This document shows, piece after piece, positions 1 through 64,000 of a stretch of 64,000 bases of DNA. The DNA is taken from NCBI GenBank assembly GCA_034002905.1, contig JAVEZQ010000006.1, positions 8,337-72,336 of the forward strand, in the 5' to 3' direction. The notes under the pieces are model-generated. The model had not been told where the DNA came from, searched no databases, and saw only the letters and a program-made list of their open reading frames with translations. The position numbers were made by a program, and so were the translations under genes. This stretch comes from Alphaproteobacteria bacterium (lineage in GTDB: Bacteria > Pseudomonadota > Alphaproteobacteria > UBA9219). How positions within the stretch are numbered: position 1 is the stretch's first letter; every line of letters starts with the position of its first letter.

Positions 1-560
1 CTAAAGAAGGTGAAGAGAAGGAAGGGCATAGTGGCGAGCAAAACTTCTGCTACTTCTCTGGGAAGCTTTTCCATAGAAAAACCAAAGACAAAGAAGCCGA
101 TGGCGAAAAGCCAGACGAAGGCGAGCCCTGCATGTCGTGCATAAGTCAGCAGCATCGGTGTTGCGAGCAAAAGCCAAAAGCCAACGGGTTGCCATAGGGG
201 TGCTTGTGTTTGGAGCGTTTGTCCAATCAAAGCAATAAAGGTCATCAACAATCCGGCAAGGAAGGAGATGAGAGCTTCACGTTGCCATGAAGGTTTGTTA
301 AAGAACTTCAGGATGATACCTGCCACTACCAGATTAAGAACGGTGTGACCGAGGATTCGCATGTCGGGCGTGATCTTGTCCCAGTTCGAAGCGATGAGAG
401 AAATAACGCCAAGAACGAGGCTGAGCACACCAAGCCCACCGAGGCCAAAGAACAGGCGGGAGCGCCCCTTTTCTTTTTCATAAGTCAGAATAGCTTCGAC
501 TTGCTGCGCTGAAATCAGCTGTTGATCCGACCAGTGCTTGAGTTTGTGTGTCAGGCCCAT
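1..560 (-). CDS. Integral membrane protein, DUF2157-like; the C-terminal part lies outside the window
   Basis: My own minus-strand translation from ATG 560-558 reads MGLTHKLKHWSDQQLISAQQVEAILTYEKEKGRSRLFFGLGGLGVLSLVLGVISLIASNW... The frame stays open to base 1, so it has no stop in the window and is missing from the ORF track. It has several hydrophobic helices, and the N-terminal W..Q.LIS..Q...IL.YE segment resembles DUF2157. The listed ORF 1..195 is another frame of the same stretch. Confidence 0.55.
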   Translation of the reverse strand, partial: MGLTHKLKHWSDQQLISAQQVEAILTYEKEKGRSRLFFGLGGLGVLSLVLGVISLIASNWDKITPDMRILGHTVLNLVVAGIILKFFNKPSWQREALISFLAGLLMTFIALIGQTLQTQAPLWQPVGFWLLLATPMLLTYARHAGLAFVWLFAIGFFVFGFSMEKLPREVAEVLLATMPFLLFTFF

Positions 561-638
561 GTGTCCCCGCTTGTTACAGGAGAGAAGGGCTCTATTGGGT
601 CAGAGAGGCCTTAAAACTTTGTTAAGGATTTGTTGCCG

Positions 639-3600
639 CTAGACTTCCATCATCTGCGGCGTATAGGTCCACAGGAGGAAGCACCGTACAGTGCGATTGG
701 GATAAATGGCGCGCAGGACGGTGCGGTACGCCTCCATTTGCGCACGATAGGGGGCAGGAATCCCGCTGCTGAGAAGAGGCGGGGGCCTGTTGGTTTTATA
801 GTCCACAATCCAGACCTCATTGCCGACAAAGGCCAGCCGGTCAACTTGCCCTGCGATCAGTCGGTTACCGCTTCGCCCGATCAGGGGCTGCTCGGCACGG
901 CTGTTAGGGCCAAAGAGGGGGGCGAAGCGTTTATCGCTTATAAGCCGCAGAACTTCTTCCTTAATCTCGGTTTGGGACTCTTGATTCAAAAGATGTGATG
1001 GGTTGGCCAGATAGGTTTGGGCCACTCGCTCGCGCCGCGCTGTTTCGATGTCCGGAAGGCTTTGTAATAAACGGTGGATGATCCGTCCTCGGGCAAAACG
1101 CTTATCTCCCGGAGATAGGGCCGCGGGCTCTAACGCTTCATCCTGCGCACTGGGGCGTGAGGGGACAAGCGGGCTTGGCGGATCGGGTTCTGGCATGGGC
1201 GGCACCATGGCCCATGCCGGTATGTTCGTGCTGGCGGGGACGTCGCGCTGTCTTTTTGATACGGGAAGTCGTGCGAGCGAAGCGGCATCGGCAACCACGA
1301 TGTGTGGTTGTATCACATCGCTGGTCTCGACAAATGCTTCTTCCTGATGAAGCGGGGCAAGAGCACTTTGGATAAGGCCATACCAGCTTTGCTTCCCGTT
1401 CGTCGTTGGAGCCGCCTCGTCGTCATCCTTGCGCGCGCGTTTTTCATAACCACCAATATAAAGCCGATCAGCGGCGCGTGTCAGCGCCACATACATCAGG
1501 CGCCGATGTTCCTGTAGCTTTCGTTCTAGGGCGCGATCACGCAAGGCTTTGAGCTGAAACACTTCCGTCTCGCGAGGAAGATAGAAGGGCAGGCCGGTCT
1601 TTTCATCCCACAGGAGCTTATCAATCTTGCTTTTGTCCGGAACGCTCAGAGTGTCAGGTAAAATGACGATGGGCGCTTCCAGCCCCTTGGACGCATGAAC
1701 GGTTGTAATGCGAACGCGTCCTTCGGGTTGTTCCAGTTCGCGTTTAATTTCCATGTCCGAGGAAACCACCCAATGCAGAAAACCTTGCAAAGATGGCGCG
1801 ATATGCTGGCTATAGGATTGCGCAACATTGAGCAATTCATCGATAGGATCTTCGGCATCGGGGCCGAGCCGGGCGGCAATAGCGCGGCGACCGCTCAGCG
1901 TATCGGCCGGACAAGGTGTTGATAAAATATGCACGAGTAAAGCCAGCGGCGGCAGCTGATCGGCTAAGGCCGCAAGGCTTTTAAGATAGGCGTGCCATCG
2001 GGCGAAGGGCTCGCGGCCCATTTGAACCAGTCGATCCCACAAAAAGCCTTCGCGTCCGACAGCGAGCGTCATCATCTCGTCTTCGCTGGCGCCAATCAAG
2101 GGGCCGCGTAAAACGCAGGCGAGGGTCAGATCATCTTCGGGTAAAAGCGTAAATTGCAGAAGGGCCGTCAGGTCCATAACTGCAAGTTGCTCGGTCAGCA
2201 TCATGCGGTCAACGCCAAAGACGTCAACATGTTTGTTCTTTAATTCGCGTACCAGATGATGAACAAAACGATCGCGCTGCTGGACAAGAACCATGATGTC
2301 GCCATATCCCATAGAGCGATTATTACCCAGCTTGGAATCATAGACCGTGAGTCCCCGTTCTACCCACTGACGGATTTGGGAGGCAACACGTGCTGCCATT
2401 TCAGCCGCAGGATCGTCGGCGGGTTCATAGGCCTGTGGAATATCCCATGAAACAGGTTCTTTCAGTCGTGTGGTGGATGGTTTCTCTTCGTCAGAGACGG
2501 CGTCTTCCTGCGAGTGTGATTTGAATAAAGGCCAGACTTCAACACGTCCTACGGCTTTTGTGCGGAAAGGCGTGTGGGTGATGGAGGCGTGCGCCACGCC
2601 GCGACGAACGGGTTCCGCGTCAAACACGGCATCTACGGCACGTAAAATCGCAGGGGCCGAGCGGAAGGAGATGTTAAGCGGCTCCTGATGCAATCCTTCG
2701 GGAAGTGCTTCGGCAATTCTTTCATTGAAATAAGTGCGCATGCGCTCGAACTCGTCGGGATCGGCACCCAGAAAGCTATAGATCGACTGCTTTTCGTCGC
2801 CGACCACAAAAAGGGTTCGATTGATGCCGCTTCGCGCCGTCTCGCCGACAAAATACTCATCGGCCAGAATTTTGACGATTTGCCATTGCGCCGGATTTGT
2901 GTCCTGCCCCTCATCGACCAGCATATGGTCAATGCCGCCGTCGAGTTTGTAAAGAACCCATTGGGCTTTGTTTTCGCGGGAAAGCAGGGTGACGGTGCGT
3001 GCGATCAAGTCATCATAATCCAGAAGGCCACGCTGTGTTTTGCGTTTTGTGTACTCTTCGACAATAAAAAGCCCAAGATGCAGGACGGCGGCGGTTTCCG
3101 TTGCGCATTGCGCGCGGTTGAGGCTATCCAGAACCTTGACAAGGCGTTGTGTTTCTTGCGCGATCACCTCTTGAACAGAAGGATCGGCTTTTTTGACAGG
3201 CGCATCGGGAACATGGGCTCTTGGCTTGCCGTCTTTGGTCAGAAGCGCGTCGATATAGTTATCCAACGTCGCCGCGCGTGCGCGCGCATCAAGTGCCAGC
3301 CATTGTAGCATTTTCCTGCCAGCTTCGCTTGATTTGGTCCCACCTTTTTCGACAAGAAGTTGTGCCGCGTGCAGTAACGCTTTGCGCTCAAAGTTTTTCT
3401 CTTGCGCTGCTTTTCTCATAAGCGAGGAAAGAGTTTCGCCGGGATCGAGCCCAAGGGCTTGGTGAATAGAGGCGCACAGTGTATCAAGGCTGCCATGAAG
3501 CTCTATCGCGGTGTTCAGGCGTTTATATTGCTTTTTGACATCCTCGATCCGCGCCGTAAGTGTGCTTTGGGCAAGAGATGTGGAAAGGGTGGCAAAGGCC

Positions 3601-4175
3601 TGCACAATGGACTTGCGGCCTCCTTGCGCGATGGTTTGCAAGGCATTGTTAAAAACGTTCTGCCACAGGGCTTGGGCTTCGGCTTCCTCCATGACGGTGA
3701 ATTGGGGGGGCAGCCCGGCTTCCAAAGGAAACCGTCCAAGGATTTCTTGAGCAAAGGAATGGATGGTCTGGATTCGCATGCCGCCCGGACATTGCAAGAC
3801 GGTTGCGAACAAACGGCGAGCAAGGGCCCTTTGGGACGGCGAAGACGGCACGCCTTGCAACTTGTCAAGTTCTTGCTCGAGCGCTTGTTCGCTGCACGTA
3901 GCCCAAAGCGACAAGCGATTGGTGATACGGATGGCCATTTCGGCTGCGGCGGCACGCGTAAAGGTGAGACATAAAATTCTTTCAGGTCTCACGCCATCAA
4001 GCAAAAGGCGTGTGACGCGGTCAGCCAAAACTTTTGTCTTTCCTGAGCCGGCGGAGGCGCTGACCCAGACGCTTTGATGCGGATCGGATGCGCGTTGCTG
4101 CGCGGCATCGACATCGATCAAGCGTCCTCCTTGTTGCAGGTCTTTGACGATAGGCGAGGTTGACTTTGCGCTCAT
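639..4175 (-). CDS. addA: Double-strand break repair helicase-nuclease AddA (UvrD-like helicase plus C-terminal PD-(D/E)XK nuclease)
   Basis: The ORF is 1187 aa. It has a Walker A motif (SAGSGKTKVL) and a C-terminal nuclease motif (GQVDRL...IVDYKTN), and it lies directly downstream of addB. I chose the ATG at 4175, which overlaps the addB stop as ATGA. The ORF-track start at 4202 is 9 codons further upstream. Confidence 0.9.
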   Translation of the reverse strand: MSAKSTSPIVKDLQQGGRLIDVDAAQQRASDPHQSVWVSASAGSGKTKVLADRVTRLLLDGVRPERILCLTFTRAAAAEMAIRITNRLSLWATCSEQALEQELDKLQGVPSSPSQRALARRLFATVLQCPGGMRIQTIHSFAQEILGRFPLEAGLPPQFTVMEEAEAQALWQNVFNNALQTIAQGGRKSIVQAFATLSTSLAQSTLTARIEDVKKQYKRLNTAIELHGSLDTLCASIHQALGLDPGETLSSLMRKAAQEKNFERKALLHAAQLLVEKGGTKSSEAGRKMLQWLALDARARAATLDNYIDALLTKDGKPRAHVPDAPVKKADPSVQEVIAQETQRLVKVLDSLNRAQCATETAAVLHLGLFIVEEYTKRKTQRGLLDYDDLIARTVTLLSRENKAQWVLYKLDGGIDHMLVDEGQDTNPAQWQIVKILADEYFVGETARSGINRTLFVVGDEKQSIYSFLGADPDEFERMRTYFNERIAEALPEGLHQEPLNISFRSAPAILRAVDAVFDAEPVRRGVAHASITHTPFRTKAVGRVEVWPLFKSHSQEDAVSDEEKPSTTRLKEPVSWDIPQAYEPADDPAAEMAARVASQIRQWVERGLTVYDSKLGNNRSMGYGDIMVLVQQRDRFVHHLVRELKNKHVDVFGVDRMMLTEQLAVMDLTALLQFTLLPEDDLTLACVLRGPLIGASEDEMMTLAVGREGFLWDRLVQMGREPFARWHAYLKSLAALADQLPPLALLVHILSTPCPADTLSGRRAIAARLGPDAEDPIDELLNVAQSYSQHIAPSLQGFLHWVVSSDMEIKRELEQPEGRVRITTVHASKGLEAPIVILPDTLSVPDKSKIDKLLWDEKTGLPFYLPRETEVFQLKALRDRALERKLQEHRRLMYVALTRAADRLYIGGYEKRARKDDDEAAPTTNGKQSWYGLIQSALAPLHQEEAFVETSDVIQPHIVVADAASLARLPVSKRQRDVPASTNIPAWAMVPPMPEPDPPSPLVPSRPSAQDEALEPAALSPGDKRFARGRIIHRLLQSLPDIETARRERVAQTYLANPSHLLNQESQTEIKEEVLRLISDKRFAPLFGPNSRAEQPLIGRSGNRLIAGQVDRLAFVGNEVWIVDYKTNRPPPLLSSGIPAPYRAQMEAYRTVLRAIYPNRTVRCFLLWTYTPQMMEV

Positions 4176-7102
4176 GACGCGTCCTCTCGCCCGCGCAGCC
4201 ATTCGGCGGCCCGCGCCAGATGGGCATAGTCATTATATTTCATGGCCAGACGCGGATTGGGTTCGGCGCGATAGGGCATGCGCGGGTTTTGATAAAGACG
4301 CACGAGTGTTTCAAGGCCTTCGCTTGCTTTTTCGACCTGTTTCAGGATCGTGTTGCTGCGGCTCTGAACAATTTTGCTTTCGTTTTTTTCTGATAAGGCC
4401 CAATAGGCAAAGTCGGCGGGTACCAGCTTTTTGCCATCGGTGAAGGCGCCATCAAGCGCCATCCGTGCGAGCAAGGGAAGCTGGGGTTCATGTCCGGCAA
4501 AGACTTGCTTTTTTGTCGGAATAGTCCCGGTTTTGTAATCGATAATCGAAGCGTCACCTTCGGGGGTGAGGTCGATGCGATCCACCCGTCCGCGCAAGGA
4601 AAAGACGCCGTCAATGACCTTGATCACGCCATCGCCTTCGATGATATGGGGGCGATAGCCTTCTTCGTAACGTTGGACTTCATGAACAACAAACCAATCG
4701 GCCAAACGCTCAAAACGCGGCCACCAAAAGGCCCGCACTTGGGGTCTGTCGGCAAGGGCCGAAAAAACCGTCTCTCCGATTTCAAGCAGCCTTTCTAGAG
4801 GGGGCACGGCTTTAGCCTTGATCTCTTCGCGAACAAAGAGCTCAAGCGCCTTGTGGATGAGGTTGCCATAATCCGAAGCTGCAACGTCGGCGTCGATGAG
4901 GTCAAGTTTTTTGAGCTTGAGGATATGCTTGGCGTATATCGCATAGGGGTTGCGATACCACGTGCCTATTTCTGTTACCGAAAGCTGCCGTGGTCGAATA
5001 GATGGCGGAGGCAGGGGCTCCGGCGGGGCCATGGGGAATTCTTGCGCGGGACGATCAAGCGCTTGCGCCCATTCATGCCAAGGGAGATCGGGCGTAAAAA
5101 GTTGGTTTGGGTCATAGCCTGCGGCACGCGTGACAGCCTCGACTTGTAGCCAGAAACGCGACGGAACGGCGGGCGATCCCCCAACACGCCGCGCACGCGT
5201 GACCATCACTTCCGGCATAGCCGCAAGTTGGGCGAAATCATGGGCGGACAGGCCAACGCGCCGTTCAGGAAGCGGCAAACCGAAATCGCGCTTCATGGGA
5301 CGAGAGAGCCATGGATCGATGGCGGGTGCTGGTGGCCAGATGTCTTCGCTCATGCCACCCAGAAGGCAAACATCAAAATGGATCAATCGCGCCTCGAGCG
5401 GCCCGAGAATGTTCAGACGGGGGTGATGACCATAACGTGGTCTGACCGGCACTTGGTGGAGCAACGCTGTAAAAAGGGCAGCATAATCGCCGCCGGTCAA
5501 ATCGGGCATCTGCGCGCTTGCGGCGCGCCAGGCTTCCAACCATATCACGGCGGCTTCTCCGGCTTCGCCGCGCCACAGACGATCCGCACCGTCCTGCTGC
5601 GGGGTTGTTGCCATATGCTGCGCGAGGCTAATGTGCGCCTCAATTCGCTCTGTTAGGGGGCGCTTGTCCCGCCAGTTTTCCTGAAGCGGCTTAAAGTGGT
5701 TTGCAATCTTTTCGAGCCACAGGCCGATGTCCAGTTGCTCTTGTTTCATATGAGCTGCGGCGCCGTCCCACCCATCGGCACGTCGCACGCCTCGCCAAAG
5801 GGCCCGTTCCGTCAGTCGCGTATAGCGTCGACACCAGATGGGATCAAGCCCTGCGGCTGCCAAGGGATGTTTGAGAAGGGAGAGGTAGGCGATGGCACTT
5901 GCGTCCGGCTCGGCGGCGGCAAGGATGTTGCTTAAAAAGCTGCCGACGGGCCACTGATCCAGCGGCGTACCGGCCGAGTCATTGACATCAATATCCCATC
6001 GCTTGAGCGTTGCTGCAACGCGCGCTGCAAGGGCCCGATCCGGCGTCACAAGCGCGGCTGTTTTGTGTGGTGTTTCCAAGATTTCACGCAAACGCAGGGC
6101 GAGGACATCTGCTTCTTGCCGCACCGTGTCGAGCGTGAGAAAAGACAGCCCCTTGAGCGCGTCCTTTGGCAAGGTGTTTTGATCAAGGTGTAGCCATTGA
6201 TCTGTGGTGTTGGCAGGACGCAAGGCTTCGCGCAGCAAGGACAGGCGATGGGGGTTTTGTTCTCCTTCTTCATCTTGCCAGAGACGCACATCGGCAGGCG
6301 TAAAGCCATTTTGCGCCAGCCAGTGGTGCATGGTGAATTGTGGATGCGTTTCTTCGATCTCTTCGCGTGTCTCTGGATCCAGCGCGCGGTCAAAGCCGGG
6401 CAGGATTACCTCGCCCTGTTCTAGTCGGGCAATCGCAGCCATCATCGCGCCAACGGCTGGATGTGATCCCGTCGATCCTGCCGCGATAATGGGTGTTTCC
6501 GGCGGCATGGCTTGCCATGTTTCGACTTGTCGCTTCATGATCAGGGCGCGGCGCTGGGCGGGATCGATACATCCTTCTTCTTCTAAAATGGCGGGCCATG
6601 TGTCGAACAGGATCGACAAAAAATCGAGCGTCTCTTTCCAATGATCGGACAGATAATCGGGGACGATATGGTGTAGGGCCGATAAATCCAGCCCTTCTGT
6701 GTGGACTTGATCCAAGAGAAGCCCAAGCGATTGTGCCAAGCCGGTCGCTTGTTCATAGGGCAGCGTTGGGTCTTTGGCTAGAATGCAGCGGATCAACAAC
6801 ATCTGCCGACGGAGCGGCGTGATCGCGGGCGGGATGTCATCCTGTTCTTGAACAGACGTGAAGTCCAGATCCTCTTCGTCAACATCGCCAAGGGGGCGCA
6901 TGCGGGGAAGAAGGGCAGCCCCTGCTTCTGTTACGCGCAGAAAGGCCTCGCGGAGCGCACGTCCTGCACGGCGGGTGGGCAGGTAGATCATCATTTGTGA
7001 AAGGGCAAGCGGGTCGCCTTCTGTTTGTTCCCACAACCCTTGCGCCAAGGTTGTGACGAAGCAGCGATCAGGTGGGATCGTGAAAATACCGCTCATTCCC
7101 AC
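4172..7102 (-). CDS. addB: Double-strand break repair protein AddB (alphaproteobacterial type)
   Basis: 976 aa with a C-terminal RecB-family nuclease motif (GRVDRIDL...IIDYKTG). It is paired with addA and overlaps the upstream nucleotidyltransferase gene by 10 nt. The order tsaE, kinase, nucleotidyltransferase, addB, addA is the conserved alphaproteobacterial arrangement. Confidence 0.88.
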   Translation of the reverse strand: MGMSGIFTIPPDRCFVTTLAQGLWEQTEGDPLALSQMMIYLPTRRAGRALREAFLRVTEAGAALLPRMRPLGDVDEEDLDFTSVQEQDDIPPAITPLRRQMLLIRCILAKDPTLPYEQATGLAQSLGLLLDQVHTEGLDLSALHHIVPDYLSDHWKETLDFLSILFDTWPAILEEEGCIDPAQRRALIMKRQVETWQAMPPETPIIAAGSTGSHPAVGAMMAAIARLEQGEVILPGFDRALDPETREEIEETHPQFTMHHWLAQNGFTPADVRLWQDEEGEQNPHRLSLLREALRPANTTDQWLHLDQNTLPKDALKGLSFLTLDTVRQEADVLALRLREILETPHKTAALVTPDRALAARVAATLKRWDIDVNDSAGTPLDQWPVGSFLSNILAAAEPDASAIAYLSLLKHPLAAAGLDPIWCRRYTRLTERALWRGVRRADGWDGAAAHMKQEQLDIGLWLEKIANHFKPLQENWRDKRPLTERIEAHISLAQHMATTPQQDGADRLWRGEAGEAAVIWLEAWRAASAQMPDLTGGDYAALFTALLHQVPVRPRYGHHPRLNILGPLEARLIHFDVCLLGGMSEDIWPPAPAIDPWLSRPMKRDFGLPLPERRVGLSAHDFAQLAAMPEVMVTRARRVGGSPAVPSRFWLQVEAVTRAAGYDPNQLFTPDLPWHEWAQALDRPAQEFPMAPPEPLPPPSIRPRQLSVTEIGTWYRNPYAIYAKHILKLKKLDLIDADVAASDYGNLIHKALELFVREEIKAKAVPPLERLLEIGETVFSALADRPQVRAFWWPRFERLADWFVVHEVQRYEEGYRPHIIEGDGVIKVIDGVFSLRGRVDRIDLTPEGDASIIDYKTGTIPTKKQVFAGHEPQLPLLARMALDGAFTDGKKLVPADFAYWALSEKNESKIVQSRSNTILKQVEKASEGLETLVRLYQNPRMPYRAEPNPRLAMKYNDYAHLARAAEWLRGREDAS

Positions 7103-7836
7103 CCCGTATTTGTGTCGAGCAGCCTGTTGGCCTCTTTTAAATCTTCGGGCGTGCCCACGTGGTAACAGGTTCCATTGTGTTCGATCCCGTAAAAACGTCC
7201 TGACTGTTCCATACGATCAAAGATCACGTTATTGGAAAAAGCTTGCGGTAGAGATTCATCATATACGGATGGATTTAGGATCATCGTTGAAATCCAGACA
7301 TAGGGACGCGGCAATGGTGCGTTCTTGCGCCAAAGCTTGCCGTTTTGTTCCATCACAAAGTCGCCTTTTGCCTTATCAAAGCCTCTGGCCTTGCTGGTGG
7401 GGAAAAGGAGCATTAGCCCGTCCATTTTGGCAGAGTCCCATGCGCGCGCCATGCGGATGAGGGTGGGATCGGGGCCATCAAGCACAGGCATATCACCGCC
7501 TAAAACGAAGAAGGGCTTGCCGCCAAAGAAAGGAAGGGCTTTTTTAACGCCGCCACCTGTGTCCAGAATAGCATCTTCACGCGAGAAAATGGTTTCTATA
7601 TCTGTGCGCGCAGTTAAATGATGTTCAATCTGATCGGCCAGATAATGCCCGTTCACAACAACGCGACGTAGGCCAAAAGCCTTGAGCTTGTCGATCGCCA
7701 GATCCAGCATGCTGCGGCCGCCGACAGACAAAAGGGGCTTTGGTGTTGTGTTTGTGAGGGGGCGCATGCGCATGCCAAATCCGGCCGCCAAGATCATGGC
7801 GGTATCGGAAAGGAATGGAAATGCGCTGGGGACCAT
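7093..7836 (-). CDS. Sugar-phosphate nucleotidyltransferase (MurU-like)
   Basis: 247 aa with the N-terminal nucleotidyltransferase signature AMILAAGFGMRMRPLTNTTPKPLL. It sits downstream of the kinase-like gene, as in AmgK/MurU-type pairs. The specific substrate is inferred only from family and synteny. Confidence 0.75.
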   Translation of the reverse strand: MVPSAFPFLSDTAMILAAGFGMRMRPLTNTTPKPLLSVGGRSMLDLAIDKLKAFGLRRVVVNGHYLADQIEHHLTARTDIETIFSREDAILDTGGGVKKALPFFGGKPFFVLGGDMPVLDGPDPTLIRMARAWDSAKMDGLMLLFPTSKARGFDKAKGDFVMEQNGKLWRKNAPLPRPYVWISTMILNPSVYDESLPQAFSNNVIFDRMEQSGRFYGIEHNGTCYHVGTPEDLKEANRLLDTNTGWE

Positions 7837-7848
7837 ATTTATCTCCCC

Positions 7849-8814
7849 TTATTGTGGTGGAGGACATGAAAGAAACCAGTGACGAACTGGCGTAAGGGCC
7901 GGAACCTTGAGAAGGGCTTGAAGAGTACGCCAGACACGTGGGATGTGATCGAGTCGATTAAGCTTGACCAGTATGCCGAGAATTCGCGTGTGTCGTTGTG
8001 CGGCATAAACCTGTGTTGCGGCAAGCAAGGTGTCAAAGGACACCATATTGTTAAGCGTACAATAGCTTTGAACAACGTCTTCCATCTGTGAAAGTCCTCC
8101 ATCGCGTCGAACTTCTTCGCACCAGGAGGCGAGGTCATAAGCGATGCAGCCAAGACCTGCGTCTTGAAAGTCGATCAAGCCAACAGTTTCGCCCATAACC
8201 GGTTGAGGCAAAAGCATCATGTTATCGGGCATAAAGTCGCGCAGAAGCAAGGAACGGGGTAAGGAATCGAGTGGTGAAAGAACTTGATGCCACGCACTAG
8301 CGAATAAAGCTCGCTCCCGGACTGTGGCCGAACGCCGGAAAAGGCGAGGATAATAATAGTCCAGAAACAAGGCCGCTTGTTCGGAAAACAGTGCGGCGTT
8401 GAAAAAAGAAGTTTTGAACGCTCCCAGCATGGTCTCGCGAAAGTCTTTATGGATGCGGGCTAGAATGCTGACGGCCTGCGCATCAAAAAAGGACCGGTCA
8501 CGCCCCGCATCCAGAAGTTGGCCGACATTCTCCGTCCCGAAATCTTCCATCAAAACCAGACCGCGTATGATGTCGCTGGCATAGATGGTCGGCGCGGCTA
8601 TGCCCAGACGACGAAGGAGCGTCGAAAGATGCACAAAGGCGTCGGTGTGCGTGTCTGTACCTGCATCCATCAGGATGACCGAAGAGGGATGCCCCCCTTC
8701 GCGTGTGAGCCGCATAAAGGTACGTGAAGAAAAGTCGGCAGGGACATGATCCAGACAATAATCTTCCCAACCCGCATCCCGAATAAAGGAAAGTCGTTCC
8801 GCCTCAGTTGCCAT
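7849..8814 (-). CDS. Aminoglycoside/choline-kinase-family phosphotransferase (AmgK-like)
   Basis: 321 aa with a catalytic-loop-like LLLRDFMPDNMM and a DFG-like LIDFQDAG. It overlaps tsaE by 11 nt. The function is inferred from the fold family and the conserved neighbourhood. Confidence 0.7.
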   Translation of the reverse strand: MATEAERLSFIRDAGWEDYCLDHVPADFSSRTFMRLTREGGHPSSVILMDAGTDTHTDAFVHLSTLLRRLGIAAPTIYASDIIRGLVLMEDFGTENVGQLLDAGRDRSFFDAQAVSILARIHKDFRETMLGAFKTSFFNAALFSEQAALFLDYYYPRLFRRSATVRERALFASAWHQVLSPLDSLPRSLLLRDFMPDNMMLLPQPVMGETVGLIDFQDAGLGCIAYDLASWCEEVRRDGGLSQMEDVVQSYCTLNNMVSFDTLLAATQVYAAQRHTRILGILVKLNRLDHIPRVWRTLQALLKVPALTPVRHWFLSCPPPQ

Positions 8815-9265
8815 TTGTGAATTCCCTGGCTATTTTGTTCGACCAACGTGGAGATAGCGCTTCTATATCAACAAAACGCTCTTGCTTGCTACCGAAAACG
8901 AAAGTCAATTGTAACGCGTCACCGGGCATATAGCCGGAGGCTTTCTCGGGCCATTCGACGAGAACTGCCCCATCAGCAACAGCTTCATCAAAGCCAATTT
9001 CCTCGATTTCTTCGGGCGTCTTTAATCGATAAAGATCGAAATGGGAAAGACGTAATTTTGACAAATCATAAGATTGAACGAGGGTAAAGGTCGGGCTTGG
9101 AACGTCGCCTTTGTGACCCATTGCCCAAAGAAGATAGCGGGCAAAGGTTGACTTACCCGTGCCCAATTCGCCTTTAAGGAGCAAGACATCACCCACATCA
9201 AGTAACGGAGCAATCTTTTGCGCCAGTTTTTCGGTTTGGTTGAGAGAGGAAAGGGAAACTTTCAC
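8804..9265 (-). CDS. tsaE: tRNA t6A37 threonylcarbamoyl-transfer ATPase TsaE
   Basis: It carries the P-loop LLLKGELGTGKSTFARYLL and is a typical ~150 aa. The ORF-track start at 9526 runs into the kinase gene. A GTG at 9265 with an upstream AAAGGA lies 14 nt after the kinase stop and gives 153 aa. Confidence 0.85.
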   Translation of the reverse strand: MKVSLSSLNQTEKLAQKIAPLLDVGDVLLLKGELGTGKSTFARYLLWAMGHKGDVPSPTFTLVQSYDLSKLRLSHFDLYRLKTPEEIEEIGFDEAVADGAVLVEWPEKASGYMPGDALQLTFVFGSKQERFVDIEALSPRWSNKIAREFTNGN

Positions 9266-9278
9266 TTCTATCCATCCT

Positions 9279-11906
9279 TTATGCCCGCAACTGTGCAGGT
9301 TCGGCCTGCTGTGGTTCTGGTGTTTTAATGGGAAGAAAACAGCTAATACGTGTGCCGTCCTTTTCGTCGCTGAAGAGTTCAACTCGCCCGCCGTGAAGTT
9401 CAACAAAGCTTTTGACGAGACTGAGCCCCAGTCCTGCTCCGCCCTGTCGAAGGTGGGCGTTAGCCTTTTCAAACTTGCCAAAGATGCGATCTTTGTCTTC
9501 TTGCGGGATGCCGACGCCGGTATCAAGAACGCTCAGAATGATCCATGGTTCCTGCTTCCATGCGACGATGGCGATGTGACCGCCGGGAGGCGTGTATTTG
9601 ATGGCATTGCCGACAAGGTTAAACAAGACCTGCTTGATCCGGACTTCGTCAACTTCGAAGGTCCCAATATCCGAGGGGCAGTCGATCAGGATTTCAAGCG
9701 ACTGTTGTCGTCCCCATTCGGCCATCAGCTCTTTGGATTCGTTGAGAAGTTCGGCGACGCTAATCTCGCGCCGTTCGAGTGTTAGGCGGCCCGCCTCGAT
9801 CATGGCAAGATCAAGCACATTGTTGATGAGATGGGAAAGCTTCTCGCTTTCACCCCGAATGGTTGTTGTGTATTCAAGCTGACGTTCATTGAGCGTACCG
9901 AAATATTGTTCGCTCAGGATGTCGGCAAAGCCCATGATGGTGTTAAGTGGTGTGCGCAATTGATAGGAAACGTTGGCAACAAAATCGGATTTGAGGCGAT
10001 CTGCTGTGGCGAGGGCCGCGTTGCTTGCTCTCAGGGCTTGTTCGACGCGGATGGAGTCCGTCACGTCCAAAAAGCTATTGAGCACGGAACCGTCTGGCAG
10101 AGGAACAATCATATACTCGATGATGCTATGATCCGCACGCTCAATGCGTCCGGCGCGTTGTTTACGGTCGAGCGCATAGCTCACCATCTTTTCCTTGCGT
10201 TCGGGCCACTGGTCGTCTGGCACGTTGAGCAGGGGCCTAGCGGCTTCGATGAGGTCGTTGACATGCGTATCGGCGGACAAAAGCTCCGGTGGATAGGCCC
10301 ACACGCGCCCCAAGGCCGGATTGTAAAGACGCAGGCGTCCGTCGGGCCCAAAGACTGCAATCCCTTCGGAAAGGTTGTCGATCGTTTCGCGTTGAACGGC
10401 CATCAAGGTGTTATAGCTGGTTTCCAGCTCCAATTGGTCGGTGACGTTTTCATAAACAAACATCAAGCCGCCGAGCGGATGCGGCGCAATAAGGTTCCGT
10501 AAGCAGGTTGAATCCGGCAAGTGAAGCACATCTTCGCGTGGCTCAAGCAAGGATGTAAAAAGATTAAGGTATTCTTTCTTGTATTTCTGGAAATCGGTCT
10601 GCTCAGGGATTTTTCGCCTTGCCCGAAAATCTTCCAATACCTCGCCAAAGGTCGGCTTGCTGTCTAGAAAGCTTTCCTGAGCTTCCCATAAGCGCAAATA
10701 GGCACGGTTGTAAAACTCTAGCTTGGCATCGGGACCAAAGACCCCGATGGCCGCGCCGAGGTGTTCTAAAACCTCATGATGCGAAATCAAGTGGCGCCGC
10801 AGCTCTTTCTCTTTTTCTTCCTCGGCGGTTACATCGATGGCGAACCCGATCAAGACGATGGGATCGTCTACTGTTGTATTTGGCGTTATCTGGTTGAGAG
10901 GGGGCAGGGGGCGTTCGACAACTTGCAAAAGGCGACGATGGCCATTGATAACGGCGTGGTCGCGTCGTGTGATCGGGGCACCAGCAGTAAAGACTTCGTT
11001 GGCCAAAGCCTTTCCGCCCTTGGATGCGGGGCCCATCAGTTCATGTTGTTCGCTCAGGACCTTTTCGCGCGGGATATCCATAACGCGGGCATAGGCCTCA
11101 TTGCACATAGCCAGTGATAAATCCGCACGGCGTGCCCAAACGGGAAAAGGCAGAAGGTCAAAACAACGCTCGATTTGTTGTAGATCTGCTGTGGATGCCG
11201 TGGAGGGCTTGTCTTCTTTGGGTTCCGGAACCGTTTTTTGAAGCTGTTCTTCGTGTTGGCTCAACTTTTGCGCGGCGACGTGGACTTCTTTTGTAACGGG
11301 CTCTGCGGGAGCCCCTGTTTTGACGGCCATGTCTTCGGACAGAGGCATAAATTTCAGAGCCTCTTTAGAGTAGTCACAAAACCACAAAACATCTGCGTGC
11401 GGGCCTTCCCTGCCAATGCGAAAGCGGTTTCCGACCAGCCAAAATGCACGACCTTCTGCATGTGTGGCATGAACGGCCATCGCAAAAGGATCGCCCGAAA
11501 GTTGCAGTTTGCGGAAGGCGGCAAGCAGATCGCTGCCTTCTTTGACCGCTGCGATCAAATCATCCATGTGCGTTATCTTTTTGCTTCCCAATCGTGCCGA
11601 AACGCCTTGTTCTTCCCTAAGCAAGCCCTGCGGGGTAAAGAGGCAATATCCGCCGGGTAAACAACGCAACATATACTGCAAGCGATCGGCAACGAAGCGG
11701 ATATGGCGAAGATGCCTTTCGGATTGGGTTGTCTTGCGCCAATAGGACCACAGAGCAAAACTTTCTCCCACGGCAAAGACGGCAAGCGCGACAACGGTCA
11801 AGAGTGGCCATTCAAGCCCCAGTCCGGCACCGGCAACAATCGTAAAAACGATGGTTGCGCCAAGGATCGCGATGAGGGGGGCTTTGGTGAACAAATGCTT
11901 CAACAT
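9279..11906 (-). CDS. divL: PAS-domain sensor kinase of DivL type (Tyr replaces the phospho-accepting His)
   Basis: 875 aa with N-terminal TM helices and multiple PAS-like segments. The DHp H-box reads FVANVSYQLRTPLN, with a TAT (Tyr) codon at 9963-9965 where HisKA kinases have His. The CA domain is intact: N box NLVGNAIKYT, G1 DTGVGI, G2 GGAGLGLSL. Confidence 0.7.
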   Translation of the reverse strand: MLKHLFTKAPLIAILGATIVFTIVAGAGLGLEWPLLTVVALAVFAVGESFALWSYWRKTTQSERHLRHIRFVADRLQYMLRCLPGGYCLFTPQGLLREEQGVSARLGSKKITHMDDLIAAVKEGSDLLAAFRKLQLSGDPFAMAVHATHAEGRAFWLVGNRFRIGREGPHADVLWFCDYSKEALKFMPLSEDMAVKTGAPAEPVTKEVHVAAQKLSQHEEQLQKTVPEPKEDKPSTASTADLQQIERCFDLLPFPVWARRADLSLAMCNEAYARVMDIPREKVLSEQHELMGPASKGGKALANEVFTAGAPITRRDHAVINGHRRLLQVVERPLPPLNQITPNTTVDDPIVLIGFAIDVTAEEEKEKELRRHLISHHEVLEHLGAAIGVFGPDAKLEFYNRAYLRLWEAQESFLDSKPTFGEVLEDFRARRKIPEQTDFQKYKKEYLNLFTSLLEPREDVLHLPDSTCLRNLIAPHPLGGLMFVYENVTDQLELETSYNTLMAVQRETIDNLSEGIAVFGPDGRLRLYNPALGRVWAYPPELLSADTHVNDLIEAARPLLNVPDDQWPERKEKMVSYALDRKQRAGRIERADHSIIEYMIVPLPDGSVLNSFLDVTDSIRVEQALRASNAALATADRLKSDFVANVSYQLRTPLNTIMGFADILSEQYFGTLNERQLEYTTTIRGESEKLSHLINNVLDLAMIEAGRLTLERREISVAELLNESKELMAEWGRQQSLEILIDCPSDIGTFEVDEVRIKQVLFNLVGNAIKYTPPGGHIAIVAWKQEPWIILSVLDTGVGIPQEDKDRIFGKFEKANAHLRQGGAGLGLSLVKSFVELHGGRVELFSDEKDGTRISCFLPIKTPEPQQAEPAQLRA

Positions 11907-11954
11907 GGGCTATTCAAAAGGGTTAAGGGGGCAGAAGAACAAAACACGAGAGAA

Positions 11955-13394
11955 CTATACTGCACGCGAAACGGGGGTGTGTTCGTTTCGCTGTTTTTTA
12001 TCAAAGAGGGAAGCAACGACGCGCACGGCCATGCGGTGTGGAATCGCCAGTGTAATTTTATATCCATCAAGGTGGATCACGCCCATTGCTTCAAAAGGTT
12101 CGAGTGCCGCAATTTCGGCATTGAGGGTGACCAGAGAAAAGTTATGTTTACGGCAAACAGTTTCAAGATTGACGGACATTGTACACATCAGGGATTCAAT
12201 GATCGCGGCGCGCAATTTGTCTTCACCTGTCATGACAAGCCCGCGTTTTGTCGCAAAACCTTCGGTGCGTAGAGCTTGCACGTAATCTTCAATGCCATGG
12301 GCGTTTTGGAAAAAGTGTCCTTTGCTGGTGCCGATGCTGCTGGCGCCGATACCAAGAAGTGATCCGGCACAATCATCCGTGTATCCTTGGAAGGTTCGAC
12401 GCAATCGTTTGTCAGCCGCAGCCTTGGCCAGAGTATCATCGGGGTGGGCGAAGTGATCCATGCCGATCTCGACATAACCTGCATCCACAAGGGTTTTGCG
12501 CGCCAGTGACTCCATGGCCAATGCGGCATGTGGTCCCGGCATAATGTATTGTTCGAGCGCGCGCTGGTGTTTTTTGACTTGCGGCACGTGGGCATAGGAA
12601 AACAGAGCGATACGCGAAGGATGCAATCTTGCAGCTTGTCGCGCTGTTTGAGCAAGAGATGTAGGTGATTGGAATGGCAGGCCGTACATTAAATCAAAAT
12701 TGATTTTTTCGATCCCGTATGTCCGCAAAAGATCGCAAGCCTCTTTGACCATTTCATAGGGTTGAATGCGGCCGATCGCGCTTTGGACTTCGGGATTAAA
12801 GTCCTGAACGCCAAGGCTCACGCGCGTCACACCCATCATGGCAAGTGTGCGGGCTTGTGCTTTTGTGATCAGGCGGGCGTCAAGCTCGATGGCGACTTCT
12901 TGACAGGAGCTCATATCAAAACGTCGTGCGAGCGCGCCAAAGAGAAGGCCCATGTCTTTTTCTGTCATAATATTGGGCGAACCGCCGCCTAAATGAATGT
13001 GGGAAACGCGGCGCTGTCGTTTGGCGGACAGGGCAACCTGTTCTAGTTCTTTGTGAACATGTTCCAAATAGTTCGAAACGTCTTCATGCTTTTGTGTCGC
13101 GCAGGTATGACATCCGCAATAAAGGCAAATCGTTCGGCAATAAGGGATGTGAAGATAGAGAGAAACAGGTTCTTCGGGCGCAATTTGTGCCAGAACGTCC
13201 CGATACTGTTGAGCAGAAACCCCGTCCCGAAACGCTGTTGCGGGGGGATAGCTGGTATAGCGGGGCACAGCTTTTCCCAGCCACAGATCATCGCGTCCTG
13301 ATTTTTGTCCCAAAAGGCCAAAAAAAGGATCATCCAAGGTAAAACCATCGCCGGTTTCCGGCGTGATGTGAGGCAGGGCAGCCGTCTGGTTCAT
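11955..13394 (-). CDS. hemN: Oxygen-independent coproporphyrinogen III oxidase (radical SAM)
   Basis: 479 aa with the radical-SAM cluster motif YLHIPYCRTICLYCGC (CX3CX2C). The length and overall layout are HemN-like. Confidence 0.88.
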   Translation of the reverse strand: MNQTAALPHITPETGDGFTLDDPFFGLLGQKSGRDDLWLGKAVPRYTSYPPATAFRDGVSAQQYRDVLAQIAPEEPVSLYLHIPYCRTICLYCGCHTCATQKHEDVSNYLEHVHKELEQVALSAKRQRRVSHIHLGGGSPNIMTEKDMGLLFGALARRFDMSSCQEVAIELDARLITKAQARTLAMMGVTRVSLGVQDFNPEVQSAIGRIQPYEMVKEACDLLRTYGIEKINFDLMYGLPFQSPTSLAQTARQAARLHPSRIALFSYAHVPQVKKHQRALEQYIMPGPHAALAMESLARKTLVDAGYVEIGMDHFAHPDDTLAKAAADKRLRRTFQGYTDDCAGSLLGIGASSIGTSKGHFFQNAHGIEDYVQALRTEGFATKRGLVMTGEDKLRAAIIESLMCTMSVNLETVCRKHNFSLVTLNAEIAALEPFEAMGVIHLDGYKITLAIPHRMAVRVVASLFDKKQRNEHTPVSRAV

Positions 13395-13676
13395 TCACGC
13401 GGTCTTTCAGTGAATTCTGATAGCGAATCAATAGCCTATCATAGGGAAATCTAGGATAAAAGCGAGGGCCTTTGTGTTTTTTAGGCAGTTTTGACTGCGG
13501 AATGGACAGCGGGAGCCGGCTCCAGCGCGACCTAAATGTGCCACACCCTTAAAAAATAACCCTTTAACGTAATTTTTGGGCTTGAACCGAACTTGTAAAC
13601 TGCCTTTAATGAAAGTGGTTGAAGCCATTTTGACTTTTTTATGGTCCGGCCTGGACTCTTACCTGTGGAGTATATC

Positions 13677-14264
13677 ATGAAGATTTCCCTTAAAACCGTT
13701 CTCGTTGGTGCTGTTCTCGCCCTTGCAATGGGTTCGACAACGCATGCTTCTGTTCTTGATGTCGTGCGTGACAAAGAGGGCACCCCTGTCCTTGCGCAAA
13801 GCGGCGATTGTCTGCGCACGAACTGGGACAGTGATTCAGAAGCCTGCCACAAAAAGGCCGATGTTCAGCCGACCATCAAGATCAGCACGGATCGTGCGGC
13901 GGTTTACTTCGCTTTTGGTAGCTCGAAGCTGACCGCCCAGTCCAAGAAGGTCTTGGATGAGGTTGCCACGAAGATTCAGGCGAATCCTACCGTTACGGCT
14001 GTTCGTGTTGCGGGATATGCTGACCGCATCGGCAGTGCAGCGGCGAACGAGAAACTCTCTAAGCGTCGCGCTGATATGGTCCGCAAGTACCTTGCTTCCA
14101 AGGGCGTCGTTAACACACAAATCGTTGAGATCCGTTGGTTTGGCGACAGCGCTCCGGCAACAGATTGCAAGAAGGTTTCGAAGAAGAAGCTGATCAAGTG
14201 CCTGCAGCCGGATCGTCGCGTTGAAATCGAATACGACTCGGTTGTGGTTGAAAAGGTCCAATAA
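13677..14264 (+). CDS. OmpA-family peptidoglycan-binding protein, secreted
   Basis: The signal peptide is MKISLKTVLVGAVLALAMGSTTHA, with the ATG at 13677. The C-terminal OmpA-like domain shows ...AVRVAGYADRIGSAAANEKLSKRRADMVRKYL...PDRRVEIE. The ORF-track start at 13641 adds 12 residues ahead of the signal peptide. Confidence 0.85.
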   Translation: MKISLKTVLVGAVLALAMGSTTHASVLDVVRDKEGTPVLAQSGDCLRTNWDSDSEACHKKADVQPTIKISTDRAAVYFAFGSSKLTAQSKKVLDEVATKIQANPTVTAVRVAGYADRIGSAAANEKLSKRRADMVRKYLASKGVVNTQIVEIRWFGDSAPATDCKKVSKKKLIKCLQPDRRVEIEYDSVVVEKVQ

Positions 14265-14286
14265 GTCCGACTTCAAGTCGATTGAT

Positions 14287-14319
14287 AAAAACCCGCTGAC
14301 GTTTGTCAGCGGGTTTTTT
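14287..14319. terminator. Bidirectional rho-independent terminator between the ompA-like gene and the convergent small gene
   Basis: The sequence aaaacccgctgac-gttt-gtcagcgggtttttt forms a perfect GC-rich stem with an A-run upstream and a T-run downstream, so it can terminate either strand. Confidence 0.85.
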
Positions 14320-14366
14320 GTTGGGGGTTGCTCCCCTGATACTGGGTTCTTTTTTTCTTTGGAGAA

Positions 14367-14642
14367 CTAACCCACTGGGCGCGGGGACATAACATTGCTT
14401 ACGACAAAGAGCAGCAGGCCCGATGCGGACGCGACGACGTTTCGAGTGGGGTTTTTGCCTGTTGCGACGTCATGCATGATGCCGAACATGCCGCCGACTG
14501 CCAAAGTCAGGCCACCTGCTGCTGGGCTATTTGTTCCAAAACCGATTGTGGCTGCGGCCAGAACTTGAGATGTGTGTGGGTGGTTCGCAATAAAATCGCA
14601 CGCTTTAGCAAACGAACTTTTTTTACATAACGTAACATTCAT
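14367..14642 (-). CDS. Hypothetical small membrane protein (91 aa)
   Basis: Only the 3' part of track ORF 14367..15236 is free of comM. An ATG at 14642 is preceded by GGAAGGG about 10 nt upstream. The product has two hydrophobic segments (VLAAATIGFG..., GLLLFVVSNV) and is followed by the bidirectional terminator. I recognised no family. Confidence 0.4.
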   Translation of the reverse strand: MNVTLCKKSSFAKACDFIANHPHTSQVLAAATIGFGTNSPAAGGLTLAVGGMFGIMHDVATGKNPTRNVVASASGLLLFVVSNVMSPRPVG

Positions 14643-14757
14643 GGTTAATAACCCTTCCTTTTCATTGTTTCGTGCAATTATAATTTTTTTCACTTGCGAT
14701 GAAAGGTCAGACAATACTTTCATCAAAAAGGTGGTTTCCAGAAAAGCCCCTAAAAGC

Positions 14758-16287
14758 CTACATTTTGAGGCGTCTATAGGACAAGGCTTCCGCAATGTGG
14801 GCGGATTCCAATTGTTCTTGCTCTGCCATATCGGCAAGAGTGCGTGCGACACGTAAGACGCGGTGATAGCCCCGGGCCGAGAGCTTGAGGTGTTCCGTCG
14901 CCTTGACAAGGAGTTGTCGCGCCGGTTCGTTGAGCGGTGTAACTTGTTCAAGAATTTCGCCTTCGGCTTCGGCGTTAGTCCGAATGGAGGCTTGAGCCTT
15001 CCTTGCAAGCGCGGCATAGCGCTCTCTCTGGATTTGACGTACCTTGGCCACGCGGGCGGCAACTTCGGCGGAGCCTTCTCTTGCTGGCGGCAAGGCAAGA
15101 TCAGTTGGGCTGACTTCCGGAACCTCGACATGACAATCGATACGATCAAAAAGAGGGCCGGAAATGCGGGATTGGTACTCAAGCGCGCATTTCGGCGCTC
15201 GACCACAGGCGCGGTCGGGATCCGATAAATAGCCACACCGGCAAGGGTTCATGGCCGCGATCAGCTGGATACGTGCGGGATAGGAGACATGATGATTGGC
15301 ACGCGAAATGACGGCCCGCCCTGTTTCAAGAGGTTGGCGCAAGGCTTCAAGGGTCGCGCGCTGGAATTCAGGGAGCTCGTCGAGGAAAAGGACACCATGA
15401 TGGGCCAGAGAAATCTCCCCCGGTTTGGCGCGAACGCCGCCACCGATTAGAGCCGGCAGGGTAGCGGAGTGGTGTGGGTCACGATAGGGCCGGTGGCGCA
15501 AAAGGCGGCCCCCCTCAAGAAGACCGGCAAGGGAATGGATCATAGAAACCTCAAGCGCCTCATCCGGTTCGAGCGGAGGGAGCAGAGAAGGCAGGCGCGA
15601 AGCTAGCATGCTTTTTCCTGATCCGGGGGGGCCGATCATCAGTAAATTATGGCCGCCAGCCGCGACAACTTCTAAAGCGCGCTTGGCCGTTTCTTGCCCT
15701 TTGATATCGCGCAAATCCAGAGTTGGGGCGTTGTCATTCAAGACTTGGAGGTGAGGCTCGGGGCGGTTGAGAACTTGAACCCCCTTGAAGTGGTTGATGA
15801 GCGAAAGAAGCGAGGGAGCGGCCAGAACCGGCAAATCTTCACTGGCCCAAACGGCTTCATTTCCGTTATCCTTTGGACAAATAAGACTTTTTTGTGCGGC
15901 ATTGGCTGCAATCGCTGCCGGAAGCGCCCCTGCGACTTTGGCCGTGGCGCCATCGAGTCCCAGCTCGCCCAGTGCGACATAGCTTGCCAGTTCTTCTTTA
16001 GGTAGAACCCCCATGGCACCCAATACAGCAAGGGCTATTGGCAAATCGAAATGACTTCCTTCTTTTACAACGTCGGCGGGCGCCAGATTAACAGTAATTC
16101 GTTTCGCAGGTAGGGCAAGGCCAAGGGCGTGCAAGGAACTGCGCACACGTTCGCGGCTTTCAGCCACGGCTTTATCCGGAAGGCCAACGATCATAAAGGC
16201 AACAAGACCCGATGATATTTGGACTTGAACATCAATGGGAAGAACAGAGGTTCCCTCAAAAGCCACAGTCCCGATGCGTGCAAGCAA
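14758..16287 (-). CDS. comM: Mg-chelatase-like AAA+ ATPase ComM/YifB
   Basis: 509 aa with an N-terminal Lon-protease-like domain, Walker A GPPGSGKSMLA and a ChlI-type AAA+ core. The YifB family layout is typical. Confidence 0.88.
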   Translation of the reverse strand: MLARIGTVAFEGTSVLPIDVQVQISSGLVAFMIVGLPDKAVAESRERVRSSLHALGLALPAKRITVNLAPADVVKEGSHFDLPIALAVLGAMGVLPKEELASYVALGELGLDGATAKVAGALPAAIAANAAQKSLICPKDNGNEAVWASEDLPVLAAPSLLSLINHFKGVQVLNRPEPHLQVLNDNAPTLDLRDIKGQETAKRALEVVAAGGHNLLMIGPPGSGKSMLASRLPSLLPPLEPDEALEVSMIHSLAGLLEGGRLLRHRPYRDPHHSATLPALIGGGVRAKPGEISLAHHGVLFLDELPEFQRATLEALRQPLETGRAVISRANHHVSYPARIQLIAAMNPCRCGYLSDPDRACGRAPKCALEYQSRISGPLFDRIDCHVEVPEVSPTDLALPPAREGSAEVAARVAKVRQIQRERYAALARKAQASIRTNAEAEGEILEQVTPLNEPARQLLVKATEHLKLSARGYHRVLRVARTLADMAEQEQLESAHIAEALSYRRLKM

Positions 16288-16522
16288 CAGAGATATCCTT
16301 CACTTATAGAAAAAATATGCCTAAGGCGCCCCTCTGAAATAGGTTTTTTTCACCTATCCCGTCAAGCCCTTCGTTGGGAAAACAACAGTCTCGGCATGAA
16401 AGGATTAGTGGCCTGTTTTATTAGTCAAATGTTCATAATATAACGATTAAAACAAAGCGGAGTCTCGACCTGAATGGGTGGGAGGGCTCAGGATCGCTGT
16501 GGGCTCAGGAGAGTTGGAAACG

Positions 16523-19504
16523 ATGCTCAATATTCTGGATAATTTTCTTGCTTCTATCCTCGTTGCCGCCAAGCAGCCTATCGAGTCGTTTATCCAGCTG
16601 GAAACGGCTGATGACAATACAACCTTGGTGGCTGCTGATGGGTCGATGGTTTCGATTCTTCAGGTCCATGGAACGAGGCTGATTATCGGTGATGCCGAGT
16701 ATCAGTGGATTATCGATCAGGCAACAACAAAACTTGGGGCGCGTTTTGATCGTCCCGGTTATGCGTTGCAGGTTTACTTCATGCGCGATTCCAAAATGGT
16801 TGGGCATGACCTTTCGATGGCAATGAAAAACAATCGCGTATCAGCCAAGGCGTTGGAACTTGATCTGGATGATTTGCTTGATGAAAGGTTAAACCATTTA
16901 TCCAAGCATCTTGCGCATGAAGAGATATTTTTTGTCCTTTGGACGCGTCCCTCCGCAGTCAACAAAACTGAACTGGACGAAGCGGTGCGTATGCGCCGTT
17001 CTCAGAAGTGGGTGGTCGCTAATGATGCGCAGCATCCGTTGGCTGCGCTTGAGCCGCTTCGTATACGCCATAAAAGTTACGTGACCTCCATTATGGCGGC
17101 GCTTGACGATGTGGCCGTTCGGGCGACGGTTTGCGATGTACATAGTGCACTCGCATCTGTTCATGCCAGTCTTTATCCAACAACGGGTCATGAAAACTGG
17201 CGCGCCAATCTTCCGGGCGATCCGCTCCTACCGCGTGCAGGAGAAAACGAGGCGGATTTGTCTGACGTTTTGTGGCCGCCGATCGGGCGCCAGCTTTGTA
17301 CGGGTGATGCCGAAGTTATCACGCCATCTATTGTTCGGATTGGCGATCTGTATTGGGCTTCGGTTGACATGACCCTTGGCCCTGCGGATCCGTCACCCTT
17401 TACAAATCTTCTGAATCGTCTGATCGATAGCGATGTTCCGTTTCAGATTTCGCTGTTGATCGAAAGCGGCGGTGCCTATGGAACGGGTTTCCGAACCTTT
17501 GCTGCAGCCGTGTTGGCGTTTACGAACGAAGTCAATCGCCAGATCCGTGAATCGCTCAAGGCTTTGGCCGAGCTGGCTCAGAGCGAACCTGTTGTTCGTC
17601 TTCGTGTTTCCATCTCTACTTATGCGCCAGTACGGGAGATCAAGCTGATCGAAGCACGTATGGCGGCGCTCATTCAAGCGCTGGAATCGTGGGGCTACTG
17701 TCAGGCTTCGGCGGCTGGGGGAGATCCGTTACAAACGCGTTTGTCTTCGGCCTTGGGCATCGCTTGCGCCTCGACAGCACCGGCTGCGATTGCGCCGCTC
17801 TATGATGTGATTAAACTTTTGCCGTGGCAACGTGCCTCTTCGCCCTTTTCAGAAGGTCCTATCGTGTTCCGCACGCCGGATGGACGTATTTTTCCGTATC
17901 AGACAGGAAGTTCGCTGACAACAACTTGGTTTGACCTGATCTTCGCCCAGCCCGGTTCAGGTAAATCGGTTTTAATGAACGCCATGAATCTCGGCACTAT
18001 TTTGGCGGCGGGGAATACGCGCTTGCCTTTCATTGCTATTTTGGACATTGGGCCTTCGTCGTCGGGGTTGATTTCGCTTATACGTGACGCGCTTCCGCTC
18101 GAAAGACGCCATGAGGCGATGCATTTTAAACTCAAAATGTCGCCCGAATACGCGGTCAATCCTTTTGATACGCAGCTCGGATGTCGTTATCCCTTGCCCG
18201 AAGAACGGTCTTATTTGATTGAATTGCTTACTTTGCTGTGCACGCCTCCCGGGCAAGCTGCGCCTTATGACGGGATGACACAGTTGGTTGGCTTGTGCGT
18301 CGACGAGATGTATCGCTGGCGCGATGACAGTGGCGCTAACTCGGAGCCGCGCCCCTATCTTGTCAATGTTGAGGCCGATGTTGATGCGGCGCTGAGTAAA
18401 CACAACATTCATTTGCCCGTCGATCCCTATTGGTGGGATGTTGTTGACGCGCTTTATGACGTCGGAGCTTATCACGAATGTACCTTGGCGCAACGCCATG
18501 CTGTGCCGACGCTTGTTGATGCTGTGACGGCCGCCCGTCGTCCGCAAATTCGGGCTTTGCTTGAAGAAACCTCGATCGGTGGATCGGCGGAGTCGGTTAT
18601 TCATGCGTTTGATCGTATGATTGCCTCCGCTGTTCGTGAATTCCCGATTTTGGCGTCGATAACGCGCTTTGATATCGGGACAACCCGAGTTGCGGCCGTT
18701 GACTTGCAAGATGTTGCCCCGCAAGGTGATGACACCGCAGATCGACAGACCTCGGTCATGTATATGTTGGCACGGCATGTTCTGATCCGTTCGTGGTGGT
18801 TGGGTCAGGAGTCGTTGCGGCTTATCCCGGAAAAATTCCGCTCGTATCACGAGTCGCGTTTGCGTGACATCCGTGAATGTCCCAAACGTCTGTGCTTTGA
18901 CGAATTCCATCGCACGAGCAAAACAAAAGCTGTGCGGGCTCAGGTCATTCGTGACGTGCGCGAAGGCCGCAAATGGGGTGTGCAGATTGTTTTGGCTTCC
19001 CAGCTTCTTGATGATTTCAGCGACGACATGGTTGATATGGCAACAGGCGTGTGGATTTGCGGTACGGCGGTGTCCGAGCGGGCAATTGAGGCAACGGCCG
19101 AACGTTTCGGCCTATCCGATACGGCACGATTGGTTATGCGCTACAAGCTGACGGGTCCACGTGCCAACGGTGCGCCGGTTCTTATGCTGCTTAGCACGAA
19201 CGAAGGACGTTACGAACATCACCTAATCAACACATTGGGCCCGATTGAGCTGTGGGCTTTGTCTACGTCGCGTGAAGACGTTGATCTTCGCACGCGTCTT
19301 TACGATGCCTTGGGGGCGCCAATGGCACGTCAGGTTTTGGCGCGCATCTTCCCGAACGGTTCGGCTCGACAGGAAATTCGCCGTCGTATAGTCCAGCGCA
19401 TGGATGTCGGCGATGTTGAGCGGGCCGGGACGAGTATTGTTATTAGCGAAATGGCGGAAGAGCTGATCAAAACGGCCCGCGAAGCACGTCTTGTCGAGGA
19501 TTAG
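16523..19504 (+). CDS. icmB: T4BSS ATPase IcmB/DotO (TraU family, VirB4-like)
   Basis: About 1000 aa, matching the ~1009 aa of Legionella IcmB. The N-terminus ...FIQLETADDNTTLVAADGSMVSILQVHG is typical of IcmB/TraU, and the Walker A is FAQPGSGKSVLMNAMN. It is followed by icmP and icmO homologs. An ATG at 16523 with GGAGA 11 nt upstream is preferred over the GTG at 16478. Confidence 0.85.
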   Translation: MLNILDNFLASILVAAKQPIESFIQLETADDNTTLVAADGSMVSILQVHGTRLIIGDAEYQWIIDQATTKLGARFDRPGYALQVYFMRDSKMVGHDLSMAMKNNRVSAKALELDLDDLLDERLNHLSKHLAHEEIFFVLWTRPSAVNKTELDEAVRMRRSQKWVVANDAQHPLAALEPLRIRHKSYVTSIMAALDDVAVRATVCDVHSALASVHASLYPTTGHENWRANLPGDPLLPRAGENEADLSDVLWPPIGRQLCTGDAEVITPSIVRIGDLYWASVDMTLGPADPSPFTNLLNRLIDSDVPFQISLLIESGGAYGTGFRTFAAAVLAFTNEVNRQIRESLKALAELAQSEPVVRLRVSISTYAPVREIKLIEARMAALIQALESWGYCQASAAGGDPLQTRLSSALGIACASTAPAAIAPLYDVIKLLPWQRASSPFSEGPIVFRTPDGRIFPYQTGSSLTTTWFDLIFAQPGSGKSVLMNAMNLGTILAAGNTRLPFIAILDIGPSSSGLISLIRDALPLERRHEAMHFKLKMSPEYAVNPFDTQLGCRYPLPEERSYLIELLTLLCTPPGQAAPYDGMTQLVGLCVDEMYRWRDDSGANSEPRPYLVNVEADVDAALSKHNIHLPVDPYWWDVVDALYDVGAYHECTLAQRHAVPTLVDAVTAARRPQIRALLEETSIGGSAESVIHAFDRMIASAVREFPILASITRFDIGTTRVAAVDLQDVAPQGDDTADRQTSVMYMLARHVLIRSWWLGQESLRLIPEKFRSYHESRLRDIRECPKRLCFDEFHRTSKTKAVRAQVIRDVREGRKWGVQIVLASQLLDDFSDDMVDMATGVWICGTAVSERAIEATAERFGLSDTARLVMRYKLTGPRANGAPVLMLLSTNEGRYEHHLINTLGPIELWALSTSREDVDLRTRLYDALGAPMARQVLARIFPNGSARQEIRRRIVQRMDVGDVERAGTSIVISEMAEELIKTAREARLVED

Positions 19505-19692
19505 TATGGTTAATAGGGGCCAAAAGGGGTTGTAGCAAGTAATTGCTTCAGGCAAGTTACCCTCTTTGTCACAGATATGAGCGCTACCGCCCTTTTTTGA
19601 GGTGTGATAGTGTTTCGTTATGAGTATGAATAGGCATAAAGTGTTCTTGCATGCCGGGGGCGCGAGATTGAACGTGATTGGGGCTTAAGAAA

Positions 19693-20922
19693 ATGGCTGG
19701 GAGCAACGAAGATCCAACAACAACTTTTCTTTTGGTTTTGGGGGTATTTGGCCTATTGGGTTATGCCGTTTGGTATTTCTTTCGCATAGAGATATTGACC
19801 GCTATCCAATATATCAGGCTTGTTGAGTTGGCTCCTCTGGCATTGTTCAGTGATCACGTCCAATATTGCGTCTCGTGGCTTAAAAATGCCTCTGTGACGA
19901 GTGAAGTTCCCTCGGATGACGTTATTATGGCCACGCGCGGTTGTTTTGGGGCTAGTCGTGTTGCAAGCATGCCCGTCATTGACGCCATGAATTATTATAC
20001 GGTGACGCCCAAGAGTTTGGGAGAAATTGGGCGCTTGCTTGGCTCGTTTGTGCGCTGGCCCTTGGTGATTGCTTGCTGTGGCGTGGCGTATTTCGCTTTG
20101 TACAAGTCCAAGCGCAATGGGTTTCGCGTCAAATATGATCTGGAGGGCTTTATCAAGATTCAGGGATTGGTTTGGCCTATCATTGCGCCTATCGTCAAAT
20201 TTAACCCGGCCAAGGCAAGCTCTCGTGTTCCGGGACAGCTTGTTCCGGCTAAATTGCCGACCTTTGCGGAGGCTCTGTCTCCTGAAGAATGGCTTGCCAT
20301 GCACGTCATTCCCGTCAATAAAAACGTGCCCCAAAAAGAAGCCGTTCATGCGGCTTTCCTCAAGCAGCTTGGGCCGCGCTGGACTGGGATCGACGATTTG
20401 CCGCCTTATATGCGGGCTCTTTTTGCCGCGTTTGCGCTTAAAGGCGCGCAGAAGCGGGATGAAAGCGATGAGTTTTTGGGGCGAATTGCAACTTGTTGGA
20501 GTCCAAAGGGAGGGTTTCGTATGACGCCGCCCATTGCCGCCGAGGTCAAGAAAATTTTGAAGGACCCAGAAATCGGAGGAAAGGCTTTAGAGGTAGCTTC
20601 GAAACATGCTTACCGTACGACGGCGATGTTGGGCGTTTTGAAATGGGCGCGCTTTATGGGGGGTGTTTTGGCTTCGGCAAGCTTCCTGTGGCTGCGTGGG
20701 GTGGATCGTGATTTGTGGTATGCCGCTAACAATTTGGGACGCCGCTCTTTTCATACAGAAGGGGCCGGTGCGCTGGCGCATTTTATGGCCGAGGATTTGG
20801 CCGGCAAGCCTCTGATGGTGCCCCGTCTTGAAACGGCCATTATATCTATCAACAAATATATGGGTGAAAACGCGGTTCAAATACCCCCGTCCGAGAACGT
20901 ACAGCAGAAAGAAGCCGTCTGA
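19693..20922 (+). CDS. icmP: T4BSS coupling-complex membrane protein IcmP/DotM (TrbA family)
   Basis: 409 aa from the ATG at 19693, with N-terminal TM helices (FLLVLGVFGLLGYAVWYFF). The blocks LVWPIIAPIVKFNP and FLWLRGVDRDLWYAANNLGRR...GALAHFMAE match what I recall of DotM. It is in synteny with icmO. Confidence 0.75.
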   Translation: MAGSNEDPTTTFLLVLGVFGLLGYAVWYFFRIEILTAIQYIRLVELAPLALFSDHVQYCVSWLKNASVTSEVPSDDVIMATRGCFGASRVASMPVIDAMNYYTVTPKSLGEIGRLLGSFVRWPLVIACCGVAYFALYKSKRNGFRVKYDLEGFIKIQGLVWPIIAPIVKFNPAKASSRVPGQLVPAKLPTFAEALSPEEWLAMHVIPVNKNVPQKEAVHAAFLKQLGPRWTGIDDLPPYMRALFAAFALKGAQKRDESDEFLGRIATCWSPKGGFRMTPPIAAEVKKILKDPEIGGKALEVASKHAYRTTAMLGVLKWARFMGGVLASASFLWLRGVDRDLWYAANNLGRRSFHTEGAGALAHFMAEDLAGKPLMVPRLETAIISINKYMGENAVQIPPSENVQQKEAV

Positions 20923-20947
20923 AACCAATAATACTTAGGGTGTCGAA

Positions 20948-21496
20948 ATGAAGTTTGTTTTGAAGAATGAGTCCGCAGCAAAGGCCTCTGTTGTGTGGCG
21001 TAACAAAACGCCGTGCCTTCTCGTTCATTTTTACGCCAGCACCCCCCCGATGGTTTGGCAAATGGATTTAGAGAAAGCGTCTAATACAGCGATCTTGCTT
21101 CAGGAAAAAGATGGTCTCTGGTGTTTTGGCTATGGGGAGCCGGGAAAGGATTTTACGGTTGTTGCCAAGTTCAGCAACCGGATTGATGCAGAGGACGCCT
21201 ATCAAAGGATTCAAAAAGTCATCGACAAGGGGGAGGGAATGTCCTTCCGCCGTGTAGCCAATATGATCTTTTATCTTGTGTTGATCTTTTTTATTTTGTC
21301 CCTCTTTTTTGGGCCAAAGGCCCGCGATGCGATGGAGCTCGCGCCGGAAAACGCAGCGGCTCCGGCAACGCCGGCCGTGCAGGGCTTTCAGTTTGGTGGA
21401 GGGGAGCCGCAAAGCGCCCCGGCGGCAGAGGAAGATCAAAGCAAGAAATTTGGTGTTCCGCTGGATGCGGACTCCGTTTTGCCATCAGCGCCTTAA
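20948..21496 (+). CDS. Hypothetical single-pass membrane protein inserted between icmP and icmO
   Basis: 182 aa, comprising a ~100-aa soluble N-domain, one TM helix (MIFYLVLIFFILSLFFG) and an Ala/Pro/Glu-rich tail. It is on the same strand with short gaps to both neighbours (25 nt and 39 nt). I recognised no family. Confidence 0.55.
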   Translation: MKFVLKNESAAKASVVWRNKTPCLLVHFYASTPPMVWQMDLEKASNTAILLQEKDGLWCFGYGEPGKDFTVVAKFSNRIDAEDAYQRIQKVIDKGEGMSFRRVANMIFYLVLIFFILSLFFGPKARDAMELAPENAAAPATPAVQGFQFGGGEPQSAPAAEEDQSKKFGVPLDADSVLPSAP

Positions 21497-21535
21497 GAGA
21501 GGCGACGCGGGCAGCGGAGTTAAGGAGAAGAAGAC

Positions 21536-23968
21536 ATGGTCCTTTTAAAGAAACATACCGTCAATTATCGCGATTTTATTCGCGATGTCAGGCCGGCTTC
21601 GGTGCGGTTCCGTGATTACTGGAACCAGACTCAGCCATTGGCCATGATCGCGCTTGTCATGGCCGGTGCGATGGTTTTTATGCCTCAGTTTTTGGGGCTG
21701 GCGGACTTCTTTGCCTTCTTTTTGTTTATCTATGCGCGCTGGGTTTTAAGGGCAAATATCGAATTACCACTCAAGATGCCGAAATATGCCGCTCCGCTGC
21801 CGGATTTGCATAATCCGACACCGGGCAAAAAGGGAGCGGGAAAGTCCGAAGGCATCTTGTATCTGGGCAATCTTGATGATCCTGAAGATCCTTATCATCA
21901 GGGCGAGTTGTGGTTGACCAACACCGATGCGCGTACGCATATGCTGTTTATCGGCACGACTGGTTCCGGTAAGACCGAAGGGCTCAAATCGATTGTTGCC
22001 AATGCGCTGACATGGGGATCAGGCTTTGTCTACATTGACGGCAAGGCCGATACTGATTTGTGGGCATCGCTTTTTGCCCTCGCGCGGCGCTTTGGCCGTG
22101 ATGACGATTTGCTTATCTTAAATTATATGACCGCGAACTCCGATGATGGCGCGGTCTCCAATACGATGAACCCGTTCTCGAACGGGTCAGCCTCTTATTT
22201 GACCAACATGGTTGTCAGCCTTATGCCGGATGCAGGTGGCGATAACGCGATGTGGAAAGAGCGAGCTGTGGCGCTGATGGGGGCCTTGATGCCTGCTTTG
22301 ACATGGAAGCGTGATCGTGGCGAATTGCTTTTTGACGTTAGCACGTTGCGTGATTACATCGAGTTGCCGGCCATTATTCGTTTGTCACGTGATCCTAATT
22401 TGCCCGAGCGCATTATTCGTGCCTTGCAGGGGTATTTGACGACTTTGCCGGGGTATATGGATGCTGCCTTTGATGATGAAGGTAACGAGCGTCCGCCTTC
22501 GCCGGATCAACCGATGTATGATCTTCAGGTCGCGCGACAACAGCACGGTTATCTGTCGATGCAGTTTACGCGTTCTCTGCAATCTTTGGCGGATGATTAT
22601 GGCTATATCTTCCGTGCGCAGCTTGCGGATGTCGATGTCTTGGATACGGTGCTTAACCGCCGCATTCTTATCGGGTTGATTCCGTCTTTGGAAAAATCGG
22701 GCGACGAGGCGGCGAACCTTGGTAAAATCGTTGTGGCCTGTTTAAAGGGCATGATGGGCGCTACGCTGGGGAATACGGTTGAAGGCGGCTGGGAGGCTGC
22801 AATCGGCAGCAAGCAAACGCGTTCTTCTTCCTCCTTTATGACTGTTTTCGACGAGGTCGGTTACTATACGGCGCAGGGTATGGCTGTTATGGCGGCGCAG
22901 GCTCGTTCGCTTGGCTTCTCGCTGATCTTTGCGGCACAGGATTTGCCGTCCATGGAAAAGCGCGTCAAGCAAGAAGCGCAATCCATTTTGGCCAACTGTA
23001 ACCTCAAGATATTTGGCAAGCTCGAAGATCCCGGTGACACGAAGAAGTTCTTTGAAGAACATGCCGGTGATAACTTCGTTATGGATTCGGGAGGGATGAG
23101 CGCAAAGGTTGATACGCTCTCCGGCCTGTTTATGAGCAAGCCCTTCTATGACAACATGGGAACAACGGGTCTCGTCCCTCGTAAACGCGCTGTTTATGAC
23201 CATTTGCGTGGCCAGCGTGAAGGTGAAGTCCACATGTTCTTTGCCGATTATTTGTGTAAGGCCCGTATGTTCTATGCGCGCGCCGAGCCGGTCAAGGCTT
23301 TGCGTGTGCATAAGCTTTTGCCGGTCCAGAACACCACGGACCCGCTAAAGAACAGGGAACGTATCATTAACGAAGTCGCCGCTCGGCTGAATTCGGATGA
23401 ATGGAAGGCGGCGGATGTTGCTCCTTCTCCCAAGACACCGCCGGAGATTTTCCGTCTGGCAGATGTGCTTGGCGAGGCGTCGGAGCAGGGCAAGCTTTCG
23501 CCTGAAGCAGCGGCGCGTGCTGTTGGGGGCTTGCATGAAGTGGTCACGGAATCGCGTAGCCTGTTTGGTGGGCAAGGGGATGGCGTTGCGCCATCTGCGG
23601 AAGCGCCGTCGCCACAAGCTGCATCATCACCAGTAACTGATAAAACGACGCCAGCAACCAAAACGGTCAATGTTGGCCTTTCTTGGGGCGGGAATGCGCC
23701 GCCGACCGCGACAAAACAGGCGAACATTATTCAGGAAACGCCGGTCAGCGAACAAGCTGATGAAAAAATGATGCCCGCAACAGTTGGACAACATGGCTAT
23801 ATGCCTCAGGACATCGACATGGGCGTTGTGCCTCAAATGGAGACCGAGACAGAAAGCGAAGACGTCACGAAGTTAAAGTTGCCAGAGGATCTGTCGGGAT
23901 ATATCGAAAGCATGGCGGAAAAGTTTAATGCTGGGTTGGGTGATACCGATACGCAGCGAAAAGAATAA
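21536..23968 (+). CDS. icmO: T4BSS type IV coupling protein IcmO/DotL (TrbC/VirD4-like ATPase)
   Basis: 810 aa with two N-terminal TM helices, the segment LPLKMPKYA and Walker A FIGTTGSGKTEGLK. The last ~200 aa form a low-complexity tail. The size and order match DotL (~783 aa). Confidence 0.85.
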   Translation: MVLLKKHTVNYRDFIRDVRPASVRFRDYWNQTQPLAMIALVMAGAMVFMPQFLGLADFFAFFLFIYARWVLRANIELPLKMPKYAAPLPDLHNPTPGKKGAGKSEGILYLGNLDDPEDPYHQGELWLTNTDARTHMLFIGTTGSGKTEGLKSIVANALTWGSGFVYIDGKADTDLWASLFALARRFGRDDDLLILNYMTANSDDGAVSNTMNPFSNGSASYLTNMVVSLMPDAGGDNAMWKERAVALMGALMPALTWKRDRGELLFDVSTLRDYIELPAIIRLSRDPNLPERIIRALQGYLTTLPGYMDAAFDDEGNERPPSPDQPMYDLQVARQQHGYLSMQFTRSLQSLADDYGYIFRAQLADVDVLDTVLNRRILIGLIPSLEKSGDEAANLGKIVVACLKGMMGATLGNTVEGGWEAAIGSKQTRSSSSFMTVFDEVGYYTAQGMAVMAAQARSLGFSLIFAAQDLPSMEKRVKQEAQSILANCNLKIFGKLEDPGDTKKFFEEHAGDNFVMDSGGMSAKVDTLSGLFMSKPFYDNMGTTGLVPRKRAVYDHLRGQREGEVHMFFADYLCKARMFYARAEPVKALRVHKLLPVQNTTDPLKNRERIINEVAARLNSDEWKAADVAPSPKTPPEIFRLADVLGEASEQGKLSPEAAARAVGGLHEVVTESRSLFGGQGDGVAPSAEAPSPQAASSPVTDKTTPATKTVNVGLSWGGNAPPTATKQANIIQETPVSEQADEKMMPATVGQHGYMPQDIDMGVVPQMETETESEDVTKLKLPEDLSGYIESMAEKFNAGLGDTDTQRKE

Positions 23969-23990
23969 ATTGTCTCTTTCGAGAATTGTT

Positions 23991-24017
23991 AAAAAGGGGG
24001 GCTTTGCTCCCCTTTTT
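23991..24017 (+). terminator. Rho-independent terminator after icmO
   Basis: The sequence aaaaaggggggc-ttt-gctcccctttttt gives a 7-bp stem with one G-U pair, followed by a T-run. Confidence 0.6.
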
Positions 24018-24115
24018 ACATGGGTCTATCAAACGACCTTGCCCATTTACAGCCGCCTATGATACAGGAATGAACGGCTTCAAAAGCGGCGTACGCCTTA
24101 GCGGAAAGGAAAGCG

Positions 24116-25165
24116 ATGCGCATTCTTCAGATCATGGCTGGACGAGGACAGGGCGGGGCGGAAACCTATTCCGTTGATGTGATGTTGAGTCTGCATGCCG
24201 CTGGTGTGGATCAATGCGTTGTCGTGGCGCCTGATGCCCCCCGCACAGTCGAGCTGATCGCTGCGGGATTGCGTGTGAACACGGACGTTCTGCGTTCACG
24301 CTTTCGCTTTATTCGACGTTGGCGTCTGGCGCAGCTGATTGCAACGGAGAAACCTGACCTTATTCATTGCTGGATGCGTCGGGCGGCTTCGCTTATCCCA
24401 TCTTGGAAAGATGGGCCCGTCATTGGCTGGTTTGGTGGCTATTACGATCCTGCAAACTTTAAGCGATGCACCCAGTTCGTTGGCGTGACGCAGGGGATTG
24501 TCGATCATATGCGGCAGAAAGGCGTCCCCGCCGAACATTCGCACTATGTCCCGACTTTTCCGGATGTGCGGGACGAAGCTCCTGTTGATCGCACCACACT
24601 GGACACGCCGCATGGCGCACCTGTTGTTCTCGCCCTTTCCCGTCTTCATCCCAAAAAGGGGCTCGACACGCTTTTGAAAGCAGCCGCACAAATTGAAGGG
24701 CTCTATGTTTGGCTTGCGGGTGAGGGGCCTCTTCGGCAAGAGCTTGAAAAACTCACGCGTAAGCTTGGCCTTACAGAACGCGTGCGGTTTTTGGGGTGGC
24801 GAACAGATCGGGGGGCGCTTTTGCGTTCCGCTGATATATGCGCTTTGCCGTCTCGTTATGAACCCTTCGGAACCGTTATTCTGGAGGCGTGGGCAGCTGG
24901 CACCCCCTTTGTTGCGGCTATGAGCGCGGGACCTGCGGCGCATGTCCTTGATGGAGAAAATGGGCTGCTTGTCCCTATTGATGATGTGGATGCTCTCACT
25001 TCGGCCCTTCGTCGCGTGATAGAGGATGAGCCTTTGCGCCGCCGCATCATTGTCAACGGGTTTGATACATATTCCCGTACATACACACGTAAAGCGGTTA
25101 CCGAGCGCATCATTGCGTTATACCAAAGGATGATTGCTTCCTTTTCCGGTCGTTCTGCGGTTTGA
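24116..25165 (+). CDS. Glycosyltransferase family 4 (GT-B fold, RfaG-like)
   Basis: 349 aa. The N-terminus is MRILQIMAGRGQGGAE, and the C-terminal EX7E region is EPFGTVILEAWAAGTPFVAA. Confidence 0.8.
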   Translation: MRILQIMAGRGQGGAETYSVDVMLSLHAAGVDQCVVVAPDAPRTVELIAAGLRVNTDVLRSRFRFIRRWRLAQLIATEKPDLIHCWMRRAASLIPSWKDGPVIGWFGGYYDPANFKRCTQFVGVTQGIVDHMRQKGVPAEHSHYVPTFPDVRDEAPVDRTTLDTPHGAPVVLALSRLHPKKGLDTLLKAAAQIEGLYVWLAGEGPLRQELEKLTRKLGLTERVRFLGWRTDRGALLRSADICALPSRYEPFGTVILEAWAAGTPFVAAMSAGPAAHVLDGENGLLVPIDDVDALTSALRRVIEDEPLRRRIIVNGFDTYSRTYTRKAVTERIIALYQRMIASFSGRSAV

Positions 25166-25319
25166 TTGTTGCGTCTTCCGGCAAAAAGAACACCCTTTGC
25201 AAGAAGAGGCTGACAACTCGGTATGGTTAATGGTAAAAGAGGATGCCTTCTCTTGCGCCTTTTTCGGTCTTCTGCTCGAAAAAAGCGTGAATTTTTATTA
25301 AATATCAAACTGATAGGAT

Positions 25320-26726
25320 ATGCCTATGAGCGAATCTTTTCTGGAAAACAAGACGTTTGACGAAGTGAATGTTGGCGATTCTGCAAAGATCACCCGCAAA
25401 TTGACCCGCAGGGACATTGAACTGTTTGCTGTCGTGTCGGGAGACGTCAATCCAGCGCATTTGGATGATGAATATGCGGATAAAAGCCGTTTTCATGGCA
25501 TTATTGCCCACGGCATGCTGAGCGGTGCGATCTTCTCGGCTGTTCTTGGCACCAAGCTGCCTGGGCCAGGCACAATTTATCTGGAGCAAGGAATCAAGTT
25601 TCTTAAGCCCGTGCGACCTGACGATACCGTCGAGGTGACCCTGACCATCACGGCGAAAGATCCAGAAAAGAAAACGCTGACCTTTAACTGTATAGGTACG
25701 AACCAAAAGGGTCAGGAAGTGATCATCGGCATCGCAACGGTTTTGGCGCCGACGGAAAAGATTCGTTACACCTGCACAGAGTTGCCGGAAGTGAACATTC
25801 TACATCATGATCGCATGAGTATGATGATCGAGAAGGCAAAATCCTTCCAGCCCCTGCGGACGGCCGTTGTTCATCCTTGTGATGCCAACTCTTTGGGCGG
25901 TGCGCATGAAGCGCGGCAAGCGGGCTTGATTGAGCCTGTTCTTGTCGGGCCTGAGGCGAAGATTCGTGCGGCGGCTGAAGCGGCAGGCATTCCTTTGGAT
26001 GGGTATGAGATTGTCAATGTGGAGCACAGCCATGCTGCCGCCATTGAATCCGTGGCCATGGCCCGTAATGGCAAGGTCGGCGCTTTGATGAAGGGAAGCC
26101 TCCACACCGACGAAATCATGGGGGCTGCTGTTCATCGCGAATATGGCTTGCGCACGGAAAGCCGTATGAGCCATGTCTTTGTGATGGATGTACCGACCTA
26201 CAAATTCCCGTTGCTGATCTCGGATGCGGCCCTGAATATTGCGCCGGATTTGGAGTGCAAGAAGTTTATCACGCAAAACGCCATCTATATGGCCCATGCG
26301 ATCGGTATTTTTGATCCCAAGGTTGCCATTCTTGCGGCGGCGGAGACGGTCAACCTTAACATGCCGGCGACATTGGATGCGGCGGCGTTGTGCAAGATGG
26401 CGGATCGTGGCCAGATTGTTGGCGCAACGCTTGATGGCCCTTTGGCTTTCGATAATGCCATCAGCACCGAAGCGGCGCGTGTAAAGGGTATTCACTCGGC
26501 TGTTGCCGGACAGGCCGATATTCTCATCGTTCCCAATATAGAAGCGGGCAATATGCTGGCGAAGCAACTTGCCTATCTCGGGGCAGCTGAGGCCGCCGGC
26601 ATTGTTTTGGGCGCCAAGGTTCCCATTATGCTCACCAGCCGTGCGGACGCGGCGCGTTCACGCCTTGCCTCAGCGGCTTTAGCTGTTCTTGCGAATATCG
26701 AACAGAAAAGCCGATTGGGAGAGTAA
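25320..26726 (+). CDS. MaoC-like dehydratase / phosphate acetyl(butyryl)transferase fusion protein
   Basis: 468 aa. The N-terminal ~150 aa form a hot-dog MaoC domain (SGDVNPAHLDDEYA...FHGIIAHGML), and the C-terminal ~310 aa form a PTA_PTB domain (...ILIVPNIEAGNMLAKQL...). It is followed 3 nt later by ackA. Confidence 0.8.
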   Translation: MPMSESFLENKTFDEVNVGDSAKITRKLTRRDIELFAVVSGDVNPAHLDDEYADKSRFHGIIAHGMLSGAIFSAVLGTKLPGPGTIYLEQGIKFLKPVRPDDTVEVTLTITAKDPEKKTLTFNCIGTNQKGQEVIIGIATVLAPTEKIRYTCTELPEVNILHHDRMSMMIEKAKSFQPLRTAVVHPCDANSLGGAHEARQAGLIEPVLVGPEAKIRAAAEAAGIPLDGYEIVNVEHSHAAAIESVAMARNGKVGALMKGSLHTDEIMGAAVHREYGLRTESRMSHVFVMDVPTYKFPLLISDAALNIAPDLECKKFITQNAIYMAHAIGIFDPKVAILAAAETVNLNMPATLDAAALCKMADRGQIVGATLDGPLAFDNAISTEAARVKGIHSAVAGQADILIVPNIEAGNMLAKQLAYLGAAEAAGIVLGAKVPIMLTSRADAARSRLASAALAVLANIEQKSRLGE

Positions 26727-26728
26727 TT

Positions 26729-27925
26729 ATGGATACGAAAAACGCTGCCGTCCTTGTCATGAATGCCGGCTCGTCGAGCTTGAAATTTGCGCTTTTTGTC
26801 GGGGCGCAGGAAGAGTGCCTTGGGCGCGGCTCGATCACCGGTATCGGGACAAAGGCTGTTTTTGCGGCTAAGGGCCCCGGCTTTGATGGTAAGAAGCTCC
26901 CAGATGTTTCCAATGAAAATTGCAAGAGCCCATCGGAGGGTGCGCGAATTCTTTTAGATTGGCTTGACGAGATTATGCCTGACATCAAGCTTGTCGGTGT
27001 CGGGCATCGTGTCGTTCATGGTGGCGATATGGCCAAGCCGACGATCGTGCGGCCCTATATTCTGGCCTATCTTAAAACGCTTATTCCGCTTGCGCCGCTG
27101 CACCAACCGTTTAATCTGGATATTATTGAGTTTCTTCAGAAAATTCGGCCAAGCGTGTTGCAGGTTGCGTGCTTTGACACGTCGTACCATACGACGGTCC
27201 CGTCTATTCACACGCGCTTTGCCATCCCCCGGATTTGGCATGACAAGGGTGTGCGTCGTTATGGATTTCATGGCTTGTCCTACGAGTATATTTCCCGCCG
27301 CTTGAAAGAGGTTGCGCCGAAGGCCTATGAGGGTAAGACGCTTGTTGCCCATATGGGCAACGGGGCCAGTATGTGTGCGATGGATGGCGGTAAAAGCTTT
27401 GCCACGACCATGGGCTTTTCGGTTCTTGATGGGTTGATCATGGGGACGCGGCCTGGCGTTCTGGATGCCGGGGTTGTCCTGTATTTCTTGCGTGAAGCAA
27501 AGCTTGACGAACCCGCCATCGAGCGCATGCTCTATCATGACTCGGGATTGCGTGGCGTTTCGGGGGTCAGCAATGATATGAGCGTCCTTTTGAAGAGCGA
27601 CAGCCCGAATGCGCGTGAAGCCATCGATCTGTTCTGCCTGCGTGCGACGCGGGAAGGCGGCGGGTTGATTAGCCTTCTTGGCGGCATAGATGCCTTAGTC
27701 TTTACAGGCGGCATTGGCGAGAATGCCGCGCCCATCCGGTCACAGATATTGGAATCTCTGTCGTGGCTGGGGATTCGATATGACCAGAAGCTGAATGCCA
27801 ACTTGCCTCAGGGTGAGGTGCGTATTTCGACGCCGCAAAGCTCGATCGAGGTTTGGGTTGTCCCAACCAACGAGGAGGTTGTTATATCGGGCCACACACG
27901 CGAGGTTTTGACTTCTAGACACTAG
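26729..27925 (+). CDS. ackA: Acetate kinase
   Basis: 398 aa with the N-terminal signature VLVMNAGSSSLKF and the motifs RYGFHGLSYEY and FTGGIGEN. Confidence 0.9.
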   Translation: MDTKNAAVLVMNAGSSSLKFALFVGAQEECLGRGSITGIGTKAVFAAKGPGFDGKKLPDVSNENCKSPSEGARILLDWLDEIMPDIKLVGVGHRVVHGGDMAKPTIVRPYILAYLKTLIPLAPLHQPFNLDIIEFLQKIRPSVLQVACFDTSYHTTVPSIHTRFAIPRIWHDKGVRRYGFHGLSYEYISRRLKEVAPKAYEGKTLVAHMGNGASMCAMDGGKSFATTMGFSVLDGLIMGTRPGVLDAGVVLYFLREAKLDEPAIERMLYHDSGLRGVSGVSNDMSVLLKSDSPNAREAIDLFCLRATREGGGLISLLGGIDALVFTGGIGENAAPIRSQILESLSWLGIRYDQKLNANLPQGEVRISTPQSSIEVWVVPTNEEVVISGHTREVLTSRH

Positions 27926-27952
27926 TTTAACGTCATCTTTCCTTGGTGAACT

Positions 27953-27992
27953 AAGCCGCTCTTGACAGCAGTTGGGGGCGGCTTTCTTTTTT
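27953..27992 (+). terminator. Possible terminator after ackA
   Basis: The arms aagccgc and gcggctt form a 7-bp stem with an 18-nt loop, followed by a T-rich tract. It is weaker than the next hairpin. Confidence 0.4.
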
Positions 27993-28014
27993 GGCGAGTG
28001 CGGTGCTTTCGGGC

Positions 28015-28060
28015 AAAAAAAGAAACCGCAAACAAGCTGTTCGCGGTTTCCTTTTTTTTT
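28015..28060. terminator. Bidirectional rho-independent terminator between convergent ackA and pal
   Basis: The sequence aaaaaaagaaaccgcaaac-aagct-gttcgcggtttcttttttttt forms a 12-bp stem with one mismatch, an A7 run upstream and a T9 run downstream. Confidence 0.85.
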
Positions 28061-28106
28061 AAGCTATCCGACTTGAAGCCGAGTAGCTTTTTGTTTCAGC
28101 TTACGC

Positions 28107-28598
28107 TTACTGAGCGATAACTGTCACAGCGCGGCGGTTTTGAGCCCAAGCAGCTTCGTTGCCGCCCAGAACAGCAGGGCGCTCTTTGCCGTAGCTAACT
28201 GTCTTGATGCGGGCAGAATCGATGCCTGATGCAACAAGGTAGTTCATAGCGGCTGTGGCGCGGCGTTCGCCGAGAGCCAAGTTGTACTCACGCGTGCCGC
28301 GTTCGTCGCAATGGCCTTCGATCGTCACAGCAACCGAAGGATACTTCTTCAACCAAGCAGCCTGGCGGTCGAGTGTCGCACGAGCTTCAGAGGTCAGGTC
28401 GGACTTGTCAAAGCCGTAGAAGACGCGGTCGCCAACATTGACAACCAAATCTTCTTGCGAACCCGGACGAGCCGCGCCCATCGCTGAGCCGTCAGCACCC
28501 ATGCCGTTGGCGCCTGCAGCACCTTCGTCAGAACCGGTTGTGTCGCAAGCAGAGACCAAGACCAGCGCCGCCATGAGGCACATAAACTTTTTGAACAT
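28107..28598 (-). CDS. pal: Peptidoglycan-associated lipoprotein Pal
   Basis: An ATG at 28598 preceded by AAGGGGGAAG gives MFKKFMCLMAALVLVSAC with the lipobox VSAC. The C-terminal OmpA-like domain reads TIEGHCDERGTREYNLALGERRA. It is downstream of tolB. Confidence 0.9.
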   Translation of the reverse strand: MFKKFMCLMAALVLVSACDTTGSDEGAAGANGMGADGSAMGAARPGSQEDLVVNVGDRVFYGFDKSDLTSEARATLDRQAAWLKKYPSVAVTIEGHCDERGTREYNLALGERRATAAMNYLVASGIDSARIKTVSYGKERPAVLGGNEAAWAQNRRAVTVIAQ

Positions 28599-28894
28599 TT
28601 CTTCCCCCTTTGTGAACCTTTGGCGGAATAGGCTGGAGCCGTTCATAGGACTTCAGCTTTAGCCAAGACGATTTCAAGTTAACATTTCCCTGATCCGGCT
28701 GCACATGCATCCGGTCAGCGGCATCGCTTTTTTCCGGGAGAGTAGGTATCCCTTCCGGATTTGAGCAAAACCTGAAGAACAAATTAACGAGTCATAACGC
28801 CTGAATCAAGCGTGCTCTTTTGATTCTTAAGTACAGGTCTTTCGTCAGGACCAAGCGTGGCTGCCACGCAACAGAATCGGCACTCTTGCAATGA

Positions 28895-28927
28895 ATTGTG
28901 GCGAAACCCATCGGGTTTCGCCACAAT
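28895..28927. repeat. Perfect 15-bp inverted repeat (hairpin, 3-nt loop) in the tolB-pal spacer
   Basis: The sequence is attgtggcgaaaccc-atc-gggtttcgccacaat. No U-tract follows on either strand. Confidence 0.8.
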
Positions 28928-28963
28928 CATGCCTCTAAATTGATTCAATCGATCCAAAAAGGA

Positions 28964-30301
28964 TCAGGGGATCAACGGGGACCAAGCTGGATCGGACGCA
29001 TCCATCGGCGTCGGAATTTCCCGCTCATTATATCCCGTTAGATCAATACTGTAGAGACGGGCCCGCCGACCACGGCCACCGCTGCCTGTTGGAAGATCCT
29101 TAAAGTACATCAGGACGCGTCCGTTGGGAGCCCATGTTGGCCCTTCGACGTGGTACGACTCAGTTAGAAGGCGTTCGCCCGTACCGTCTGGACGCATAAC
29201 GCCGATATAGAATCGACCACCTTTTTGCTTTGTGAAGGCTATCAAATCGCCGCGCGGTGACCAGACAGGTGTGGCATACCGGCCATCGCCGAAGCTGATT
29301 CGGTGGACATCGCCGCCGTCGCTCGTCATCACATAAATTTGCTGTGATCCGCCGCGATCGGATTCAAAGGTGATCTTCCGGCCATCGGGAGCAAAGCTGG
29401 GGGACGTGTTGATGGACGGGTGATTGGTCAGCTGCTTTGTGCGGCGTGTGCGTAGATCCATCGTGTAGATGTCGGAGTTTCCTGCCTTTGACAAGCTGAA
29501 GACGACTCGGTTGCCGTCTGGTGCAAAGCGCGGCGCAAAAGTCATGTTGGCAAAGTCACCCAAGACTTCCTGCCGTCCGGTGTCGATGTTGAACAGATAG
29601 ACACGCGGACGATTGCGGTAATAGGCCATATAGGTGATTTCCTGCAATGTCGGCGAGAAGCGTGGAGTCAGAACGAGCGCACGACCATCGCTCAGCAGGC
29701 GATGATTCTCTCCGTCTTGATCCATGATGGCGAGCCTTTTGACGCGGGCTGTTCCGGGCCCACTTTCAGCGATGTAAACGATGCGCGTATCAAAGTAACC
29801 GTCTTCACCGGTCAACCGCTTATAGATTGCATCGGCGATGATATGGGCCACGCGGCGCCAGTTGTTGGGAATAGTGAAGTAGGCAAGGCCTGTCATTTGC
29901 GTTTCGCCAAAGACGTCCCAAAGGCGGAACTCAACCTTCAAGCGACCATCAGCCTGTGTCTGGATGCGGCCAACAACAAGGGCTTGCGCATTCAAAACGC
30001 GCCAATCGGCAAAGCGTGGCGCAACAAGCAGTGAGTCCCCATCCTGAATAAAGGAGCGTGGATCGACCATGGAGAAAAGGCCGGAGCGCACAAGGTCGGC
30101 AGACACGACCTTTGCGATGTCGCGGCCAAACTGGGCCTCGTTGCCACCTGCGCCGTAAAAGGCAGGAATAGCGACTGGTATGGGTTCAACCACGCCGCGC
30201 GTGATGTCGATGCGGATTTCGGCCTTGGCTCCTGTCGGCAAAGCGACGGCGACGAGCAGTGTCAGGAGTGCAAGAGCTTTTTGGAGAGATTTTGTTCTCA
30301 T
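28964..30301 (-). CDS. tolB: Tol-Pal system beta-propeller protein TolB
   Basis: 445 aa with signal peptide [27 protein letters not shown]. It shows repeated WD-like/propeller blocks (P.WSPDG-type: [32 protein letters not shown]). Confidence 0.92.
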
Positions 30302-31161
30302 AGCATGTCCCTTGGGTCAAAGTTAAAACGAATAGTTTTCCATTTGTCATACTGATCGGGCGGTAACTCAAGCGGCGTGCACTTGGGATTGCGAAGCGCC
30401 CGAAGGGCAGATTCTGCAGCGGCGCGGAAATAAGGGTCGGTATTCAGGCGCACTTGATCAACAACCTCGGCTGATCGAACTGTACGATCCTCGTTCACTT
30501 CGATCAAGACTTCGACAATGAGTTCCTCGGCATTTCTTGCGCCAATCGGCATGTTCCAGCACCCGCTGATCTGACGTCTCAGAGCGTCTTCCTGACTGAT
30601 GCTCAGACGATCGGCAAGCGCGGGGCCTTGTTGGCTGACTTCCGCTGTCTCGCTTTCGCCTTCGCGTTTTTTGTCCGATTCTTTTGCATCAGCGACAGGA
30701 GAAGGAGCGGGCTTCATTTTTGCCACGTTTTTCAAAACACTAGCCAATGGGTCCACCTGTGGTTGGGGCTTTGGCTTTGGTTTTTCCTTTTCCTTGGGCG
30801 GTTCGGGCTTTTTCTTTTTATCGGGTAAGGCCACTTCGTCCGGTTTCGGAGGCTCTTCCTGAACGGCCGGTTTGGGTTCGGGCGGTGTCGGTTTGGGGGG
30901 CTCCGGCTTTTTTTCAGGTTCGGCAGGAGCCGGTTTTTCCTTGGGGGCGGTGCGGGCCGACTTTTGTTCTTCTTGCGAACGGATACGCGTGTTGGTGATT
31001 TCGCCAATATCCACGATATCGATGGGAACCGGGGTCCACGGCAAAGCGGGGGGCGGACTAAAGAAGGAGGGAAGACCAAAATACAAAAACAGCATCCCAC
31101 CGACATGCAGGGCTGTCGAGATGGTAAGCGGTGTTTTAAGATCTTCGCGTTGTTGTTTCAT
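30298..31161 (-). CDS. tolA: TolA-like protein (TM anchor, Pro/Lys/Glu-rich linker, TolA/TonB-type C-terminal domain)
   Basis: An ATG at 31161 gives [30 protein letters not shown]. The linker reads [26 protein letters not shown]. It lies between tolR and tolB and overlaps the tolB start by 4 nt. Confidence 0.8.
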
Positions 31162-31236
31162 GTCTGAACAAACGGCCCGGAAAATAGTTGTGCTGGAAAA
31201 GGTCAAGGGAAAAGGAAAAGCGGCTGGATCCTTTGG

Positions 31237-31710
31237 TTATTTTCCTTTCCTGCTTTTAGCGGCGTCTTTGGGGGAAGGGAGTTCGGCAACCAGCGCGACT
31301 TTGGAATAACCTGCGGCACTGATCGTTCCCATAACTTCCATAATCCGGCCATAGGGCACGCCTTGATCGCCGCGAACAAAGATGCGGGCTTCGGGGTTTG
31401 ATCCCGTGATGGCTCGTAGCTTGTCAACGAGCGCGTCGAGTTCGGATTGTGTTTCCTGCAGGTAAACACCGCCTTTCGCATCAATTGAAATGACAAGGGG
31501 TTCCTTGTCTTGCTTGAGAGATTGCGCTTGTGTTTTGGGTAGATCAATCGGCACAGCCACCGTGAGCAAAGGCGCTGTGACCATAAACACGATCAGTAGA
31601 ACAAGCATAACGTCGACAAGTGGCGTAACGTTGATCTCCGCCATGGGGCGATAGCCACCGCGCCGACCGCGCCGGTTGCTGCCGCCGGATTGCATGGTTG
31701 CGCCGCCCAT
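31237..31710 (-). CDS. tolR: Tol-Pal system protein TolR (ExbD family)
   Basis: 157 aa with the block AEINVTPLVDVMLVLLIVFM. Its start overlaps the tolQ stop as TAATG. Confidence 0.9.
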   Translation of the reverse strand: MGGATMQSGGSNRRGRRGGYRPMAEINVTPLVDVMLVLLIVFMVTAPLLTVAVPIDLPKTQAQSLKQDKEPLVISIDAKGGVYLQETQSELDALVDKLRAITGSNPEARIFVRGDQGVPYGRIMEVMGTISAAGYSKVALVAELPSPKDAAKSRKGK

Positions 31711-32435
31711 TAGTGTTCTTCCATGTTGCGAGAGAGAGTCGCCATAAAGTCGTTGGAGAAGTTTTCAAGGCGCGCGCCATAGCGCCCAATCTCGGTCGAG
31801 AATTTATTATAAGCTGCAGTGGCCGGAATGGCGGTCACAAGGCCGAGGGCGGTGGCGAGCAAGGCTTCGGCAATACCAGGCGCCACCACAGTAAGGCTTG
31901 TGTTTTGCGCTTGGGCGATGCCGATAAAGCTGTGCATGATGCCCCAAACGGTGCCGAACAATCCAATGAATGGCGCGATAGAGCTCACGGATGCGAGAAA
32001 GGTCATCCATGTTTCGACCGAAGTCATCTCTCGACCAATCGTGACTTGTAATACGCGGTCAATGCGGTTGAGAATGCTGCTACGGCCCTGCGCGGTTGCC
32101 AGAAGGCCTTTTTCGCTGGCGGTTCGCCATTCCTTCATCCCGGCAACAAAGACGGCCTGCATCGGATCGCCCGGACGCTTGATTTTTTCATAAAGCATGT
32201 CCAAAGAACCCGCATTCCAAAAGCGTTCTTCAAAAAATTCGGCGCGGTGCTTGAGACGCGAGATCTTGTTGATTTTGTCAAAGATAAGAGCCCACGTGAA
32301 AACCGAGATCATGATAAGGCCGATCATAATGGACTTGCCGATGATATCGGCATGACTGAACAGACCAAAAATGGACATATCTACTGGGGCAACAGAACCT
32401 GCCAGCCGAACCTGGTCAACAATTTGGGGATCCAT
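31710..32435 (-). CDS. tolQ: Tol-Pal system protein TolQ (MotA/ExbB family)
   Basis: An ATG at 32435 with GAGGAG upstream gives 241 aa and a MotA/TolQ/ExbB channel domain (IAPFIGLFGTVWGIM). The longer track ORF overlaps the upstream gene. Confidence 0.9.
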   Translation of the reverse strand: MDPQIVDQVRLAGSVAPVDMSIFGLFSHADIIGKSIMIGLIMISVFTWALIFDKINKISRLKHRAEFFEERFWNAGSLDMLYEKIKRPGDPMQAVFVAGMKEWRTASEKGLLATAQGRSSILNRIDRVLQVTIGREMTSVETWMTFLASVSSIAPFIGLFGTVWGIMHSFIGIAQAQNTSLTVVAPGIAEALLATALGLVTAIPATAAYNKFSTEIGRYGARLENFSNDFMATLSRNMEEH

Positions 32436-32463
32436 AAGACTACGCTCCTCGGAAGAAAGAGAA

Positions 32464-33735
32464 TCAGGTGGAAGAAATTTTGGATTCAAGCTTTTGCCGC
32501 CACTCGGGGGGCAAGCGCAAGACCTTTCCGTTATGTGTAATGGCAACCAGTGTCACTTTTAAGGCAACCAGAACATTATTGTCGCGCTTGATATCCTGAT
32601 GCATCAAAAGGCTCGCGCCGCCGATGGAAACCAGCTTGGTTGTTACGATAAGGGAATCGTCAAGGCGCGCAGGGGATTTGTAGTCGACTTCCAGATGCCG
32701 GACGACAAAAATTGGGTCCTTGTCGGTCCAAAGGGGGCCTTCACGTCCCGTGACCGCTCGCACCCATTCACTGCGCGCCCGCTCGGCGTATTTCAAATAA
32801 TTAGCGTAATAAACGACACCTCCCGCATCCGTATCCTCATAATAAACGCGAACGGGAAGGGGGTTAAATCCGTGGCTTGGGGGCGACATAAGCTGTCCAT
32901 AGTCTGTGCTGGTGTGGTGCTTGAGAATGGCCGCCACAACACCGTTGTCGATCAAGTCTTGAAGGGCCGTGTTGATCATGTTCATAAGGGCGGTCTCGTT
33001 GATATCAACAGCGATAACGCCGGGGATTGAGTAAACGGGTTGGTCAAAAGGAATCTGACGAAGGGTCATTGATTGGTTGTTTTTGTTGTAAAGCGACAGG
33101 TTGCTTGGGCCGCTCAAGGTTATATCGGCTTTTTTTAGGGCAACGTCCAAAAAGAGCTGGTCCTCACCACCCATTGTGCCTTTATAGACCAGCGTGGCTT
33201 TAGGGAAAAACCTTTTGGCAACTTGTTCTGACAGGTCTCCACTATTAACCTCTATCTTGACATCCGGCGTGTTAATCGCACTTGGGTTGTTGTCGAAACG
33301 ATGGTCATCTGCTCGGACATAGGCTTGGATGGGGCCATAGGTAAAAGGTATTGAACCTGCCAAAACCTTTCCGCGGGCTGGAGTCATAGCCATGCCTGTA
33401 CAAAAAGCATCGGCTTTTCCGGTCTGAAGCGTTTCTGTGACGGCACCAAAGTCGATTTCTGGTTCCCAAACAATCTGAATTCCGGTGGCTTTTTCAACAT
33501 CGCCCATCAAATCAACAGCAATGCCTGTTAGCTTACCCGTATTGGGATCTTTGCTGATAAAGGGAGGGTAAAGGGCATAAGCACAGCGCAACGTATTGGT
33601 CTTGATAACGCGCTCATAGGCTGTTGATTCAGTTTTTTGCGTGGGTTCCGTGGGGATAAGGGTGTTTTGAAGGAGTAAGGTAATGGCAACAGCGGCGGCG
33701 ATGGTCAAAACTGTTTTCATTTCCTTAGTCCCCAT
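32464..33735 (-). CDS. In-frame fusion of a periplasmic solute-binding domain (SBP family 3-like) to YbgC acyl-CoA thioesterase
   Basis: 423 aa. The N-terminus has a signal peptide/TM ([18 protein letters not shown]) and a ~260-aa amino-acid-binding-like domain. The C-terminal 141 aa (from ATG 32889) form a 4HBT/YbgC hot-dog domain ([22 protein letters not shown]). YbgC sits in its expected place upstream of tolQ. Confidence 0.7.
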
Positions 33736-34795
33736 TCGTTTCGTCGTTTAGGAAATTAGGATGTGTTTCGTTAAAGCCTGCAGGGGTTTTCATCCCCAGA
33801 TTCTTGAAGCCTGTTTCCGTGAGCATTCTCCCGCGTGGCGTGCGTTGAAGGAGGCCTTGCTGGATCAAATAGGGCTCGATGACTTCTTCCAACACATCGC
33901 GGCTTTCGGACAAAGCGGCTGCCAGCGTTTCCACACCGACGGGACCGCCTGCGTAATGTTCGGCGATCATGGCAAGATAACGGCGATCCATGGCGTCAAA
34001 GCCAAGCTTATCGACCTCAAGCCTCAAGAGAGCTTGATCCGCCAGTTTGGCATCAATCGAAGGGGCCTTGGCCACGGTCGCAAAGTCCCGCACGCGACGA
34101 AGGAGGCGCCCCGCGACGCGTGGCGTGCCTCGGGCGCGTCGTGCTATTTCCTTGGCGCCATCGGGGGTAAGGGGGAAGCCCAGCTTACCCGCGCCGCGCT
34201 CGATGATGCTTTGCAGTTCCTCGACCGTATAGAACTGCAGGCGCAAGGGAATGCCGAACCGCTCACGTAACGGACGGGTGATGAGACCGCTGCGCGTTGT
34301 CGCGCCGATGAGCGTAAAAGGGGGCAGGTCAATCTTGACGGATCGGGCCGCTGGGCCTTCGCCGATGACCAGATCAAGCTGAAAATCCTCCATAGCGGGG
34401 TAAAGAATTTCCTCGACAGCAGCGTTAAGTCTGTGAATTTCATCAATAAACAGAACATCATGCGGCTGAAGATTGGTCAGTAGGGCGGCCAGATCTCCGG
34501 CACGGGCAATGACGGGGCCAGAGGTGCTGCGAAATCCGACTCCCAGCTCATGCGCGACGATCTGGGCGAGTGTGGTCTTGCCAAGGCCCGGTGGGCCAAA
34601 GAACAAGGTGTGATCAAGGGCTTGACCGCGGCCCTTTGCAGCTTGGATGAAGACTCGCAGATTTTCGCGCAGGGCTTTTTGCCCGACAAAGTCATCAAGA
34701 TGCGTGGGCCTAAGCGCAACATCGGGGGCTTCCGTCGCGTGCTCGGTGATGGATACGATCCGGTCTGTCCCTTGGTTCGTTGGCGAAAAGGTCAT
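33725..34795 (-). CDS. ruvB: Holliday junction branch migration ATPase RuvB
   Basis: 356 aa with Walker [12 protein letters not shown] and the motifs DEIHRL and TTRSG. It follows ruvA. Confidence 0.95.
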
Positions 34796-35421
34796 GCGCG
34801 GCCCTCAATGTTGGACAGCTCGATAAGGGCCGTTTTAATGAGATTGTCAAGCGTGGCTGTTTCGCCCAGTTTGTTCGCGGCATTGGCTATCGCGCCAAAG
34901 GCTTCCATGCGTCGATAGCCTAGATGAAGCAGCGCGGAAAGGGCGTCGTCGGTCAAACTGTTTTGCGGCAGTGGGTTGGCTGTTGACGTTTGTGTTTTGG
35001 ATGAAGGTAAAAGGACGATATTGGCCACTTTATCCTTCAATTCGGTTACCAAACGAGCCGCTAATTTCGGTCCTACGCCATCAGCTGCGGTTAAAGCCCC
35101 CTTATCGCCTGAGGCTAGGGCCTGCGCGAGCCTTTCCGGCGTCAATATCCCCAAGATGGAAAGGGCTGATTTGGTGCCGACGCCTTGGACGGAGGTCAGA
35201 AGTTTGAACCAGTCGCGCTCGACGGTTGTCGCAAACCCGAACAGGTTGATGGCGTCTTCACGCACATGGGTGTCGATCCAAAGCACTGCGGTGTCACCGA
35301 CCTGCCCGATCATATGCTGGGTCTGGGCCGAGCAAGCGACGAGATACCCAACTCCGTTCACGTCCAAAATAATTTGTTGGCCGGAGATGCTGTCGATCCG
35401 TCCCGTCAATTTGCCGATCAT
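34792..35421 (-). CDS. ruvA: Holliday junction DNA-binding protein RuvA
   Basis: An ATG at 35421 gives [11 protein letters not shown]... (209 aa) and overlaps the ruvC stop as ATGA. HhH motifs are present ([25 protein letters not shown]). Confidence 0.92.
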
Positions 35422-35918
35422 GGGGCGACCTTTCTTAAACAGGGGATGTGGTGGGCATGACAAATGGCGATGGCCAGCGCGTCTGCGGCATCGGGGGAGA
35501 GTTTGCCCGTTCCGGGAAGCAACATGCCGACCATGGCTGTGATTTGCGCCTTATCCGCATGGCCGTATCCCGTGACGCTTTGCTTGATTTTGTTGGCGGC
35601 ATATTCTGTCACCCTTAGCCCTGCTTGGGCGGCCGTTAAAATGGCGGCTCCACGCGCTTGCCCCAATTTCAAAGCGGAAGCCGCGTTTTTGTTCATAAAG
35701 GTCTCTTCGATCGCGGCTTCATCGGGATGATAGGTCTTGATGATCTCGGCGAGTTCGCGTGAAAGCTGGGCGAGGCGCTCGGCCATTTCTGCATTGGCGG
35801 CGGGATTGATACGTCCTGCGGCAATAAAGGACAGGCGGTTGTCCTTTTGCTGGATAATACCCCAGCCGGTATGCCGAAGGCCGGGGTCTATCCCCAAAAG
35901 GCAGCGAATCAGTGTCAT
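35418..35918 (-). CDS. ruvC: Holliday junction resolvase RuvC
   Basis: 166 aa with the N-terminus LGIDPGLRHTGWGII. The size and layout are typical of RuvC. Confidence 0.92.
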   Translation of the reverse strand: MTLIRCLLGIDPGLRHTGWGIIQQKDNRLSFIAAGRINPAANAEMAERLAQLSRELAEIIKTYHPDEAAIEETFMNKNAASALKLGQARGAAILTAAQAGLRVTEYAANKIKQSVTGYGHADKAQITAMVGMLLPGTGKLSPDAADALAIAICHAHHIPCLRKVAP

Positions 35919-35962
35919 AAAAGGAGGATAGAGGGTTTTGTCGTTGGGGGCAAAAGAAGAAC

Positions 35963-35999
35963 AAAAAAACCGCTGCGGAAAAAGGAGAAACCGCAGCGG
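35963..35999 (-). terminator. Rho-independent terminator of the small minus-strand gene
   Basis: On the minus strand the sequence reads gccgctgcgg-(12 nt)-ccgcagcggttttttt, a 9-bp GC stem followed by T7. Confidence 0.8.
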
Positions 36000-36022
36000 C
36001 TTTGATGATGGAAAAAAAGTTT

Positions 36023-36208
36023 TTACCCGTTTATTAGATCACATTTGTGTGCCCTTGTTATTTGACCGCGAGAACCAGCTCGTTTGGCTGTTTCTTTGAC
36101 TTGGTTTTTCTGTGTAAGCGCAGGCTCGGCCTTGTGCTTATGTTCAGTCACATAGACCGAATTGGCACTCCAGTTGCTGGAATAGGGCCCCAGATTTAAT
36201 TTGGTCAT
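36023..36208 (-). CDS. Hypothetical small basic protein (61 aa)
   Basis: The ATG is preceded by a GGAGG Shine-Dalgarno with 6-nt spacing (TGGAGGCTTGTTATG). A clean rho-independent terminator follows 24 nt after the stop. I recognised no family. Confidence 0.5.
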   Translation of the reverse strand: MTKLNLGPYSSNWSANSVYVTEHKHKAEPALTQKNQVKETAKRAGSRGQITRAHKCDLING

Positions 36209-36408
36209 AACAAGCCTCCACTACGCTTTAAAATCCTAGCTTCTAAACGTCTTAAATATGAGACCCATCATACGGGAAAAAAGTTAGGATAGCGTTGAGG
36301 TTTCCTTGCATTTTATCTATTTGGCGCAGCCGTTTTTTGTTTCTTTTTTTAGGATTATCTTTACCATAGACCCCGCAATAGGGACTTTTCAGCGCGTTAG
36401 GGCGGGGG

Positions 36409-36867
36409 ATGGAAAATATGATGTTTGAGCCTTTATGGTGGCATTGGGCATTGGTGGGGTTCGGCTTTATTTTGGCCGAATTGGCGATGCCGGTTTTCGT
36501 CCTTGTCTGGTTCGGTCTTGCGGGTTTTCTTGTGATGCTGGCGCTGCTTGTGGTGCCGACGCTTTCTTTGACTGTTCAGCTTCTTTTGTGGACGATTTTG
36601 TCCGTCTGTATGATGGCTTTATGGTTCCGCATCTTTCGCCGCAGTTATCATAAAGTTCTGGTCGGGCGTTCCTCGGCCAATTTGGTGGGCGAGGTCGGTT
36701 TGATTGTTCAGGCGGTTGCGCCGTTTCAAGCGGGACGTGTTCGTTTTCAAAAGCCGCTGGTCGGCTCCGATTTGTGGGACTGCACGGCAGAGGAAGAAAT
36801 CTCCGTTGGCATGCGTGTGCGTGTTGAATCTGTTGAAGGCAACAAGGTCGTCGTGAAAAAGGTATAG
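36409..36867 (+). CDS. NfeD-family membrane protein
   Basis: 152 aa with three or four N-terminal TM helices and a C-terminal OB-fold tail (GRVRFQ...WDCTAEEEISVGMRVRVESVEGNKVVVKK). It lies upstream of the SPFH gene. Confidence 0.8.
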   Translation: MENMMFEPLWWHWALVGFGFILAELAMPVFVLVWFGLAGFLVMLALLVVPTLSLTVQLLLWTILSVCMMALWFRIFRRSYHKVLVGRSSANLVGEVGLIVQAVAPFQAGRVRFQKPLVGSDLWDCTAEEEISVGMRVRVESVEGNKVVVKKV

Positions 36868-36872
36868 GGCTG

Positions 36873-37268
36873 TTGAAAGATTTTATACAAATGCTGCGCG
36901 CAATCGTGCCCCTTGCGTTGGGACTGGCTCTGGCGTGGTTTGTTTTGGTGGGTGTTTTTGCTCTGTCTCTGTTTGTGATCTTACCGCTCTTGCTCGTCTT
37001 GGGTGTGATTGGGACCCTTGTGGCGTGGCATTATAAAAAGAAAATGCAAACGGCAACCGAAGGGGAAATAGGCGTTGCTGTCGAAAACCTTGTTCCCGGT
37101 CAGTCGGGCCTTGTGCGGTTTGAGCGCATGGCCGGAGGCGGTGCGTCTGTGCTTGCTTTTACGACCAGCCTTCCCTGCGAAAGCCTCGTGCCTATTCATG
37201 CGGGGGCGACGGTATCTGTTGTGCGTGTCGAAGGAAAAACCATTCTTGTTCAAAAACTGGAGGATTAA
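36873..37268 (+). CDS. Second NfeD-like membrane protein
   Basis: About 125-131 aa, starting at TTG 36873 or ATG 36891. It has two TM helices and an NfeD-like C-terminal beta domain (GQSGLVRFERMA...AGATVSVVRVEGKTILVQK). Confidence 0.65.
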   Translation: MKDFIQMLRAIVPLALGLALAWFVLVGVFALSLFVILPLLLVLGVIGTLVAWHYKKKMQTATEGEIGVAVENLVPGQSGLVRFERMAGGGASVLAFTTSLPCESLVPIHAGATVSVVRVEGKTILVQKLED

Positions 37269-37271
37269 GCC

Positions 37272-38129
37272 ATGAGTGCATCGTTAATTGTCGTCATAGC
37301 CTTTTTGCTTTTCGTGTTTGTGACATTGTCAAAAGGCATCCGTATTGTGCCGCAAGGCGAGGAATGGGTGATCGAGCGGTTGGGCAAATATCACGAAACC
37401 TTTATGCCCGGCCTCAACTTTATGATTCCTTATATCGACAATGTCTCACAGCGCATTGTCACAAAGGATGTTTTGCTGGATGTGCAGGAGCAAGAAGTGA
37501 TTACCAAGGACAATGCCGTGATCCTTGCCAACGCGATTGCGTTTGTCAAAGTCACTGATCCCGTTAAAGCCGTTTATGGCGTTGTCGATTTTGCCGAAGC
37601 TATTCGCTACCTGATCATGACAACTTTGCGTTCGATCATTGGCGAGATGGAGCTGGACGAAGCCCTTTCCTCGCGTGAGCAGATCAAGGCTCGTTTGCGT
37701 GAAAGCATTGCGGACGAAGTGATGGATTGGGGTCTGACGATCCGTTCCGTTGAAATTCAGGACATCAAGCCTTCGCCGACGATGCAGCGCGCGATGGAAC
37801 TGCAAGCGTCTGCCGAACGTGAAAGAAAAGCGACGGTCACAAAGGCGGAAGGTGAAAAGCAAGCGGCGATCTTGCAGGCCGATGCTCGTCTTGAAGCGTC
37901 AAAGCGTGATGGCGAGGCTCAAATCGTTTTGGCCGATGCATCTGCCCAAGCGATCCACAAGGTTATGCAGGCTGCGGCTGGTGCGGACACCTCTTTGGCA
38001 TACCTTCTTGGCGAAAAATATATCAAGGCGATGGGCCATCTGGCCGAGTCCCAGAATGCCAAGACGGTTCTGCTCCCCGCCGATATTCAGGAAACGGTTC
38101 GCGGTTTGATGGGCAAATTAAGGGCGTAA
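37272..38129 (+). CDS. SPFH/band-7 (stomatin-like) protein
   Basis: 285 aa with an N-terminal TM helix and the blocks IRIVPQGEEWVIERLGKY and EMELDEALSSRE. The coiled tail is Ala/Glu-rich. Confidence 0.9.
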   Translation: MSASLIVVIAFLLFVFVTLSKGIRIVPQGEEWVIERLGKYHETFMPGLNFMIPYIDNVSQRIVTKDVLLDVQEQEVITKDNAVILANAIAFVKVTDPVKAVYGVVDFAEAIRYLIMTTLRSIIGEMELDEALSSREQIKARLRESIADEVMDWGLTIRSVEIQDIKPSPTMQRAMELQASAERERKATVTKAEGEKQAAILQADARLEASKRDGEAQIVLADASAQAIHKVMQAAAGADTSLAYLLGEKYIKAMGHLAESQNAKTVLLPADIQETVRGLMGKLRA

Positions 38130-38154
38130 GGGGCCATGTGTAAAAGGATGTGTC

Positions 38155-38174
38155 ATGCCCGCGAAAGCGGGCAT
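38155..38174. other. GC hairpin with GAAA tetraloop downstream of the SPFH gene
   Basis: The sequence is atgcccgc-gaaa-gcgggcat. No T-run follows, so it is a possible RNA stability or REP-like element rather than a classical terminator. Confidence 0.5.
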
Positions 38175-38232
38175 CCACGCATCGTATCAAAAATAGAGGG
38201 GAGCGGTTGTTTTTGAGAAGAGCAGGTTTGTT

Positions 38233-39276
38233 GTGATTGTTTTAGGGCTAGAGACAAGTTGTGATGAAACGGCTGTCGGGGTTGTGGACCGCGCGCGGCC
38301 TGCGGGTTCGCGGATTCTTGCGCAATGTGTCGCTACGCAGTTTGAGGAGCATAGGCCTTATGGCGGCGTCGTGCCAGAAATTGCGGCACGGGCGCATTTA
38401 GACAAGATGGATATGTTGGTCGAAAACGCGTTGGTCCAAGCGGGCCTTTCGTTCGATCAAATCGACGGGATTGCCGCAACCTGTGGGCCGGGTCTGATTG
38501 GTGGTGTGATGGTTGGCGCGATGACCGGCAAGGCGCTGGCGGCGGTTAGTGGCAAACCTTTTATCGCGGTCAATCATCTGGAAGCGCATGCGTTGACGGT
38601 TCGCCTGATGCATGATGTCGCCTTTCCTTATCTGCTGATGCTGATGTCCGGCGGTCATTGCCAGATCCTTCTGGTCAATGGTGTAGGGCAATATCAGCAA
38701 CTCGGAACCACGCTGGATGACGCCGTCGGCGAGTGTTTTGACAAAAGCGCCAAGCTCTTGGGGCTTGGCTATCCCGGCGGACCCTTGCTTGAAAAAGCGG
38801 CACAGAAAGGTCGGGCGCATAGCCATGACTTGCCGCGACCTTTATGTGGGCGCGCGGGTTGTGACTTTTCTTTTTCAGGCCTGAAAACGGCCGTCCGCCA
38901 AAAGGTCGAGCAGCAGGCACATCCCCTTTCGGAAAGCTTTGTTGCGGACATGGCGGCCAGCCTTCAACATACAATCGCGGATATTTTAGAGGATCGGGCT
39001 CGGCAGGCTTTCGCGATGATCGAGGCGCCTGTGACGGCGCTGGTGGTTGGCGGCGGCGTTGCGGCCAACACGGCTATTCGTGAAAGGTTGACGCAAACGG
39101 CAGCTTCACAGGGGTTGTCTTTTCTTGCCCCGCCTGTATCGTTGTGCACGGATAATGGTGTAATGATCGCGTGGGCAGGTGCTGAGCGTTTGGCCTTGGG
39201 CTTGACGGATGATCTGTCCTTTCGGGCAAGACCGCGCTGGCCTTTGGCTGAGTTAAGCAAGGAAACAGGGGCATAG
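38233..39276 (+). CDS. tsaD: tRNA N6-adenosine threonylcarbamoyltransferase TsaD
   Basis: 347 aa. The GTG start gives MIVLGLETSCDETAVGVV, and the motifs HLEAH and GGVAAN are present. Confidence 0.93.
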   Translation: MIVLGLETSCDETAVGVVDRARPAGSRILAQCVATQFEEHRPYGGVVPEIAARAHLDKMDMLVENALVQAGLSFDQIDGIAATCGPGLIGGVMVGAMTGKALAAVSGKPFIAVNHLEAHALTVRLMHDVAFPYLLMLMSGGHCQILLVNGVGQYQQLGTTLDDAVGECFDKSAKLLGLGYPGGPLLEKAAQKGRAHSHDLPRPLCGRAGCDFSFSGLKTAVRQKVEQQAHPLSESFVADMAASLQHTIADILEDRARQAFAMIEAPVTALVVGGGVAANTAIRERLTQTAASQGLSFLAPPVSLCTDNGVMIAWAGAERLALGLTDDLSFRARPRWPLAELSKETGA

Positions 39277-39277
39277 G

Positions 39278-40285
39278 ATGATGAATTCTTTTCAGCATTT
39301 TGGTGTAATAGGGGCAGGCGCGTGGGGGACGGCCTTGGCGCAAACCTTGCGTTGTGCGGGGCGTGATGTCACGCTTTGGGCACGCGAAGCGGAGGTCGTC
39401 GAGGCGATCCGTTCAACGCATCTCAACCGCGTTTATCTTCCGCAAATCCCGCTTGATGAGGAACTCAAGGCGACGAATGACCTTGCCGCGCTTTCCTCTT
39501 GCGATGTGCTTCTTTTGGTCGTGCCAGTTCAGCATATGCGTAGCGTTTGCCAGCAGCTCACCAAGGTTGGGCTTGGAGCGCAGACGCCCATCCTTGTCTG
39601 TTCAAAGGGTATCGAGATTGGCACGCTCAAATTTCCCTCGCAGATTATCGAGGAAACGCTGTCCGGACATCCGGTTGCCGTCCTCTCCGGCCCCAGCTTT
39701 GCAATCGAGGTCGCCAGCGACCTGCCCACGGCAGTGACGTTGGCCTGTCGGGATGAGGATTTGGCGACGTTTTTGTGTCATGCGATCAGCAGCCGCAATT
39801 TCCGGCCCTATTCAGCAACGGATGTGATCGGGGCGCAAATCGGCGGTGCGATCAAAAATGTTCTGGCTGTTGCGACAGGTATCGCCACAGGCTGCCAGAT
39901 GGGCGAGAATGCGCGTGCTGCGTTGATTACGCGTGGCCTTGCTGAGATGATGCGTGTTGGGAGTGCACTGGGCGGACGCGCCGAAACCATGATGGGTCTG
40001 TCGGGTCTTGGCGATTTGGTTTTGACCTGCTCCAGCACCCAGTCGCGTAACATGTCCTTAGGTTATGCCTTGGGGCAGGGGCGCAAGCTTGCCGATATCT
40101 TGGCCGAGCGAAAATCGGTGGCCGAGGGTGTGCCGACGTCTGCTGCTGCCGCCGCTCTGGCCAAACGGCTCGGGATTGATATGCCGATTGTTCAAGCGAC
40201 AGACGCCATTTTGAACAAGGGCGCAGATGTTCAGACGGTGATCGCTGGCCTCTTGGCGCGGCCGATCAGGGCTGAAGTGGGATAA
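39278..40285 (+). CDS. gpsA: NAD(P)H-dependent glycerol-3-phosphate dehydrogenase
   Basis: 335 aa with the Rossmann motif VIGAGAWGTALA and the GpsA blocks GPSFA.EV and GLGDLVLTC. Confidence 0.93.
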   Translation: MMNSFQHFGVIGAGAWGTALAQTLRCAGRDVTLWAREAEVVEAIRSTHLNRVYLPQIPLDEELKATNDLAALSSCDVLLLVVPVQHMRSVCQQLTKVGLGAQTPILVCSKGIEIGTLKFPSQIIEETLSGHPVAVLSGPSFAIEVASDLPTAVTLACRDEDLATFLCHAISSRNFRPYSATDVIGAQIGGAIKNVLAVATGIATGCQMGENARAALITRGLAEMMRVGSALGGRAETMMGLSGLGDLVLTCSSTQSRNMSLGYALGQGRKLADILAERKSVAEGVPTSAAAAALAKRLGIDMPIVQATDAILNKGADVQTVIAGLLARPIRAEVG

Positions 40286-40470
40286 CCGTACGAAGGGAGG
40301 GGGGGCGAAAAACTTCCCCCAAAGGTCTCTAGAAACGACACAGAAGACGCGTGAGGCGCCTTGCGGACTTTTCCGCACACCCCCTAGCCTAGAAAAATAA
40401 GCTTACCAGCGGCCGCTTATTAGGCTTTTAGGGCTATGTTGATAATTAAGGTTAATTCCGGCGGCATGAC

Positions 40471-41160
40471 TCAATATTTGCGCATAAGGCCGACGAGCTT
40501 GCCCTGAACCTGAACGCGGTCGGCGGGCAGGGTGCGGGGCTCATAGCGGGTATTGGCGGGAACAAGTGTAACAGAGCCCTTATCGCGTTGAAGATATTTG
40601 AGCGTCGCTTCGTGCCCATCGATCAAGGCAACAATAATAGCCCCGTTATCGGCTGTCTCTGCACGGCGAATGATGACCTGATCGCCGTTCATAATTCCTG
40701 CCTCGATCATGGAGTCGCCCGAAATCTCCAGCAGATAATGATCACCCGCACTTTTCCCCCGTGCGTTGGCGATAAGACCCAGCGGAACGTCCATATGGCC
40801 CTGAATATCGCTGATGGCTTCAATGGGTGTGCCTGCGGCAATGCGTCCATAAACGGGAAGGGAAAGCGTATCTTGTAGCGCCGTTTTGGCGTTTTGCAGC
40901 GCGTCCTTGATCGGTTGAACGACCCTTGTGGCCGCGCTTTCGGGATTATCGGGAAGACGAATGATTTCAAGGGCGCGTGCCCGATGCGGCAAACGGCGAA
41001 TAAAGCCCCGTTCTTCCAGTCCGGTGATAAGGCGATGAATACCGGATTTGGATCGCAGGCCGAGGGCCGCCTTCATTTCGTCGAAAGAGGGGGGAATCCC
41101 TTCGCTTTCCATGCGGTCACGGATCAGGAAGAGGAGTTCTTTTTGTTTGCGCGTTAGCAT
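40471..41160 (-). CDS. lexA: SOS repressor LexA
   Basis: 229 aa with an N-terminal winged helix (MLTRKQKELLFLIRD...) and the S24 peptidase motif ISGDSMIEAGIMNGD plus a downstream Lys. Confidence 0.95.
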   Translation of the reverse strand: MLTRKQKELLFLIRDRMESEGIPPSFDEMKAALGLRSKSGIHRLITGLEERGFIRRLPHRARALEIIRLPDNPESAATRVVQPIKDALQNAKTALQDTLSLPVYGRIAAGTPIEAISDIQGHMDVPLGLIANARGKSAGDHYLLEISGDSMIEAGIMNGDQVIIRRAETADNGAIIVALIDGHEATLKYLQRDKGSVTLVPANTRYEPRTLPADRVQVQGKLVGLMRKY

Positions 41161-41212
41161 GGCCCTGCATTTCCAAGACTAGATAGAGAAAAAGAACAAA
41201 CGTCTTTGTTTT

Positions 41213-41227
41213 GTTCTATGTTAGTTC
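41213..41227 (-). promoter_or_regulatory. Alphaproteobacterial-type LexA (SOS) box, GTTC-N7-GTTC direct repeat
   Basis: The sequence gttctatgttagttc (GAAC-N7-GAAC on the lexA strand) lies 53-67 nt upstream of the lexA ATG. This is the expected autoregulatory position. Confidence 0.75.
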
Positions 41228-41237
41228 TTGGTTTGTG

Positions 41238-42365
41238 TCAAGGGCGTTTCAATTTTGTCTTCGCAAACTCCATCCAGCCTGCAACGGCAATTAGCAGCAC
41301 ACAACCGAGGAGTACCATCGCTAGACTGACGATCCGGTCATAGTCGGTCAGGATCAACAAAGTGGACACGAGAAGGGAAAGGATTGTCCCGCTGATGTAA
41401 ACGGGCAGAGAATGACGACCGCACAGCATCATCAGGCTGACATCCCGTCGCGCCCAAAAACGGTGTGTCCGGTTCGGAAGAACCCACACGCCGACAATGG
41501 CTAGACAGGCGAAGTGCAGCAGCCTGATGAGGGATACATTTGTTTTGTCATCAAGGATCAAGACAGCTTCGGGAACGATACGGAACGTGCATTGGGGGAT
41601 GATGTTGACCCATGGCGCAACGGTGATAACGGATAGGAAAAGGATGGTAAGGGCTGTGTAGAACACAGGTGTTTTTCGAGCAAAAGCGACCAGAGCTTTA
41701 TGCTGCGCTGCGCAGAGAATGCCGCCGACAAAAAGAACCTGCCAAGCCAACGGATTAAAGAACCATGTCCGGTCAATCGGAAAGTTGGGCAGCGACAGGT
41801 TAAAATATCCGGCACAAAACCAAAGGGCCAAAGAAGCGCCCGCCGCGAGCCATGGCGTTAGACGCATCAAGAGCCAAGTGAGAGGAAAAAACGCCATCAA
41901 CACGACATAAAGCGGCAAGATATCTCCAAGATTGGGCAAATACCGCAAAGTAAGCAGGCGAGGAATGGCTTCGCCGGGTTGTGTCAGAAGGGGTAGGAAA
42001 TTGTACCCCTCGATAATGGGGCCAACTTTCCAGATGGCGTTTGTCCATGCCAAAAGGCCGGCCATGCCTACAACCAGTAAAATATGCGCACATAAGAGCT
42101 GCCAAATGCGTTTGGCAACACGCAGGCATCCTGTAGAAAAGCCGCCATGAACAAAAAACTTTTGAAAGGCCAAATAGGAACTGATCCCGGAAAGAAAAAC
42201 GAAAACCTCGGCTGAATCTGAAAACCCCCAGTTTCTAAGCGTCAGGGCGGCAAGGATCTGACCGGGAATATGATTGATATAAATCATCAACAAATAGATG
42301 CCACGCCAGAAATCGACTGACAGATTGCGCCCCGATGGAGCAGCGACGGCGGGAGCAAGAGACAT
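41238..42365 (-). CDS. OpgC-like / acyltransferase-3-family membrane protein
   Basis: 375 aa with about 10 TM helices. The N-terminus FWRGIYLLMIYINHIPG is typical of OpgC-family proteins. Confidence 0.6.
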   Translation of the reverse strand: MSLAPAVAAPSGRNLSVDFWRGIYLLMIYINHIPGQILAALTLRNWGFSDSAEVFVFLSGISSYLAFQKFFVHGGFSTGCLRVAKRIWQLLCAHILLVVGMAGLLAWTNAIWKVGPIIEGYNFLPLLTQPGEAIPRLLTLRYLPNLGDILPLYVVLMAFFPLTWLLMRLTPWLAAGASLALWFCAGYFNLSLPNFPIDRTWFFNPLAWQVLFVGGILCAAQHKALVAFARKTPVFYTALTILFLSVITVAPWVNIIPQCTFRIVPEAVLILDDKTNVSLIRLLHFACLAIVGVWVLPNRTHRFWARRDVSLMMLCGRHSLPVYISGTILSLLVSTLLILTDYDRIVSLAMVLLGCVLLIAVAGWMEFAKTKLKRP

Positions 42366-42529
42366 TCAAACGGCCACGCATGATAGAAGATGGTCTGTCA
42401 TGCCCAAAGTCTTCGCCTTATGCAAGGGGCTTTTTCTTGTGGCGCGTTTGTTCGGCAAAAACTGCAACATGGGTAATTTTTTCCACAGTAGTCGAGTCCT
42501 GCATCATTAGAAATCAACAGGTTGCATTT

Positions 42530-42545
42530 TGGCATGGCGCTTGCT
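42530..42545 (+). promoter_or_regulatory. Sigma-54 (-24/-12) promoter for flgE-flgK-flgL
   Basis: The sequence TGGCAT-GGCGC-TTGCT matches the consensus TGGCAC-N5-TTGCW. The GC of the -12 element is about 66 nt upstream of the flgE ATG. Confidence 0.7.
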
Positions 42546-42609
42546 GCTAGTCAGAGTGCGTGTGAGGAAGCGAGTCTTTTGCGCAACAAGGTTCAAAGCG
42601 AGGTGTTTC

Positions 42610-43947
42610 ATGTCTCTTTATGCTGCTATGCAGGTTGCGGTTGGTGGGTTGTCGGCACAGTCGGCGTCCATTGGTAATATTTCCGATAATTTGGCCAACT
42701 CCCAGACTGTGGGGTTTAAAGGGATCCAAACGAGGTTCGAATCTCTGGTTACACAATCAAACCAGTTTGCCAATGATCCGGGCGGTGTACGTGCAACGCC
42801 GTATTATACGAATAGTGAACAGGGCAACCTTGTTCAGTCGTCAAGTGCCACGGCGCTGGCTATTTCAGGCCAAGGGTTTTTTCCGGTGCGTCCGGCTGTT
42901 GTTGGTGGAGATGGCCTCACGACGTTTGGTAACACAACATTCTTTACGCGCGCCGGAGACTTTAATCTCGACAAAAACGGCTATCTGGTCAATGGCGGCG
43001 GGTACTATTTGACAGGATATGCTGTGGATGCTGACGGTGTTGTCGATACTTCGGCTTCAGATCCGATCCGTTTGTCGGAACTCCTTGATAACCCAGTTGG
43101 GACATCTTCTGTAGACTATGCGGCGAACCTTCCGTCAAGTGCGGCGGTAAACTTTGCGTCATCGCCTTCGACCATTCAGGTTTATGACTCTCTTGGTGGG
43201 GCACATGACATGACCTTCACATGGACCAAAACCGCAACAAGTGAATGGGCCTTGAACATCGTTGTTCCTGATGGGGTTTCAGATGGCGCAACGCCACCGA
43301 CCTATTCGGATTATAATGTTGATATCGATTTCACATTTAACGACACAACCAACGCTGGTACGATTGATGCGATTGCTGCAGACACGGCGGTACCGGCGCA
43401 GTGGACGGTTATCGATAATTCTACAGCACCGGAAAATAAAGCGCAGGTTCGTTTCAATTTATCCTTTGATGGCTCTGGCACCCAGCCGATTACAATTGAT
43501 TTCGGTACCTACGATGTTTCCAAGGGCGTAACCCAGTTCGCTGACACCACCGTGTCGGTAACCACATTTGATCAAAACGGTATCCCCCGTGGTTCGTTTC
43601 AAAGCTTGTCGATCGATGAAAGCGGTTATGTGGCTTTAAACTACGATAACGGGCGAACGCGCACGATTGCTCAGATACCGGTTGTCCAGTTTTTTGCTCA
43701 GGATAAGTTGCAGCGTGTGACGGGTGGCGCCTTTGAGCAGACGTTGGCTTCAGGTTCTGCGCGCTATAGTGCGCCGGGGACAAATGGCGCAGGTACGATT
43801 ATCGGCAACGCGCTTGAGGGTTCGAATGTCGATATTGCGGACGAGTTTACCCGTCTTATTCAGGCGCAACAGGTTTATTCGGCGAACGCAAAAACGATCA
43901 CGACAACGAACAACATGATGCAGGAAGCGATCAATATTATCCGTTAA
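42610..43947 (+). CDS. flgE: Flagellar hook protein FlgE
   Basis: An ATG at 42610 with GAGGTG upstream gives MSLYAAMQVAVGGLSAQSASIGNISDNLANSQTVGFK. The C-terminus reads EFTRLIQAQQVYSANAKTITTTNNMMQEAINIIR. The product is 445 aa. Confidence 0.9.
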   Translation: MSLYAAMQVAVGGLSAQSASIGNISDNLANSQTVGFKGIQTRFESLVTQSNQFANDPGGVRATPYYTNSEQGNLVQSSSATALAISGQGFFPVRPAVVGGDGLTTFGNTTFFTRAGDFNLDKNGYLVNGGGYYLTGYAVDADGVVDTSASDPIRLSELLDNPVGTSSVDYAANLPSSAAVNFASSPSTIQVYDSLGGAHDMTFTWTKTATSEWALNIVVPDGVSDGATPPTYSDYNVDIDFTFNDTTNAGTIDAIAADTAVPAQWTVIDNSTAPENKAQVRFNLSFDGSGTQPITIDFGTYDVSKGVTQFADTTVSVTTFDQNGIPRGSFQSLSIDESGYVALNYDNGRTRTIAQIPVVQFFAQDKLQRVTGGAFEQTLASGSARYSAPGTNGAGTIIGNALEGSNVDIADEFTRLIQAQQVYSANAKTITTTNNMMQEAINIIR

Positions 43948-43979
43948 TACTGATTTCGTGATCAAGTGAGGGTAAAGCA

Positions 43980-45386
43980 ATGTCGGTTACATCAGCCTTG
44001 ACTGTTTCCATGTCTGGCATTCGGGCTGCTTCAACGATGTTAGAGTTGACAGCCAGCAACATTTCGAATGCCCAGACAGAAGGATACACGACCAAAAGTG
44101 TGGTAACGTCCTCGGCCCTGTTGGGAAACATCGGGGGCGGCACCAATGTTACTGGCTTTGAACGTGCAGAAAACAATTCGCTGTATGTCACCTTGGCAAA
44201 AGCCACAGCGAATAACGGCCTAAGGTCGGCGCAAGACGATTATCTGTCTCAGGTTCAGGATATTTTCGGAACAAGCAACAGCGACAATCCGACACTTAAT
44301 CAGGCATTATCCAGCTTTGTCTCCTCGTGGACTAATCTGGCCGCGACGCCGGAAAGCCTCGTGACGACACGGCAGGTTGTGCAGGATGCACAGGTTTTGG
44401 TTGATGAGATTGTGCGTATCTCCAGCGAGGTTGAGGATTTGGATCGTCAGTGCTTTGCCGAAGTCAATAGCACGCTTAAGGACCTTAATTCTTATTTGGA
44501 ACAGATTAAGGATTTAAACGTCAAGATTGCCCAAGCCTATAACTCCGGTCTTTCTAGCGGCGATTTGCGGGATCAACGCGATGTGTTGGTCTTAAGGGTT
44601 GCTGAAATTACGGGTGTGACCATTCTTCAAAGGGGTTTTGGACAAATTGCGCTCTATTCGGCCACGGGTTATCAGCTTGTGGATGGGGGGGCCTATCGGG
44701 AGTTTGTCTATGATGGGACAGACGTAACCTCGGCAGCAAATACAGCGCTTTCGCTCAACGAGGCTTTGGGTGGAGGAAGCCTTCAGGCTTTGGTCGATTT
44801 CCGCTCGACAACCGCGCCGGTTAGCACGTCCCCCGGGGTCAGTGTTATTCAAAAGCTCCGAAGCCAACTTGACGGCATTGCTGATGCCTTCTTGTCCACA
44901 ACAACGACAGCGACTTCAGGAGAGGTTACGTTTGCAACGGCCTATAATAGTGCAACGACAGGTGCGGGTCAGCTTGCGTCCGGCTTCTTTACGGGAACAG
45001 ATCGCACGGACATTGCCGTGAATGCGGCGTTGCTAAACGGAACATCGAGCGTCAAGAGCGGGGCGGCCCAAGCGGTCACGGACGCTTTGCTTGATGCGAC
45101 GCGTTCGTTTTCTGCAGATGGACTAACGATCTCGAATAGCAGCTATATGTCGCTCTTTACATCAAGCATAACGTCCTTCCAGCAGGCCGCGAACAATATC
45201 GCAACGCTGGCTGACACGGCGGCAAATGCCCATGATTACCTGAAGGAAAAATACACAAACGAAACAGGCGTTAATGTTGATAACGAGCTTATCAATCTTA
45301 CGACATTCCAAAATGCCTATGCGGCATCGGCCCATGCAATGTCGGTCGTGAAAGAAATGTTTCATACGCTGGAAAACTTGTTGTAA
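43980..45386 (+). CDS. flgK: Flagellar hook-associated protein 1 FlgK
   Basis: 468 aa. The N-terminus carries the rod/hook motif SGIRAASTMLELTASNISNAQTEGY, and the C-terminus reads ELINLTTFQNAYAASAHAMSVVKEMF. It lies between flgE and flgL. Confidence 0.88.
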   Translation: MSVTSALTVSMSGIRAASTMLELTASNISNAQTEGYTTKSVVTSSALLGNIGGGTNVTGFERAENNSLYVTLAKATANNGLRSAQDDYLSQVQDIFGTSNSDNPTLNQALSSFVSSWTNLAATPESLVTTRQVVQDAQVLVDEIVRISSEVEDLDRQCFAEVNSTLKDLNSYLEQIKDLNVKIAQAYNSGLSSGDLRDQRDVLVLRVAEITGVTILQRGFGQIALYSATGYQLVDGGAYREFVYDGTDVTSAANTALSLNEALGGGSLQALVDFRSTTAPVSTSPGVSVIQKLRSQLDGIADAFLSTTTTATSGEVTFATAYNSATTGAGQLASGFFTGTDRTDIAVNAALLNGTSSVKSGAAQAVTDALLDATRSFSADGLTISNSSYMSLFTSSITSFQQAANNIATLADTAANAHDYLKEKYTNETGVNVDNELINLTTFQNAYAASAHAMSVVKEMFHTLENLL

Positions 45387-45395
45387 GGGGATGTA

Positions 45396-46370
45396 ATGGT
45401 TGATTCTATCAGCACGATAGGCTTGATGCTTTCAAGCACCAAAAACTTGACGACCGGCCAGCTTTTGCTTTCAAAATTGTCTTCGCAGCTGACTACGGGC
45501 AAGTATTCGCTCAATATGTCGGATTATTCGACCGCTAATGCGCAAAAGCTGCTCGATTTCACAAGCACAATGGATCAGCAAAAAGGTTTTTTGGATGCCA
45601 TAACGGCCATCAAGCCTCGCATGGATGTGTATGATTTGGCCATGACGGGTATAGAGGATGTTGCAGGGCAAGCCATGACATCTATCGCTTCGGCGGGCAC
45701 TTATAACCCCTCCTCGAATTCAAGCTTGGCGAGCCAGATTAAAGGGTATCTCGATCAGGTCGAATATTATCTCAACCAAAAGGTTGGCGAGCGTTATATT
45801 TTTTCAGGCTCACGTTATAGTCAGGCGCCTGTGGGCGATCTGTTGTCGCTGTCGGTGCCCCCGACTGAAACGGCCCCCTACCTTGCGACGGGGGATACGG
45901 TTCCTTCTTATGACACGGATTATGACGCGCTTGATCCCGCGGCGCTTGTTCCAGAGGCCAATGTTCATGAGCAGGCAACTATTGATACCACAAAAAAGGT
46001 GACTTATGGCCTGACGAGTAACGAGGACGGGTTCCAGCAGCTCATCATGGGCTTGCGTTTTGCCTATGCTGCAACGCAGGATGAAGCGAACTATCAAAGC
46101 TATATGTCGACGGCGCGGGGCCTTATAACGACAGGTCTTGACAATATCCGCGCTGTTCATACGGATTCGACGAATGCCTATGCCACATTGAAAAAAACTG
46201 AAGATAACATTGATACAAAGATTGAAAGCCTGACGTCCCAAATTGATAAAATTGAGGGCGTTGACCTGAACGAAGTCGCTGTTAAAATAACGACGCTTCA
46301 GGCCCAGCTTGAGGCATCCTATTCCGCCGTATCCAATATGATCAATTTGTCGATACTCAAGTTCCTCTGA
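45396..46370 (+). CDS. flgL: Flagellar hook-associated protein 3 FlgL
   Basis: 324 aa with flagellin-like N- and C-terminal helices (the C-terminus is LNEVAVKITTLQAQLEASYSAVSNMINLSILKFL). It follows flgK. Confidence 0.82.
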   Translation: MVDSISTIGLMLSSTKNLTTGQLLLSKLSSQLTTGKYSLNMSDYSTANAQKLLDFTSTMDQQKGFLDAITAIKPRMDVYDLAMTGIEDVAGQAMTSIASAGTYNPSSNSSLASQIKGYLDQVEYYLNQKVGERYIFSGSRYSQAPVGDLLSLSVPPTETAPYLATGDTVPSYDTDYDALDPAALVPEANVHEQATIDTTKKVTYGLTSNEDGFQQLIMGLRFAYAATQDEANYQSYMSTARGLITTGLDNIRAVHTDSTNAYATLKKTEDNIDTKIESLTSQIDKIEGVDLNEVAVKITTLQAQLEASYSAVSNMINLSILKFL

Positions 46371-46388
46371 TATAGAAGAAAGGACCCC

Positions 46389-47867
46389 ATGGTTACCTCT
46401 ATTAATATTGCTCATGATTTGAGTCCCGTCCGCTTGAGCTATGTTGCGGCGCTCAGGGGCGTCTTGCCGCTTAAGCCGCTGGACGATTTTAGCTATGCTG
46501 TCATAGGTTCTTTTGATGTCGACGATTTGCTTTGTCTTGCCGCCAGTAATCCGCAAGGGGCTTTTTACGCTGTTGTCGAGGATTCTGTTCGCCGACAGGG
46601 CTTCGAAGCCTTTGCGCGCGAGCGCTTCTCCTCGAATGTCCGTTTTGTTGCGCAGGAATCCGATCTTCCCAAAGACCTGACCTATCTTTGTGCCTGTACG
46701 ACGCAGAATAAGCCAAGCGACCAAGAAGTGGCCTTTGACGTTGCCGCTGAACATTTGGCCCCTTCCGGCGTTTTTTGCTTTGGCTATCAGGCCTATGCCA
46801 ATTCCGACGAAGCTTTGCGGTTCTTGATCGAGGAATATGCACCCGAACTTTCCGATGCGCAGGCCAAGGAGTTTTTGGGCGAGCTTAAGGATCTTGGCCC
46901 CCTTTATTTTGAAGAGCATCCGATTGCTAAGACCGCTTTGGAAAAAGCCATCGCGGCGCAAGATCCTTCTTTATTTTTCTCGGCATGTTTGCCTGCTGAC
47001 GGAACCAGCACGGTATCGGGAACCTTTGAGGTGATGAAAGGATTGTTGCCCCGTTCTTTTGCTTTTGCGGGCAGCGCTGATTTTGCTTCGAACTATCTCC
47101 AACTGTCCGCGCCGCCTTCGGCCTATGCGGCACTGGAGAAATGCAACGATCAATTGTTGTATGAACCAATCAAGGATTTTGTGTTGGGGCGTTGCGTGCG
47201 TTATGACCTTTGGGTCAAGATGCCCGTGGAGCAATCAGGAGACCCTGCGGCATTGTTTGGCTATTTCACCTTTGGCATCACGATGCCCCGCGAGAAGGTT
47301 CCGACAAGCTTTAAAACCAGAGAAGCGGACATCTCGTTTGTTTCCCCGCTGTTCATGCGTTTGATTGACTTGATGTGTACGCTGCCCATGGGGATTGGTG
47401 ATTTCCTTCAGCATCCAGCTGGACAGGGAATGAACCCCCAAGACGTCGTTGCCGCCATTCAGGTTCTTGTCGCCTGCGGGATTGCGCAGCCTATGCGCTC
47501 CCGTTATGAGGGGCGGATCGAAGCGGATATACAGCGTCCGTCATGGGCCAGTTCCTACAACAAATTCCTGAACAAGGAAGGAGTCGCTAGCTCGACTGTT
47601 CGTTTGGCTTCGCCCATTATTGGTGGGGCCATTACGATTTCGGCCAAAGAGGCTCTTGTGCTTCAGGCAATCAATCAGGTGGGAATCCCGAATTCTGCCG
47701 GTATCTTGCAGCCTATGTTGCAGAATCTGGTTCGTACCAATCCGGGGCTTGCCGCACAGATTCTTCAAACCACGGAGCCGACAGACGAGGTGGTTCATAA
47801 TCTTTTGACCAGCACGCTTTCAACAGAACTGCCCCATTGGTATGCCTATGGTCTTTTGGCTGCCTAA
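46389..47867 (+). CDS. Methyltransferase-regulatory-domain-like protein with a degenerate SAM-binding motif
   Basis: 492 aa. The N-terminal layout resembles class I methyltransferases of the 'methyltransferase regulatory domain' family, but the expected E/DxGxGxG position reads AVIGSFDVDD. The assignment comes from remembered family architecture only. Confidence 0.4.
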   Translation: MVTSINIAHDLSPVRLSYVAALRGVLPLKPLDDFSYAVIGSFDVDDLLCLAASNPQGAFYAVVEDSVRRQGFEAFARERFSSNVRFVAQESDLPKDLTYLCACTTQNKPSDQEVAFDVAAEHLAPSGVFCFGYQAYANSDEALRFLIEEYAPELSDAQAKEFLGELKDLGPLYFEEHPIAKTALEKAIAAQDPSLFFSACLPADGTSTVSGTFEVMKGLLPRSFAFAGSADFASNYLQLSAPPSAYAALEKCNDQLLYEPIKDFVLGRCVRYDLWVKMPVEQSGDPAALFGYFTFGITMPREKVPTSFKTREADISFVSPLFMRLIDLMCTLPMGIGDFLQHPAGQGMNPQDVVAAIQVLVACGIAQPMRSRYEGRIEADIQRPSWASSYNKFLNKEGVASSTVRLASPIIGGAITISAKEALVLQAINQVGIPNSAGILQPMLQNLVRTNPGLAAQILQTTEPTDEVVHNLLTSTLSTELPHWYAYGLLAA

Positions 47868-47925
47868 GTAATTGCAAAGCAGGCAGGGACTTGTTTCCTG
47901 CCTCGCTTCGCGGCATGATGGGGTC

Positions 47926-48651
47926 ATGAAGCTTTCCGCCAACTCGACCTCGCGGCAAAGGCTGTATGCCGTCGGGGATATTCATGGCCGTATCGACTTG
48001 CTTTCTCGGCTTTTGGCCGAGATTGAGGCGGATGCGATGCGTCATGAGGGCCGGAAAAAGAAACTCATTTTTCTTGGCGATTATGTTGATCGTGGCATCG
48101 ACTCGCGTGCTGTTCTTGAGCGGTTGACGCAGGGCTTTGCGGCGGGGCTTGATCCTGTTTTTCTACGTGGCAACCACGAAGATATGATGTTGACCTTTAT
48201 GAAGGGACGCTTGGAGGTTGCCGATTTATGGTTGACGCATGGCGGTGTGCCGACCTTGGCAAGCTACGGCCTTCATGCCTTTGTTGGACATCCCGCAACA
48301 CGAACGCCAGCGTTTGCTAAGGAGCTTGCTCAGAAAGTCCCGCCCCATCACCATGCTTTCTTGGAAAACACCATTTTCTCGGCGACCTTTGGCGATTATT
48401 ATTTTGTGCATGCGGGCGTCAGGCCGGATGTGCCGCTTGATAAGCAGAAGCCGGATCAGCAGATGTGGATTCGCGGCGAGTTTCTTTATTCGACCCACGA
48501 TTTCGGCAAGATTGTCGTGCATGGCCACACGATTGTGGGGGAGCCAGAGGTCAGGCCCAATCGCATCGATATTGATACGGGGGCCTACGCAACGGGACGT
48601 TTGACCTGTCTCGTTCTTGATGGTGCGACGCGGTCTTTCCTTTCAACGTGA
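47926..48651 (+). CDS. Metallophosphoesterase (PPP-family Ser/Thr phosphatase / ApaH-like)
   Basis: The motifs appear in order: GDIHG, GDYVDRG, RGNHE, HGG, VHAG, GHT. The ATG is at 47926 (241 aa). Confidence 0.85.
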   Translation: MKLSANSTSRQRLYAVGDIHGRIDLLSRLLAEIEADAMRHEGRKKKLIFLGDYVDRGIDSRAVLERLTQGFAAGLDPVFLRGNHEDMMLTFMKGRLEVADLWLTHGGVPTLASYGLHAFVGHPATRTPAFAKELAQKVPPHHHAFLENTIFSATFGDYYFVHAGVRPDVPLDKQKPDQQMWIRGEFLYSTHDFGKIVVHGHTIVGEPEVRPNRIDIDTGAYATGRLTCLVLDGATRSFLST

Positions 48652-50817
48652 CGTTGTCTCTTCTTCACTTTCTTTTTCGGCAGGCCCGATCATAAGCGAC
48701 CATGGCCGTCTGGCCTCGGGCGTGCGGGCGTGCTCGATGATAAAGTTGTTTTTGTGAAAGGTAATGGCGTAGCTGCCATTTTGTTGCCGCTCTTGTGCTG
48801 TGATGACTGTTGTTGACGAGGGACATTCGGCTACGGGAAGATAGGCGATAACGATAGTCGCCGCTGGACAAGCCACTTCTGAAGCTGGTGGAGCGGGCTC
48901 GTCTTTTTGTCCCTTTTTCTTGCGTTGCTTGGGTTCGGGCAGGGTAAAGGCGATGGAAGTTGTTCCCTTGTTAAAGGTGCAAACAGTCCCGCTGCAGGAA
49001 AGCTCTGTCCCGTAATCGGGCCATTTGTTGCCGATATAATATTCCGGTGTGGCATCCATCATGCGCTGTTGCCATTGAACGGTTGTAAAGTTTTCTTGCC
49101 GTGCGCCAAAGACGACCATAGTTTTGTTATCCAGCTGTACGGCCCACATCGGTTTTTCGGCGCTGAGCATGACAGAGGGGGCTGTTGAAAACAGAGGAAA
49201 AGCCAAACCCGCCAGAACAAGCAGGATTCCGATATAGCGCCTTGTCCCTTGCCACAGGCAAAGCCACAGACCGCCACCAACCATGAAAAACAGGGCCCAT
49301 ACCGGCATGGGGGGGAAGGGTATGCGTACCAGCGGCCAAGAGGAAACGGCGTGGGCAACAGCGATGATGAATTTTACGCCTAACCCTGCGCCATGGATAA
49401 ACAGACTGTCGAGGTTAAACGGCGCTGTGATGTAGGTAAGAAGAAGGCACGGCATCACCCAAAAGCTTGTCAGCGGAATAGCGATCATGTTGGCTAGAAC
49501 GCCATAAAAGCTGAAGGTCTGGAAATGATACAGGGTAAACGGTGTCGTGGCGGCTGTAGCGATCAAGGAGGTGATCAGGATTTCTTTGAGGAAGATATAG
49601 GTTTTGCCGATTAGTGCCAGCGGCATACTGGAAAAAGCTGTAGAGGTTTCGGACTTTTTGCGACCTTCGTAATAGGAGATCATGGCAATGACCGCCGCGA
49701 AGGACATCTGGAAACTGGGGCCAAGCGCTTCGCTGGGTGCTATAAGGAGAATGGCAATGGCAGCCAAAGCGACCACGCGCAAGCTCAGGGCCTGTCGGTC
49801 AAGAATAATGCCGAAAAAGACAATGCCGATCATCAGAGCCGAACGAACAGTTGGGGCATCGGCTCCGACGAGCAGCGTGTAAAGTGTTGTCGCAAGGATG
49901 GCCGCGCACGCGGCAATTTTCTTGATGGGGAGGCGCAAGGCAACCCATGGCAGCAGGGCGAAGATAAAGCGCAAGGGGATATAGACTAGCAGCGCCATCA
50001 TGCTGACATGCACGCCGGAAATTGATAAGAGATGTGAAAGTCCTGAGGCGCGCATAGCCTTCATGGTGTCCTTGTCGATGGCCGATTGTGTGCCCGACAA
50101 AAGAGCGGCGGTCATATCCCGCTCTGCCCCTTGCAAAAGGGAATAGGTATCGAGGATCAACTTGCGACGCGCTTTTTCGAGGAGGATCATAAAGCCATCC
50201 CAGAAAAAGCGTGGCGGATACCGCGCTTCTTTAATCTCGGGCTGGACATAGGACAGACCCGTGGCTCCCAGACCTGTGAAATAGGCATGACGACGGAAAT
50301 CATAACCGTTCGGCATAACGGCTTCACCCGGAGGCCATAAAGGCCCCCAGAGGTTCAGGCGTGTGCCAGCTTGGGGTAAATCAGGAAAGGGCGTGCGTAC
50401 CTTCATGCGGACAAGGGATGGGCGATCTTTTTTCTCGACGCCTTTGATCCATGGGTTTTTGAGTGTCAAGCGGGCCCCGTCTGGTAAAGGTTCGGCGCGC
50501 ATCAGTGTTCCGATCATGGAAACGGGCCCGATCTTTTGATCAAGCAGACGAGTGTCGAGCCGCAGGGTTTCGAGTTGTGCCGCGTTGAAGCCAAGCGTGA
50601 AGGTTAACAGGATGGTTAAGATCGTGCTTGCGATCCACAATCGTTCTGTCCGTTTTGCAAGAAGGGATATGAGGGCCAGAAGCGGGCTCGCAAGGAGCCA
50701 ATAAGGGGAGGGCTCCTGCAAAAGCGCGTGATAGGCCAAAACGCCACACAAAAGGCCAACGGGTGTCCAAAGAAACCAACGCGTGCGTTCGCTGGAAAAG
50801 AAAAAGATCGGGTTCAC
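48643..50817 (-). CDS. comEC: DNA internalization-related competence protein ComEC/Rec2
   Basis: It is a multi-TM protein with a competence domain (LLSISGVHVSMM) and a C-terminal region. The track ORF starts at TTG 50886, exactly where divergent gltX begins. An in-frame GTG at 50817 leaves a 68-nt divergent promoter region. The start remains uncertain. Confidence 0.8.
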   Translation of the reverse strand: MNPIFFFSSERTRWFLWTPVGLLCGVLAYHALLQEPSPYWLLASPLLALISLLAKRTERLWIASTILTILLTFTLGFNAAQLETLRLDTRLLDQKIGPVSMIGTLMRAEPLPDGARLTLKNPWIKGVEKKDRPSLVRMKVRTPFPDLPQAGTRLNLWGPLWPPGEAVMPNGYDFRRHAYFTGLGATGLSYVQPEIKEARYPPRFFWDGFMILLEKARRKLILDTYSLLQGAERDMTAALLSGTQSAIDKDTMKAMRASGLSHLLSISGVHVSMMALLVYIPLRFIFALLPWVALRLPIKKIAACAAILATTLYTLLVGADAPTVRSALMIGIVFFGIILDRQALSLRVVALAAIAILLIAPSEALGPSFQMSFAAVIAMISYYEGRKKSETSTAFSSMPLALIGKTYIFLKEILITSLIATAATTPFTLYHFQTFSFYGVLANMIAIPLTSFWVMPCLLLTYITAPFNLDSLFIHGAGLGVKFIIAVAHAVSSWPLVRIPFPPMPVWALFFMVGGGLWLCLWQGTRRYIGILLVLAGLAFPLFSTAPSVMLSAEKPMWAVQLDNKTMVVFGARQENFTTVQWQQRMMDATPEYYIGNKWPDYGTELSCSGTVCTFNKGTTSIAFTLPEPKQRKKKGQKDEPAPPASEVACPAATIVIAYLPVAECPSSTTVITAQERQQNGSYAITFHKNNFIIEHARTPEARRPWSLMIGPAEKESEEETTSR

Positions 50818-50885
50818 AAAGCGCCTTAATCGCTGTAGGTTGAGCCGTTTTCTGTCTCTTAAACATCTTTTTGTGGTTATGTGCA

Positions 50886-52307
50886 ATGTCTGTGGTTGTT
50901 CGCTTTGCGCCGTCTCCGACGGGTTTTCTTCATATCGGCGGGGCCCGCACGGCCCTTTTTAACTGGCTTTATGCGCGCCATACGGGCGGCAAGTTCTATA
51001 TGCGTGTCGAAGATACCGACCGCGAGCGCTCCACGCCTGAATCTGTGCAAACGATTTTGGACGGTATGCTGTGGCTAGGCATGGACTGGGACAACAAGGA
51101 CACCGCCCAGAATAACGGAAAAAGCTATTATTCCCAGTACGAGATGCGCGCCCGCCATGTCGAGGTTGCCGAACAGATGATTGCAGCGGGCAAGGCCTAT
51201 TATTGCTATGCCTCGCCTGAAGAGCTCGGGGCGATGCGTGAAGAGCAAAAAGCCAAAGGCCTGCCCATGCGTTATGACGGGCGCTGGCGCGACCGCCCGG
51301 CAAGTGATGCGCCGGCGGGGGTTAAGCCGGTCATTCGTTTGAAAGCGCCGCTTGAAGGCGAGACGGTTGTTGATGATCTGGTCAAGGGAACGGTGACCGT
51401 TCAAAACAGCCAGTTGGATGATATGGTGCTTGTGCGGGGCGATGGCTCGCCAACCTATATGCTGGCCGTTGTGGTTGACGATCACGATATGGGTATTACG
51501 CACGTCATTCGCGGTGACGATCATTTCACCAATACATTCCGCCAGATCCAGATTTATCGGGCGATGGGCTGGGATTTGCCGCGTTTTGCGCATTTGCCCA
51601 TGATATTGGGGCCGGATGGGGCCAAGCTGTCCAAGCGTCACGGGGCGCCGGCCGTGTCGGACTATCGTGATCGCGGGTATTTGCCGGAGGCGATCTGTAA
51701 TTATCTGTTAAGGTTATGCTGGGCCCATGGGGACGATGAAATCATCCCGATGAAGCAGGCGATCGAATGGTTTGACTTTGACGGGGTCGGGCGTTCACCT
51801 GCCCGCTTTGACTTTGCCAAGCTCAACCATCTCAATGGACATTATATCGGCCAGACGCCGGATGACGTGCTCGCTCGACTGGCCCAGCCTTTCGTTGAAA
51901 AGGTGATTGGTCGTGTCCTTTCGGACACGGATCTTGACCTGTTGACGCAGGCTTTACCGGACATCAAGCCACGCGTTCAGCTTTTAACCGAGATTGCCGA
52001 GGCGGCCCAGTTCTATTTCCAGAGCCTAGCGCCTGATGAAAAGGCCCTCAAGATACTGAGTGCTGAGGCGAAAGGTCTTTTGGCCCAACTGGCTTCACGC
52101 ATGGAGGTTCTTGCCTCTTTCTCCAAAGAAGAGGTCGAAGGGCTGTTCCGCAGCTTTGCCGAAGAGCAGGGAGTCAAGCTTGGCTCCGTTGCACAGCCGT
52201 TACGAGCCGCCCTTACAGGAAGAGGGGTTTCTCCACCCATTTTTGCCGCTGCGGCCCTTTTGGGCAAAGACGAGACCGTAAAAAGGGTCAGGAACGCGAC
52301 CCGTTAA
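50886..52307 (+). CDS. gltX: Glutamate--tRNA ligase
   Basis: An ATG at 50886 gives MSVVVRFAPSPTGFLHIGGART (HIGH motif). The KMSKS-type motif is KLSKRHG. The product is 473 aa. Confidence 0.95.
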   Translation: MSVVVRFAPSPTGFLHIGGARTALFNWLYARHTGGKFYMRVEDTDRERSTPESVQTILDGMLWLGMDWDNKDTAQNNGKSYYSQYEMRARHVEVAEQMIAAGKAYYCYASPEELGAMREEQKAKGLPMRYDGRWRDRPASDAPAGVKPVIRLKAPLEGETVVDDLVKGTVTVQNSQLDDMVLVRGDGSPTYMLAVVVDDHDMGITHVIRGDDHFTNTFRQIQIYRAMGWDLPRFAHLPMILGPDGAKLSKRHGAPAVSDYRDRGYLPEAICNYLLRLCWAHGDDEIIPMKQAIEWFDFDGVGRSPARFDFAKLNHLNGHYIGQTPDDVLARLAQPFVEKVIGRVLSDTDLDLLTQALPDIKPRVQLLTEIAEAAQFYFQSLAPDEKALKILSAEAKGLLAQLASRMEVLASFSKEEVEGLFRSFAEEQGVKLGSVAQPLRAALTGRGVSPPIFAAAALLGKDETVKRVRNATR

Positions 52308-52422
52308 CACAAATTTGAGAGTTCATGCTGTATCCATGAAAATACTTTCATGCGTTGTCTTTTCTTGTTCCTCAGCGGGATAGGGGATAAAACGTGAAAG
52401 AATAACGTAAGGCAGGATTAGC

Positions 52423-52929
52423 GTGACAGACGAAAAGCAACTTCTTACGGATCAAGTGACGGACACGGACAAGGATGTCGCGCCGCGCGCACCAGTTGTT
52501 GTGACGGCGTCGTGGTCGGAACAAGACGAGCTTTTACGTGCGATGTGGCAGGATAAAAAAACACCTGAAGAAATCGCCGCTGCTCTTGGCCGTTCGGTTG
52601 CTGCCATTATGACGCGTGCGGCGCGTTTGGGGTTGCCGCGCCGTATGGCGCCGGGCCGCAAACGTGGATACAAGCGTACGGAGTCTTCACGTAAATCACC
52701 TGTCATGATGGGAGCAGCGCGCGTTCGTGTTCGTGTTTCCACGGCAGATTATGTCGAAGATGAGGATATGCGGCCACGGCCTGAAGTTAAAATGCGCGTA
52801 TGCCTTATGTGTTTAAACAAGTTTCAATCTTTGGGAGCCTTCAATCGCATTTGCCCGTCCTGCAAGGGGTCGGCGGAGTATGCCACGGGCAGCAGCACGC
52901 CGGACTTTACCTTTAAAGTTACGACATGA
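52423..52929 (+). CDS. GcrA-N-terminal-like HTH protein with a C-terminal Cys4 zinc-ribbon
   Basis: 168 aa from a GTG start. The segment WSEQDELLRAMWQDKKTPEEIAAALGRSVAAIMTRAARLGLPRR resembles the GcrA N-terminal DNA-binding segment. The C-terminus CLMCLNKF...ICPSCKG has two CxxC pairs. It lies 89 nt upstream of icmL on the same strand. Confidence 0.5.
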   Translation: MTDEKQLLTDQVTDTDKDVAPRAPVVVTASWSEQDELLRAMWQDKKTPEEIAAALGRSVAAIMTRAARLGLPRRMAPGRKRGYKRTESSRKSPVMMGAARVRVRVSTADYVEDEDMRPRPEVKMRVCLMCLNKFQSLGAFNRICPSCKGSAEYATGSSTPDFTFKVTT

Positions 52930-52956
52930 AGATAGCGGCTCTGAAGATAGCGGCTC
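52927..52956 (+). repeat. Perfect tandem 15-bp direct repeat (tgaagatagcggctc x2, plus a partial third copy) upstream of icmL
   Basis: The units are 52927-52941 and 52942-52956, followed by ttgaagaaa. The first unit begins with the stop codon of the preceding gene. Confidence 0.9.
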
Positions 52957-53018
52957 TTGAAGAAATTGAGTTAGGAACTGCAGCCTGAAAAGCGGGTTGC
53001 AAAAAAGGAGATCCGGCA

Positions 53019-53651
53019 ATGGCACTTTCAGATGCAATTTCCACCGTTTTGTCGCGTAATGTGTTTTATCGGGACGGCTATCGCCTTTTGATGCGGATCA
53101 GCTTGATCCAAGGCATGGCGATTGTCTTGCTGATTGCGGCCGTTATCTCGATGATTCTGTCGATGGACACGCGTTATGTGTATTTTGCCACAACGTCCGA
53201 TGGCCGTATCATCAACATTGTGCCGCTCAATGAGCCCTTCCGTTCGCGTGGATTCGTTATCGCATGGGCAGCAGGCAAGGCCCAAGAGGTCATGCGCTTT
53301 GGTTACAGCGATTTCCGTCAGCGGTTACAGTCTTCTTCTGTCAATTTCACACCTACGGGATGGGAAAGCTTTACAAAAGCGATGCGGGAAGCCCGTATCT
53401 TGGAGGCGATCGAGGCACGCAAACTCACGGTCAACATGCAGATCGAAGCGGCGCCTGAGGTTGAGAAGGCCTATGTTCATGACGGTGTTTATACATGGAT
53501 CCTTCGTTTTCCTGTCACCATTACTTTTGATGGTACTGAAGCGCCCTCAGCCATCTCGGCCAATCTTGTTCTACAGGTTGTTCGTGTTTCGACACTTCAA
53601 AATCCTGAAGGCATTAGTATTGAGCAGTGGATTGCTGTGACGGGGAGATAA
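53019..53651 (+). CDS. icmL: T4BSS inner-membrane protein IcmL/DotI (TraM family)
   Basis: 210 aa, close to the ~212 aa of Legionella IcmL. It shows RNVFYRDGYRLLMR, a TM helix, YFATTSDGRIINIVPLNEP, and the C-terminal VRVSTLQNPEGISIEQWI. An AAGGAG Shine-Dalgarno is present. Confidence 0.85.
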   Translation: MALSDAISTVLSRNVFYRDGYRLLMRISLIQGMAIVLLIAAVISMILSMDTRYVYFATTSDGRIINIVPLNEPFRSRGFVIAWAAGKAQEVMRFGYSDFRQRLQSSSVNFTPTGWESFTKAMREARILEAIEARKLTVNMQIEAAPEVEKAYVHDGVYTWILRFPVTITFDGTEAPSAISANLVLQVVRVSTLQNPEGISIEQWIAVTGR

Positions 53652-53655
53652 CGGC

Positions 53656-54435
53656 ATGACGCCTTCTTCCAAACCACCTGTACCAAACAAGCAAACTGGG
53701 GATGTTGCTCATGTTTCTGGCAAATCGGCGCCGATAAAAAACGGTGAGCAGATAAAGATAAAAACGTCGAAGGTGAAGGAAACAGCACATCGCGCTTTCT
53801 TTTTCTTTCGGGATGATCCGCCGCCACGATCGCAGCAAATTGACGAACATGACGCACACTTACAAATGGAGCGAATAGGTCGTTTGATCAACCGCCAATC
53901 GACAGTTATCGTCGGGTTGATTATCCTTGTGATCACATTGACGCCTTTATTGCATCCGATCCAAAATTACAAGGCACGCAATCCGGATGGGAAGATTACC
54001 GGTCTTGTTCCCCTTATGGAGCCGAACCAGACGGATCAGGCCATATTGTCGTGGGCGGCAACGACGATTACCGAAGTCATGACTTTTGGGTTCGGTGATA
54101 TTGATACGCGTGTTTTGTCCCAGAAAAGCCGGTTTACCGGTGAGGGGTGGGACAGCTTTTTAGAGGCGTTTCGCAAGGAAAGAACTCGTGAAGGCTTTAA
54201 ATCCTCCCAGCTTGTTTTGACCACTGTCCCCACGGATGTTCCTGTTATAACCAAAAAGGGCTTGGATAAAGATGGGGATTATCAGTGGGTTGTTGAGATG
54301 CCTGTGATTATGACCCATACAACGAATGATCGGGTTTCTTCGGTTAGAAAAAGCATCATTCGCTTAACGATCGTCAAGGTTCCTCCTCGCCACAATGTCC
54401 GGGGGATTGGTATCAAACTGTGGTACCAGAAATAG
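53656..54435 (+). CDS. Second IcmL/DotI-family paralog with a ~70-aa basic N-terminal extension
   Basis: 259 aa. The periplasmic domain aligns by eye with the first copy: ILSWAATTITEVMTFGFGDIDTRV...GEGWDSFLEAFR against VIAWAAGKAQEVMRFGYSDFRQRL...PTGWESFTKAMR. It starts 5 nt after the icmL stop. Confidence 0.75.
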   Translation: MTPSSKPPVPNKQTGDVAHVSGKSAPIKNGEQIKIKTSKVKETAHRAFFFFRDDPPPRSQQIDEHDAHLQMERIGRLINRQSTVIVGLIILVITLTPLLHPIQNYKARNPDGKITGLVPLMEPNQTDQAILSWAATTITEVMTFGFGDIDTRVLSQKSRFTGEGWDSFLEAFRKERTREGFKSSQLVLTTVPTDVPVITKKGLDKDGDYQWVVEMPVIMTHTTNDRVSSVRKSIIRLTIVKVPPRHNVRGIGIKLWYQK

Positions 54436-54679
54436 GGTTTTGAATATGGGTTGTTTCTGAAGCAGGATCGCGGGGCATTATAACATGGTTAATGAAAATG
54501 ATAGGAATATCATAATCTTGACGTTATCAAGCCTGTATGAAATATGAAGAACTAGGTGGCGCAACTTGTCTCATAAACTTAATGTTAAGATTGTTTTGGT
54601 GAAAGAGATGAGGATTATCTGGTGTCCGTGTAAACTGATTCGGGGATGTCGTTTGTTTAGTCGCATTAAACAGAATATC

Positions 54680-55783
54680 ATGATGACAACTGTTCTGGGA
54701 ACGGTTGTTGGTGTTTGCCTTTGCGCTGCCACGATGCCGATGGCCATGGCACAAGAGTCTCCACCTTCTCTTTCCGATGCTGTGAAAGCTTCGCTTGCGG
54801 CTGCGACGGCGGTCCCGAAAACCAAAAAGGAAAAAGCGGCTGAGGAAAAAGCGGCTGAAGAACCCGTTGACGGGGGAATTAATTTGCCTGTCACAAATGG
54901 AGATTTACTTGCCGACCAGCTAGAGATGGAAAGACAGGCGCAGGAAGCCGCTGAACGTGCTGCTGAAGAGGAAGCGCAACGCGAGCTGGAACATAATCGC
55001 AAATCATACAAAAAAGCTTCACAGGGTCTTTTGCCATTGTCGCCGGATCAGGTCCGCGATTTCATGAATCGCCTTGAAACAACGCAGGAAGCCGCTCTTC
55101 CGCCACATGCAGGCACTCCGAAAGGGGAGGTCAAGGTTGTGAATCTTTCGTTGGATCCCGGGGTCCAGCCTCCACAGATCAATCTCGCCGCCGGTTATGT
55201 GACGACGATCGATATTATTGATCAGACGGGTGAGCCTTGGCCTATTTTGGATGTTGGCATTGGGGGCAATTTTGAAGTGACGCCGACGCAGGCTGGCTCC
55301 CACGTTGTGCGTGTTGTGCCCTTGAACCGGTATGGGACGGGAAATCTGTCCGTTTTGCTCAAGGGTCTTTCGACCCCTGTTATTTTCAAGCTATCAGCAG
55401 GCGGGCAGAAATATCATATGCGTTTTGACGCCCGCATTCCCAAGCTTGGTCCCAATGCCAAAGCCCCTCTGATCGAGCATCGTCGTCCGTGGCCTATCGC
55501 CGGGGACAAGATTATCATGATGTTCCTTGAGAACGCCCCTCCGGCCGATGCCAAGCGGTTGTCCGTCGGTGGCGTGGATGCCCGTACAATGGCGTGGCAG
55601 CTTAATGATCGGGTTTATGTTCGTACGCCTCTGTCTCTTTTGTCTCCGGCCTGGAATGCAAGTGCGTCATCGGCCGATGGCATGACCGTCTATGAAATTG
55701 GCGATGCGCCAGTTTTGCTGATGTCAGACAATGGTGCTATGGTAAGGGCGCGTCTTATGCGGGAAGATACTCATGACAAATAA
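54680..55783 (+). CDS. icmK: T4BSS outer-membrane core protein IcmK/DotH (TraN family)
   Basis: An ATG at 54680 gives the signal peptide MMTTVLGTVVGVCLCAATMPMAMA. The conserved block reads NLSLDPGVQPPQINLAAGYVTTIDIIDQTGEPWPI...YGTGNLSVLLKGLSTPVIFKL...RFDARIPKLGPNA. Confidence 0.88.
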   Translation: MMTTVLGTVVGVCLCAATMPMAMAQESPPSLSDAVKASLAAATAVPKTKKEKAAEEKAAEEPVDGGINLPVTNGDLLADQLEMERQAQEAAERAAEEEAQRELEHNRKSYKKASQGLLPLSPDQVRDFMNRLETTQEAALPPHAGTPKGEVKVVNLSLDPGVQPPQINLAAGYVTTIDIIDQTGEPWPILDVGIGGNFEVTPTQAGSHVVRVVPLNRYGTGNLSVLLKGLSTPVIFKLSAGGQKYHMRFDARIPKLGPNAKAPLIEHRRPWPIAGDKIIMMFLENAPPADAKRLSVGGVDARTMAWQLNDRVYVRTPLSLLSPAWNASASSADGMTVYEIGDAPVLLMSDNGAMVRARLMREDTHDK

Positions 55784-57248
55784 TACAGACGAATTTGATC
55801 AGGAACAGTTTGAAGCCGTGGACGCGCAGTCCGAGGAAGAGAACAACTTTGCCCCGCGTCAAAACGGCTGGGACGCATGGCGAAACAAACCTGTCGTCAA
55901 GCTGCTTGTGATCATGACAATTGTCGGTGTTGCGCTGGCCGGCGCCTTAGGGGTTTTTTCAGAAGAAAAGAAAACGGACTTTTCAAAAGTCGCAGAGGTG
56001 CCTCGCTTGAACCAACCCCCCGGTGGTACGGCGACACAGTTCTTTATCGAACAGAACGAACAAGCTAATACCGAACGAGCACAGAAGGCACTAACAGTCG
56101 GGGGGAGTTCTCTTCCTACGCCTGCCGGACGTGATATAACGGAACTTCTTGATAAGAAAAAGGACCCCATGGTCGAGTTCCGTGCTGAAACGGAGCGCTT
56201 GAAGAAAGAATTTGAGGCAGAGCAACGCCGTAATGCACAGCGTGTTCAGATGCTTGAGCAGAAGGTCCAGCAAAAGAGGGGCGGACCGCAGCAAGATGAT
56301 TCTTTGGCCAAGGCCATGCAAAAGCAAATGCAGGAAATGATGGAATACTGGGCGCCCAAGGGGATGAAAGCTGTGGCTGGCGTTGCGCCTAATGAAGAGA
56401 CGAAAGTTCAAAACTGCGAAGGATGCGAGGCAAAGGTCGAGCAGGCCTCTTTCAACAAGATGACAGCGCCAAAGGTTATGGTTCCTGCTGGGACTGTTAA
56501 TTACATGCAGTTGCTGACTGAGGCGAACTCTGATGTACCGGGTCCTATTTTGGCTCAAATCTTGTCCGGCCCTCTCGCGGGCGGTCGTGCAATCGGTACC
56601 TTTCAGGTTATGAACGACTATCTTGTCATGAACTTTAGTAGCGTTAGCTATAAGGGTAAGAACTATGCCATCAGCGGCTTAGCTCTGGATCCCGACACGA
56701 CCTTAGGCGGCATGGCAACAGAAGTTGACCATCGCTATTTTGTTCGTGTTCTCCTTCCGGCAGCGGCCTCATTTGTAAGTGCTTTCGGTAATACGTTGGC
56801 CGACACTGATACGACGACTACGGTTTCGGACAATGCTGTTCTGGTGGATCAATCCAGAAAAGGGACAAAAGAAGCCATTTATGCCGGTATTGGATCTGTT
56901 GGTCAGACCATGTCTCAGTTCTTTAGGGACGAGGCAAATAGAACCAAGACCTTGGTACGCGTTGCCGTGGGCACGCCGATGGGCCTTTTCTTTACATCGC
57001 CGGTTTATGAAAACGGAACGCGTTACAAAGGTGCCGAAGAACTGGCTGGTGAACAGCAGGCAGTCCCGAGCGCTTTGATGCAGCAACCCTATTATCCTCG
57101 GGGCGTCGCAACGTCTGCACAGCAGGGCCCCTATCCTGCAGCCGTGATGCAGCCTTATGCTAATACTCCCTATGGGGCAACTACATCGGGATATGGGCTA
57201 ACGCAAAGTCAAAGGAATATGATTAACTCATTGACTTCAGGCCAATAG
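55773..57248 (+). CDS. icmE: T4BSS core protein IcmE/DotG (VirB10/TrbI-like C-terminal domain)
   Basis: 491 aa with an N-terminal TM helix (LLVIMTIVGVALAGALGVF), a coiled-coil region and a TrbI/VirB10-like C-terminus (VPAGTVNYMQLLTEANSDVPGPILAQILSGPLAGGRAIG...). It overlaps icmK by 11 nt. Confidence 0.82.
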   Translation: MTNNTDEFDQEQFEAVDAQSEEENNFAPRQNGWDAWRNKPVVKLLVIMTIVGVALAGALGVFSEEKKTDFSKVAEVPRLNQPPGGTATQFFIEQNEQANTERAQKALTVGGSSLPTPAGRDITELLDKKKDPMVEFRAETERLKKEFEAEQRRNAQRVQMLEQKVQQKRGGPQQDDSLAKAMQKQMQEMMEYWAPKGMKAVAGVAPNEETKVQNCEGCEAKVEQASFNKMTAPKVMVPAGTVNYMQLLTEANSDVPGPILAQILSGPLAGGRAIGTFQVMNDYLVMNFSSVSYKGKNYAISGLALDPDTTLGGMATEVDHRYFVRVLLPAAASFVSAFGNTLADTDTTTTVSDNAVLVDQSRKGTKEAIYAGIGSVGQTMSQFFRDEANRTKTLVRVAVGTPMGLFFTSPVYENGTRYKGAEELAGEQQAVPSALMQQPYYPRGVATSAQQGPYPAAVMQPYANTPYGATTSGYGLTQSQRNMINSLTSGQ

Positions 57249-57270
57249 TTGACAAAGTAGGGAAGAAATA

Positions 57271-57299
57271 AAAAAGGCCGCAAGTATGCGGCCTTTTTT
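57271..57299 (+). terminator. Rho-independent terminator after icmE
   Basis: The sequence aaaaaggccgca-agta-tgcggcctttttt forms a 7-bp GC-rich stem followed by T6. Confidence 0.8.
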
Positions 57300-57459
57300 C
57301 ATCTGGTGGACAGGGGCAACAATTTGCTTCAATCTTTTTGTGAAATGTTTTAGCTTTCGGGAGCTTTGGTTAATTGCTTGGCCTTTGGCATATATTTCCT
57401 TCGTTTCGGCGCGAGGAGTTCTGTGATTGTCATATCAGGCGGGTTAAAGGGAGATAGTG

Positions 57460-58917
57460 ATGAGCGATAAGGAAAATGGAGAGGAATTAGACTTGGCTGC
57501 AGGGGAAGAGACCCTTTCGCCGGATGCCCAATCCGAGGCTGAAGCCTGGCATGAAAATTTGCCTCCCGAAGATGATTTTCAGGATCAAACGGATTTCAGT
57601 GAAGATTCTGTCGACGAAGATACGTTATCGGATTCGGAAATGCCTTTGGATCAGGAAGGCAAACGGCGAGGACGTAACGTGTTTCTTGCCGCCATCGTTG
57701 TTGGCTTTGTTGTTCTTGGGGCTTTTGTTTATCTTCAGTTTACCCCTAAAGCCTCGACGACGGGCAGTTTCCAGCCCATCGCTTCTGTCTTGAGTGTTAA
57801 GGATATTAACAAGCCTATCGCGCCGACAAAACCAAGCACAGAAAATGAAGAGAGCATTCCCGGGCTGTCCGGCAAAACAGAGCGCGTTGATATGATCTCG
57901 CTTTATCAGGCCGCCAAGAGCAAAGGCCCTCAGCCTTCTGCCACGGCCCTTCCGATGCTGAAAGAGGAAGGCCAAGAATCTGACAAGCAGAAGAGCGAGG
58001 AGATACAAATATCTTCTATCGTTGCGGGCAATGACGTTATCACCCAAGATGATAAAAAGCAGTCTGATCTCGATCAACTTCACAAGGCCGCACAAGACGG
58101 TATTATCGCTCAGAAGACCGAGAATACATCGTCGCCCAAGAAGGAACCTTCTTTGGCCCAGAAAAAAGAAGTCACGCCAGCAATTGAAGCTGTTGAGTCT
58201 CAGCCCGCGGCGCCGACTCCTTCACAAGCCCAAGGAACGGTCACCGCGCCCATGCCTGACGCTGTGGTACAAGACAGCCTCCCTGCAAAGGACGGAGCCC
58301 TTTTGTTAAAGGCTGTAGAAAAGCCTTTGTCTTCTTCACCTGTCGTGGACGAGGCGCAGGCCAAGCGAACGGAAGCCGCTGAAAAACGTCTTAAAGAGAT
58401 GGAATCCCAAATGGATGCGCTTCAAAAATCCTTGGCTGAAGCTAACGAAAGAAATGCCCAGCTGGTGTCCAAGCTTGAAACTGTCAGCGCCAAACCGGTC
58501 TTGGCCGCTGCCGACCTAAAGTCGGATACAAAGGAAGTCGCTGGCTCCACCGCATCAGCGCCAGCCAAGAAGCCTGCCCCAGAGGTTACAGCTGAAGAGG
58601 TGAAGTCGTCTTCTACGGCCCAGACCAAGCCGGCTGTGAAAGCAACAACCAGCAAAAAGACGGCCAAAAAGAAAGAAACGAAAACCGCAGCCACCAAGAC
58701 AGGCTTGGCAAATAAAGCGGAAAAACAAAAGGTTAGTAATGTCTGGGTCTTGCGGGCGGTGACGCCGGATGCAGCCTGGATTGCCACAAGCCCTGTTGAT
58801 CCTGAATTGCGCCAGATCGCTATCGGCGAAGAGGCCCCTGGGATCGGGGTTGTCAAAGAGATAACTCGCAAGGGCGAGGCGTGGCAGGTTGTAGGTGAAA
58901 AAGGCGTTATAAAGTAA
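57460..58917 (+). CDS. icmG: T4BSS core protein IcmG/DotF-like, expanded
   Basis: 485 aa. It has an acidic N-terminus, one TM helix (VFLAAIVVGFVVLGAFVYLQF) and a ~330-aa low-complexity/coiled-coil linker. The conserved C-terminal beta domain reads VWVLRAVTPDAAWIATSPVDPELRQIAIGEEAPGIGVVKEI...GEKGVIK. Its position between icmE and icmC matches Legionella. Confidence 0.7.
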   Translation: MSDKENGEELDLAAGEETLSPDAQSEAEAWHENLPPEDDFQDQTDFSEDSVDEDTLSDSEMPLDQEGKRRGRNVFLAAIVVGFVVLGAFVYLQFTPKASTTGSFQPIASVLSVKDINKPIAPTKPSTENEESIPGLSGKTERVDMISLYQAAKSKGPQPSATALPMLKEEGQESDKQKSEEIQISSIVAGNDVITQDDKKQSDLDQLHKAAQDGIIAQKTENTSSPKKEPSLAQKKEVTPAIEAVESQPAAPTPSQAQGTVTAPMPDAVVQDSLPAKDGALLLKAVEKPLSSSPVVDEAQAKRTEAAEKRLKEMESQMDALQKSLAEANERNAQLVSKLETVSAKPVLAAADLKSDTKEVAGSTASAPAKKPAPEVTAEEVKSSSTAQTKPAVKATTSKKTAKKKETKTAATKTGLANKAEKQKVSNVWVLRAVTPDAAWIATSPVDPELRQIAIGEEAPGIGVVKEITRKGEAWQVVGEKGVIK

Positions 58918-58940
58918 CGTGCTTTGGTAGCCTAACGAGA

Positions 58941-58971
58941 AAAAAAGGGGGGCGTTTGCCTCCCTTTTTTT
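58941..58971 (+). terminator. Rho-independent terminator after icmG
   Basis: The sequence aaaaaaggggggc-gttt-gcctcccttttttt forms a 7-bp stem with one G-U pair, followed by T7. Confidence 0.7.
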
Positions 58972-59064
58972 CTTGAAATTAAACAGGTTTTTAATTGTTT
59001 GGGTCACAATGAGTGTGAGATACTGTCCATAGGACATTTTAGACAAATTGATTGGAGATTTGAG

Positions 59065-60069
59065 ATGTCATCGCAACTCAAGCTCGCCGGCACGGCCATT
59101 AAGCGCGTATTGACAAAAAAGACCGGACTTAACGGCGCCTTTTTACTTTCCATTCTTGTTTTCGCGGCATGGCCATCTTCTGCTTGGGCTTTTGAATATG
59201 TGGCCGCGACATTGGGCGGTATTATTTGTAATGCGAGATTTTCTTCGGAGGCTTACCCGCATTTTATGGCGGCGCTTGCCTATATTATGGGGGCCATATT
59301 AATCCTTCGTGGCGGCTTGTCGATGAAGCGTGCAAGCGACAGCCCTCAAAATTCACCGGTGATCCCGGTTGCCCAAATGATTGGCGGCGCTTTTTTGATT
59401 TCGCTGCCTATTGCCGTTGGCATGATGCAACGTACGATTTTCGGTGATGTCGGTGCGGGCAGTCCGGCCATGTGTAATTTCGATAATCCGCCAAACAATG
59501 GGCAATTGGGCCTTGATGTCATGGCTCGCAATTTTGTGAGCAACATCCACTCTCCGATCTTTAGCCTGCTTTCCGTGCTCTGTTATGGCATCGGCACTTT
59601 TTATATTCTGGCCGGTCTTTTAAAAGCTTCAAGAACAGGGACAGATCCACGTGCGTCTTCCCCTAAGGATATCATAACCTATTTGGTCATAGGGGCCCTT
59701 CTGGTCACCATTGGCGGCTCGATCTCGATGATCCTCAGGACGTTGTTTGGTGATGGCGGAGATATGGCAAACATGTCGCAAGATTTTGTCGGCGTCAACT
59801 GGCTGCCGATTGTCGGGAGTGGCGCAGACACCGATGCCATGGATGACACGATTCGGTCCTTATTGGCCTTTGTCCAAATCGTGGGCGGCATCGCCTTTGT
59901 TCGCGGCTGGATGCTGTTGAAGGCGGCGGTTGAAGGGGCGCCGGCCAAGACGGCTCAGGCGATCACTCATATTGTCGGGGGGGCGATGGCCATTAATATC
60001 AACCAGATGCTGGTTGTTTTTGATAATACTTTTGGGACGAACATCCTGAATTCATGGGGGGATGGTTAG
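59065..60069 (+). CDS. icmC: IcmC/DotE-like polytopic membrane protein built from three IcmD-like hairpin modules
   Basis: 334 aa from the ATG at 59065, with GGAGA upstream. It contains three repeats of [TM helix, G.L.(L/M)K + polar loop, TM helix, ..FG]: ...ILILRGGLSMKRASDSPQNSP...RTIFG; ...FYILAGLLKASRTGTDPRASSP...RTLFG; ...IAFVRGWMLLKAAVEGAPAKTAQ...NTFG. It is in the icmC position. Confidence 0.65.
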   Translation: MSSQLKLAGTAIKRVLTKKTGLNGAFLLSILVFAAWPSSAWAFEYVAATLGGIICNARFSSEAYPHFMAALAYIMGAILILRGGLSMKRASDSPQNSPVIPVAQMIGGAFLISLPIAVGMMQRTIFGDVGAGSPAMCNFDNPPNNGQLGLDVMARNFVSNIHSPIFSLLSVLCYGIGTFYILAGLLKASRTGTDPRASSPKDIITYLVIGALLVTIGGSISMILRTLFGDGGDMANMSQDFVGVNWLPIVGSGADTDAMDDTIRSLLAFVQIVGGIAFVRGWMLLKAAVEGAPAKTAQAITHIVGGAMAININQMLVVFDNTFGTNILNSWGDG

Positions 60070-60133
60070 GGGTTGGTGAAGAGCAGAGAAAAGCTGTTAT
60101 TTAATCAATAAACAGCACAAATTTTAGGTGAAA

Positions 60134-60148
60134 TTAATATCTTGTTAA
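60134..60148 (+). promoter_or_regulatory. TTAA-N7-TTAA box (CtrA-type / PmrA-type response-regulator site) upstream of icmD
   Basis: The sequence is ttaa-tatcttg-ttaa. The first half, TTAATATc, also matches the Legionella/Coxiella PmrA half-site TTAATATT. It lies about 160 nt upstream of the icmD ATG, inside a 239-nt AT-rich spacer. Confidence 0.4.
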
Positions 60149-60308
60149 GGGAGTGGAGCGAGAATTTATAGTAGGTTGGAAAATAAAGGGTTATCCCTCG
60201 AAACTAATTAGAAAATATTGATTTTGGGGTTTCTCAGGACTTAGTGTGGTGATATAGGAAGCTAGGCAAGAATTAATCAGTTGTGTAATATCCAGTAGGA
60301 GGAAGGCC

Positions 60309-60689
60309 ATGAAAACAGCAATGATAGACAAAATCGTCAAGTTTGGCGTCTTGTCGGCGATAATCGCCGTCGCGGTGCCTGAAATGTCTTTTGCCGAAGA
60401 TACGCTCGGTGCTGCGATCAACAACATTCGTACGGAAGAAATGCAGGCTGTGCCTGATACGGTGGCGGCGGTTGCCTATATCATCGGTGCGGTATTGGTT
60501 GTATCCGGCGCTTTGAGCTTGAAGAAGCATGCCGAGAGCCCCGCTCAGGAAAATATGGGCAAAGGCATCGGTCGTCTCGCCGCTGGCGGTGCGATCATTG
60601 GTTTGCCGGCTTTGACCGATTTCATCAGAAATTCGGCACACGTCGGTGGTGATAATGTTGCGTTCACCCCCTTCGATGCAACGTTTTAA
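60309..60689 (+). CDS. icmD: IcmD/DotP-like small membrane protein, copy 1
   Basis: 126 aa. It has a signal peptide ending MSFA, then two TM helices joined by the loop LSLKKHAESPAQENMG (compare Legionella IcmD KFKQHKDNPTQ). A GGAGGAAGG Shine-Dalgarno is present. Confidence 0.75.
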   Translation: MKTAMIDKIVKFGVLSAIIAVAVPEMSFAEDTLGAAINNIRTEEMQAVPDTVAAVAYIIGAVLVVSGALSLKKHAESPAQENMGKGIGRLAAGGAIIGLPALTDFIRNSAHVGGDNVAFTPFDATF

Positions 60690-60711
60690 TTTACAATCAA
60701 GAGGAAGCAAA

Positions 60712-61080
60712 ATGATGGATAAAATTGTAAAGTTTGGTTTGTTGTCAGCGATTATCGCTGTCGCAATGCCTGAGCTGACATTTGCAGATGACTCGCTTGG
60801 TGCTGCGATCAACTCGGTGCGTACGGAAGAAATGCAGGCTGTGCCTGATACGGTGGCGGCGGTTGCCTATATCGTCGGTGCGGTTTTGGTCGTATCCGGC
60901 GCTTTGAGCTTGAAGAAGCACGCCGAGAGCCCTGCTCAGGAAAATATGGGCAAAGGCATCGGTCGTCTTGCCGCTGGCGGTGCGATCATTGGCTTGCCGG
61001 CTTTGACCGAGTTCATCAGAAATTCGGCGCACGTCGGTGGTGATAATGTTGCGTTCACCCCCTTCGATGCAGCGTTCTAA
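60712..61080 (+). CDS. icmD: IcmD/DotP-like small membrane protein, copy 2 (tandem duplicate)
   Basis: 122 aa from the ATG at 60712, with AGAGGAAG upstream. The mature part differs from copy 1 at only 7 residues. The track ORF start at 60646 overlaps copy 1. Confidence 0.75.
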   Translation: MMDKIVKFGLLSAIIAVAMPELTFADDSLGAAINSVRTEEMQAVPDTVAAVAYIVGAVLVVSGALSLKKHAESPAQENMGKGIGRLAAGGAIIGLPALTEFIRNSAHVGGDNVAFTPFDAAF

Positions 61081-61095
61081 GTTGCTGAGTTGCTG

Positions 61096-61794
61096 ATGGC
61101 CATTCTTCCTATAACCCTTGGTGTCCGGCGCAAGTCGGATGCCAAGGGTCGTTCTAAAAAAAACGGTTTCCCTTCAAAATCCGATATTGAAAAAGTGCTG
61201 TGGCGCGATGCTTTCGCGTGCCGTTGCTGCGGATTTGTCTCAAAGAAATTTCAGCGTGTGATCCCGCTTTGCATTTTGCCTTCGCAGGAAAAGGCGGCAG
61301 ATAACGAGTATGTTACTGTTTGCGCCATGTGCGAGATGACGGCCATGCTGGATCGAGCTGGCGTAACGGGAGCTGGAAATATTATCTGGTTGCCTGAACT
61401 TACTCAGGCAGAACTAAATCATGCGGTACGCGCTCTTTACATCGCAGTGAACTGTAACGATGAAACATTGAAAAAATCGGCGGCTCGGACGCTTGAAGTT
61501 TTGTCCGCGCGTCGGGCTGAGGCAAAGAAACGTCTTGGGACAGATGATCCTTCGATTCTTGCGACAGCCTTTTATGAACGGGTTAAGGCCGAACCCTATG
61601 CCCGCCGTGCCGAGACCATGGAGGGCCTTCGCTTTCTGGCAAATGACCGTTATGTGATGCGTCAGAACGGACAGGAAGTGGATGTCTTTCCCCAGATGTT
61701 GGCTTATTGGACCTCGCCTGAGGGTGCTTTTGCAAAGCTGCCAACAAGTGAATGGATGTCTCTTTTTGAAAAAGCCGGGACAGCAGCTCAATAA
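61096..61794 (+). CDS. icmJ: T4BSS coupling-complex zinc-binding protein IcmJ/DotN
   Basis: 232 aa from the ATG at 61096. The cysteine pairs CRCCGF and CAMCE sit in the arrangement remembered for DotN (CxxC...CxxC). It is in the position after icmD, as in Legionella. Confidence 0.75.
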   Translation: MAILPITLGVRRKSDAKGRSKKNGFPSKSDIEKVLWRDAFACRCCGFVSKKFQRVIPLCILPSQEKAADNEYVTVCAMCEMTAMLDRAGVTGAGNIIWLPELTQAELNHAVRALYIAVNCNDETLKKSAARTLEVLSARRAEAKKRLGTDDPSILATAFYERVKAEPYARRAETMEGLRFLANDRYVMRQNGQEVDVFPQMLAYWTSPEGAFAKLPTSEWMSLFEKAGTAAQ

Positions 61795-61884
61795 GCTATC
61801 GGACCTTTTCTTCTTGACTATTCACAGGGACAGTCTGTCTTGCATTACGCGAAAGGCAGATTGCGCAAAAGATCCTTTTGCTGC

Positions 61885-63093
61885 CTAAGGGGTTGTCGGC
61901 TCGGGAACCTTTTCGGGTTCCGGCACTTCTCCGGCAAGGTAAAAAGCTTTGGTTGCAGCGAAGGGCCCGATTGTTTCAAAGAGGACAATCATTCCAAAGA
62001 CGATGGTGGTTATTTTTTCGCCCATTTCTGGCACCAGATTTGTGCACGTTCCCACCAATCCAATAGCCATGCCGGCCATGGGCAAAAGAAGAAGAGTCGT
62101 TGCCATGGATTGCGTTTTGGAAAACCCCGTTTTTCTGCCAACCAAATAAATGCCGGCAAGCTTTCCGGCAGATCGAACAAAGGCAAGTAATAGGGCCGCC
62201 AAACCAGCTTCCAGAATATAATGCGGGTTAATTTTGGCTCCTGCCAAGACAAACAAAAGAATGATAAAGAGGTCGCCGCCTTCTCCAAGCTCGATTTTCG
62301 ACAGATTGTGCTTTGATGATTCAAACCAGCGTGTCGCTACACCTAAAATCAATGGGGCAAGAAGCGTCGATGTTTGTAGCAGGTCTGCCAACCCTAAGGT
62401 TAGCATGACGCCGCCCACAACAATTGTGAAGCGGTAGTGTTGCCCTTTGGGGGAAAGCATTTTGACGATCCGTATGGAAAGCCATGCAACGAGAGTTCCA
62501 ATCGCAAAAGCGCCAAGCAGGCGGTATAGGGGAAAGGCAATATCTTCGAAAACACTGCTTTGATCGGCTATGGCAAAGGGAAGGGACAGGGAAAAGAGGA
62601 AAAAAGAAGCTAGGTTGTTGAGAGCCACAAGGGATTTTGTACGGTCCGTGACGGTTCCTTTGGTACCGAGTTCATCGGAGAGTTGAACCAGGACGGCCGG
62701 TGAAGATGAAACGGCAATAGCTCCAATAAGCGAGGCCATCAGCGCCCCATAACATAGCGTATAAATGCAGATAAAAACCAACAAGAAAGTCAGGAGGGTT
62801 TCTGCCAAAGACATCATCATGAGCCGTCGTGACCCAAACATGGCCTTGGGATGAAGCATGTTCCCCAGCTTTGTTAGGATCAGGCCCAGAGCTATGTTGA
62901 TCAAAACGGAAGCATCGGTGAGCATGGGGTGTGTGATAAGACCCAAAACATGCGGGCCTATGATAAAGCCCAAAATCATAAACGCCGTAATAGTGGGCAT
63001 CCATTTAATTCGGTTGGCAAGCATCCCCCCCAATACGCCGAAAAGCAAGGAAGAGCCAAAGACGATAAGGGTATTTCCGGCCGAGGGAGTCAT
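61885..63093 (-). CDS. Cation:proton antiporter (Na+/H+ exchanger family)
   Basis: 402 aa with about 11-12 TM helices and no soluble domain. The layout is Na_H_Exchanger-like. Confidence 0.7.
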   Translation of the reverse strand: MTPSAGNTLIVFGSSLLFGVLGGMLANRIKWMPTITAFMILGFIIGPHVLGLITHPMLTDASVLINIALGLILTKLGNMLHPKAMFGSRRLMMMSLAETLLTFLLVFICIYTLCYGALMASLIGAIAVSSSPAVLVQLSDELGTKGTVTDRTKSLVALNNLASFFLFSLSLPFAIADQSSVFEDIAFPLYRLLGAFAIGTLVAWLSIRIVKMLSPKGQHYRFTIVVGGVMLTLGLADLLQTSTLLAPLILGVATRWFESSKHNLSKIELGEGGDLFIILLFVLAGAKINPHYILEAGLAALLLAFVRSAGKLAGIYLVGRKTGFSKTQSMATTLLLLPMAGMAIGLVGTCTNLVPEMGEKITTIVFGMIVLFETIGPFAATKAFYLAGEVPEPEKVPEPTTP

Positions 63094-63181
63094 GATGTTT
63101 TGGCTTTGTAATAGAAAGGGACGACAAATAAAATAGGAGAGTTGGCATTTTATGACAAGTTAGCTCTGCTCCTTTTTTTGT

Positions 63182-63213
63182 AAAAAAACGAAGGGGGGCC
63201 GCGAAAGCCCCCC
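63182..63213 (-). terminator. Rho-independent terminator downstream of groEL
   Basis: The arms ggggggc and gcccccc flank a 7-nt loop. On the minus strand the stem is followed by TTCGTTTTTTT. Confidence 0.75.
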
Positions 63214-63266
63214 TTTTTAGTGGATGACACCTTTGACTTGAAAAGGTGTGCTGGTCGGCCCTGAGT

Positions 63267-64000
63267 TTAGAAGCCCATGCCGCCCATGCCGCCCATATCA
63301 CCGCCGTGACCACCATGGCTTTCAGCCTTCTTCTCAGGCTTGTCGGCAATCATGGTTTCCGTGGTGATCAGGAGGCTTGCAACCGAAGCGGCGTTCTCCA
63401 AAGCCACGCGGACAACCTTGACCGGATCGATAATGCCGCGCTTGATCAAATTATCAAACTCGCCTTTCTGCGCATCGAAGCCATAGCTGGTGTCCTTTTG
63501 CTTTTCATCAAGCAGGGCGCCAACAACAACCGAGCCATCCATACCGGCATTGTCAACGATCTGGCGGATCGGCGCTTCGAGCGCTTTGCGCACGATATCA
63601 ACGCCGCGACGCTGATCGTCGTTAATGCCACGGAATTTCTGGGCATCTAAAGCGCGGATGGCATAAAGAAGGGCTGTGCCGCCGCCGGAGATGATACCTT
63701 CTTCTTTGGCAGCCTTGGTGGCGTGGACAGCGTCATCAACGCGATCCTTGCGCTCCTTCACTTCAACTTCCGTCGCGCCGCCGACGCGGATAACGGCAAC
63801 ACCGCCAGCCAGCTTGGCCAGACGTTCTTGCAGCTTCTCGCGGTCATAGTCGGACGTTGTCGTCTCGATCTGCTGACGGATCTGGGCGCAACGCGCTTCG
63901 ATGTCCTTTTTCTTGCCAGCGCCATCGACGATGGTCGTGTTGTCCTTGTCGATGCGAACCTTCTTGGCGGTGCCAAGCATGGCAAGTGTGACGGTCTCCA
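63267..64000 (-). CDS. groL: Chaperonin GroEL, C-terminal part (the N-terminus lies outside the window)
   Basis: The frame is open to the window edge. The product reads ...[27 protein letters not shown]...[27 protein letters not shown]... and ends with the GGM-repeat tail [12 protein letters not shown]. Confidence 0.95.

Follow-up and report, generated by a model that had tools for sequence, protein, structure and literature searches.

A chromosomal type IVB secretion locus carried in two clusters by a relative of Micavibrio

We conclude that the two gene clusters described here are, with a probability of about 80%, the halves of one old resident chromosomal type IVB locus that was split by a lineage-specific rearrangement. 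The first, at positions 16523-23968 of the window (the whole 64,000-nucleotide stretch of DNA that was analyzed), consists of icmB/dotO, icmP/dotM, orf182, and icmO/dotL. The second runs from icmL, whose start at 53019 lies 29,050 bp past the icmO stop, to icmJ. The split is real but amounts to fairly ordinary genome reshuffling at a boundary between operons, and of more interest is the question of what role the system plays in an organism that is likely a predator of bacteria. The host is an alphaproteobacterium related to Micavibrio, not a relative of Legionella, a placement that draws on its alphaproteobacterial-type AddAB and on the relatives identified. The features of the first cluster and of the DNA between the two are as follows.

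14758-16287, minus strand: comM, Mg-chelatase-like (Pfam PF01078/PF13541/PF13335), the new, divergent left neighbor of icmB
16421-16438, plus strand: conserved icmB element of 18 nt, consensus TTANNNAANTNTTCATAA (the window copy used in searches was 19 nt, 16421-16439)
16523-19504, plus strand: icmB/dotO, ATPase of the VirB4/TraU family, 993 aa, by homology and ATPase motifs
19693-20922, plus strand: icmP/dotM, membrane subunit of the coupling complex (PF23127, NF033890)
20948-21496, plus strand: orf182, clade-specific membrane protein, from an alignment of 36 orthologues
21536-23968, plus strand: icmO/dotL, type IV coupling protein, 810 aa, by its match to 6sz9_A
23991-24017, plus strand: GC-rich hairpin followed by a T-run, candidate terminator of the icmB-icmO unit
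24116-52307: intervening core genes, from the annotation

The annotation agrees with the preliminary description in placing icmB at the head of its own operon-like cluster with icmP and icmO, between comM and a glycosyltransferase gene (GT4, 24116-25165, by Pfam), which flanks icmO on the side away from comM. Gene callers start icmB at a GTG at 16499 (1,001 aa); the ATG at 16523 is preceded by an AGGAG Shine-Dalgarno sequence, and relatives have lengths of 990 to 998 aa. IcmB matches no Pfam or NCBIfam model, has Walker A and Walker B motifs, and aligns with IncI1 TraU at 28% identity across 99% of its length (E value of 1e-82), which identifies it as a TraU/IcmB-type VirB4 protein; relatives at 70 to 83% identity are named IcmB by NCBI and JGI. 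The coupling proteins are of the DotL/TrbC and DotM/TrbA types. IcmP scores 162 bits on the DotM_C family PF23127 (cutoff, 27 bits) and 180 bits on NF033890, under the 230-bit cutoff. IcmO matches Legionella DotL (6sz9_A) over residues 6 to 603 with an E value of 8e-127; its N terminus contains transmembrane segments, residues 140 to 147 form a Walker A motif, and its C-terminal tail is acidic and disordered. The genes from icmB to icmO may well be cotranscribed, with the hairpin as the likely terminator of the unit.

The coupling module had been described as detached from the core cluster by about 29 kb of housekeeping genes, and this is borne out by the 29,050-bp gap, which contains 27 to 28 core genes. 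These are the GT4 gene, pta, ackA, pal, tolB/A/R/Q, ybgC-SBP3, ruvB/A/C, nfeD, orf131, an SPFH gene, tsaD, gpsA, lexA, opgC, flgE/K/L, a methyltransferase-regulator gene, a metallophosphoesterase gene, comEC, and gltX, and they include every gene that had been listed for this interval (pta-ackA, tol-pal, ruvCAB, nfeD/SPFH, tsaD, gpsA, lexA, flgEKL, comEC, and gltX). Beyond them lies the envelope cluster, in which icmL stands ahead of a second dotI paralogue, icmK, icmE, DotF-like and TraQ/DotE-like genes, two small paralogues, and icmJ.

52303-52352, plus strand: conserved element of about 50 nt upstream of the gcrA-like gene, aligned in the window and eight relatives
52423-52929, plus strand: gcrA-like gene for a 168-aa protein whose N-terminal DNA-binding region is of the GcrA type and whose C-terminal part carries a CxxC..CxxC motif
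53019-53651, plus strand: icmL/dotI (PF11393, 145 bits; NF038072, 154 bits, under the 175-bit cutoff)
53656-54435, plus strand: second full-length dotI paralogue, in the dotJ/icmM position (PF11393, 114 bits)
54566-55783, plus strand: icmK/dotH (PF12293, 247 bits)
55773-57248, plus strand: icmE/dotG, TrbI/VirB10-like (PF03743)
57460-58917, plus strand: orf485, DotF/IcmG/TraP-like by position and architecture, with no family match
59065-60069, plus strand: TraQ/DotE-like polytopic membrane protein, 334 aa (NF033883 TraQ, 38.7 bits; DUF6750, 32.8 bits)
60309-60689 and 60712-61080, plus strand: orf126 and orf122, tandem small paralogous membrane proteins in the icmD/traR position
61096-61794, plus strand: icmJ/dotN, cysteine-rich coupling-complex subunit (NF038221, 74 bits, under the 100-bit cutoff)
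61885-63093, minus strand: Na+/H+ exchanger gene (PF00999), the new, convergent right neighbor of icmJ

The matches to PF11393 (twice), PF12293, and PF03743, all above gathering thresholds, identify DotI, DotH, and DotG. IcmE scores higher on the DotG model NF033900 (157 bits; cutoff, 750) than on the TraO model (97 bits), both scores being under their cutoffs. Profile searches returned no family match for orf485, which we assign as DotF/IcmG/TraP-like by position and architecture only: its acidic N terminus and single transmembrane helix are followed by a long stretch of low complexity and, at the C terminus, by a small beta domain. The duplication that includes orf126 and orf122 is a 300-nt repeat at 89% identity; a DUF4134 match obtained here is weak, and a minus-strand open reading frame at 60273-60812 is probably spurious. 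An OmpA-like gene at 13641-14264 was rejected as DotK/IcmN, as its 27.8 bits did not exceed the score of Pal and it matched generic OmpA models far better.

The second cluster probably starts at the gcrA-like gene (52423) and not at icmL. This gene lies directly 5' of icmL in about 50 genomes, some of which keep only gcrA-icmL-icmL2 together; in Micavibrio proper, a search of the DNA 5' of icmL detected no homologue. The matches of its product to GcrA are weak and far under the cutoffs, and we regard it as a candidate regulator.

By sequence, the locus belongs to a kind of machine that is already known, the type IVB secretion systems (T4BSS; MPF_I, or the Dot-Icm-Tra/Trb superfamily), and its genes are already annotated as Icm proteins in databases. 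No protein reached the cutoff of an NCBIfam Dot/Icm or IncI1 equivalog; the locus represents a distinct T4BSS lineage, to which functions are transferred by homology only. We propose that the parts act together in trans despite the split: DotO would be the VirB4-type motor, and DotL, DotM, and DotN (the last encoded in the other cluster) would assemble into a coupling complex that passes substrates on to the envelope complex of DotH, DotG, and DotF. [quoted passage not shown] Within the window, we recognized no IcmS/IcmW/LvgA or IcmQ/R adaptors or chaperones, no translocated effectors, and no icmN.

The closest comparison in gene order is the IncI1 system (R64-type, MPF_I), which has homologues of DotI (TraM), DotH (TraN), DotG (TraO), DotN (TraT), DotO (TraU), DotM (TrbA), and DotL (TrbC), as well as TraQ, at identities of about 24 to 31%. 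Its order, traM...traU...trbA-trbB-trbC, is that of the contiguous locus in sister lineages of the host and is broken in the window between traT and traU; traV-Y and excA are absent here between dotO and dotM. This colinearity, the TraQ-like and TraO-like matches, and the 338 bits of IcmO on NF041447 ("F-type conjugative transfer protein TrbC," the PGAP name for the IncI1 trbC product) would fit a machine for DNA transfer by IncI-type conjugation rather than for translocation of protein effectors. We consider this unlikely. The locus is chromosomal, embedded among core genes, and vertically inherited, not in a plasmid or ICE context, and the window and the 10 kb to each side of it contain no relaxase, nikA, or other mobile-element gene; an oriT and a linked NikB relaxase are likewise lacking nearby. 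The 3' side of icmO carries the candidate terminator and GT4-pta-ackA, whereas IncI1 has nikB beside trbC. For both DotG and DotL, the Dot/Icm references give better scores than the IncI ones, and MacSyFinder placed the systems of Micavibrionales in the relaxase-less class pT4SSi (PMC9418006), that study noting in passing a type IVB protein-secretion system in the order. Translocation of proteins (effectors) is the function we would predict.

The Dot/Icm system of Legionella and Coxiella, also of class pT4SSi, resembles the locus in the DotL match, in DotM_C, DotI, DotH, DotG, and DotN-like proteins and in the icmJ-icmB adjacency seen in relatives; it may also share a relaxase-free context, as no relaxase was seen in the window and its flanks. 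It differs in that the host here is alphaproteobacterial and the locus has a second full-length DotI paralogue. In Legionella, icmP-icmO lie upstream of icmN-M-L; here they are downstream of icmB. The preliminary description drew attention to the departure from Legionella order; the split itself stands, but Legionella is the wrong yardstick. The host is placed near Micavibrio, and the order in sister lineages is colinear with IncI1, not with Legionella. Nor is the icmB-icmP-orf-icmO block derived here; it is the 3' part of the contiguous locus of the sister lineages, and only the break between icmJ and icmB is new.

An alignment of IcmL served as a probe for related loci, of which icmK had retrieved only seven. 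The same genes occur in more than 200 to 300 species-level genomes of Micavibrio-related alphaproteobacteria. Sister lineages carry them in the contiguous order gcrA-like gene, dotI, dotI2, dotH, dotG, orf486, orf356, orf126, dotN, dotO, dotM, orf182, dotL, GT4. Ten of the genomes compared have this 13-gene locus unbroken and between the same outer neighbors, and gltX-gcrA-icmL is found in 3 further contiguous ones. The outer junctions, gltX-gcrA|icmL and icmO|GT4, are common to split and unsplit genomes. The gene icmJ, the last of the second cluster here, adjoins icmB in most relatives, including Micavibrio proper, as well as in a Pseudoalteromonas genome and, as traT-traU, in IncI1; on this gene order, the adjacency appears to be ancestral. 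In a neighbor-joining tree of IcmO rooted with IncI1 TrbC, the window groups with eight genomes, this group being the window-nearest genomes in which icmB is not preceded by icmJ; its sisters are contiguous lineages, which also branch deeper. The window clade has one derived break, dotN|dotO, 5' of the icmB element, a polarity read from a protein neighbor-joining tree and outgroup gene order, not from a species tree.

We suggest the following history, in which the two clusters would correspond to two transcription-unit blocks of the one locus. The common ancestor of this clade and its sister lineages would have had the order lexA/gltX, gcrA-like gene, dotI, dotI2, dotH, dotG, dotF-like gene, dotE-like gene, small membrane protein gene, dotN, dotO, dotM, orf182, dotL, GT4. 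In the ancestor of the window subclade, a rearrangement would have broken the dotN-dotO spacer 5' of the icmB element, whether by block interchange, by a series of inversions, or by duplication and subsequent loss. The halves would have been reordered, placing dotO-dotL-GT4-pta-ackA ahead of ...comEC-gltX-gcrA-dotI...dotN, and the genes between and beside them would since have been altered by local inversions. The new left junction, comM|icmB, recurs in four relatives, and the layout varies among genomes: DYDA01000004.1 has the same arrangement from icmB-icmO to icmL-icmJ with a 15.4-kb gap, the halves lie about 137 kb apart on opposite strands in WREW01000001.1, and they are about 0.66 Mb apart in OZ251993.1. 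In Micavibrio proper, the locus is broken between dotO and dotM, and in strain HCB189, dotM-orf-dotL adjoins argS and gyrB. Two scaffolds of similar length (889,751 and 889,960 bp) raised the idea that the dotM-x-dotL loci of Micavibrio proper are paralogues of a full cluster in the same genome, but no evidence supported it. One clade has solitary icmB and icmO genes amid housekeeping genes.

This progressive scattering, which within the order goes as far as solitary icmB and icmO genes, might be taken as the fragmentation of a decaying relic that has lost its function. Such decay is very unlikely, as every open reading frame is full length with ATPase motifs intact, IcmB is 56 to 83% identical across the order, scattered genomes still retain each gene looked for, and the upstream elements are conserved. 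The icmB element lies 85 to 102 nt 5' of the icmB ATG in the window and 100 to 183 nt upstream of icmB in nine genomes, split and contiguous alike, and has no further occurrence in 3.18 Mb of loci. As it is common to split and contiguous genomes and found nowhere else, it predates the break, and we view it as a candidate promoter or operator that traveled along with icmB; its single copy rules it out as a shared regulon site within the window. The element upstream of the gcrA-like gene is also unique in the window and differs in sequence from the icmB element.

The claim of long residence and rearrangement, as opposed to recent acquisition, is supported by the wide occurrence, by the conserved outer junctions, and by divergence that tracks core neighbors (IcmB 83% versus ComM 86%, IcmB 78% versus Pta 81%, and IcmL 74 to 80% versus GltX 76 to 79%). 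The proposed synteny comparison with relatives bears this out through the contiguous 13-gene locus and its identical outer flanks. Two separate recent horizontal insertions, each bringing part of a T4BSS, could account for the slightly lower GC3 of the secretion genes (0.540 versus 0.567 for the rest), a deficit that is small and nominally significant (P = 0.03). The values are nonetheless within the range of core genes, as is codon usage in the comparison of the clusters with flanking core genes that had been suggested. The halves are complementary, not redundant, they are adjacent in sister lineages, and their identities follow those of the flanking core genes. Island borders had been reported as absent, and we searched for each kind: the window has no tRNA gene and no Rfam match, none of about 50 annotated genes encodes an integrase, transposase, or relaxase, and no repeat brackets either cluster. 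Without a tRNA or integrase border, direct repeats, or deviant composition, neither cluster has the marks of a genomic island or ICE, and a double insertion is highly improbable.

Least credible of all is a chimeric assembly, with 29 kb of core genes misjoined into an island that is really contiguous. In its favor, the sequence comes from a contig of a metagenome-assembled genome (MAG; SAAE01000009.1), and no short-read contig passes through the orf126/orf122 duplication, inside which six Logan contigs end and which only the MAG contig bridges. Against it, overlapping contigs from at least five separate sequencing runs tile about 9 to 63 kb of the window and independently reproduce all four cluster borders (comM|icmB, icmO|GT4, gltX-gcrA|icmL, and icmJ|NaH, the last, with the Na+/H+ exchanger gene, in three independent contigs), a second long contig of 98.6 kb encodes the same proteins, and the related MAG contig DYDA01000004.1 has the identical layout on one contig.

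Dispersal of type IV secretion genes has a parallel in the rvh system of Rickettsiales, a P-type T4SS whose genes, some duplicated, lie in several islets among the core genes of host-dependent alphaproteobacteria. That system is of another class (IVA, VirB/D), and its homology to the locus here is limited to the ATPases. Locus-based callers and manual inspection can overlook dispersed systems. It is plausible, as had been suggested, that single-locus T4SS callers would miss or split this one, given the 27 to 28 intervening genes and the lack of a reported T4SS in the 2011 genome paper on Micavibrio aeruginosavorus ("no evidence for type III or IV secretion"; PMC3189940). The graded series within a single order, from a 13-gene contiguous locus to solitary genes among core genes, provides a natural experiment on how far a multiprotein machine can be unclustered.

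The conserved T4BSS in relatives of an obligate bacterial predator makes prey attack by Micavibrio a testable question. The kib T4BSS of Pseudomonas putida IsoF, which like the locus here lies outside Legionellales, kills bacteria (PMC9519443), and the present system could also target them; kib is a single recent 70-kb island with an integrase, whereas the locus here is old, borderless, and split. It is possible, though we hold the idea only tentatively and think it somewhat doubtful, that the whole Micavibrio-like order has in this T4BSS a core organelle, inherited vertically and serving as a contact-dependent weapon or feeding device against bacterial prey, in which scattering is tolerated down to single genes and lineage-specific parts hold the genes together in trans. 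These parts would be the gcrA-like regulator beside dotI, the icmB upstream element, and the GVPxxADxxL peptide of orf182.

orf182 always lies between dotM and dotL. It has no match in Pfam, NCBIfam, or PDB sequences, a k-mer search returned only three close homologues, and comparison of the 36-sequence profile with IncI1 TrbB by hhalign gave a probability of 0.3%, that is, no detectable similarity. An AF2 model has a pLDDT of 66 overall and of 70 to 86 over approximately residues 11 to 120 (the N-terminal domain and transmembrane helix), and a Foldseek search of this model against PDB folds gave nothing better than an E value of 0.085. Across the alignment of 36 orthologues, a beta-rich N-terminal domain precedes the single transmembrane helix, after which come a disordered linker and a C-terminal GVPxxADxxL motif that is near-invariant.

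We conclude that the separation of the two type IVB secretion system (T4BSS) clusters is a lineage-specific rearrangement of a system of known kind, whose genes already carry Icm names in GenBank. The preliminary description had recognized an icmB-icmP-orf182-icmO block between comM and a glycosyltransferase gene, detached from the core cluster by about 29 kb of core genes. Pfam, NCBIfam, and PDB annotation bears out these gene calls, and the distance to icmL is exactly 29,050 bp. The block has internal gaps of 188, 25, and 39 bp and is flanked by a divergent comM upstream and a GT4-type glycosyltransferase gene downstream. All of the core genes reported in the interval were found, together with ybgC/SBP3, opgC, a methyltransferase-regulator gene, and a metallophosphoesterase gene.

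Features of the two clusters (window positions)
16421-16438: 18-nt element TTANNNAANTNTTCATAA, upstream of icmB
16523-19504: IcmB/DotO
19693-20922: DotM/IcmP
20948-21496: orf182, between the DotM and DotL genes
21536-23968: DotL/IcmO
23991-24017: GC-rich hairpin and T-run, 3' of icmO
52303-52352: conserved element 5' of the gcrA-like gene, differing from the icmB upstream element
52423-52929: gcrA-like gene (168 aa), GcrA-like N-terminal region and C-terminal CxxC..CxxC
60309-61080: orf126 and orf122, tandem paralogues (300-nt repeat, 89% identity)

Gene callers start IcmB at GTG 16499; we favor ATG 16523, as first proposed, because AGGAG precedes it and relatives are 990 to 998 aa long. The second cluster comprises icmL, a second full-length dotI paralogue, icmK, icmE, a DotF-like gene, a TraQ/DotE-like gene, the two small tandem paralogues, and icmJ, followed by a convergent Na+/H+ exchanger gene. 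The products of orf126 and orf122, which occupy the icmD/traR position and are represented by one copy only in most relatives, are small membrane proteins with a weak match to DUF4134 (VirB2-like pilin). A minus-strand ORF overlapping them (60273-60812) is probably spurious.

The two-cluster layout is not an assembly artifact. The window is colinear with a 107.8-kb contig (SAAE01000009.1) of a metagenome-assembled genome (MAG; GCA_009929575.1), and contigs assembled independently from five or more sequencing runs form an overlapping series that spans window positions ~9 to 63 kb and reproduces all four cluster borders. Six independent short-read contigs stop inside the orf126/orf122 duplication, which is bridged only by the MAG contig. 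One ORF upstream of tolQ (32464-33735, 423 aa) joins SBP_bac_3 and YbgC-type thioesterase (4HBT) domains; it is a single 418-aa ORF in one Logan assembly and two genes (290 and 141 aa) in SAAE01000009.1; possible explanations are a frameshift variant and a fusion.

Recent insertion finds little in its favor. As the preliminary description had noted, island borders are lacking: among the annotated genes of the window and its 10-kb flanks, none encodes an integrase, transposase, or relaxase, there are no tRNA genes in the window, and its sole sizeable repeat is the orf126/orf122 duplication. The compositional comparison proposed there gives at most a faint island signal; in a window of ~52% GC, GC3 is 0.540 in secretion genes versus 0.567 in other genes, and codon-usage correlation sits at the bottom of the null range.

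Gene order in relatives, with breaks at other points in other lineages, and T4BSS protein identities, which track those of adjacent core proteins, jointly support long vertical residence with repeated rearrangement, in line with the reading first put forward. When window proteins were projected by tblastn onto ~270 related loci, at least 10 genomes (for example, L102, L111, L114, L123, L125, L127-L130, and L149) proved to have one contiguous locus: gcrA-like, dotI, dotI2, dotH, dotG, orf486, orf356, orf126, dotN, dotO, dotM, orf182, dotL, GT4. In several of these genomes (L196, L197, and L199) gltX, at times with lexA, lies just upstream. The window retains both ancestral outer junctions, gltX-gcrA|icmL and icmO|GT4. 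The contiguous order is colinear with IncI1 traM-N-O-P-Q-R-S-T-U ... trbA-B-C but does not match Legionella Dot/Icm, in which icmP-O lie upstream of icmN-M-L. Legionella, the original yardstick, is the wrong reference, as AddA (1091 bits) and AddB (897 bits) exceed the cutoffs of alphaproteobacterial-type models and the nearest IcmO, IcmB, and IcmL relatives are MAGs labeled Micavibrio, Rhodospirillaceae, Alphaproteobacteria, or "Bdellovibrionales," under which NCBI files Micavibrio.

L001-L006, L009, and L013, the genomes closest to the window, group together in an IcmO neighbor-joining tree rooted on IncI1 TrbC. Wherever their sequence reaches far enough upstream of icmB (at least in L001-L005 and L013), icmJ is absent there. 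The layout of the window recurs in DYDA01000004.1 with a 15.4-kb gap holding the same gene families; in WREW01000001.1 the halves lie on opposite strands with ~137 kb between them, and in the complete chromosome OZ251993.1 the distance is ~0.66 Mb. The left neighbor of icmB in these genomes is comM, addA, or pal, differences that can be explained by inversions ending in the icmB 5' spacer. A clade represented by L034/L104 (JAMFSS010000009.1) has solitary icmO (lpxI|icmO|SIMPL-secF) and icmB (phaR|icmB|lysS); the two genes have opposite orientations and are separated by 62 kb. In Micavibrio proper, dotI through dotN-dotO stay together and dotM-orf-dotL lie elsewhere; the complete genome of M. 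aeruginosavorus HCB189 (L054, NZ_CP195303.1) carries dotM, orf192, and dotL homologues at 7980-12571, beside argS and gyrB. The 2011 genome paper on Micavibrio strain ARL-13 stated that evidence for a type IV secretion system was lacking (PMC3189940).

The element TTANNNAANTNTTCATAA, a putative promoter or operator, lies 100 to 183 nt 5' of icmB in nine genomes, some split and some with contiguous icmJ-icmB, and has no other copy in the 3.18 Mb of loci searched; a GANTC site (GAGTC) follows ~20 nt downstream. Because both kinds of genome share it, icmB probably had its own upstream control region before the break, which thus fell upstream of the element, at a probable transcription-unit boundary.

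A gcrA-like gene directly precedes icmL in ~50 genomes, and the link persists even where only gcrA-icmL-icmL2 stay together and the remaining cluster is dispersed. The gene therefore probably belongs to the secretion system rather than to housekeeping, and its product may be a dedicated T4BSS regulator. The fast-evolving orf182 protein has one transmembrane helix and a fixed position between dotM and dotL across the Micavibrio-like order; searches gave no known homologue and did not link it to TrbB or to any solved structure. In an alignment of 36 orthologues, a disordered linker leads to a near-invariant C-terminal motif, G-V-P-x-x-A-D-x-x-L, which resembles a docking peptide and is probably located in the periplasm.

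Nucleotide-binding motifs are intact in DotO and DotL; DotL also combines transmembrane segments at its N terminus with an acidic tail. By homology, DotO would energize the machine, and DotL and DotM would recruit substrates jointly with DotN, whose gene lies in the second cluster. In MacSyFinder-based work (PMC9418006), the systems of Micavibrionales were assigned to pT4SSi, the type that lacks a relaxase. P. putida has a T4BSS that kills bacteria (PMC9519443). The Micavibrio-related system could plausibly act in predation, and its role in organisms related to a bacterial predator is a question with more potential than the split.

Two MAGs, L012/L017 (JAYRGC01) and L018/L036 (CAIPYM01), each carry two solitary icmO copies that are 67 to 71% identical to that of the window, over residues 1 to ~640 only, so their C-terminal tails differ; one possibility is that they are paralogous coupling proteins that differ in substrate range. 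Four consecutive genes (536, 489, 213, and 420 aa; L097, positions 144-5200, on SAAE01000009.1 ~5 to 10 kb right of the window) have no Pfam or NCBIfam match; they adjoin an Ivy-family gene near the second cluster and could encode T4BSS substrates or unrecognized components. The best plasmid-collection match to IcmB (44% identity; L096, 466828-469791) is on the 1.26-Mb alphaproteobacterial megaplasmid of Methylorubrum extorquens AM1 (NC_012811.1), typed MPF_I and nonmobilizable; the megaplasmid also carries an icmO homologue (42%), ~18 kb from the IcmB match and in the opposite orientation.

Follow-up and report, generated by a model that had tools for sequence, protein, structure and literature searches.

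A type IVB secretion system resident in the chromosome of an uncultured alphaproteobacterial relative of Micavibrio

Introduction

The type IVB secretion systems (T4BSS) include the Dot/Icm system of Legionella and the conjugation systems of IncI plasmids. A first-pass annotation of a 64,000-nucleotide stretch of alphaproteobacterial DNA (the window) described a Dot/Icm-type gene cluster and suggested that the system might be undescribed; in keeping with this, our literature search found no paper linking Dot/Icm or T4BSS with Micavibrio or Micavibrionales. The cultured predator Micavibrio aeruginosavorus ARL-13 is reported to lack a type IV secretion system (PMC3189940), so that not all Micavibrio-like bacteria have the T4BSS trait. 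Here the locus is compared with the systems of Legionella and of the IncI1 plasmid R64.

Results

Host and genomic context

The window shared 99.8-99.9% identity with contig SAAE01000009.1 (107.8 kb) of MAG INTA.CYC.025 (SAAE01) from a dairy-wastewater pond, which its authors placed by GTDB-Tk in c__Alphaproteobacteria, o__Micavibrionales_A (PMC8929167 supplements); NCBI labels this MAG only as 'Proteobacteria bacterium'. The T4BSS genes lie on the same contig as AddAB, a DivL-type kinase, tol-pal, ruvABC, flagellar genes and lexA, with an alphaproteobacterial GTTC-N7-GTTC box 53 bp upstream of lexA. Relatives with the same synteny, binned independently, were named by their depositors as Micavibrio sp., Rhodospirillaceae or Alphaproteobacteria MAGs. 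The alphaproteobacterial host proposed in the first-pass annotation is thus supported, as an uncultured relative of predatory Micavibrio in the order Micavibrionales_A.

Around the T4BSS genes, the window and ~23 kb of SAAE01000009.1 flanks held only housekeeping, flagellar and envelope genes. Pfam and NCBIfam scans and gene tables agreed with the earlier description of the flanks (gltX upstream of the envelope cluster, an antiporter and groEL downstream) and revealed no relaxase, integrase, IS element or tRNA in the ~87 kb of contig and no transposase in the window. The GC content of the T4BSS genes (~0.50) was close to that of their surroundings (~0.52).

Envelope module

The nine ORFs of the cluster first described (53019-61794) were all present on the + strand, most with Pfam, NCBIfam or PDB matches, and the motifs quoted for them (RNVFYRDGYR, YFATTSDGRI, NLSLDPGV...VIFKL, LKKHAESPAQ and CRCCGF...CAMCE) were all found in the translations. 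Together with a gene directly upstream, the features of this module are:

52423..52929, + strand: GcrA-like protein, 168 aa, Cys pairs in its C-terminal part; candidate for a regulator dedicated to the locus
53019..53651, + strand: IcmL/DotI, 210 aa (PF11393 DotI/IcmL, E 3e-42)
53656..54435, + strand: second, longer IcmL/DotI paralog, 259 aa (PF11393, E 4.8e-33)
54566..55783, + strand: DotH/IcmK outer-membrane core protein (PF12293 DotH/IcmK, E 1.5e-73)
55773..57248, + strand: DotG/IcmE/TraO (VirB10-like) core protein, 491 aa (PF03743 TrbI, E 1e-10)
57457..58917, + strand: protein in the DotF/IcmG/TraP position, 486 aa (by position)
58999..60069, + strand: DotE/IcmC/TraQ-like polytopic membrane protein (PF20535 DUF6750, E 7.5e-8)
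60309..60689, + strand: DotP/IcmD/TraR-like small membrane protein, copy 1, 126 aa (family alignment, hhalign)
60712..61080, + strand: DotP/IcmD/TraR-like protein, copy 2, 122 aa (tandem duplicate of copy 1)
61090..61794, + strand: DotN/IcmJ (NF038221 IcmJ/DotN, E 1e-20, 74 bits, cut-off 100)

The GcrA-like protein matched PF07750 GcrA below threshold (E 1.2e-4, 22.9 bits, cut-off 26.9); in 21 related loci, even those without gltX as neighbour, icmL1 is immediately preceded by a homolog. The 210-aa IcmL/DotI scored 154 bits with NF038072 (cut-off 175) and, in PDB, 72 bits with Legionella DotI vs 38 bits with R64 TraM; its 259-aa paralog is the second gene in all relatives and the positional analogue of DotJ/IcmM. 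DotH/IcmK likely starts at 54680, which makes it a 367-aa protein with a signal peptide; it matched DotH in PDB 6x62 (E 2e-45, 159 bits) and R64 TraN (87 bits). At 491 aa, DotG/IcmE is much smaller than its 1048-aa Legionella counterpart; it matched TrbI with its C-terminus and NF033900 DotG with 157 bits over profile positions 727-1005 of 1008 only (TraO, 97 bits), its residues 156-411 aligning with residues 781-1045 of PDB DotG (E 8e-23).

The 486-aa protein, earlier called DotF/IcmG-like with a conserved C-terminal β domain, gave no Pfam, NCBIfam or PDB match. Its N-terminus, which includes a transmembrane helix, is conserved, whereas the low-complexity middle varies; the C-terminus is a conserved domain of ~60 aa, in which a 20-sequence alignment revealed an invariant W..LR..AW..G..G.G..W pattern and a single-sequence AF2 model placed β strands at low confidence. 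The last 53 columns aligned end-to-end with the R64 TraP C-terminus in a weak hhalign match (E 0.0028, probability 11%), the sole basis on which a DotF/IcmG identity may tentatively be proposed.

The DotE-like protein (334 aa, 59065-60069, in the NCBI gene call) scored 32.8 bits with DUF6750 (cut-off 27) and matched NF033883 TraQ over residues 175-346 (E 9e-10). It is about twice as long as R64 TraQ (175 aa), both of its halves resemble IcmD-like proteins, and BLAST ties its orthologs to the IcmD paralogs. As for the two IcmD genes annotated earlier, the tandem copies are real, sharing 90% protein identity and forming a 300-nt direct repeat of 89% DNA identity, and copy 2 is a recent tandem duplicate; relatives carry one to three copies. 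An 18-sequence alignment of this family showed an invariant H-E-P loop (LKKHAENPAQ), and its profile gave only a weak hhalign match to R64 TraR (E 7.8e-4 over 93 columns). DotN/IcmJ (232 aa, 61096-61794, in the NCBI gene call) aligned with L. pneumophila DotN (PDB 5x1h, E 2e-15), including both Cys pairs.

ATPase/coupling module

The T4BSS genes of the window are not limited to these nine. A second + strand block at 16478-23968, overlooked in the first-pass annotation, encodes dotO/icmB, dotM/icmP and dotL/icmO, with a conserved 182-aa gene between the last two; these are given with one tentative further gene on either side:

13641..14264, + strand: OmpA-family lipoprotein (OmpA C-terminal domain), candidate DotK/IcmN-like peptidoglycan anchor (tentative)
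16478..19504, + strand: DotO/IcmB/TraU-type (VirB4-class) ATPase, 1008-aa ORF (Walker A motif AQPGSGKS)
19678..20922, + strand: DotM/IcmP, coupling-complex subunit (PF23127 DotM_C, E 2e-47)
20948..21496, + strand: conserved 182-aa protein between dotM and dotL, one predicted transmembrane helix
21536..23968, + strand: DotL/IcmO type IV coupling protein, 810 aa (PDB 6sz9_A match)
24116..25165, + strand: GT4 glycosyltransferase (Pfam Glycos_transf_1) immediately after dotL, possible accessory gene (tentative)

DotO (993 aa from 16523 in the NCBI gene call) had no sequence match in Pfam, NCBIfam or PDB; it shared 28% identity with R64 TraU over its full length (E 7.6e-103; phmmer 336 bits) and 43-44% identity with ATPases on alphaproteobacterial plasmids. 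DotM scored 180 bits with NF033890 (cut-off 230) and matched L. pneumophila DotM (PDB 6sz9_B, E 1e-28). The gene between dotM and dotL recurs at the same position in relatives L038, L039 and L046 (160-182 aa); its product had no Pfam or NCBIfam match, and the single-sequence AF2 model was unusable (pLDDT 52). DotL matched L. pneumophila DotL (PDB 6sz9_A) with E 7.7e-127 and 428 bits, residues 6-603 vs 8-596, giving 39.5% identity over 618 aa, whereas R64 TrbC gave 28% identity and 179 phmmer bits. No alignment was obtained between the DotL tail (residues 604-810) and the adaptor-binding tail of its Legionella counterpart, so that a Legionellales-specific substrate-coupling apparatus is not evident. 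NCBI lists an identical protein as 'type IV secretion protein IcmO', and the NCBI and JGI pipelines already name some of these proteins IcmO or IcmK.

The OmpA-family lipoprotein had a weak NF038223 IcmN/DotK match (E 1.7e-6) among many generic OmpA matches; an OmpA protein is encoded directly upstream of dotO in L038, whereas opposite-strand yifB intervenes in the window. A gene 65% identical to the glycosyltransferase follows dotL in L039 and does not do so in L038, L046 or L047.

Gene order and affinity

The L-K-E-G-C-D-J order, described earlier as that of Legionella/Coxiella, is indeed present; it is shared with IncI1 traM-N-O-P-Q-R-(S)-T and is therefore not specific to either genus, being as IncI-like as Legionella-like. 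Some relatives have icmJ-dotO-dotM-x-dotL contiguous, and on the 630-kb contig of L046 the same strand goes on to encode a lytic transglycosylase, a DsbC/G-like protein and DotD, DotC and DotB, the last three thus belonging to one contiguous 30-kb locus. Another relative encodes a 910-aa DotA (TIGR04346, 285 bits). In the ~87 kb available for the window's genome no DotA, DotB, DotC, DotD or IcmT was seen, and no IcmS, IcmW, LvgA, IcmQ, IcmX or IcmF/DotU homolog was detected in any sequence examined. All window T4BSS ORFs are full length relative to their orthologs, and the window encodes most of a T4BSS.

Profile searches recovered Dot/Icm families, though every NCBIfam Dot/Icm equivalog score fell below its cut-off. 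By sequence comparison the window proteins resemble Legionella Dot/Icm more than R64, with phmmer bits (Legionella/R64) of 428/179 for DotL, 104/42 for DotM, 159/87 for DotH, 84/39 for DotG, 72/59 for DotI and 60/none for DotN. In a neighbour-joining tree of DotL, the window clade (100/100 bootstraps; named members all alphaproteobacterial MAGs) and the Legionellales (99/100) were never nested in each other. The T4BSS is therefore not a recent import from Legionellales.

Conservation across the lineage

Close IcmK relatives occurred in 28 GTDB species representatives, and dozens of related MAGs carry the same T4BSS genes next to the same housekeeping genes. The order flgE-lexA-comEC-gltX-gcrA-like-icmL...icmJ-groEL was kept between genomes at only 50-80% protein identity, and more distant relatives have icmK-icmE-dotF-like triplets amid secA, pgm, queA, tgt, metG, ybeY and similar genes. 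GltX distances correlated with those of IcmL, IcmK and IcmE (Mantel r 0.77-0.87, p about 5e-4). The conserved gltX/groEL position, the co-variation with GltX and the lack of relaxase, integrase and IS in ~87 kb support a T4BSS that is resident in the chromosome and anciently and vertically inherited, rather than the conjugative element against which the first-pass annotation had also argued.

Discussion

We consider the locus a resident, anciently inherited T4BSS that probably acts as a contact-dependent protein translocator. It could instead be a DNA-transfer machine, a chromosome-captured I-type conjugation or mobilisation system moving the chromosome or mobilisable elements with a relaxase encoded elsewhere. 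Each recognised component has a counterpart in IncI1, R64 traM-traU ... trbA-trbB-trbC and traH-I-J are colinear with the ancestral order, DotL has generic T4CP DNA-transfer domains, and plasmid homologs typed as conjugative number in the thousands. Our reading has against it two features shared with IncI conjugation systems: the ancestral gene order and, in L046, genes for a TrbN-like transglycosylase and a DsbC-like protein. The Dot/Icm components that were not detected, the unaligned DotL tail, the subthreshold NCBIfam scores, a more distant DotA homolog adjoining an integrase and the lack of a type IV secretion system reported for ARL-13 also count against it. So do thin-pilus genes: the first-pass annotation saw none in the window, and L018 has R64-like ones (PilO, T2SSE, T2SSF, PilS) directly upstream of the cluster. 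Against DNA transfer, no relaxase, nikA/nikB, oriT-associated gene, integrase or replication gene was found in the ~87 kb of contig or in the gene tables of six related loci; the genes are scattered among core genes and differently placed per species, making transfer as a unit impossible; and both the co-divergence with GltX and the affinity to Legionella Dot/Icm rather than R64 speak against it. We regard this alternative as unlikely.

We think it most improbable that the locus derives from an old mobile element, no longer works and is decaying in place. It is fragmented in the window's genome and more so in distant relatives, where only the icmK-icmE-dotF-like triplets stay together, and several components were unseen; I-type gene sets also occur on alphaproteobacterial plasmids, including fragmentary remnants between IS elements. 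However, 15/15 genes are intact and full length, both reading frames of the duplicated DotP-like gene are open, relatives keep DotA, DotB, DotC and DotD, and identities of 40-82% among core proteins from many species imply purifying selection. There is hardly any likelihood of a binning or assembly artefact, with the contig stemming from a Legionellales genome or plasmid and wrongly assigned. INTA.CYC.025 is a draft MAG with 9% estimated contamination, which counts against our reading, and its NCBI label is unspecific; yet independent assemblies reproduced the contig, alphaproteobacterial markers share it, independently binned relatives have the same synteny, and DotL falls outside the Legionellales clade.

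On our reading, an ancestral single locus has split in the window's genome into the ATPase/coupling and envelope modules. By homology to the solved Legionella machine, DotH and DotG with DotC and DotD encoded elsewhere would form the outer-membrane and periplasmic core. The inner-membrane platform would be built from DotA, the DotI paralogs and the DotE-like and DotP-like proteins. Energy for assembly and transport would come from DotO with DotB, and DotL, DotM and DotN would select substrates as the coupling complex. We infer that the window's genome also carries DotA, DotB, DotC and DotD, and that on contact the machine most likely delivers proteins into a target cell, which may be a protist host or bacterial prey. 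An injection machine of the same kind as the host-manipulating one of Legionella, found in a relative of Micavibrio, suggests a second large bacterial lineage whose way of life rests on delivering proteins into other cells.

Envelope module and gene order

Nine consecutive ORFs on one strand were confirmed by ORF calling at window positions 53019-61794, where the first-pass annotation had placed a resident Dot/Icm core cluster of an alphaproteobacterial chromosome, and all the motifs that it quoted were found in the translations. In profile searches six of the nine proteins were clearly assigned, whereas the evidence was weaker for the 486-aa protein that had been called IcmG and for the two called IcmD. 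The two IcmL/DotI paralogs matched PF11393 in the Pfam profile search (E 3e-42 and 4.8e-33), with Legionella DotI found in a sequence search of the PDB (E 6e-19), and DotH/IcmK matched PF12293 (E 1.5e-73) and the PDB Legionella DotH (E 2e-45). The 491-aa DotG/IcmE/TraO protein was recognized by its TrbI/VirB10-like C-terminus, scoring 157 bits with NF033900, 97 bits with TraO and E 8e-23 with the PDB Legionella DotG. The protein at the IcmC position is a TraQ/DUF6750-type membrane protein that passed the DUF6750 cut-off and matched TraQ with E 9e-10, and IcmJ/DotN gave E 1e-20 with NF038221 (74 bits vs a cut-off of 100) and E 2e-15 with PDB DotN, both Cys pairs being aligned.

The 486-aa protein at the DotF position had no family match, and its search against PDB sequences returned nothing useful. 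Its conserved last 53 residues aligned end to end, weakly (E 0.0028, probability 11%), with the C-terminus of TraP from the IncI1 conjugative plasmid R64, and the AF2 single-sequence model of this C-terminus had a pLDDT of ~52. The two DotP-like genes called IcmD are tandem duplicates, 90% identical, whose family profile matched R64 TraR (E 7.8e-4). Position, size class and topology of the DotF-, DotE- and DotP-like proteins all fit small or bitopic membrane components. At window 60309-61080 the DNA indicates that the DotP/IcmD-like gene was duplicated in tandem recently (300 nt, 89% identity); relatives have between one and three copies, and the DotE-like protein itself resembles two DotP/IcmD-like modules fused together.

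The gene order icmL-K-E-G-C-D-J(-B) is indeed that of Legionella Dot/Icm, as had been claimed, but it is also colinear with R64. Promoter-like matches were no commoner than chance in a promoter scan. A strong hairpin lies between icmE and the DotF-like gene at window 57270-57299, with a perfect 13-bp stem, a GC-rich core and flanking A and T runs; it looks like a bidirectional terminator, and marks the boundary of an icmK-icmE unit that is kept together in distant relatives.

Coupling and ATPase module

The inventory in the first-pass annotation was incomplete, having missed the energizing and coupling half of the system, which is encoded on the + strand of the same window at 16478-23968 by the following genes.

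16478-19504, + strand: DotO/IcmB, 1008 aa, Walker A; 28% identity with R64 TraU across the whole length (E 7.6e-103)
between dotO and dotL within 16478-23968, + strand: DotM/IcmP; PF23127 E 2e-47, 6sz9_B E 1e-28
20948-21496, + strand: gene of 182 aa between dotM and dotL, no family
after the 182-aa gene within 16478-23968, + strand: DotL/IcmO; 6sz9_A E 7.7e-127, 39.5% identity over 618 aa

For DotO, the search against PDB sequences gave nothing useful. The homology of DotL with Legionella DotL ends at residue 603 of 810, and the tail formed by the last ~200 residues does not align with, and is not homologous to, the adaptor-binding tail of the Legionella protein. Between the two modules lie pta-ackA, tol-pal, ruvABC, tsaD, gpsA, lexA, opgC, flgEKL, comEC and gltX.

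In several relatives dotO comes immediately after icmJ, with dotM, a gene of 160-182 aa and dotL next in line, and the two clusters of the window are therefore the halves of one former locus. In L046, a related locus on a 630-kb contig, dotL is followed by a one-strand run of five family-less genes (no NCBIfam match for their products), a TrbN-like lytic transglycosylase, a DsbC/G-like protein and a 97-aa gene, which then reaches DotD (PF16816; NF033882, 111 bits), DotC (PF16932; 32% identical to TraI) and DotB (T2SSE; TraJ-like). A DotA of 910 aa was found in another related locus, L041 (TIGR04346, 285 bits vs a cut-off of 100), and a metagenome scan with the partial DotA of the termite-gut locus L018 as query recovered full DotA genes, where a homolog search with this query had given a single fragment. 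DotA/TraY, DotB/TraJ, DotC/TraI and DotD/TraH were all absent from the window and its ~23 kb flanks and present in relatives. Since the relatives supply these four proteins, the lineage appears, judging from the genes, to possess the full conserved core of a type IVB secretion system (T4BSS). Within the window itself, the features of T4BSS (MPF_I) membership comprise a DotO-type ATPase, DotL with DotM, DotH with DotG, DotI and DotN.

Relationship to Legionella, IncI1 and plasmid systems

Affinity was measured as phmmer bits of each component against L. pneumophila Dot/Icm and against IncI1 R64. All components compared scored higher with Legionella, whose Dot/Icm is thus the closest characterized system by sequence.

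Phmmer scores of window components (bits; Legionella, R64)
DotL: 428, 179
DotM: 104, 42
DotH: 159, 87
DotG: 84, 39
DotI: 72, 59
DotN: 60, none

The window shares with Legionella DotO, DotM, DotL, DotN, DotI, DotH and the DotG C-terminus, together with DotF, DotE and DotP by position, and in both the genes are chromosomal and split into regions amid housekeeping genes. The systems differ in that dotM and dotL follow dotO in the window but precede icmL in Legionella, that DotG has 491 aa compared with 1048 aa and matches the C-terminal part only, and that the second DotI paralog is full length where Legionella has the short DotJ. The DotF-position protein of the window lineage (400-550 aa) is not recognized by profiles. 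None of the Legionella proteins IcmS, IcmW, LvgA, IcmQ, IcmR, IcmX, IcmV, IcmF and DotU was found in the sequences read here; for IcmS and IcmW this includes a scan of the proteins from the window, its flanks and the contiguous L046 locus. The NCBIfam Dot/Icm equivalog cut-offs were all missed (bits/cut-off: IcmL 154/175, DotM 180/230, IcmJ 74/100, DotG 157/750), as were those of the IncI1 families (TraO 97/225, TraQ 39/80, TrbC 338/800).

One-to-one counterparts in R64/ColIb-P9 are TraM, N, O, (P), Q, (R), T, U, TrbA and TrbC, and the ancestral order of the lineage is colinear with R64 (traM...traU, trbA-x-trbC, traH-I-J). Further likenesses to IncI1 are the DsbC-like and lytic transglycosylase genes of one relative and the thin-pilus-type genes of another. 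Identity to the R64 proteins is only 22-31%, however, and the DotE-like protein of the window is about twice the length of TraQ. The NikAB relaxase, oriT region, plasmid backbone, exclusion gene and shufflon of R64 were not seen in the window system, and unlike those of R64 its genes are flanked by, and co-diverge with, core chromosomal genes.

Within the same bacterial class, plasmid I-type sets occur on Methylosinus trichosporium OB3b pOB3b1/2, the Methylorubrum extorquens AM1 megaplasmid and Bosea pBSY19_1, and in Rhizobium and Roseomonas, with DotH ~34% and DotO and DotL 43-44% identical to the window proteins. The sets inspected were partial, lying amid IS6 transposases, integrases and toxin-antitoxin genes or beside primase, prepilin-peptidase and methylase genes. 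The X-T4SS of Xanthomonadales, which appears among the references of a review on contact-dependent predation (PMC12428579), offers a functional analogy only, as a chromosomal T4SS injecting toxins into bacterial prey or competitors; its architecture is of the VirB/D4 type (type IVA), and homology is limited to the shared ATPase and VirB10 folds.

The DotL family is large, with 866 clusters (50% identity) at E<1e-30; a neighbor-joining tree was built using 472 core columns and 100 bootstraps. The window DotL fell in a clade of 17 representatives recovered in 100/100 bootstraps, the named members of which are all alphaproteobacterial MAGs. Legionella DotL grouped with a protein from a ‘Legionellales bacterium’ MAG and three unnamed representatives (99/100) and was never nested in the window clade. 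The tree places the window DotL outside the Legionellales group, and a recent transfer from that order was rejected on this basis. R64 fell far outside. The Bosea DotO/DotL region, considered as the closest alphaproteobacterial relative, was likewise rejected: BLAST found no DotH, DotG or DotI there, and its DotL belongs to a different clade.

Host genome and chromosomal residency

The window was 99.8-99.9% identical to NCBI contig SAAE01000009.1 (107,784 bp) and matched a Logan contig of run SRR8327732 at 100% identity. Exact-sequence searches with IcmJ (234-aa ORF) and the 367-aa IcmK matched no record, and the source contig was found through DotL, the antiporter and AddA. SAAE00000000 is MAG INTA.CYC.025 from facultative stabilization ponds of dairy wastewater (4.19 Mb, 89% complete, 9% contaminated), classified by GTDB-Tk as c__Alphaproteobacteria, o__Micavibrionales_A (PMC8929167 and supplements). 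The contig carries AddAB, a DivL-type kinase and lexA, with a GTTC-N7-GTTC box 53 bp upstream of lexA; the pattern occurs once, which is not above chance, and is meaningful only by its position upstream of this gene. The alphaproteobacterial assignment made at first pass therefore stands, on the MAG classification together with these markers.

Residency in the chromosome, as opposed to carriage on a conjugative element, had also been proposed, and agrees with the lack of mobility genes, the conserved chromosomal context and co-divergence with GltX. Gene tables and Pfam/NCBIfam scans revealed no relaxase, integrase or transposase in the window and its ~23 kb flanks, no relaxase Pfam family was present in the gene tables of the window contig and related loci, and tblastn with R64 NikA and NikB found nothing at E<0.01, either in the window or in the other loci fetched. 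No sign of a plasmid or ICE location (replication, partition, integrase, IS, tRNA target site) was found in the window and flanks, the window contains no tRNA gene, and neither it nor its flanks hold a thin (type IVb) pilus gene cluster. The flanking genes are all housekeeping genes with synteny kept across species, and the GC content of the secretion genes is unremarkable.

When each GTDB species was represented by one genome, close IcmK relatives turned up at 28 loci, in MAGs labeled by their depositors as Micavibrio sp., Rhodospirillaceae, ‘Bdellovibrionales’ or Alphaproteobacteria, and a protein search with IcmK gave 489 homologs at E ≤ 1e-5, the best 120 of which were 57-92% identical. 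The context flgE-lexA-comEC-gltX-gcrA-like-icmL...icmJ-groEL is shared by relatives although the proteins are just 50-80% identical. Deeper-branching relatives have the system in pieces (icmK-icmE-dotF-like; dotA alone; dotL alone) amid core genes such as secA, pgm, queA, tgt, acnA, tyrS, gyrB/parE, metG, ybeY, recQ, rnhA and suf genes. Pairwise GltX distances in 12 genomes correlated with those of IcmL, IcmK and IcmE (r 0.77-0.87, Mantel p ~5e-4). Context, synteny, absence of mobility genes, GC content and the GltX correlation all fit a fixed chromosomal trait with a long vertical inheritance, slowly scattered by rearrangement.

Two loci elsewhere in the family have a different setting. In the termite-gut MAG locus L018 (WREW01000001.1, 884-7345), R64-like thin-pilus (type IVb) genes lie directly upstream of the gcrA-like-icmL cluster on the same strand; they encode PilO, a 647-aa T2SSE ATPase, a T2SSF protein and a PilS-type pilin, and occur in no other fetched locus. 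In L044 (1586-6208), from a more distant relative whose DotA is 50% identical, dotA has a DUF736 gene and a tyrosine integrase as neighbors, so mobile elements may still carry some members of the wider family.

Accessory genes and neighbors

The genes associated with the locus and specific to the lineage in comparison with Legionella are a GcrA-like gene, the dotM-dotL spacer gene and, in some genomes, a GT4 glycosyltransferase gene after dotL; an OmpA lipoprotein gene also accompanies the locus in some genomes.

52423-52929: GcrA-like protein, 168 aa; N-terminal match to GcrA below the threshold, two Cys pairs in the C-terminal part

In 21 related loci, including some where gltX is not adjacent, a homolog of this protein is encoded immediately upstream of icmL, and it is a candidate for a regulator dedicated to the secretion genes. 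The fast-evolving spacer gene (160-182 aa; window 20948-21496 and, in related MAGs, L038 9468-9980, L039 9365-9886 and L046 9506-9988) always lies between dotM and dotL, where R64 has trbB; the AF2 single-sequence model of the 182-aa protein had a pLDDT of ~52, and a PADLOC scan of the family-less proteins gave no matches.

Other neighbors were recorded. An OmpA-family lipoprotein gene lies near dotO (window 13641-14264), with a counterpart directly upstream of dotO in L038 (4117-4827); its product may correspond to DotK/IcmN, or be no more than a Pal-like protein. A 492-aa protein encoded between flgL and a metallophosphatase gene (window 46389-47867) is 51% identical in the related locus L008 and had no NCBIfam or PADLOC match. 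On the same contig, ~5-9 kb past the window end (flanking stretch L035, 144-5200, + in window orientation), four consecutive genes encode secreted proteins with no family and no NCBIfam match, adjoining an Ivy-family lysozyme-inhibitor gene: a 420-aa protein with an SLT-like FHESGG motif, a 213-aa protein with the same C-terminal region, and two Cys-rich paralogs of 489 and 536 aa. In the flank ~7-10 kb before the window start (L037, 21132-23564), a gene running off the stretch encodes a 2080-aa protein with a Peptidase_S74 (tail-fibre chaperone-type) domain, a putative giant surface or adhesin-like protein. On an 823-kb contig of a relative, a patatin-like phospholipase gene adjoins the dotL-GT4 pair (L039, 13604-15046). 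Patatin-like phospholipases are a known class of Legionella effector, and by this analogy the gene would be only a lead.

Proposed function

On balance the machine is probably a translocator of proteins acting on cell contact rather than a conjugation apparatus, because no relaxase is linked to it, its genes are scattered among core genes and its vertical history is long. By homology to the Legionella structures, DotH and DotG would form part of an envelope-spanning core; the two DotI paralogs with the DotE-like and DotP-like proteins would make up an inner-membrane platform, DotO would serve as a VirB4-class motor and DotL, DotM and DotN as the substrate-coupling complex. As no IcmS/IcmW-type adaptors were found and the DotL tail does not align, substrate recognition may differ from that in Legionella and may proceed via DotM, DotN and the lineage-specific 160-182-aa protein.

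The same genes could instead serve DNA transfer with a relaxase encoded elsewhere, an unlikely reading to which the IncI-like gene order, the thin-pilus genes beside the cluster in one termite-gut relative and the integrase beside a distant DotA lend some weight, against the points just given for protein translocation. That the system is a decaying remnant is considerably less probable, the ORFs being intact and conserved, and misbinning hardly comes into consideration in view of the contig's own markers and the independent assemblies.

Beyond the preferred reading as a protein translocator, it is conceivable, and put forward tentatively, that the whole uncultured order (Micavibrionales_A and allied MAG lineages) has had a domesticated T4BSS since its origin, independently of Legionellales, as its main tool for exploiting other cells. 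Relatives of the window have been recovered from sludge, from drinking-water and groundwater systems, from a sulfidic cave and from termite gut, habitats in which protists and bacterial prey are both abundant. The target could be bacterial prey, since the nearest cultured relatives are epibiotic bacterial predators, and predation by means of a T4BSS would then be seen for the first time. M. aeruginosavorus ARL-13, an epibiotic predator in culture, is reported to be without any T4SS (PMC3189940). Alternatively, the order may represent an unrecognized radiation of bacteria living in association with protists, in parallel with Legionellales.

Novelty and significance

The suggestion that the system may be undescribed held up in a literature search, which found no paper linking Dot/Icm or T4BSS to Micavibrio, Micavibrionales or Micavibrionales_A, but NCBI and JGI records already auto-annotate these genes as IcmO, IcmK or DotH-family proteins. 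In reviews, effector-type T4BSS are confined to Legionellales, Piscirickettsia and Fangia. Such effector-translocating systems are treated as a signature innovation of Legionellales and a few neighboring Gammaproteobacteria, and have been used to date and explain the origin of the Legionellales intracellular lifestyle (PMC8896642, PMC11338181).

The system described here has clear lineage-specific features, and bears on the evolution of host- or prey-directed secretion. If a second deep lineage, in a different class, has the machine as a fixed part of its chromosome, the conversion of an I-type conjugation apparatus into a resident machine would have occurred more than once. With its own conserved accessory genes and no IcmS/IcmW-type adaptors seen, the lineage also gives an independent comparison of which components protein translocation needs. 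Finally, it marks a widespread group known only from MAGs of water, sludge and termite gut as probable cell-to-cell interactors, whose hosts or prey can be sought.
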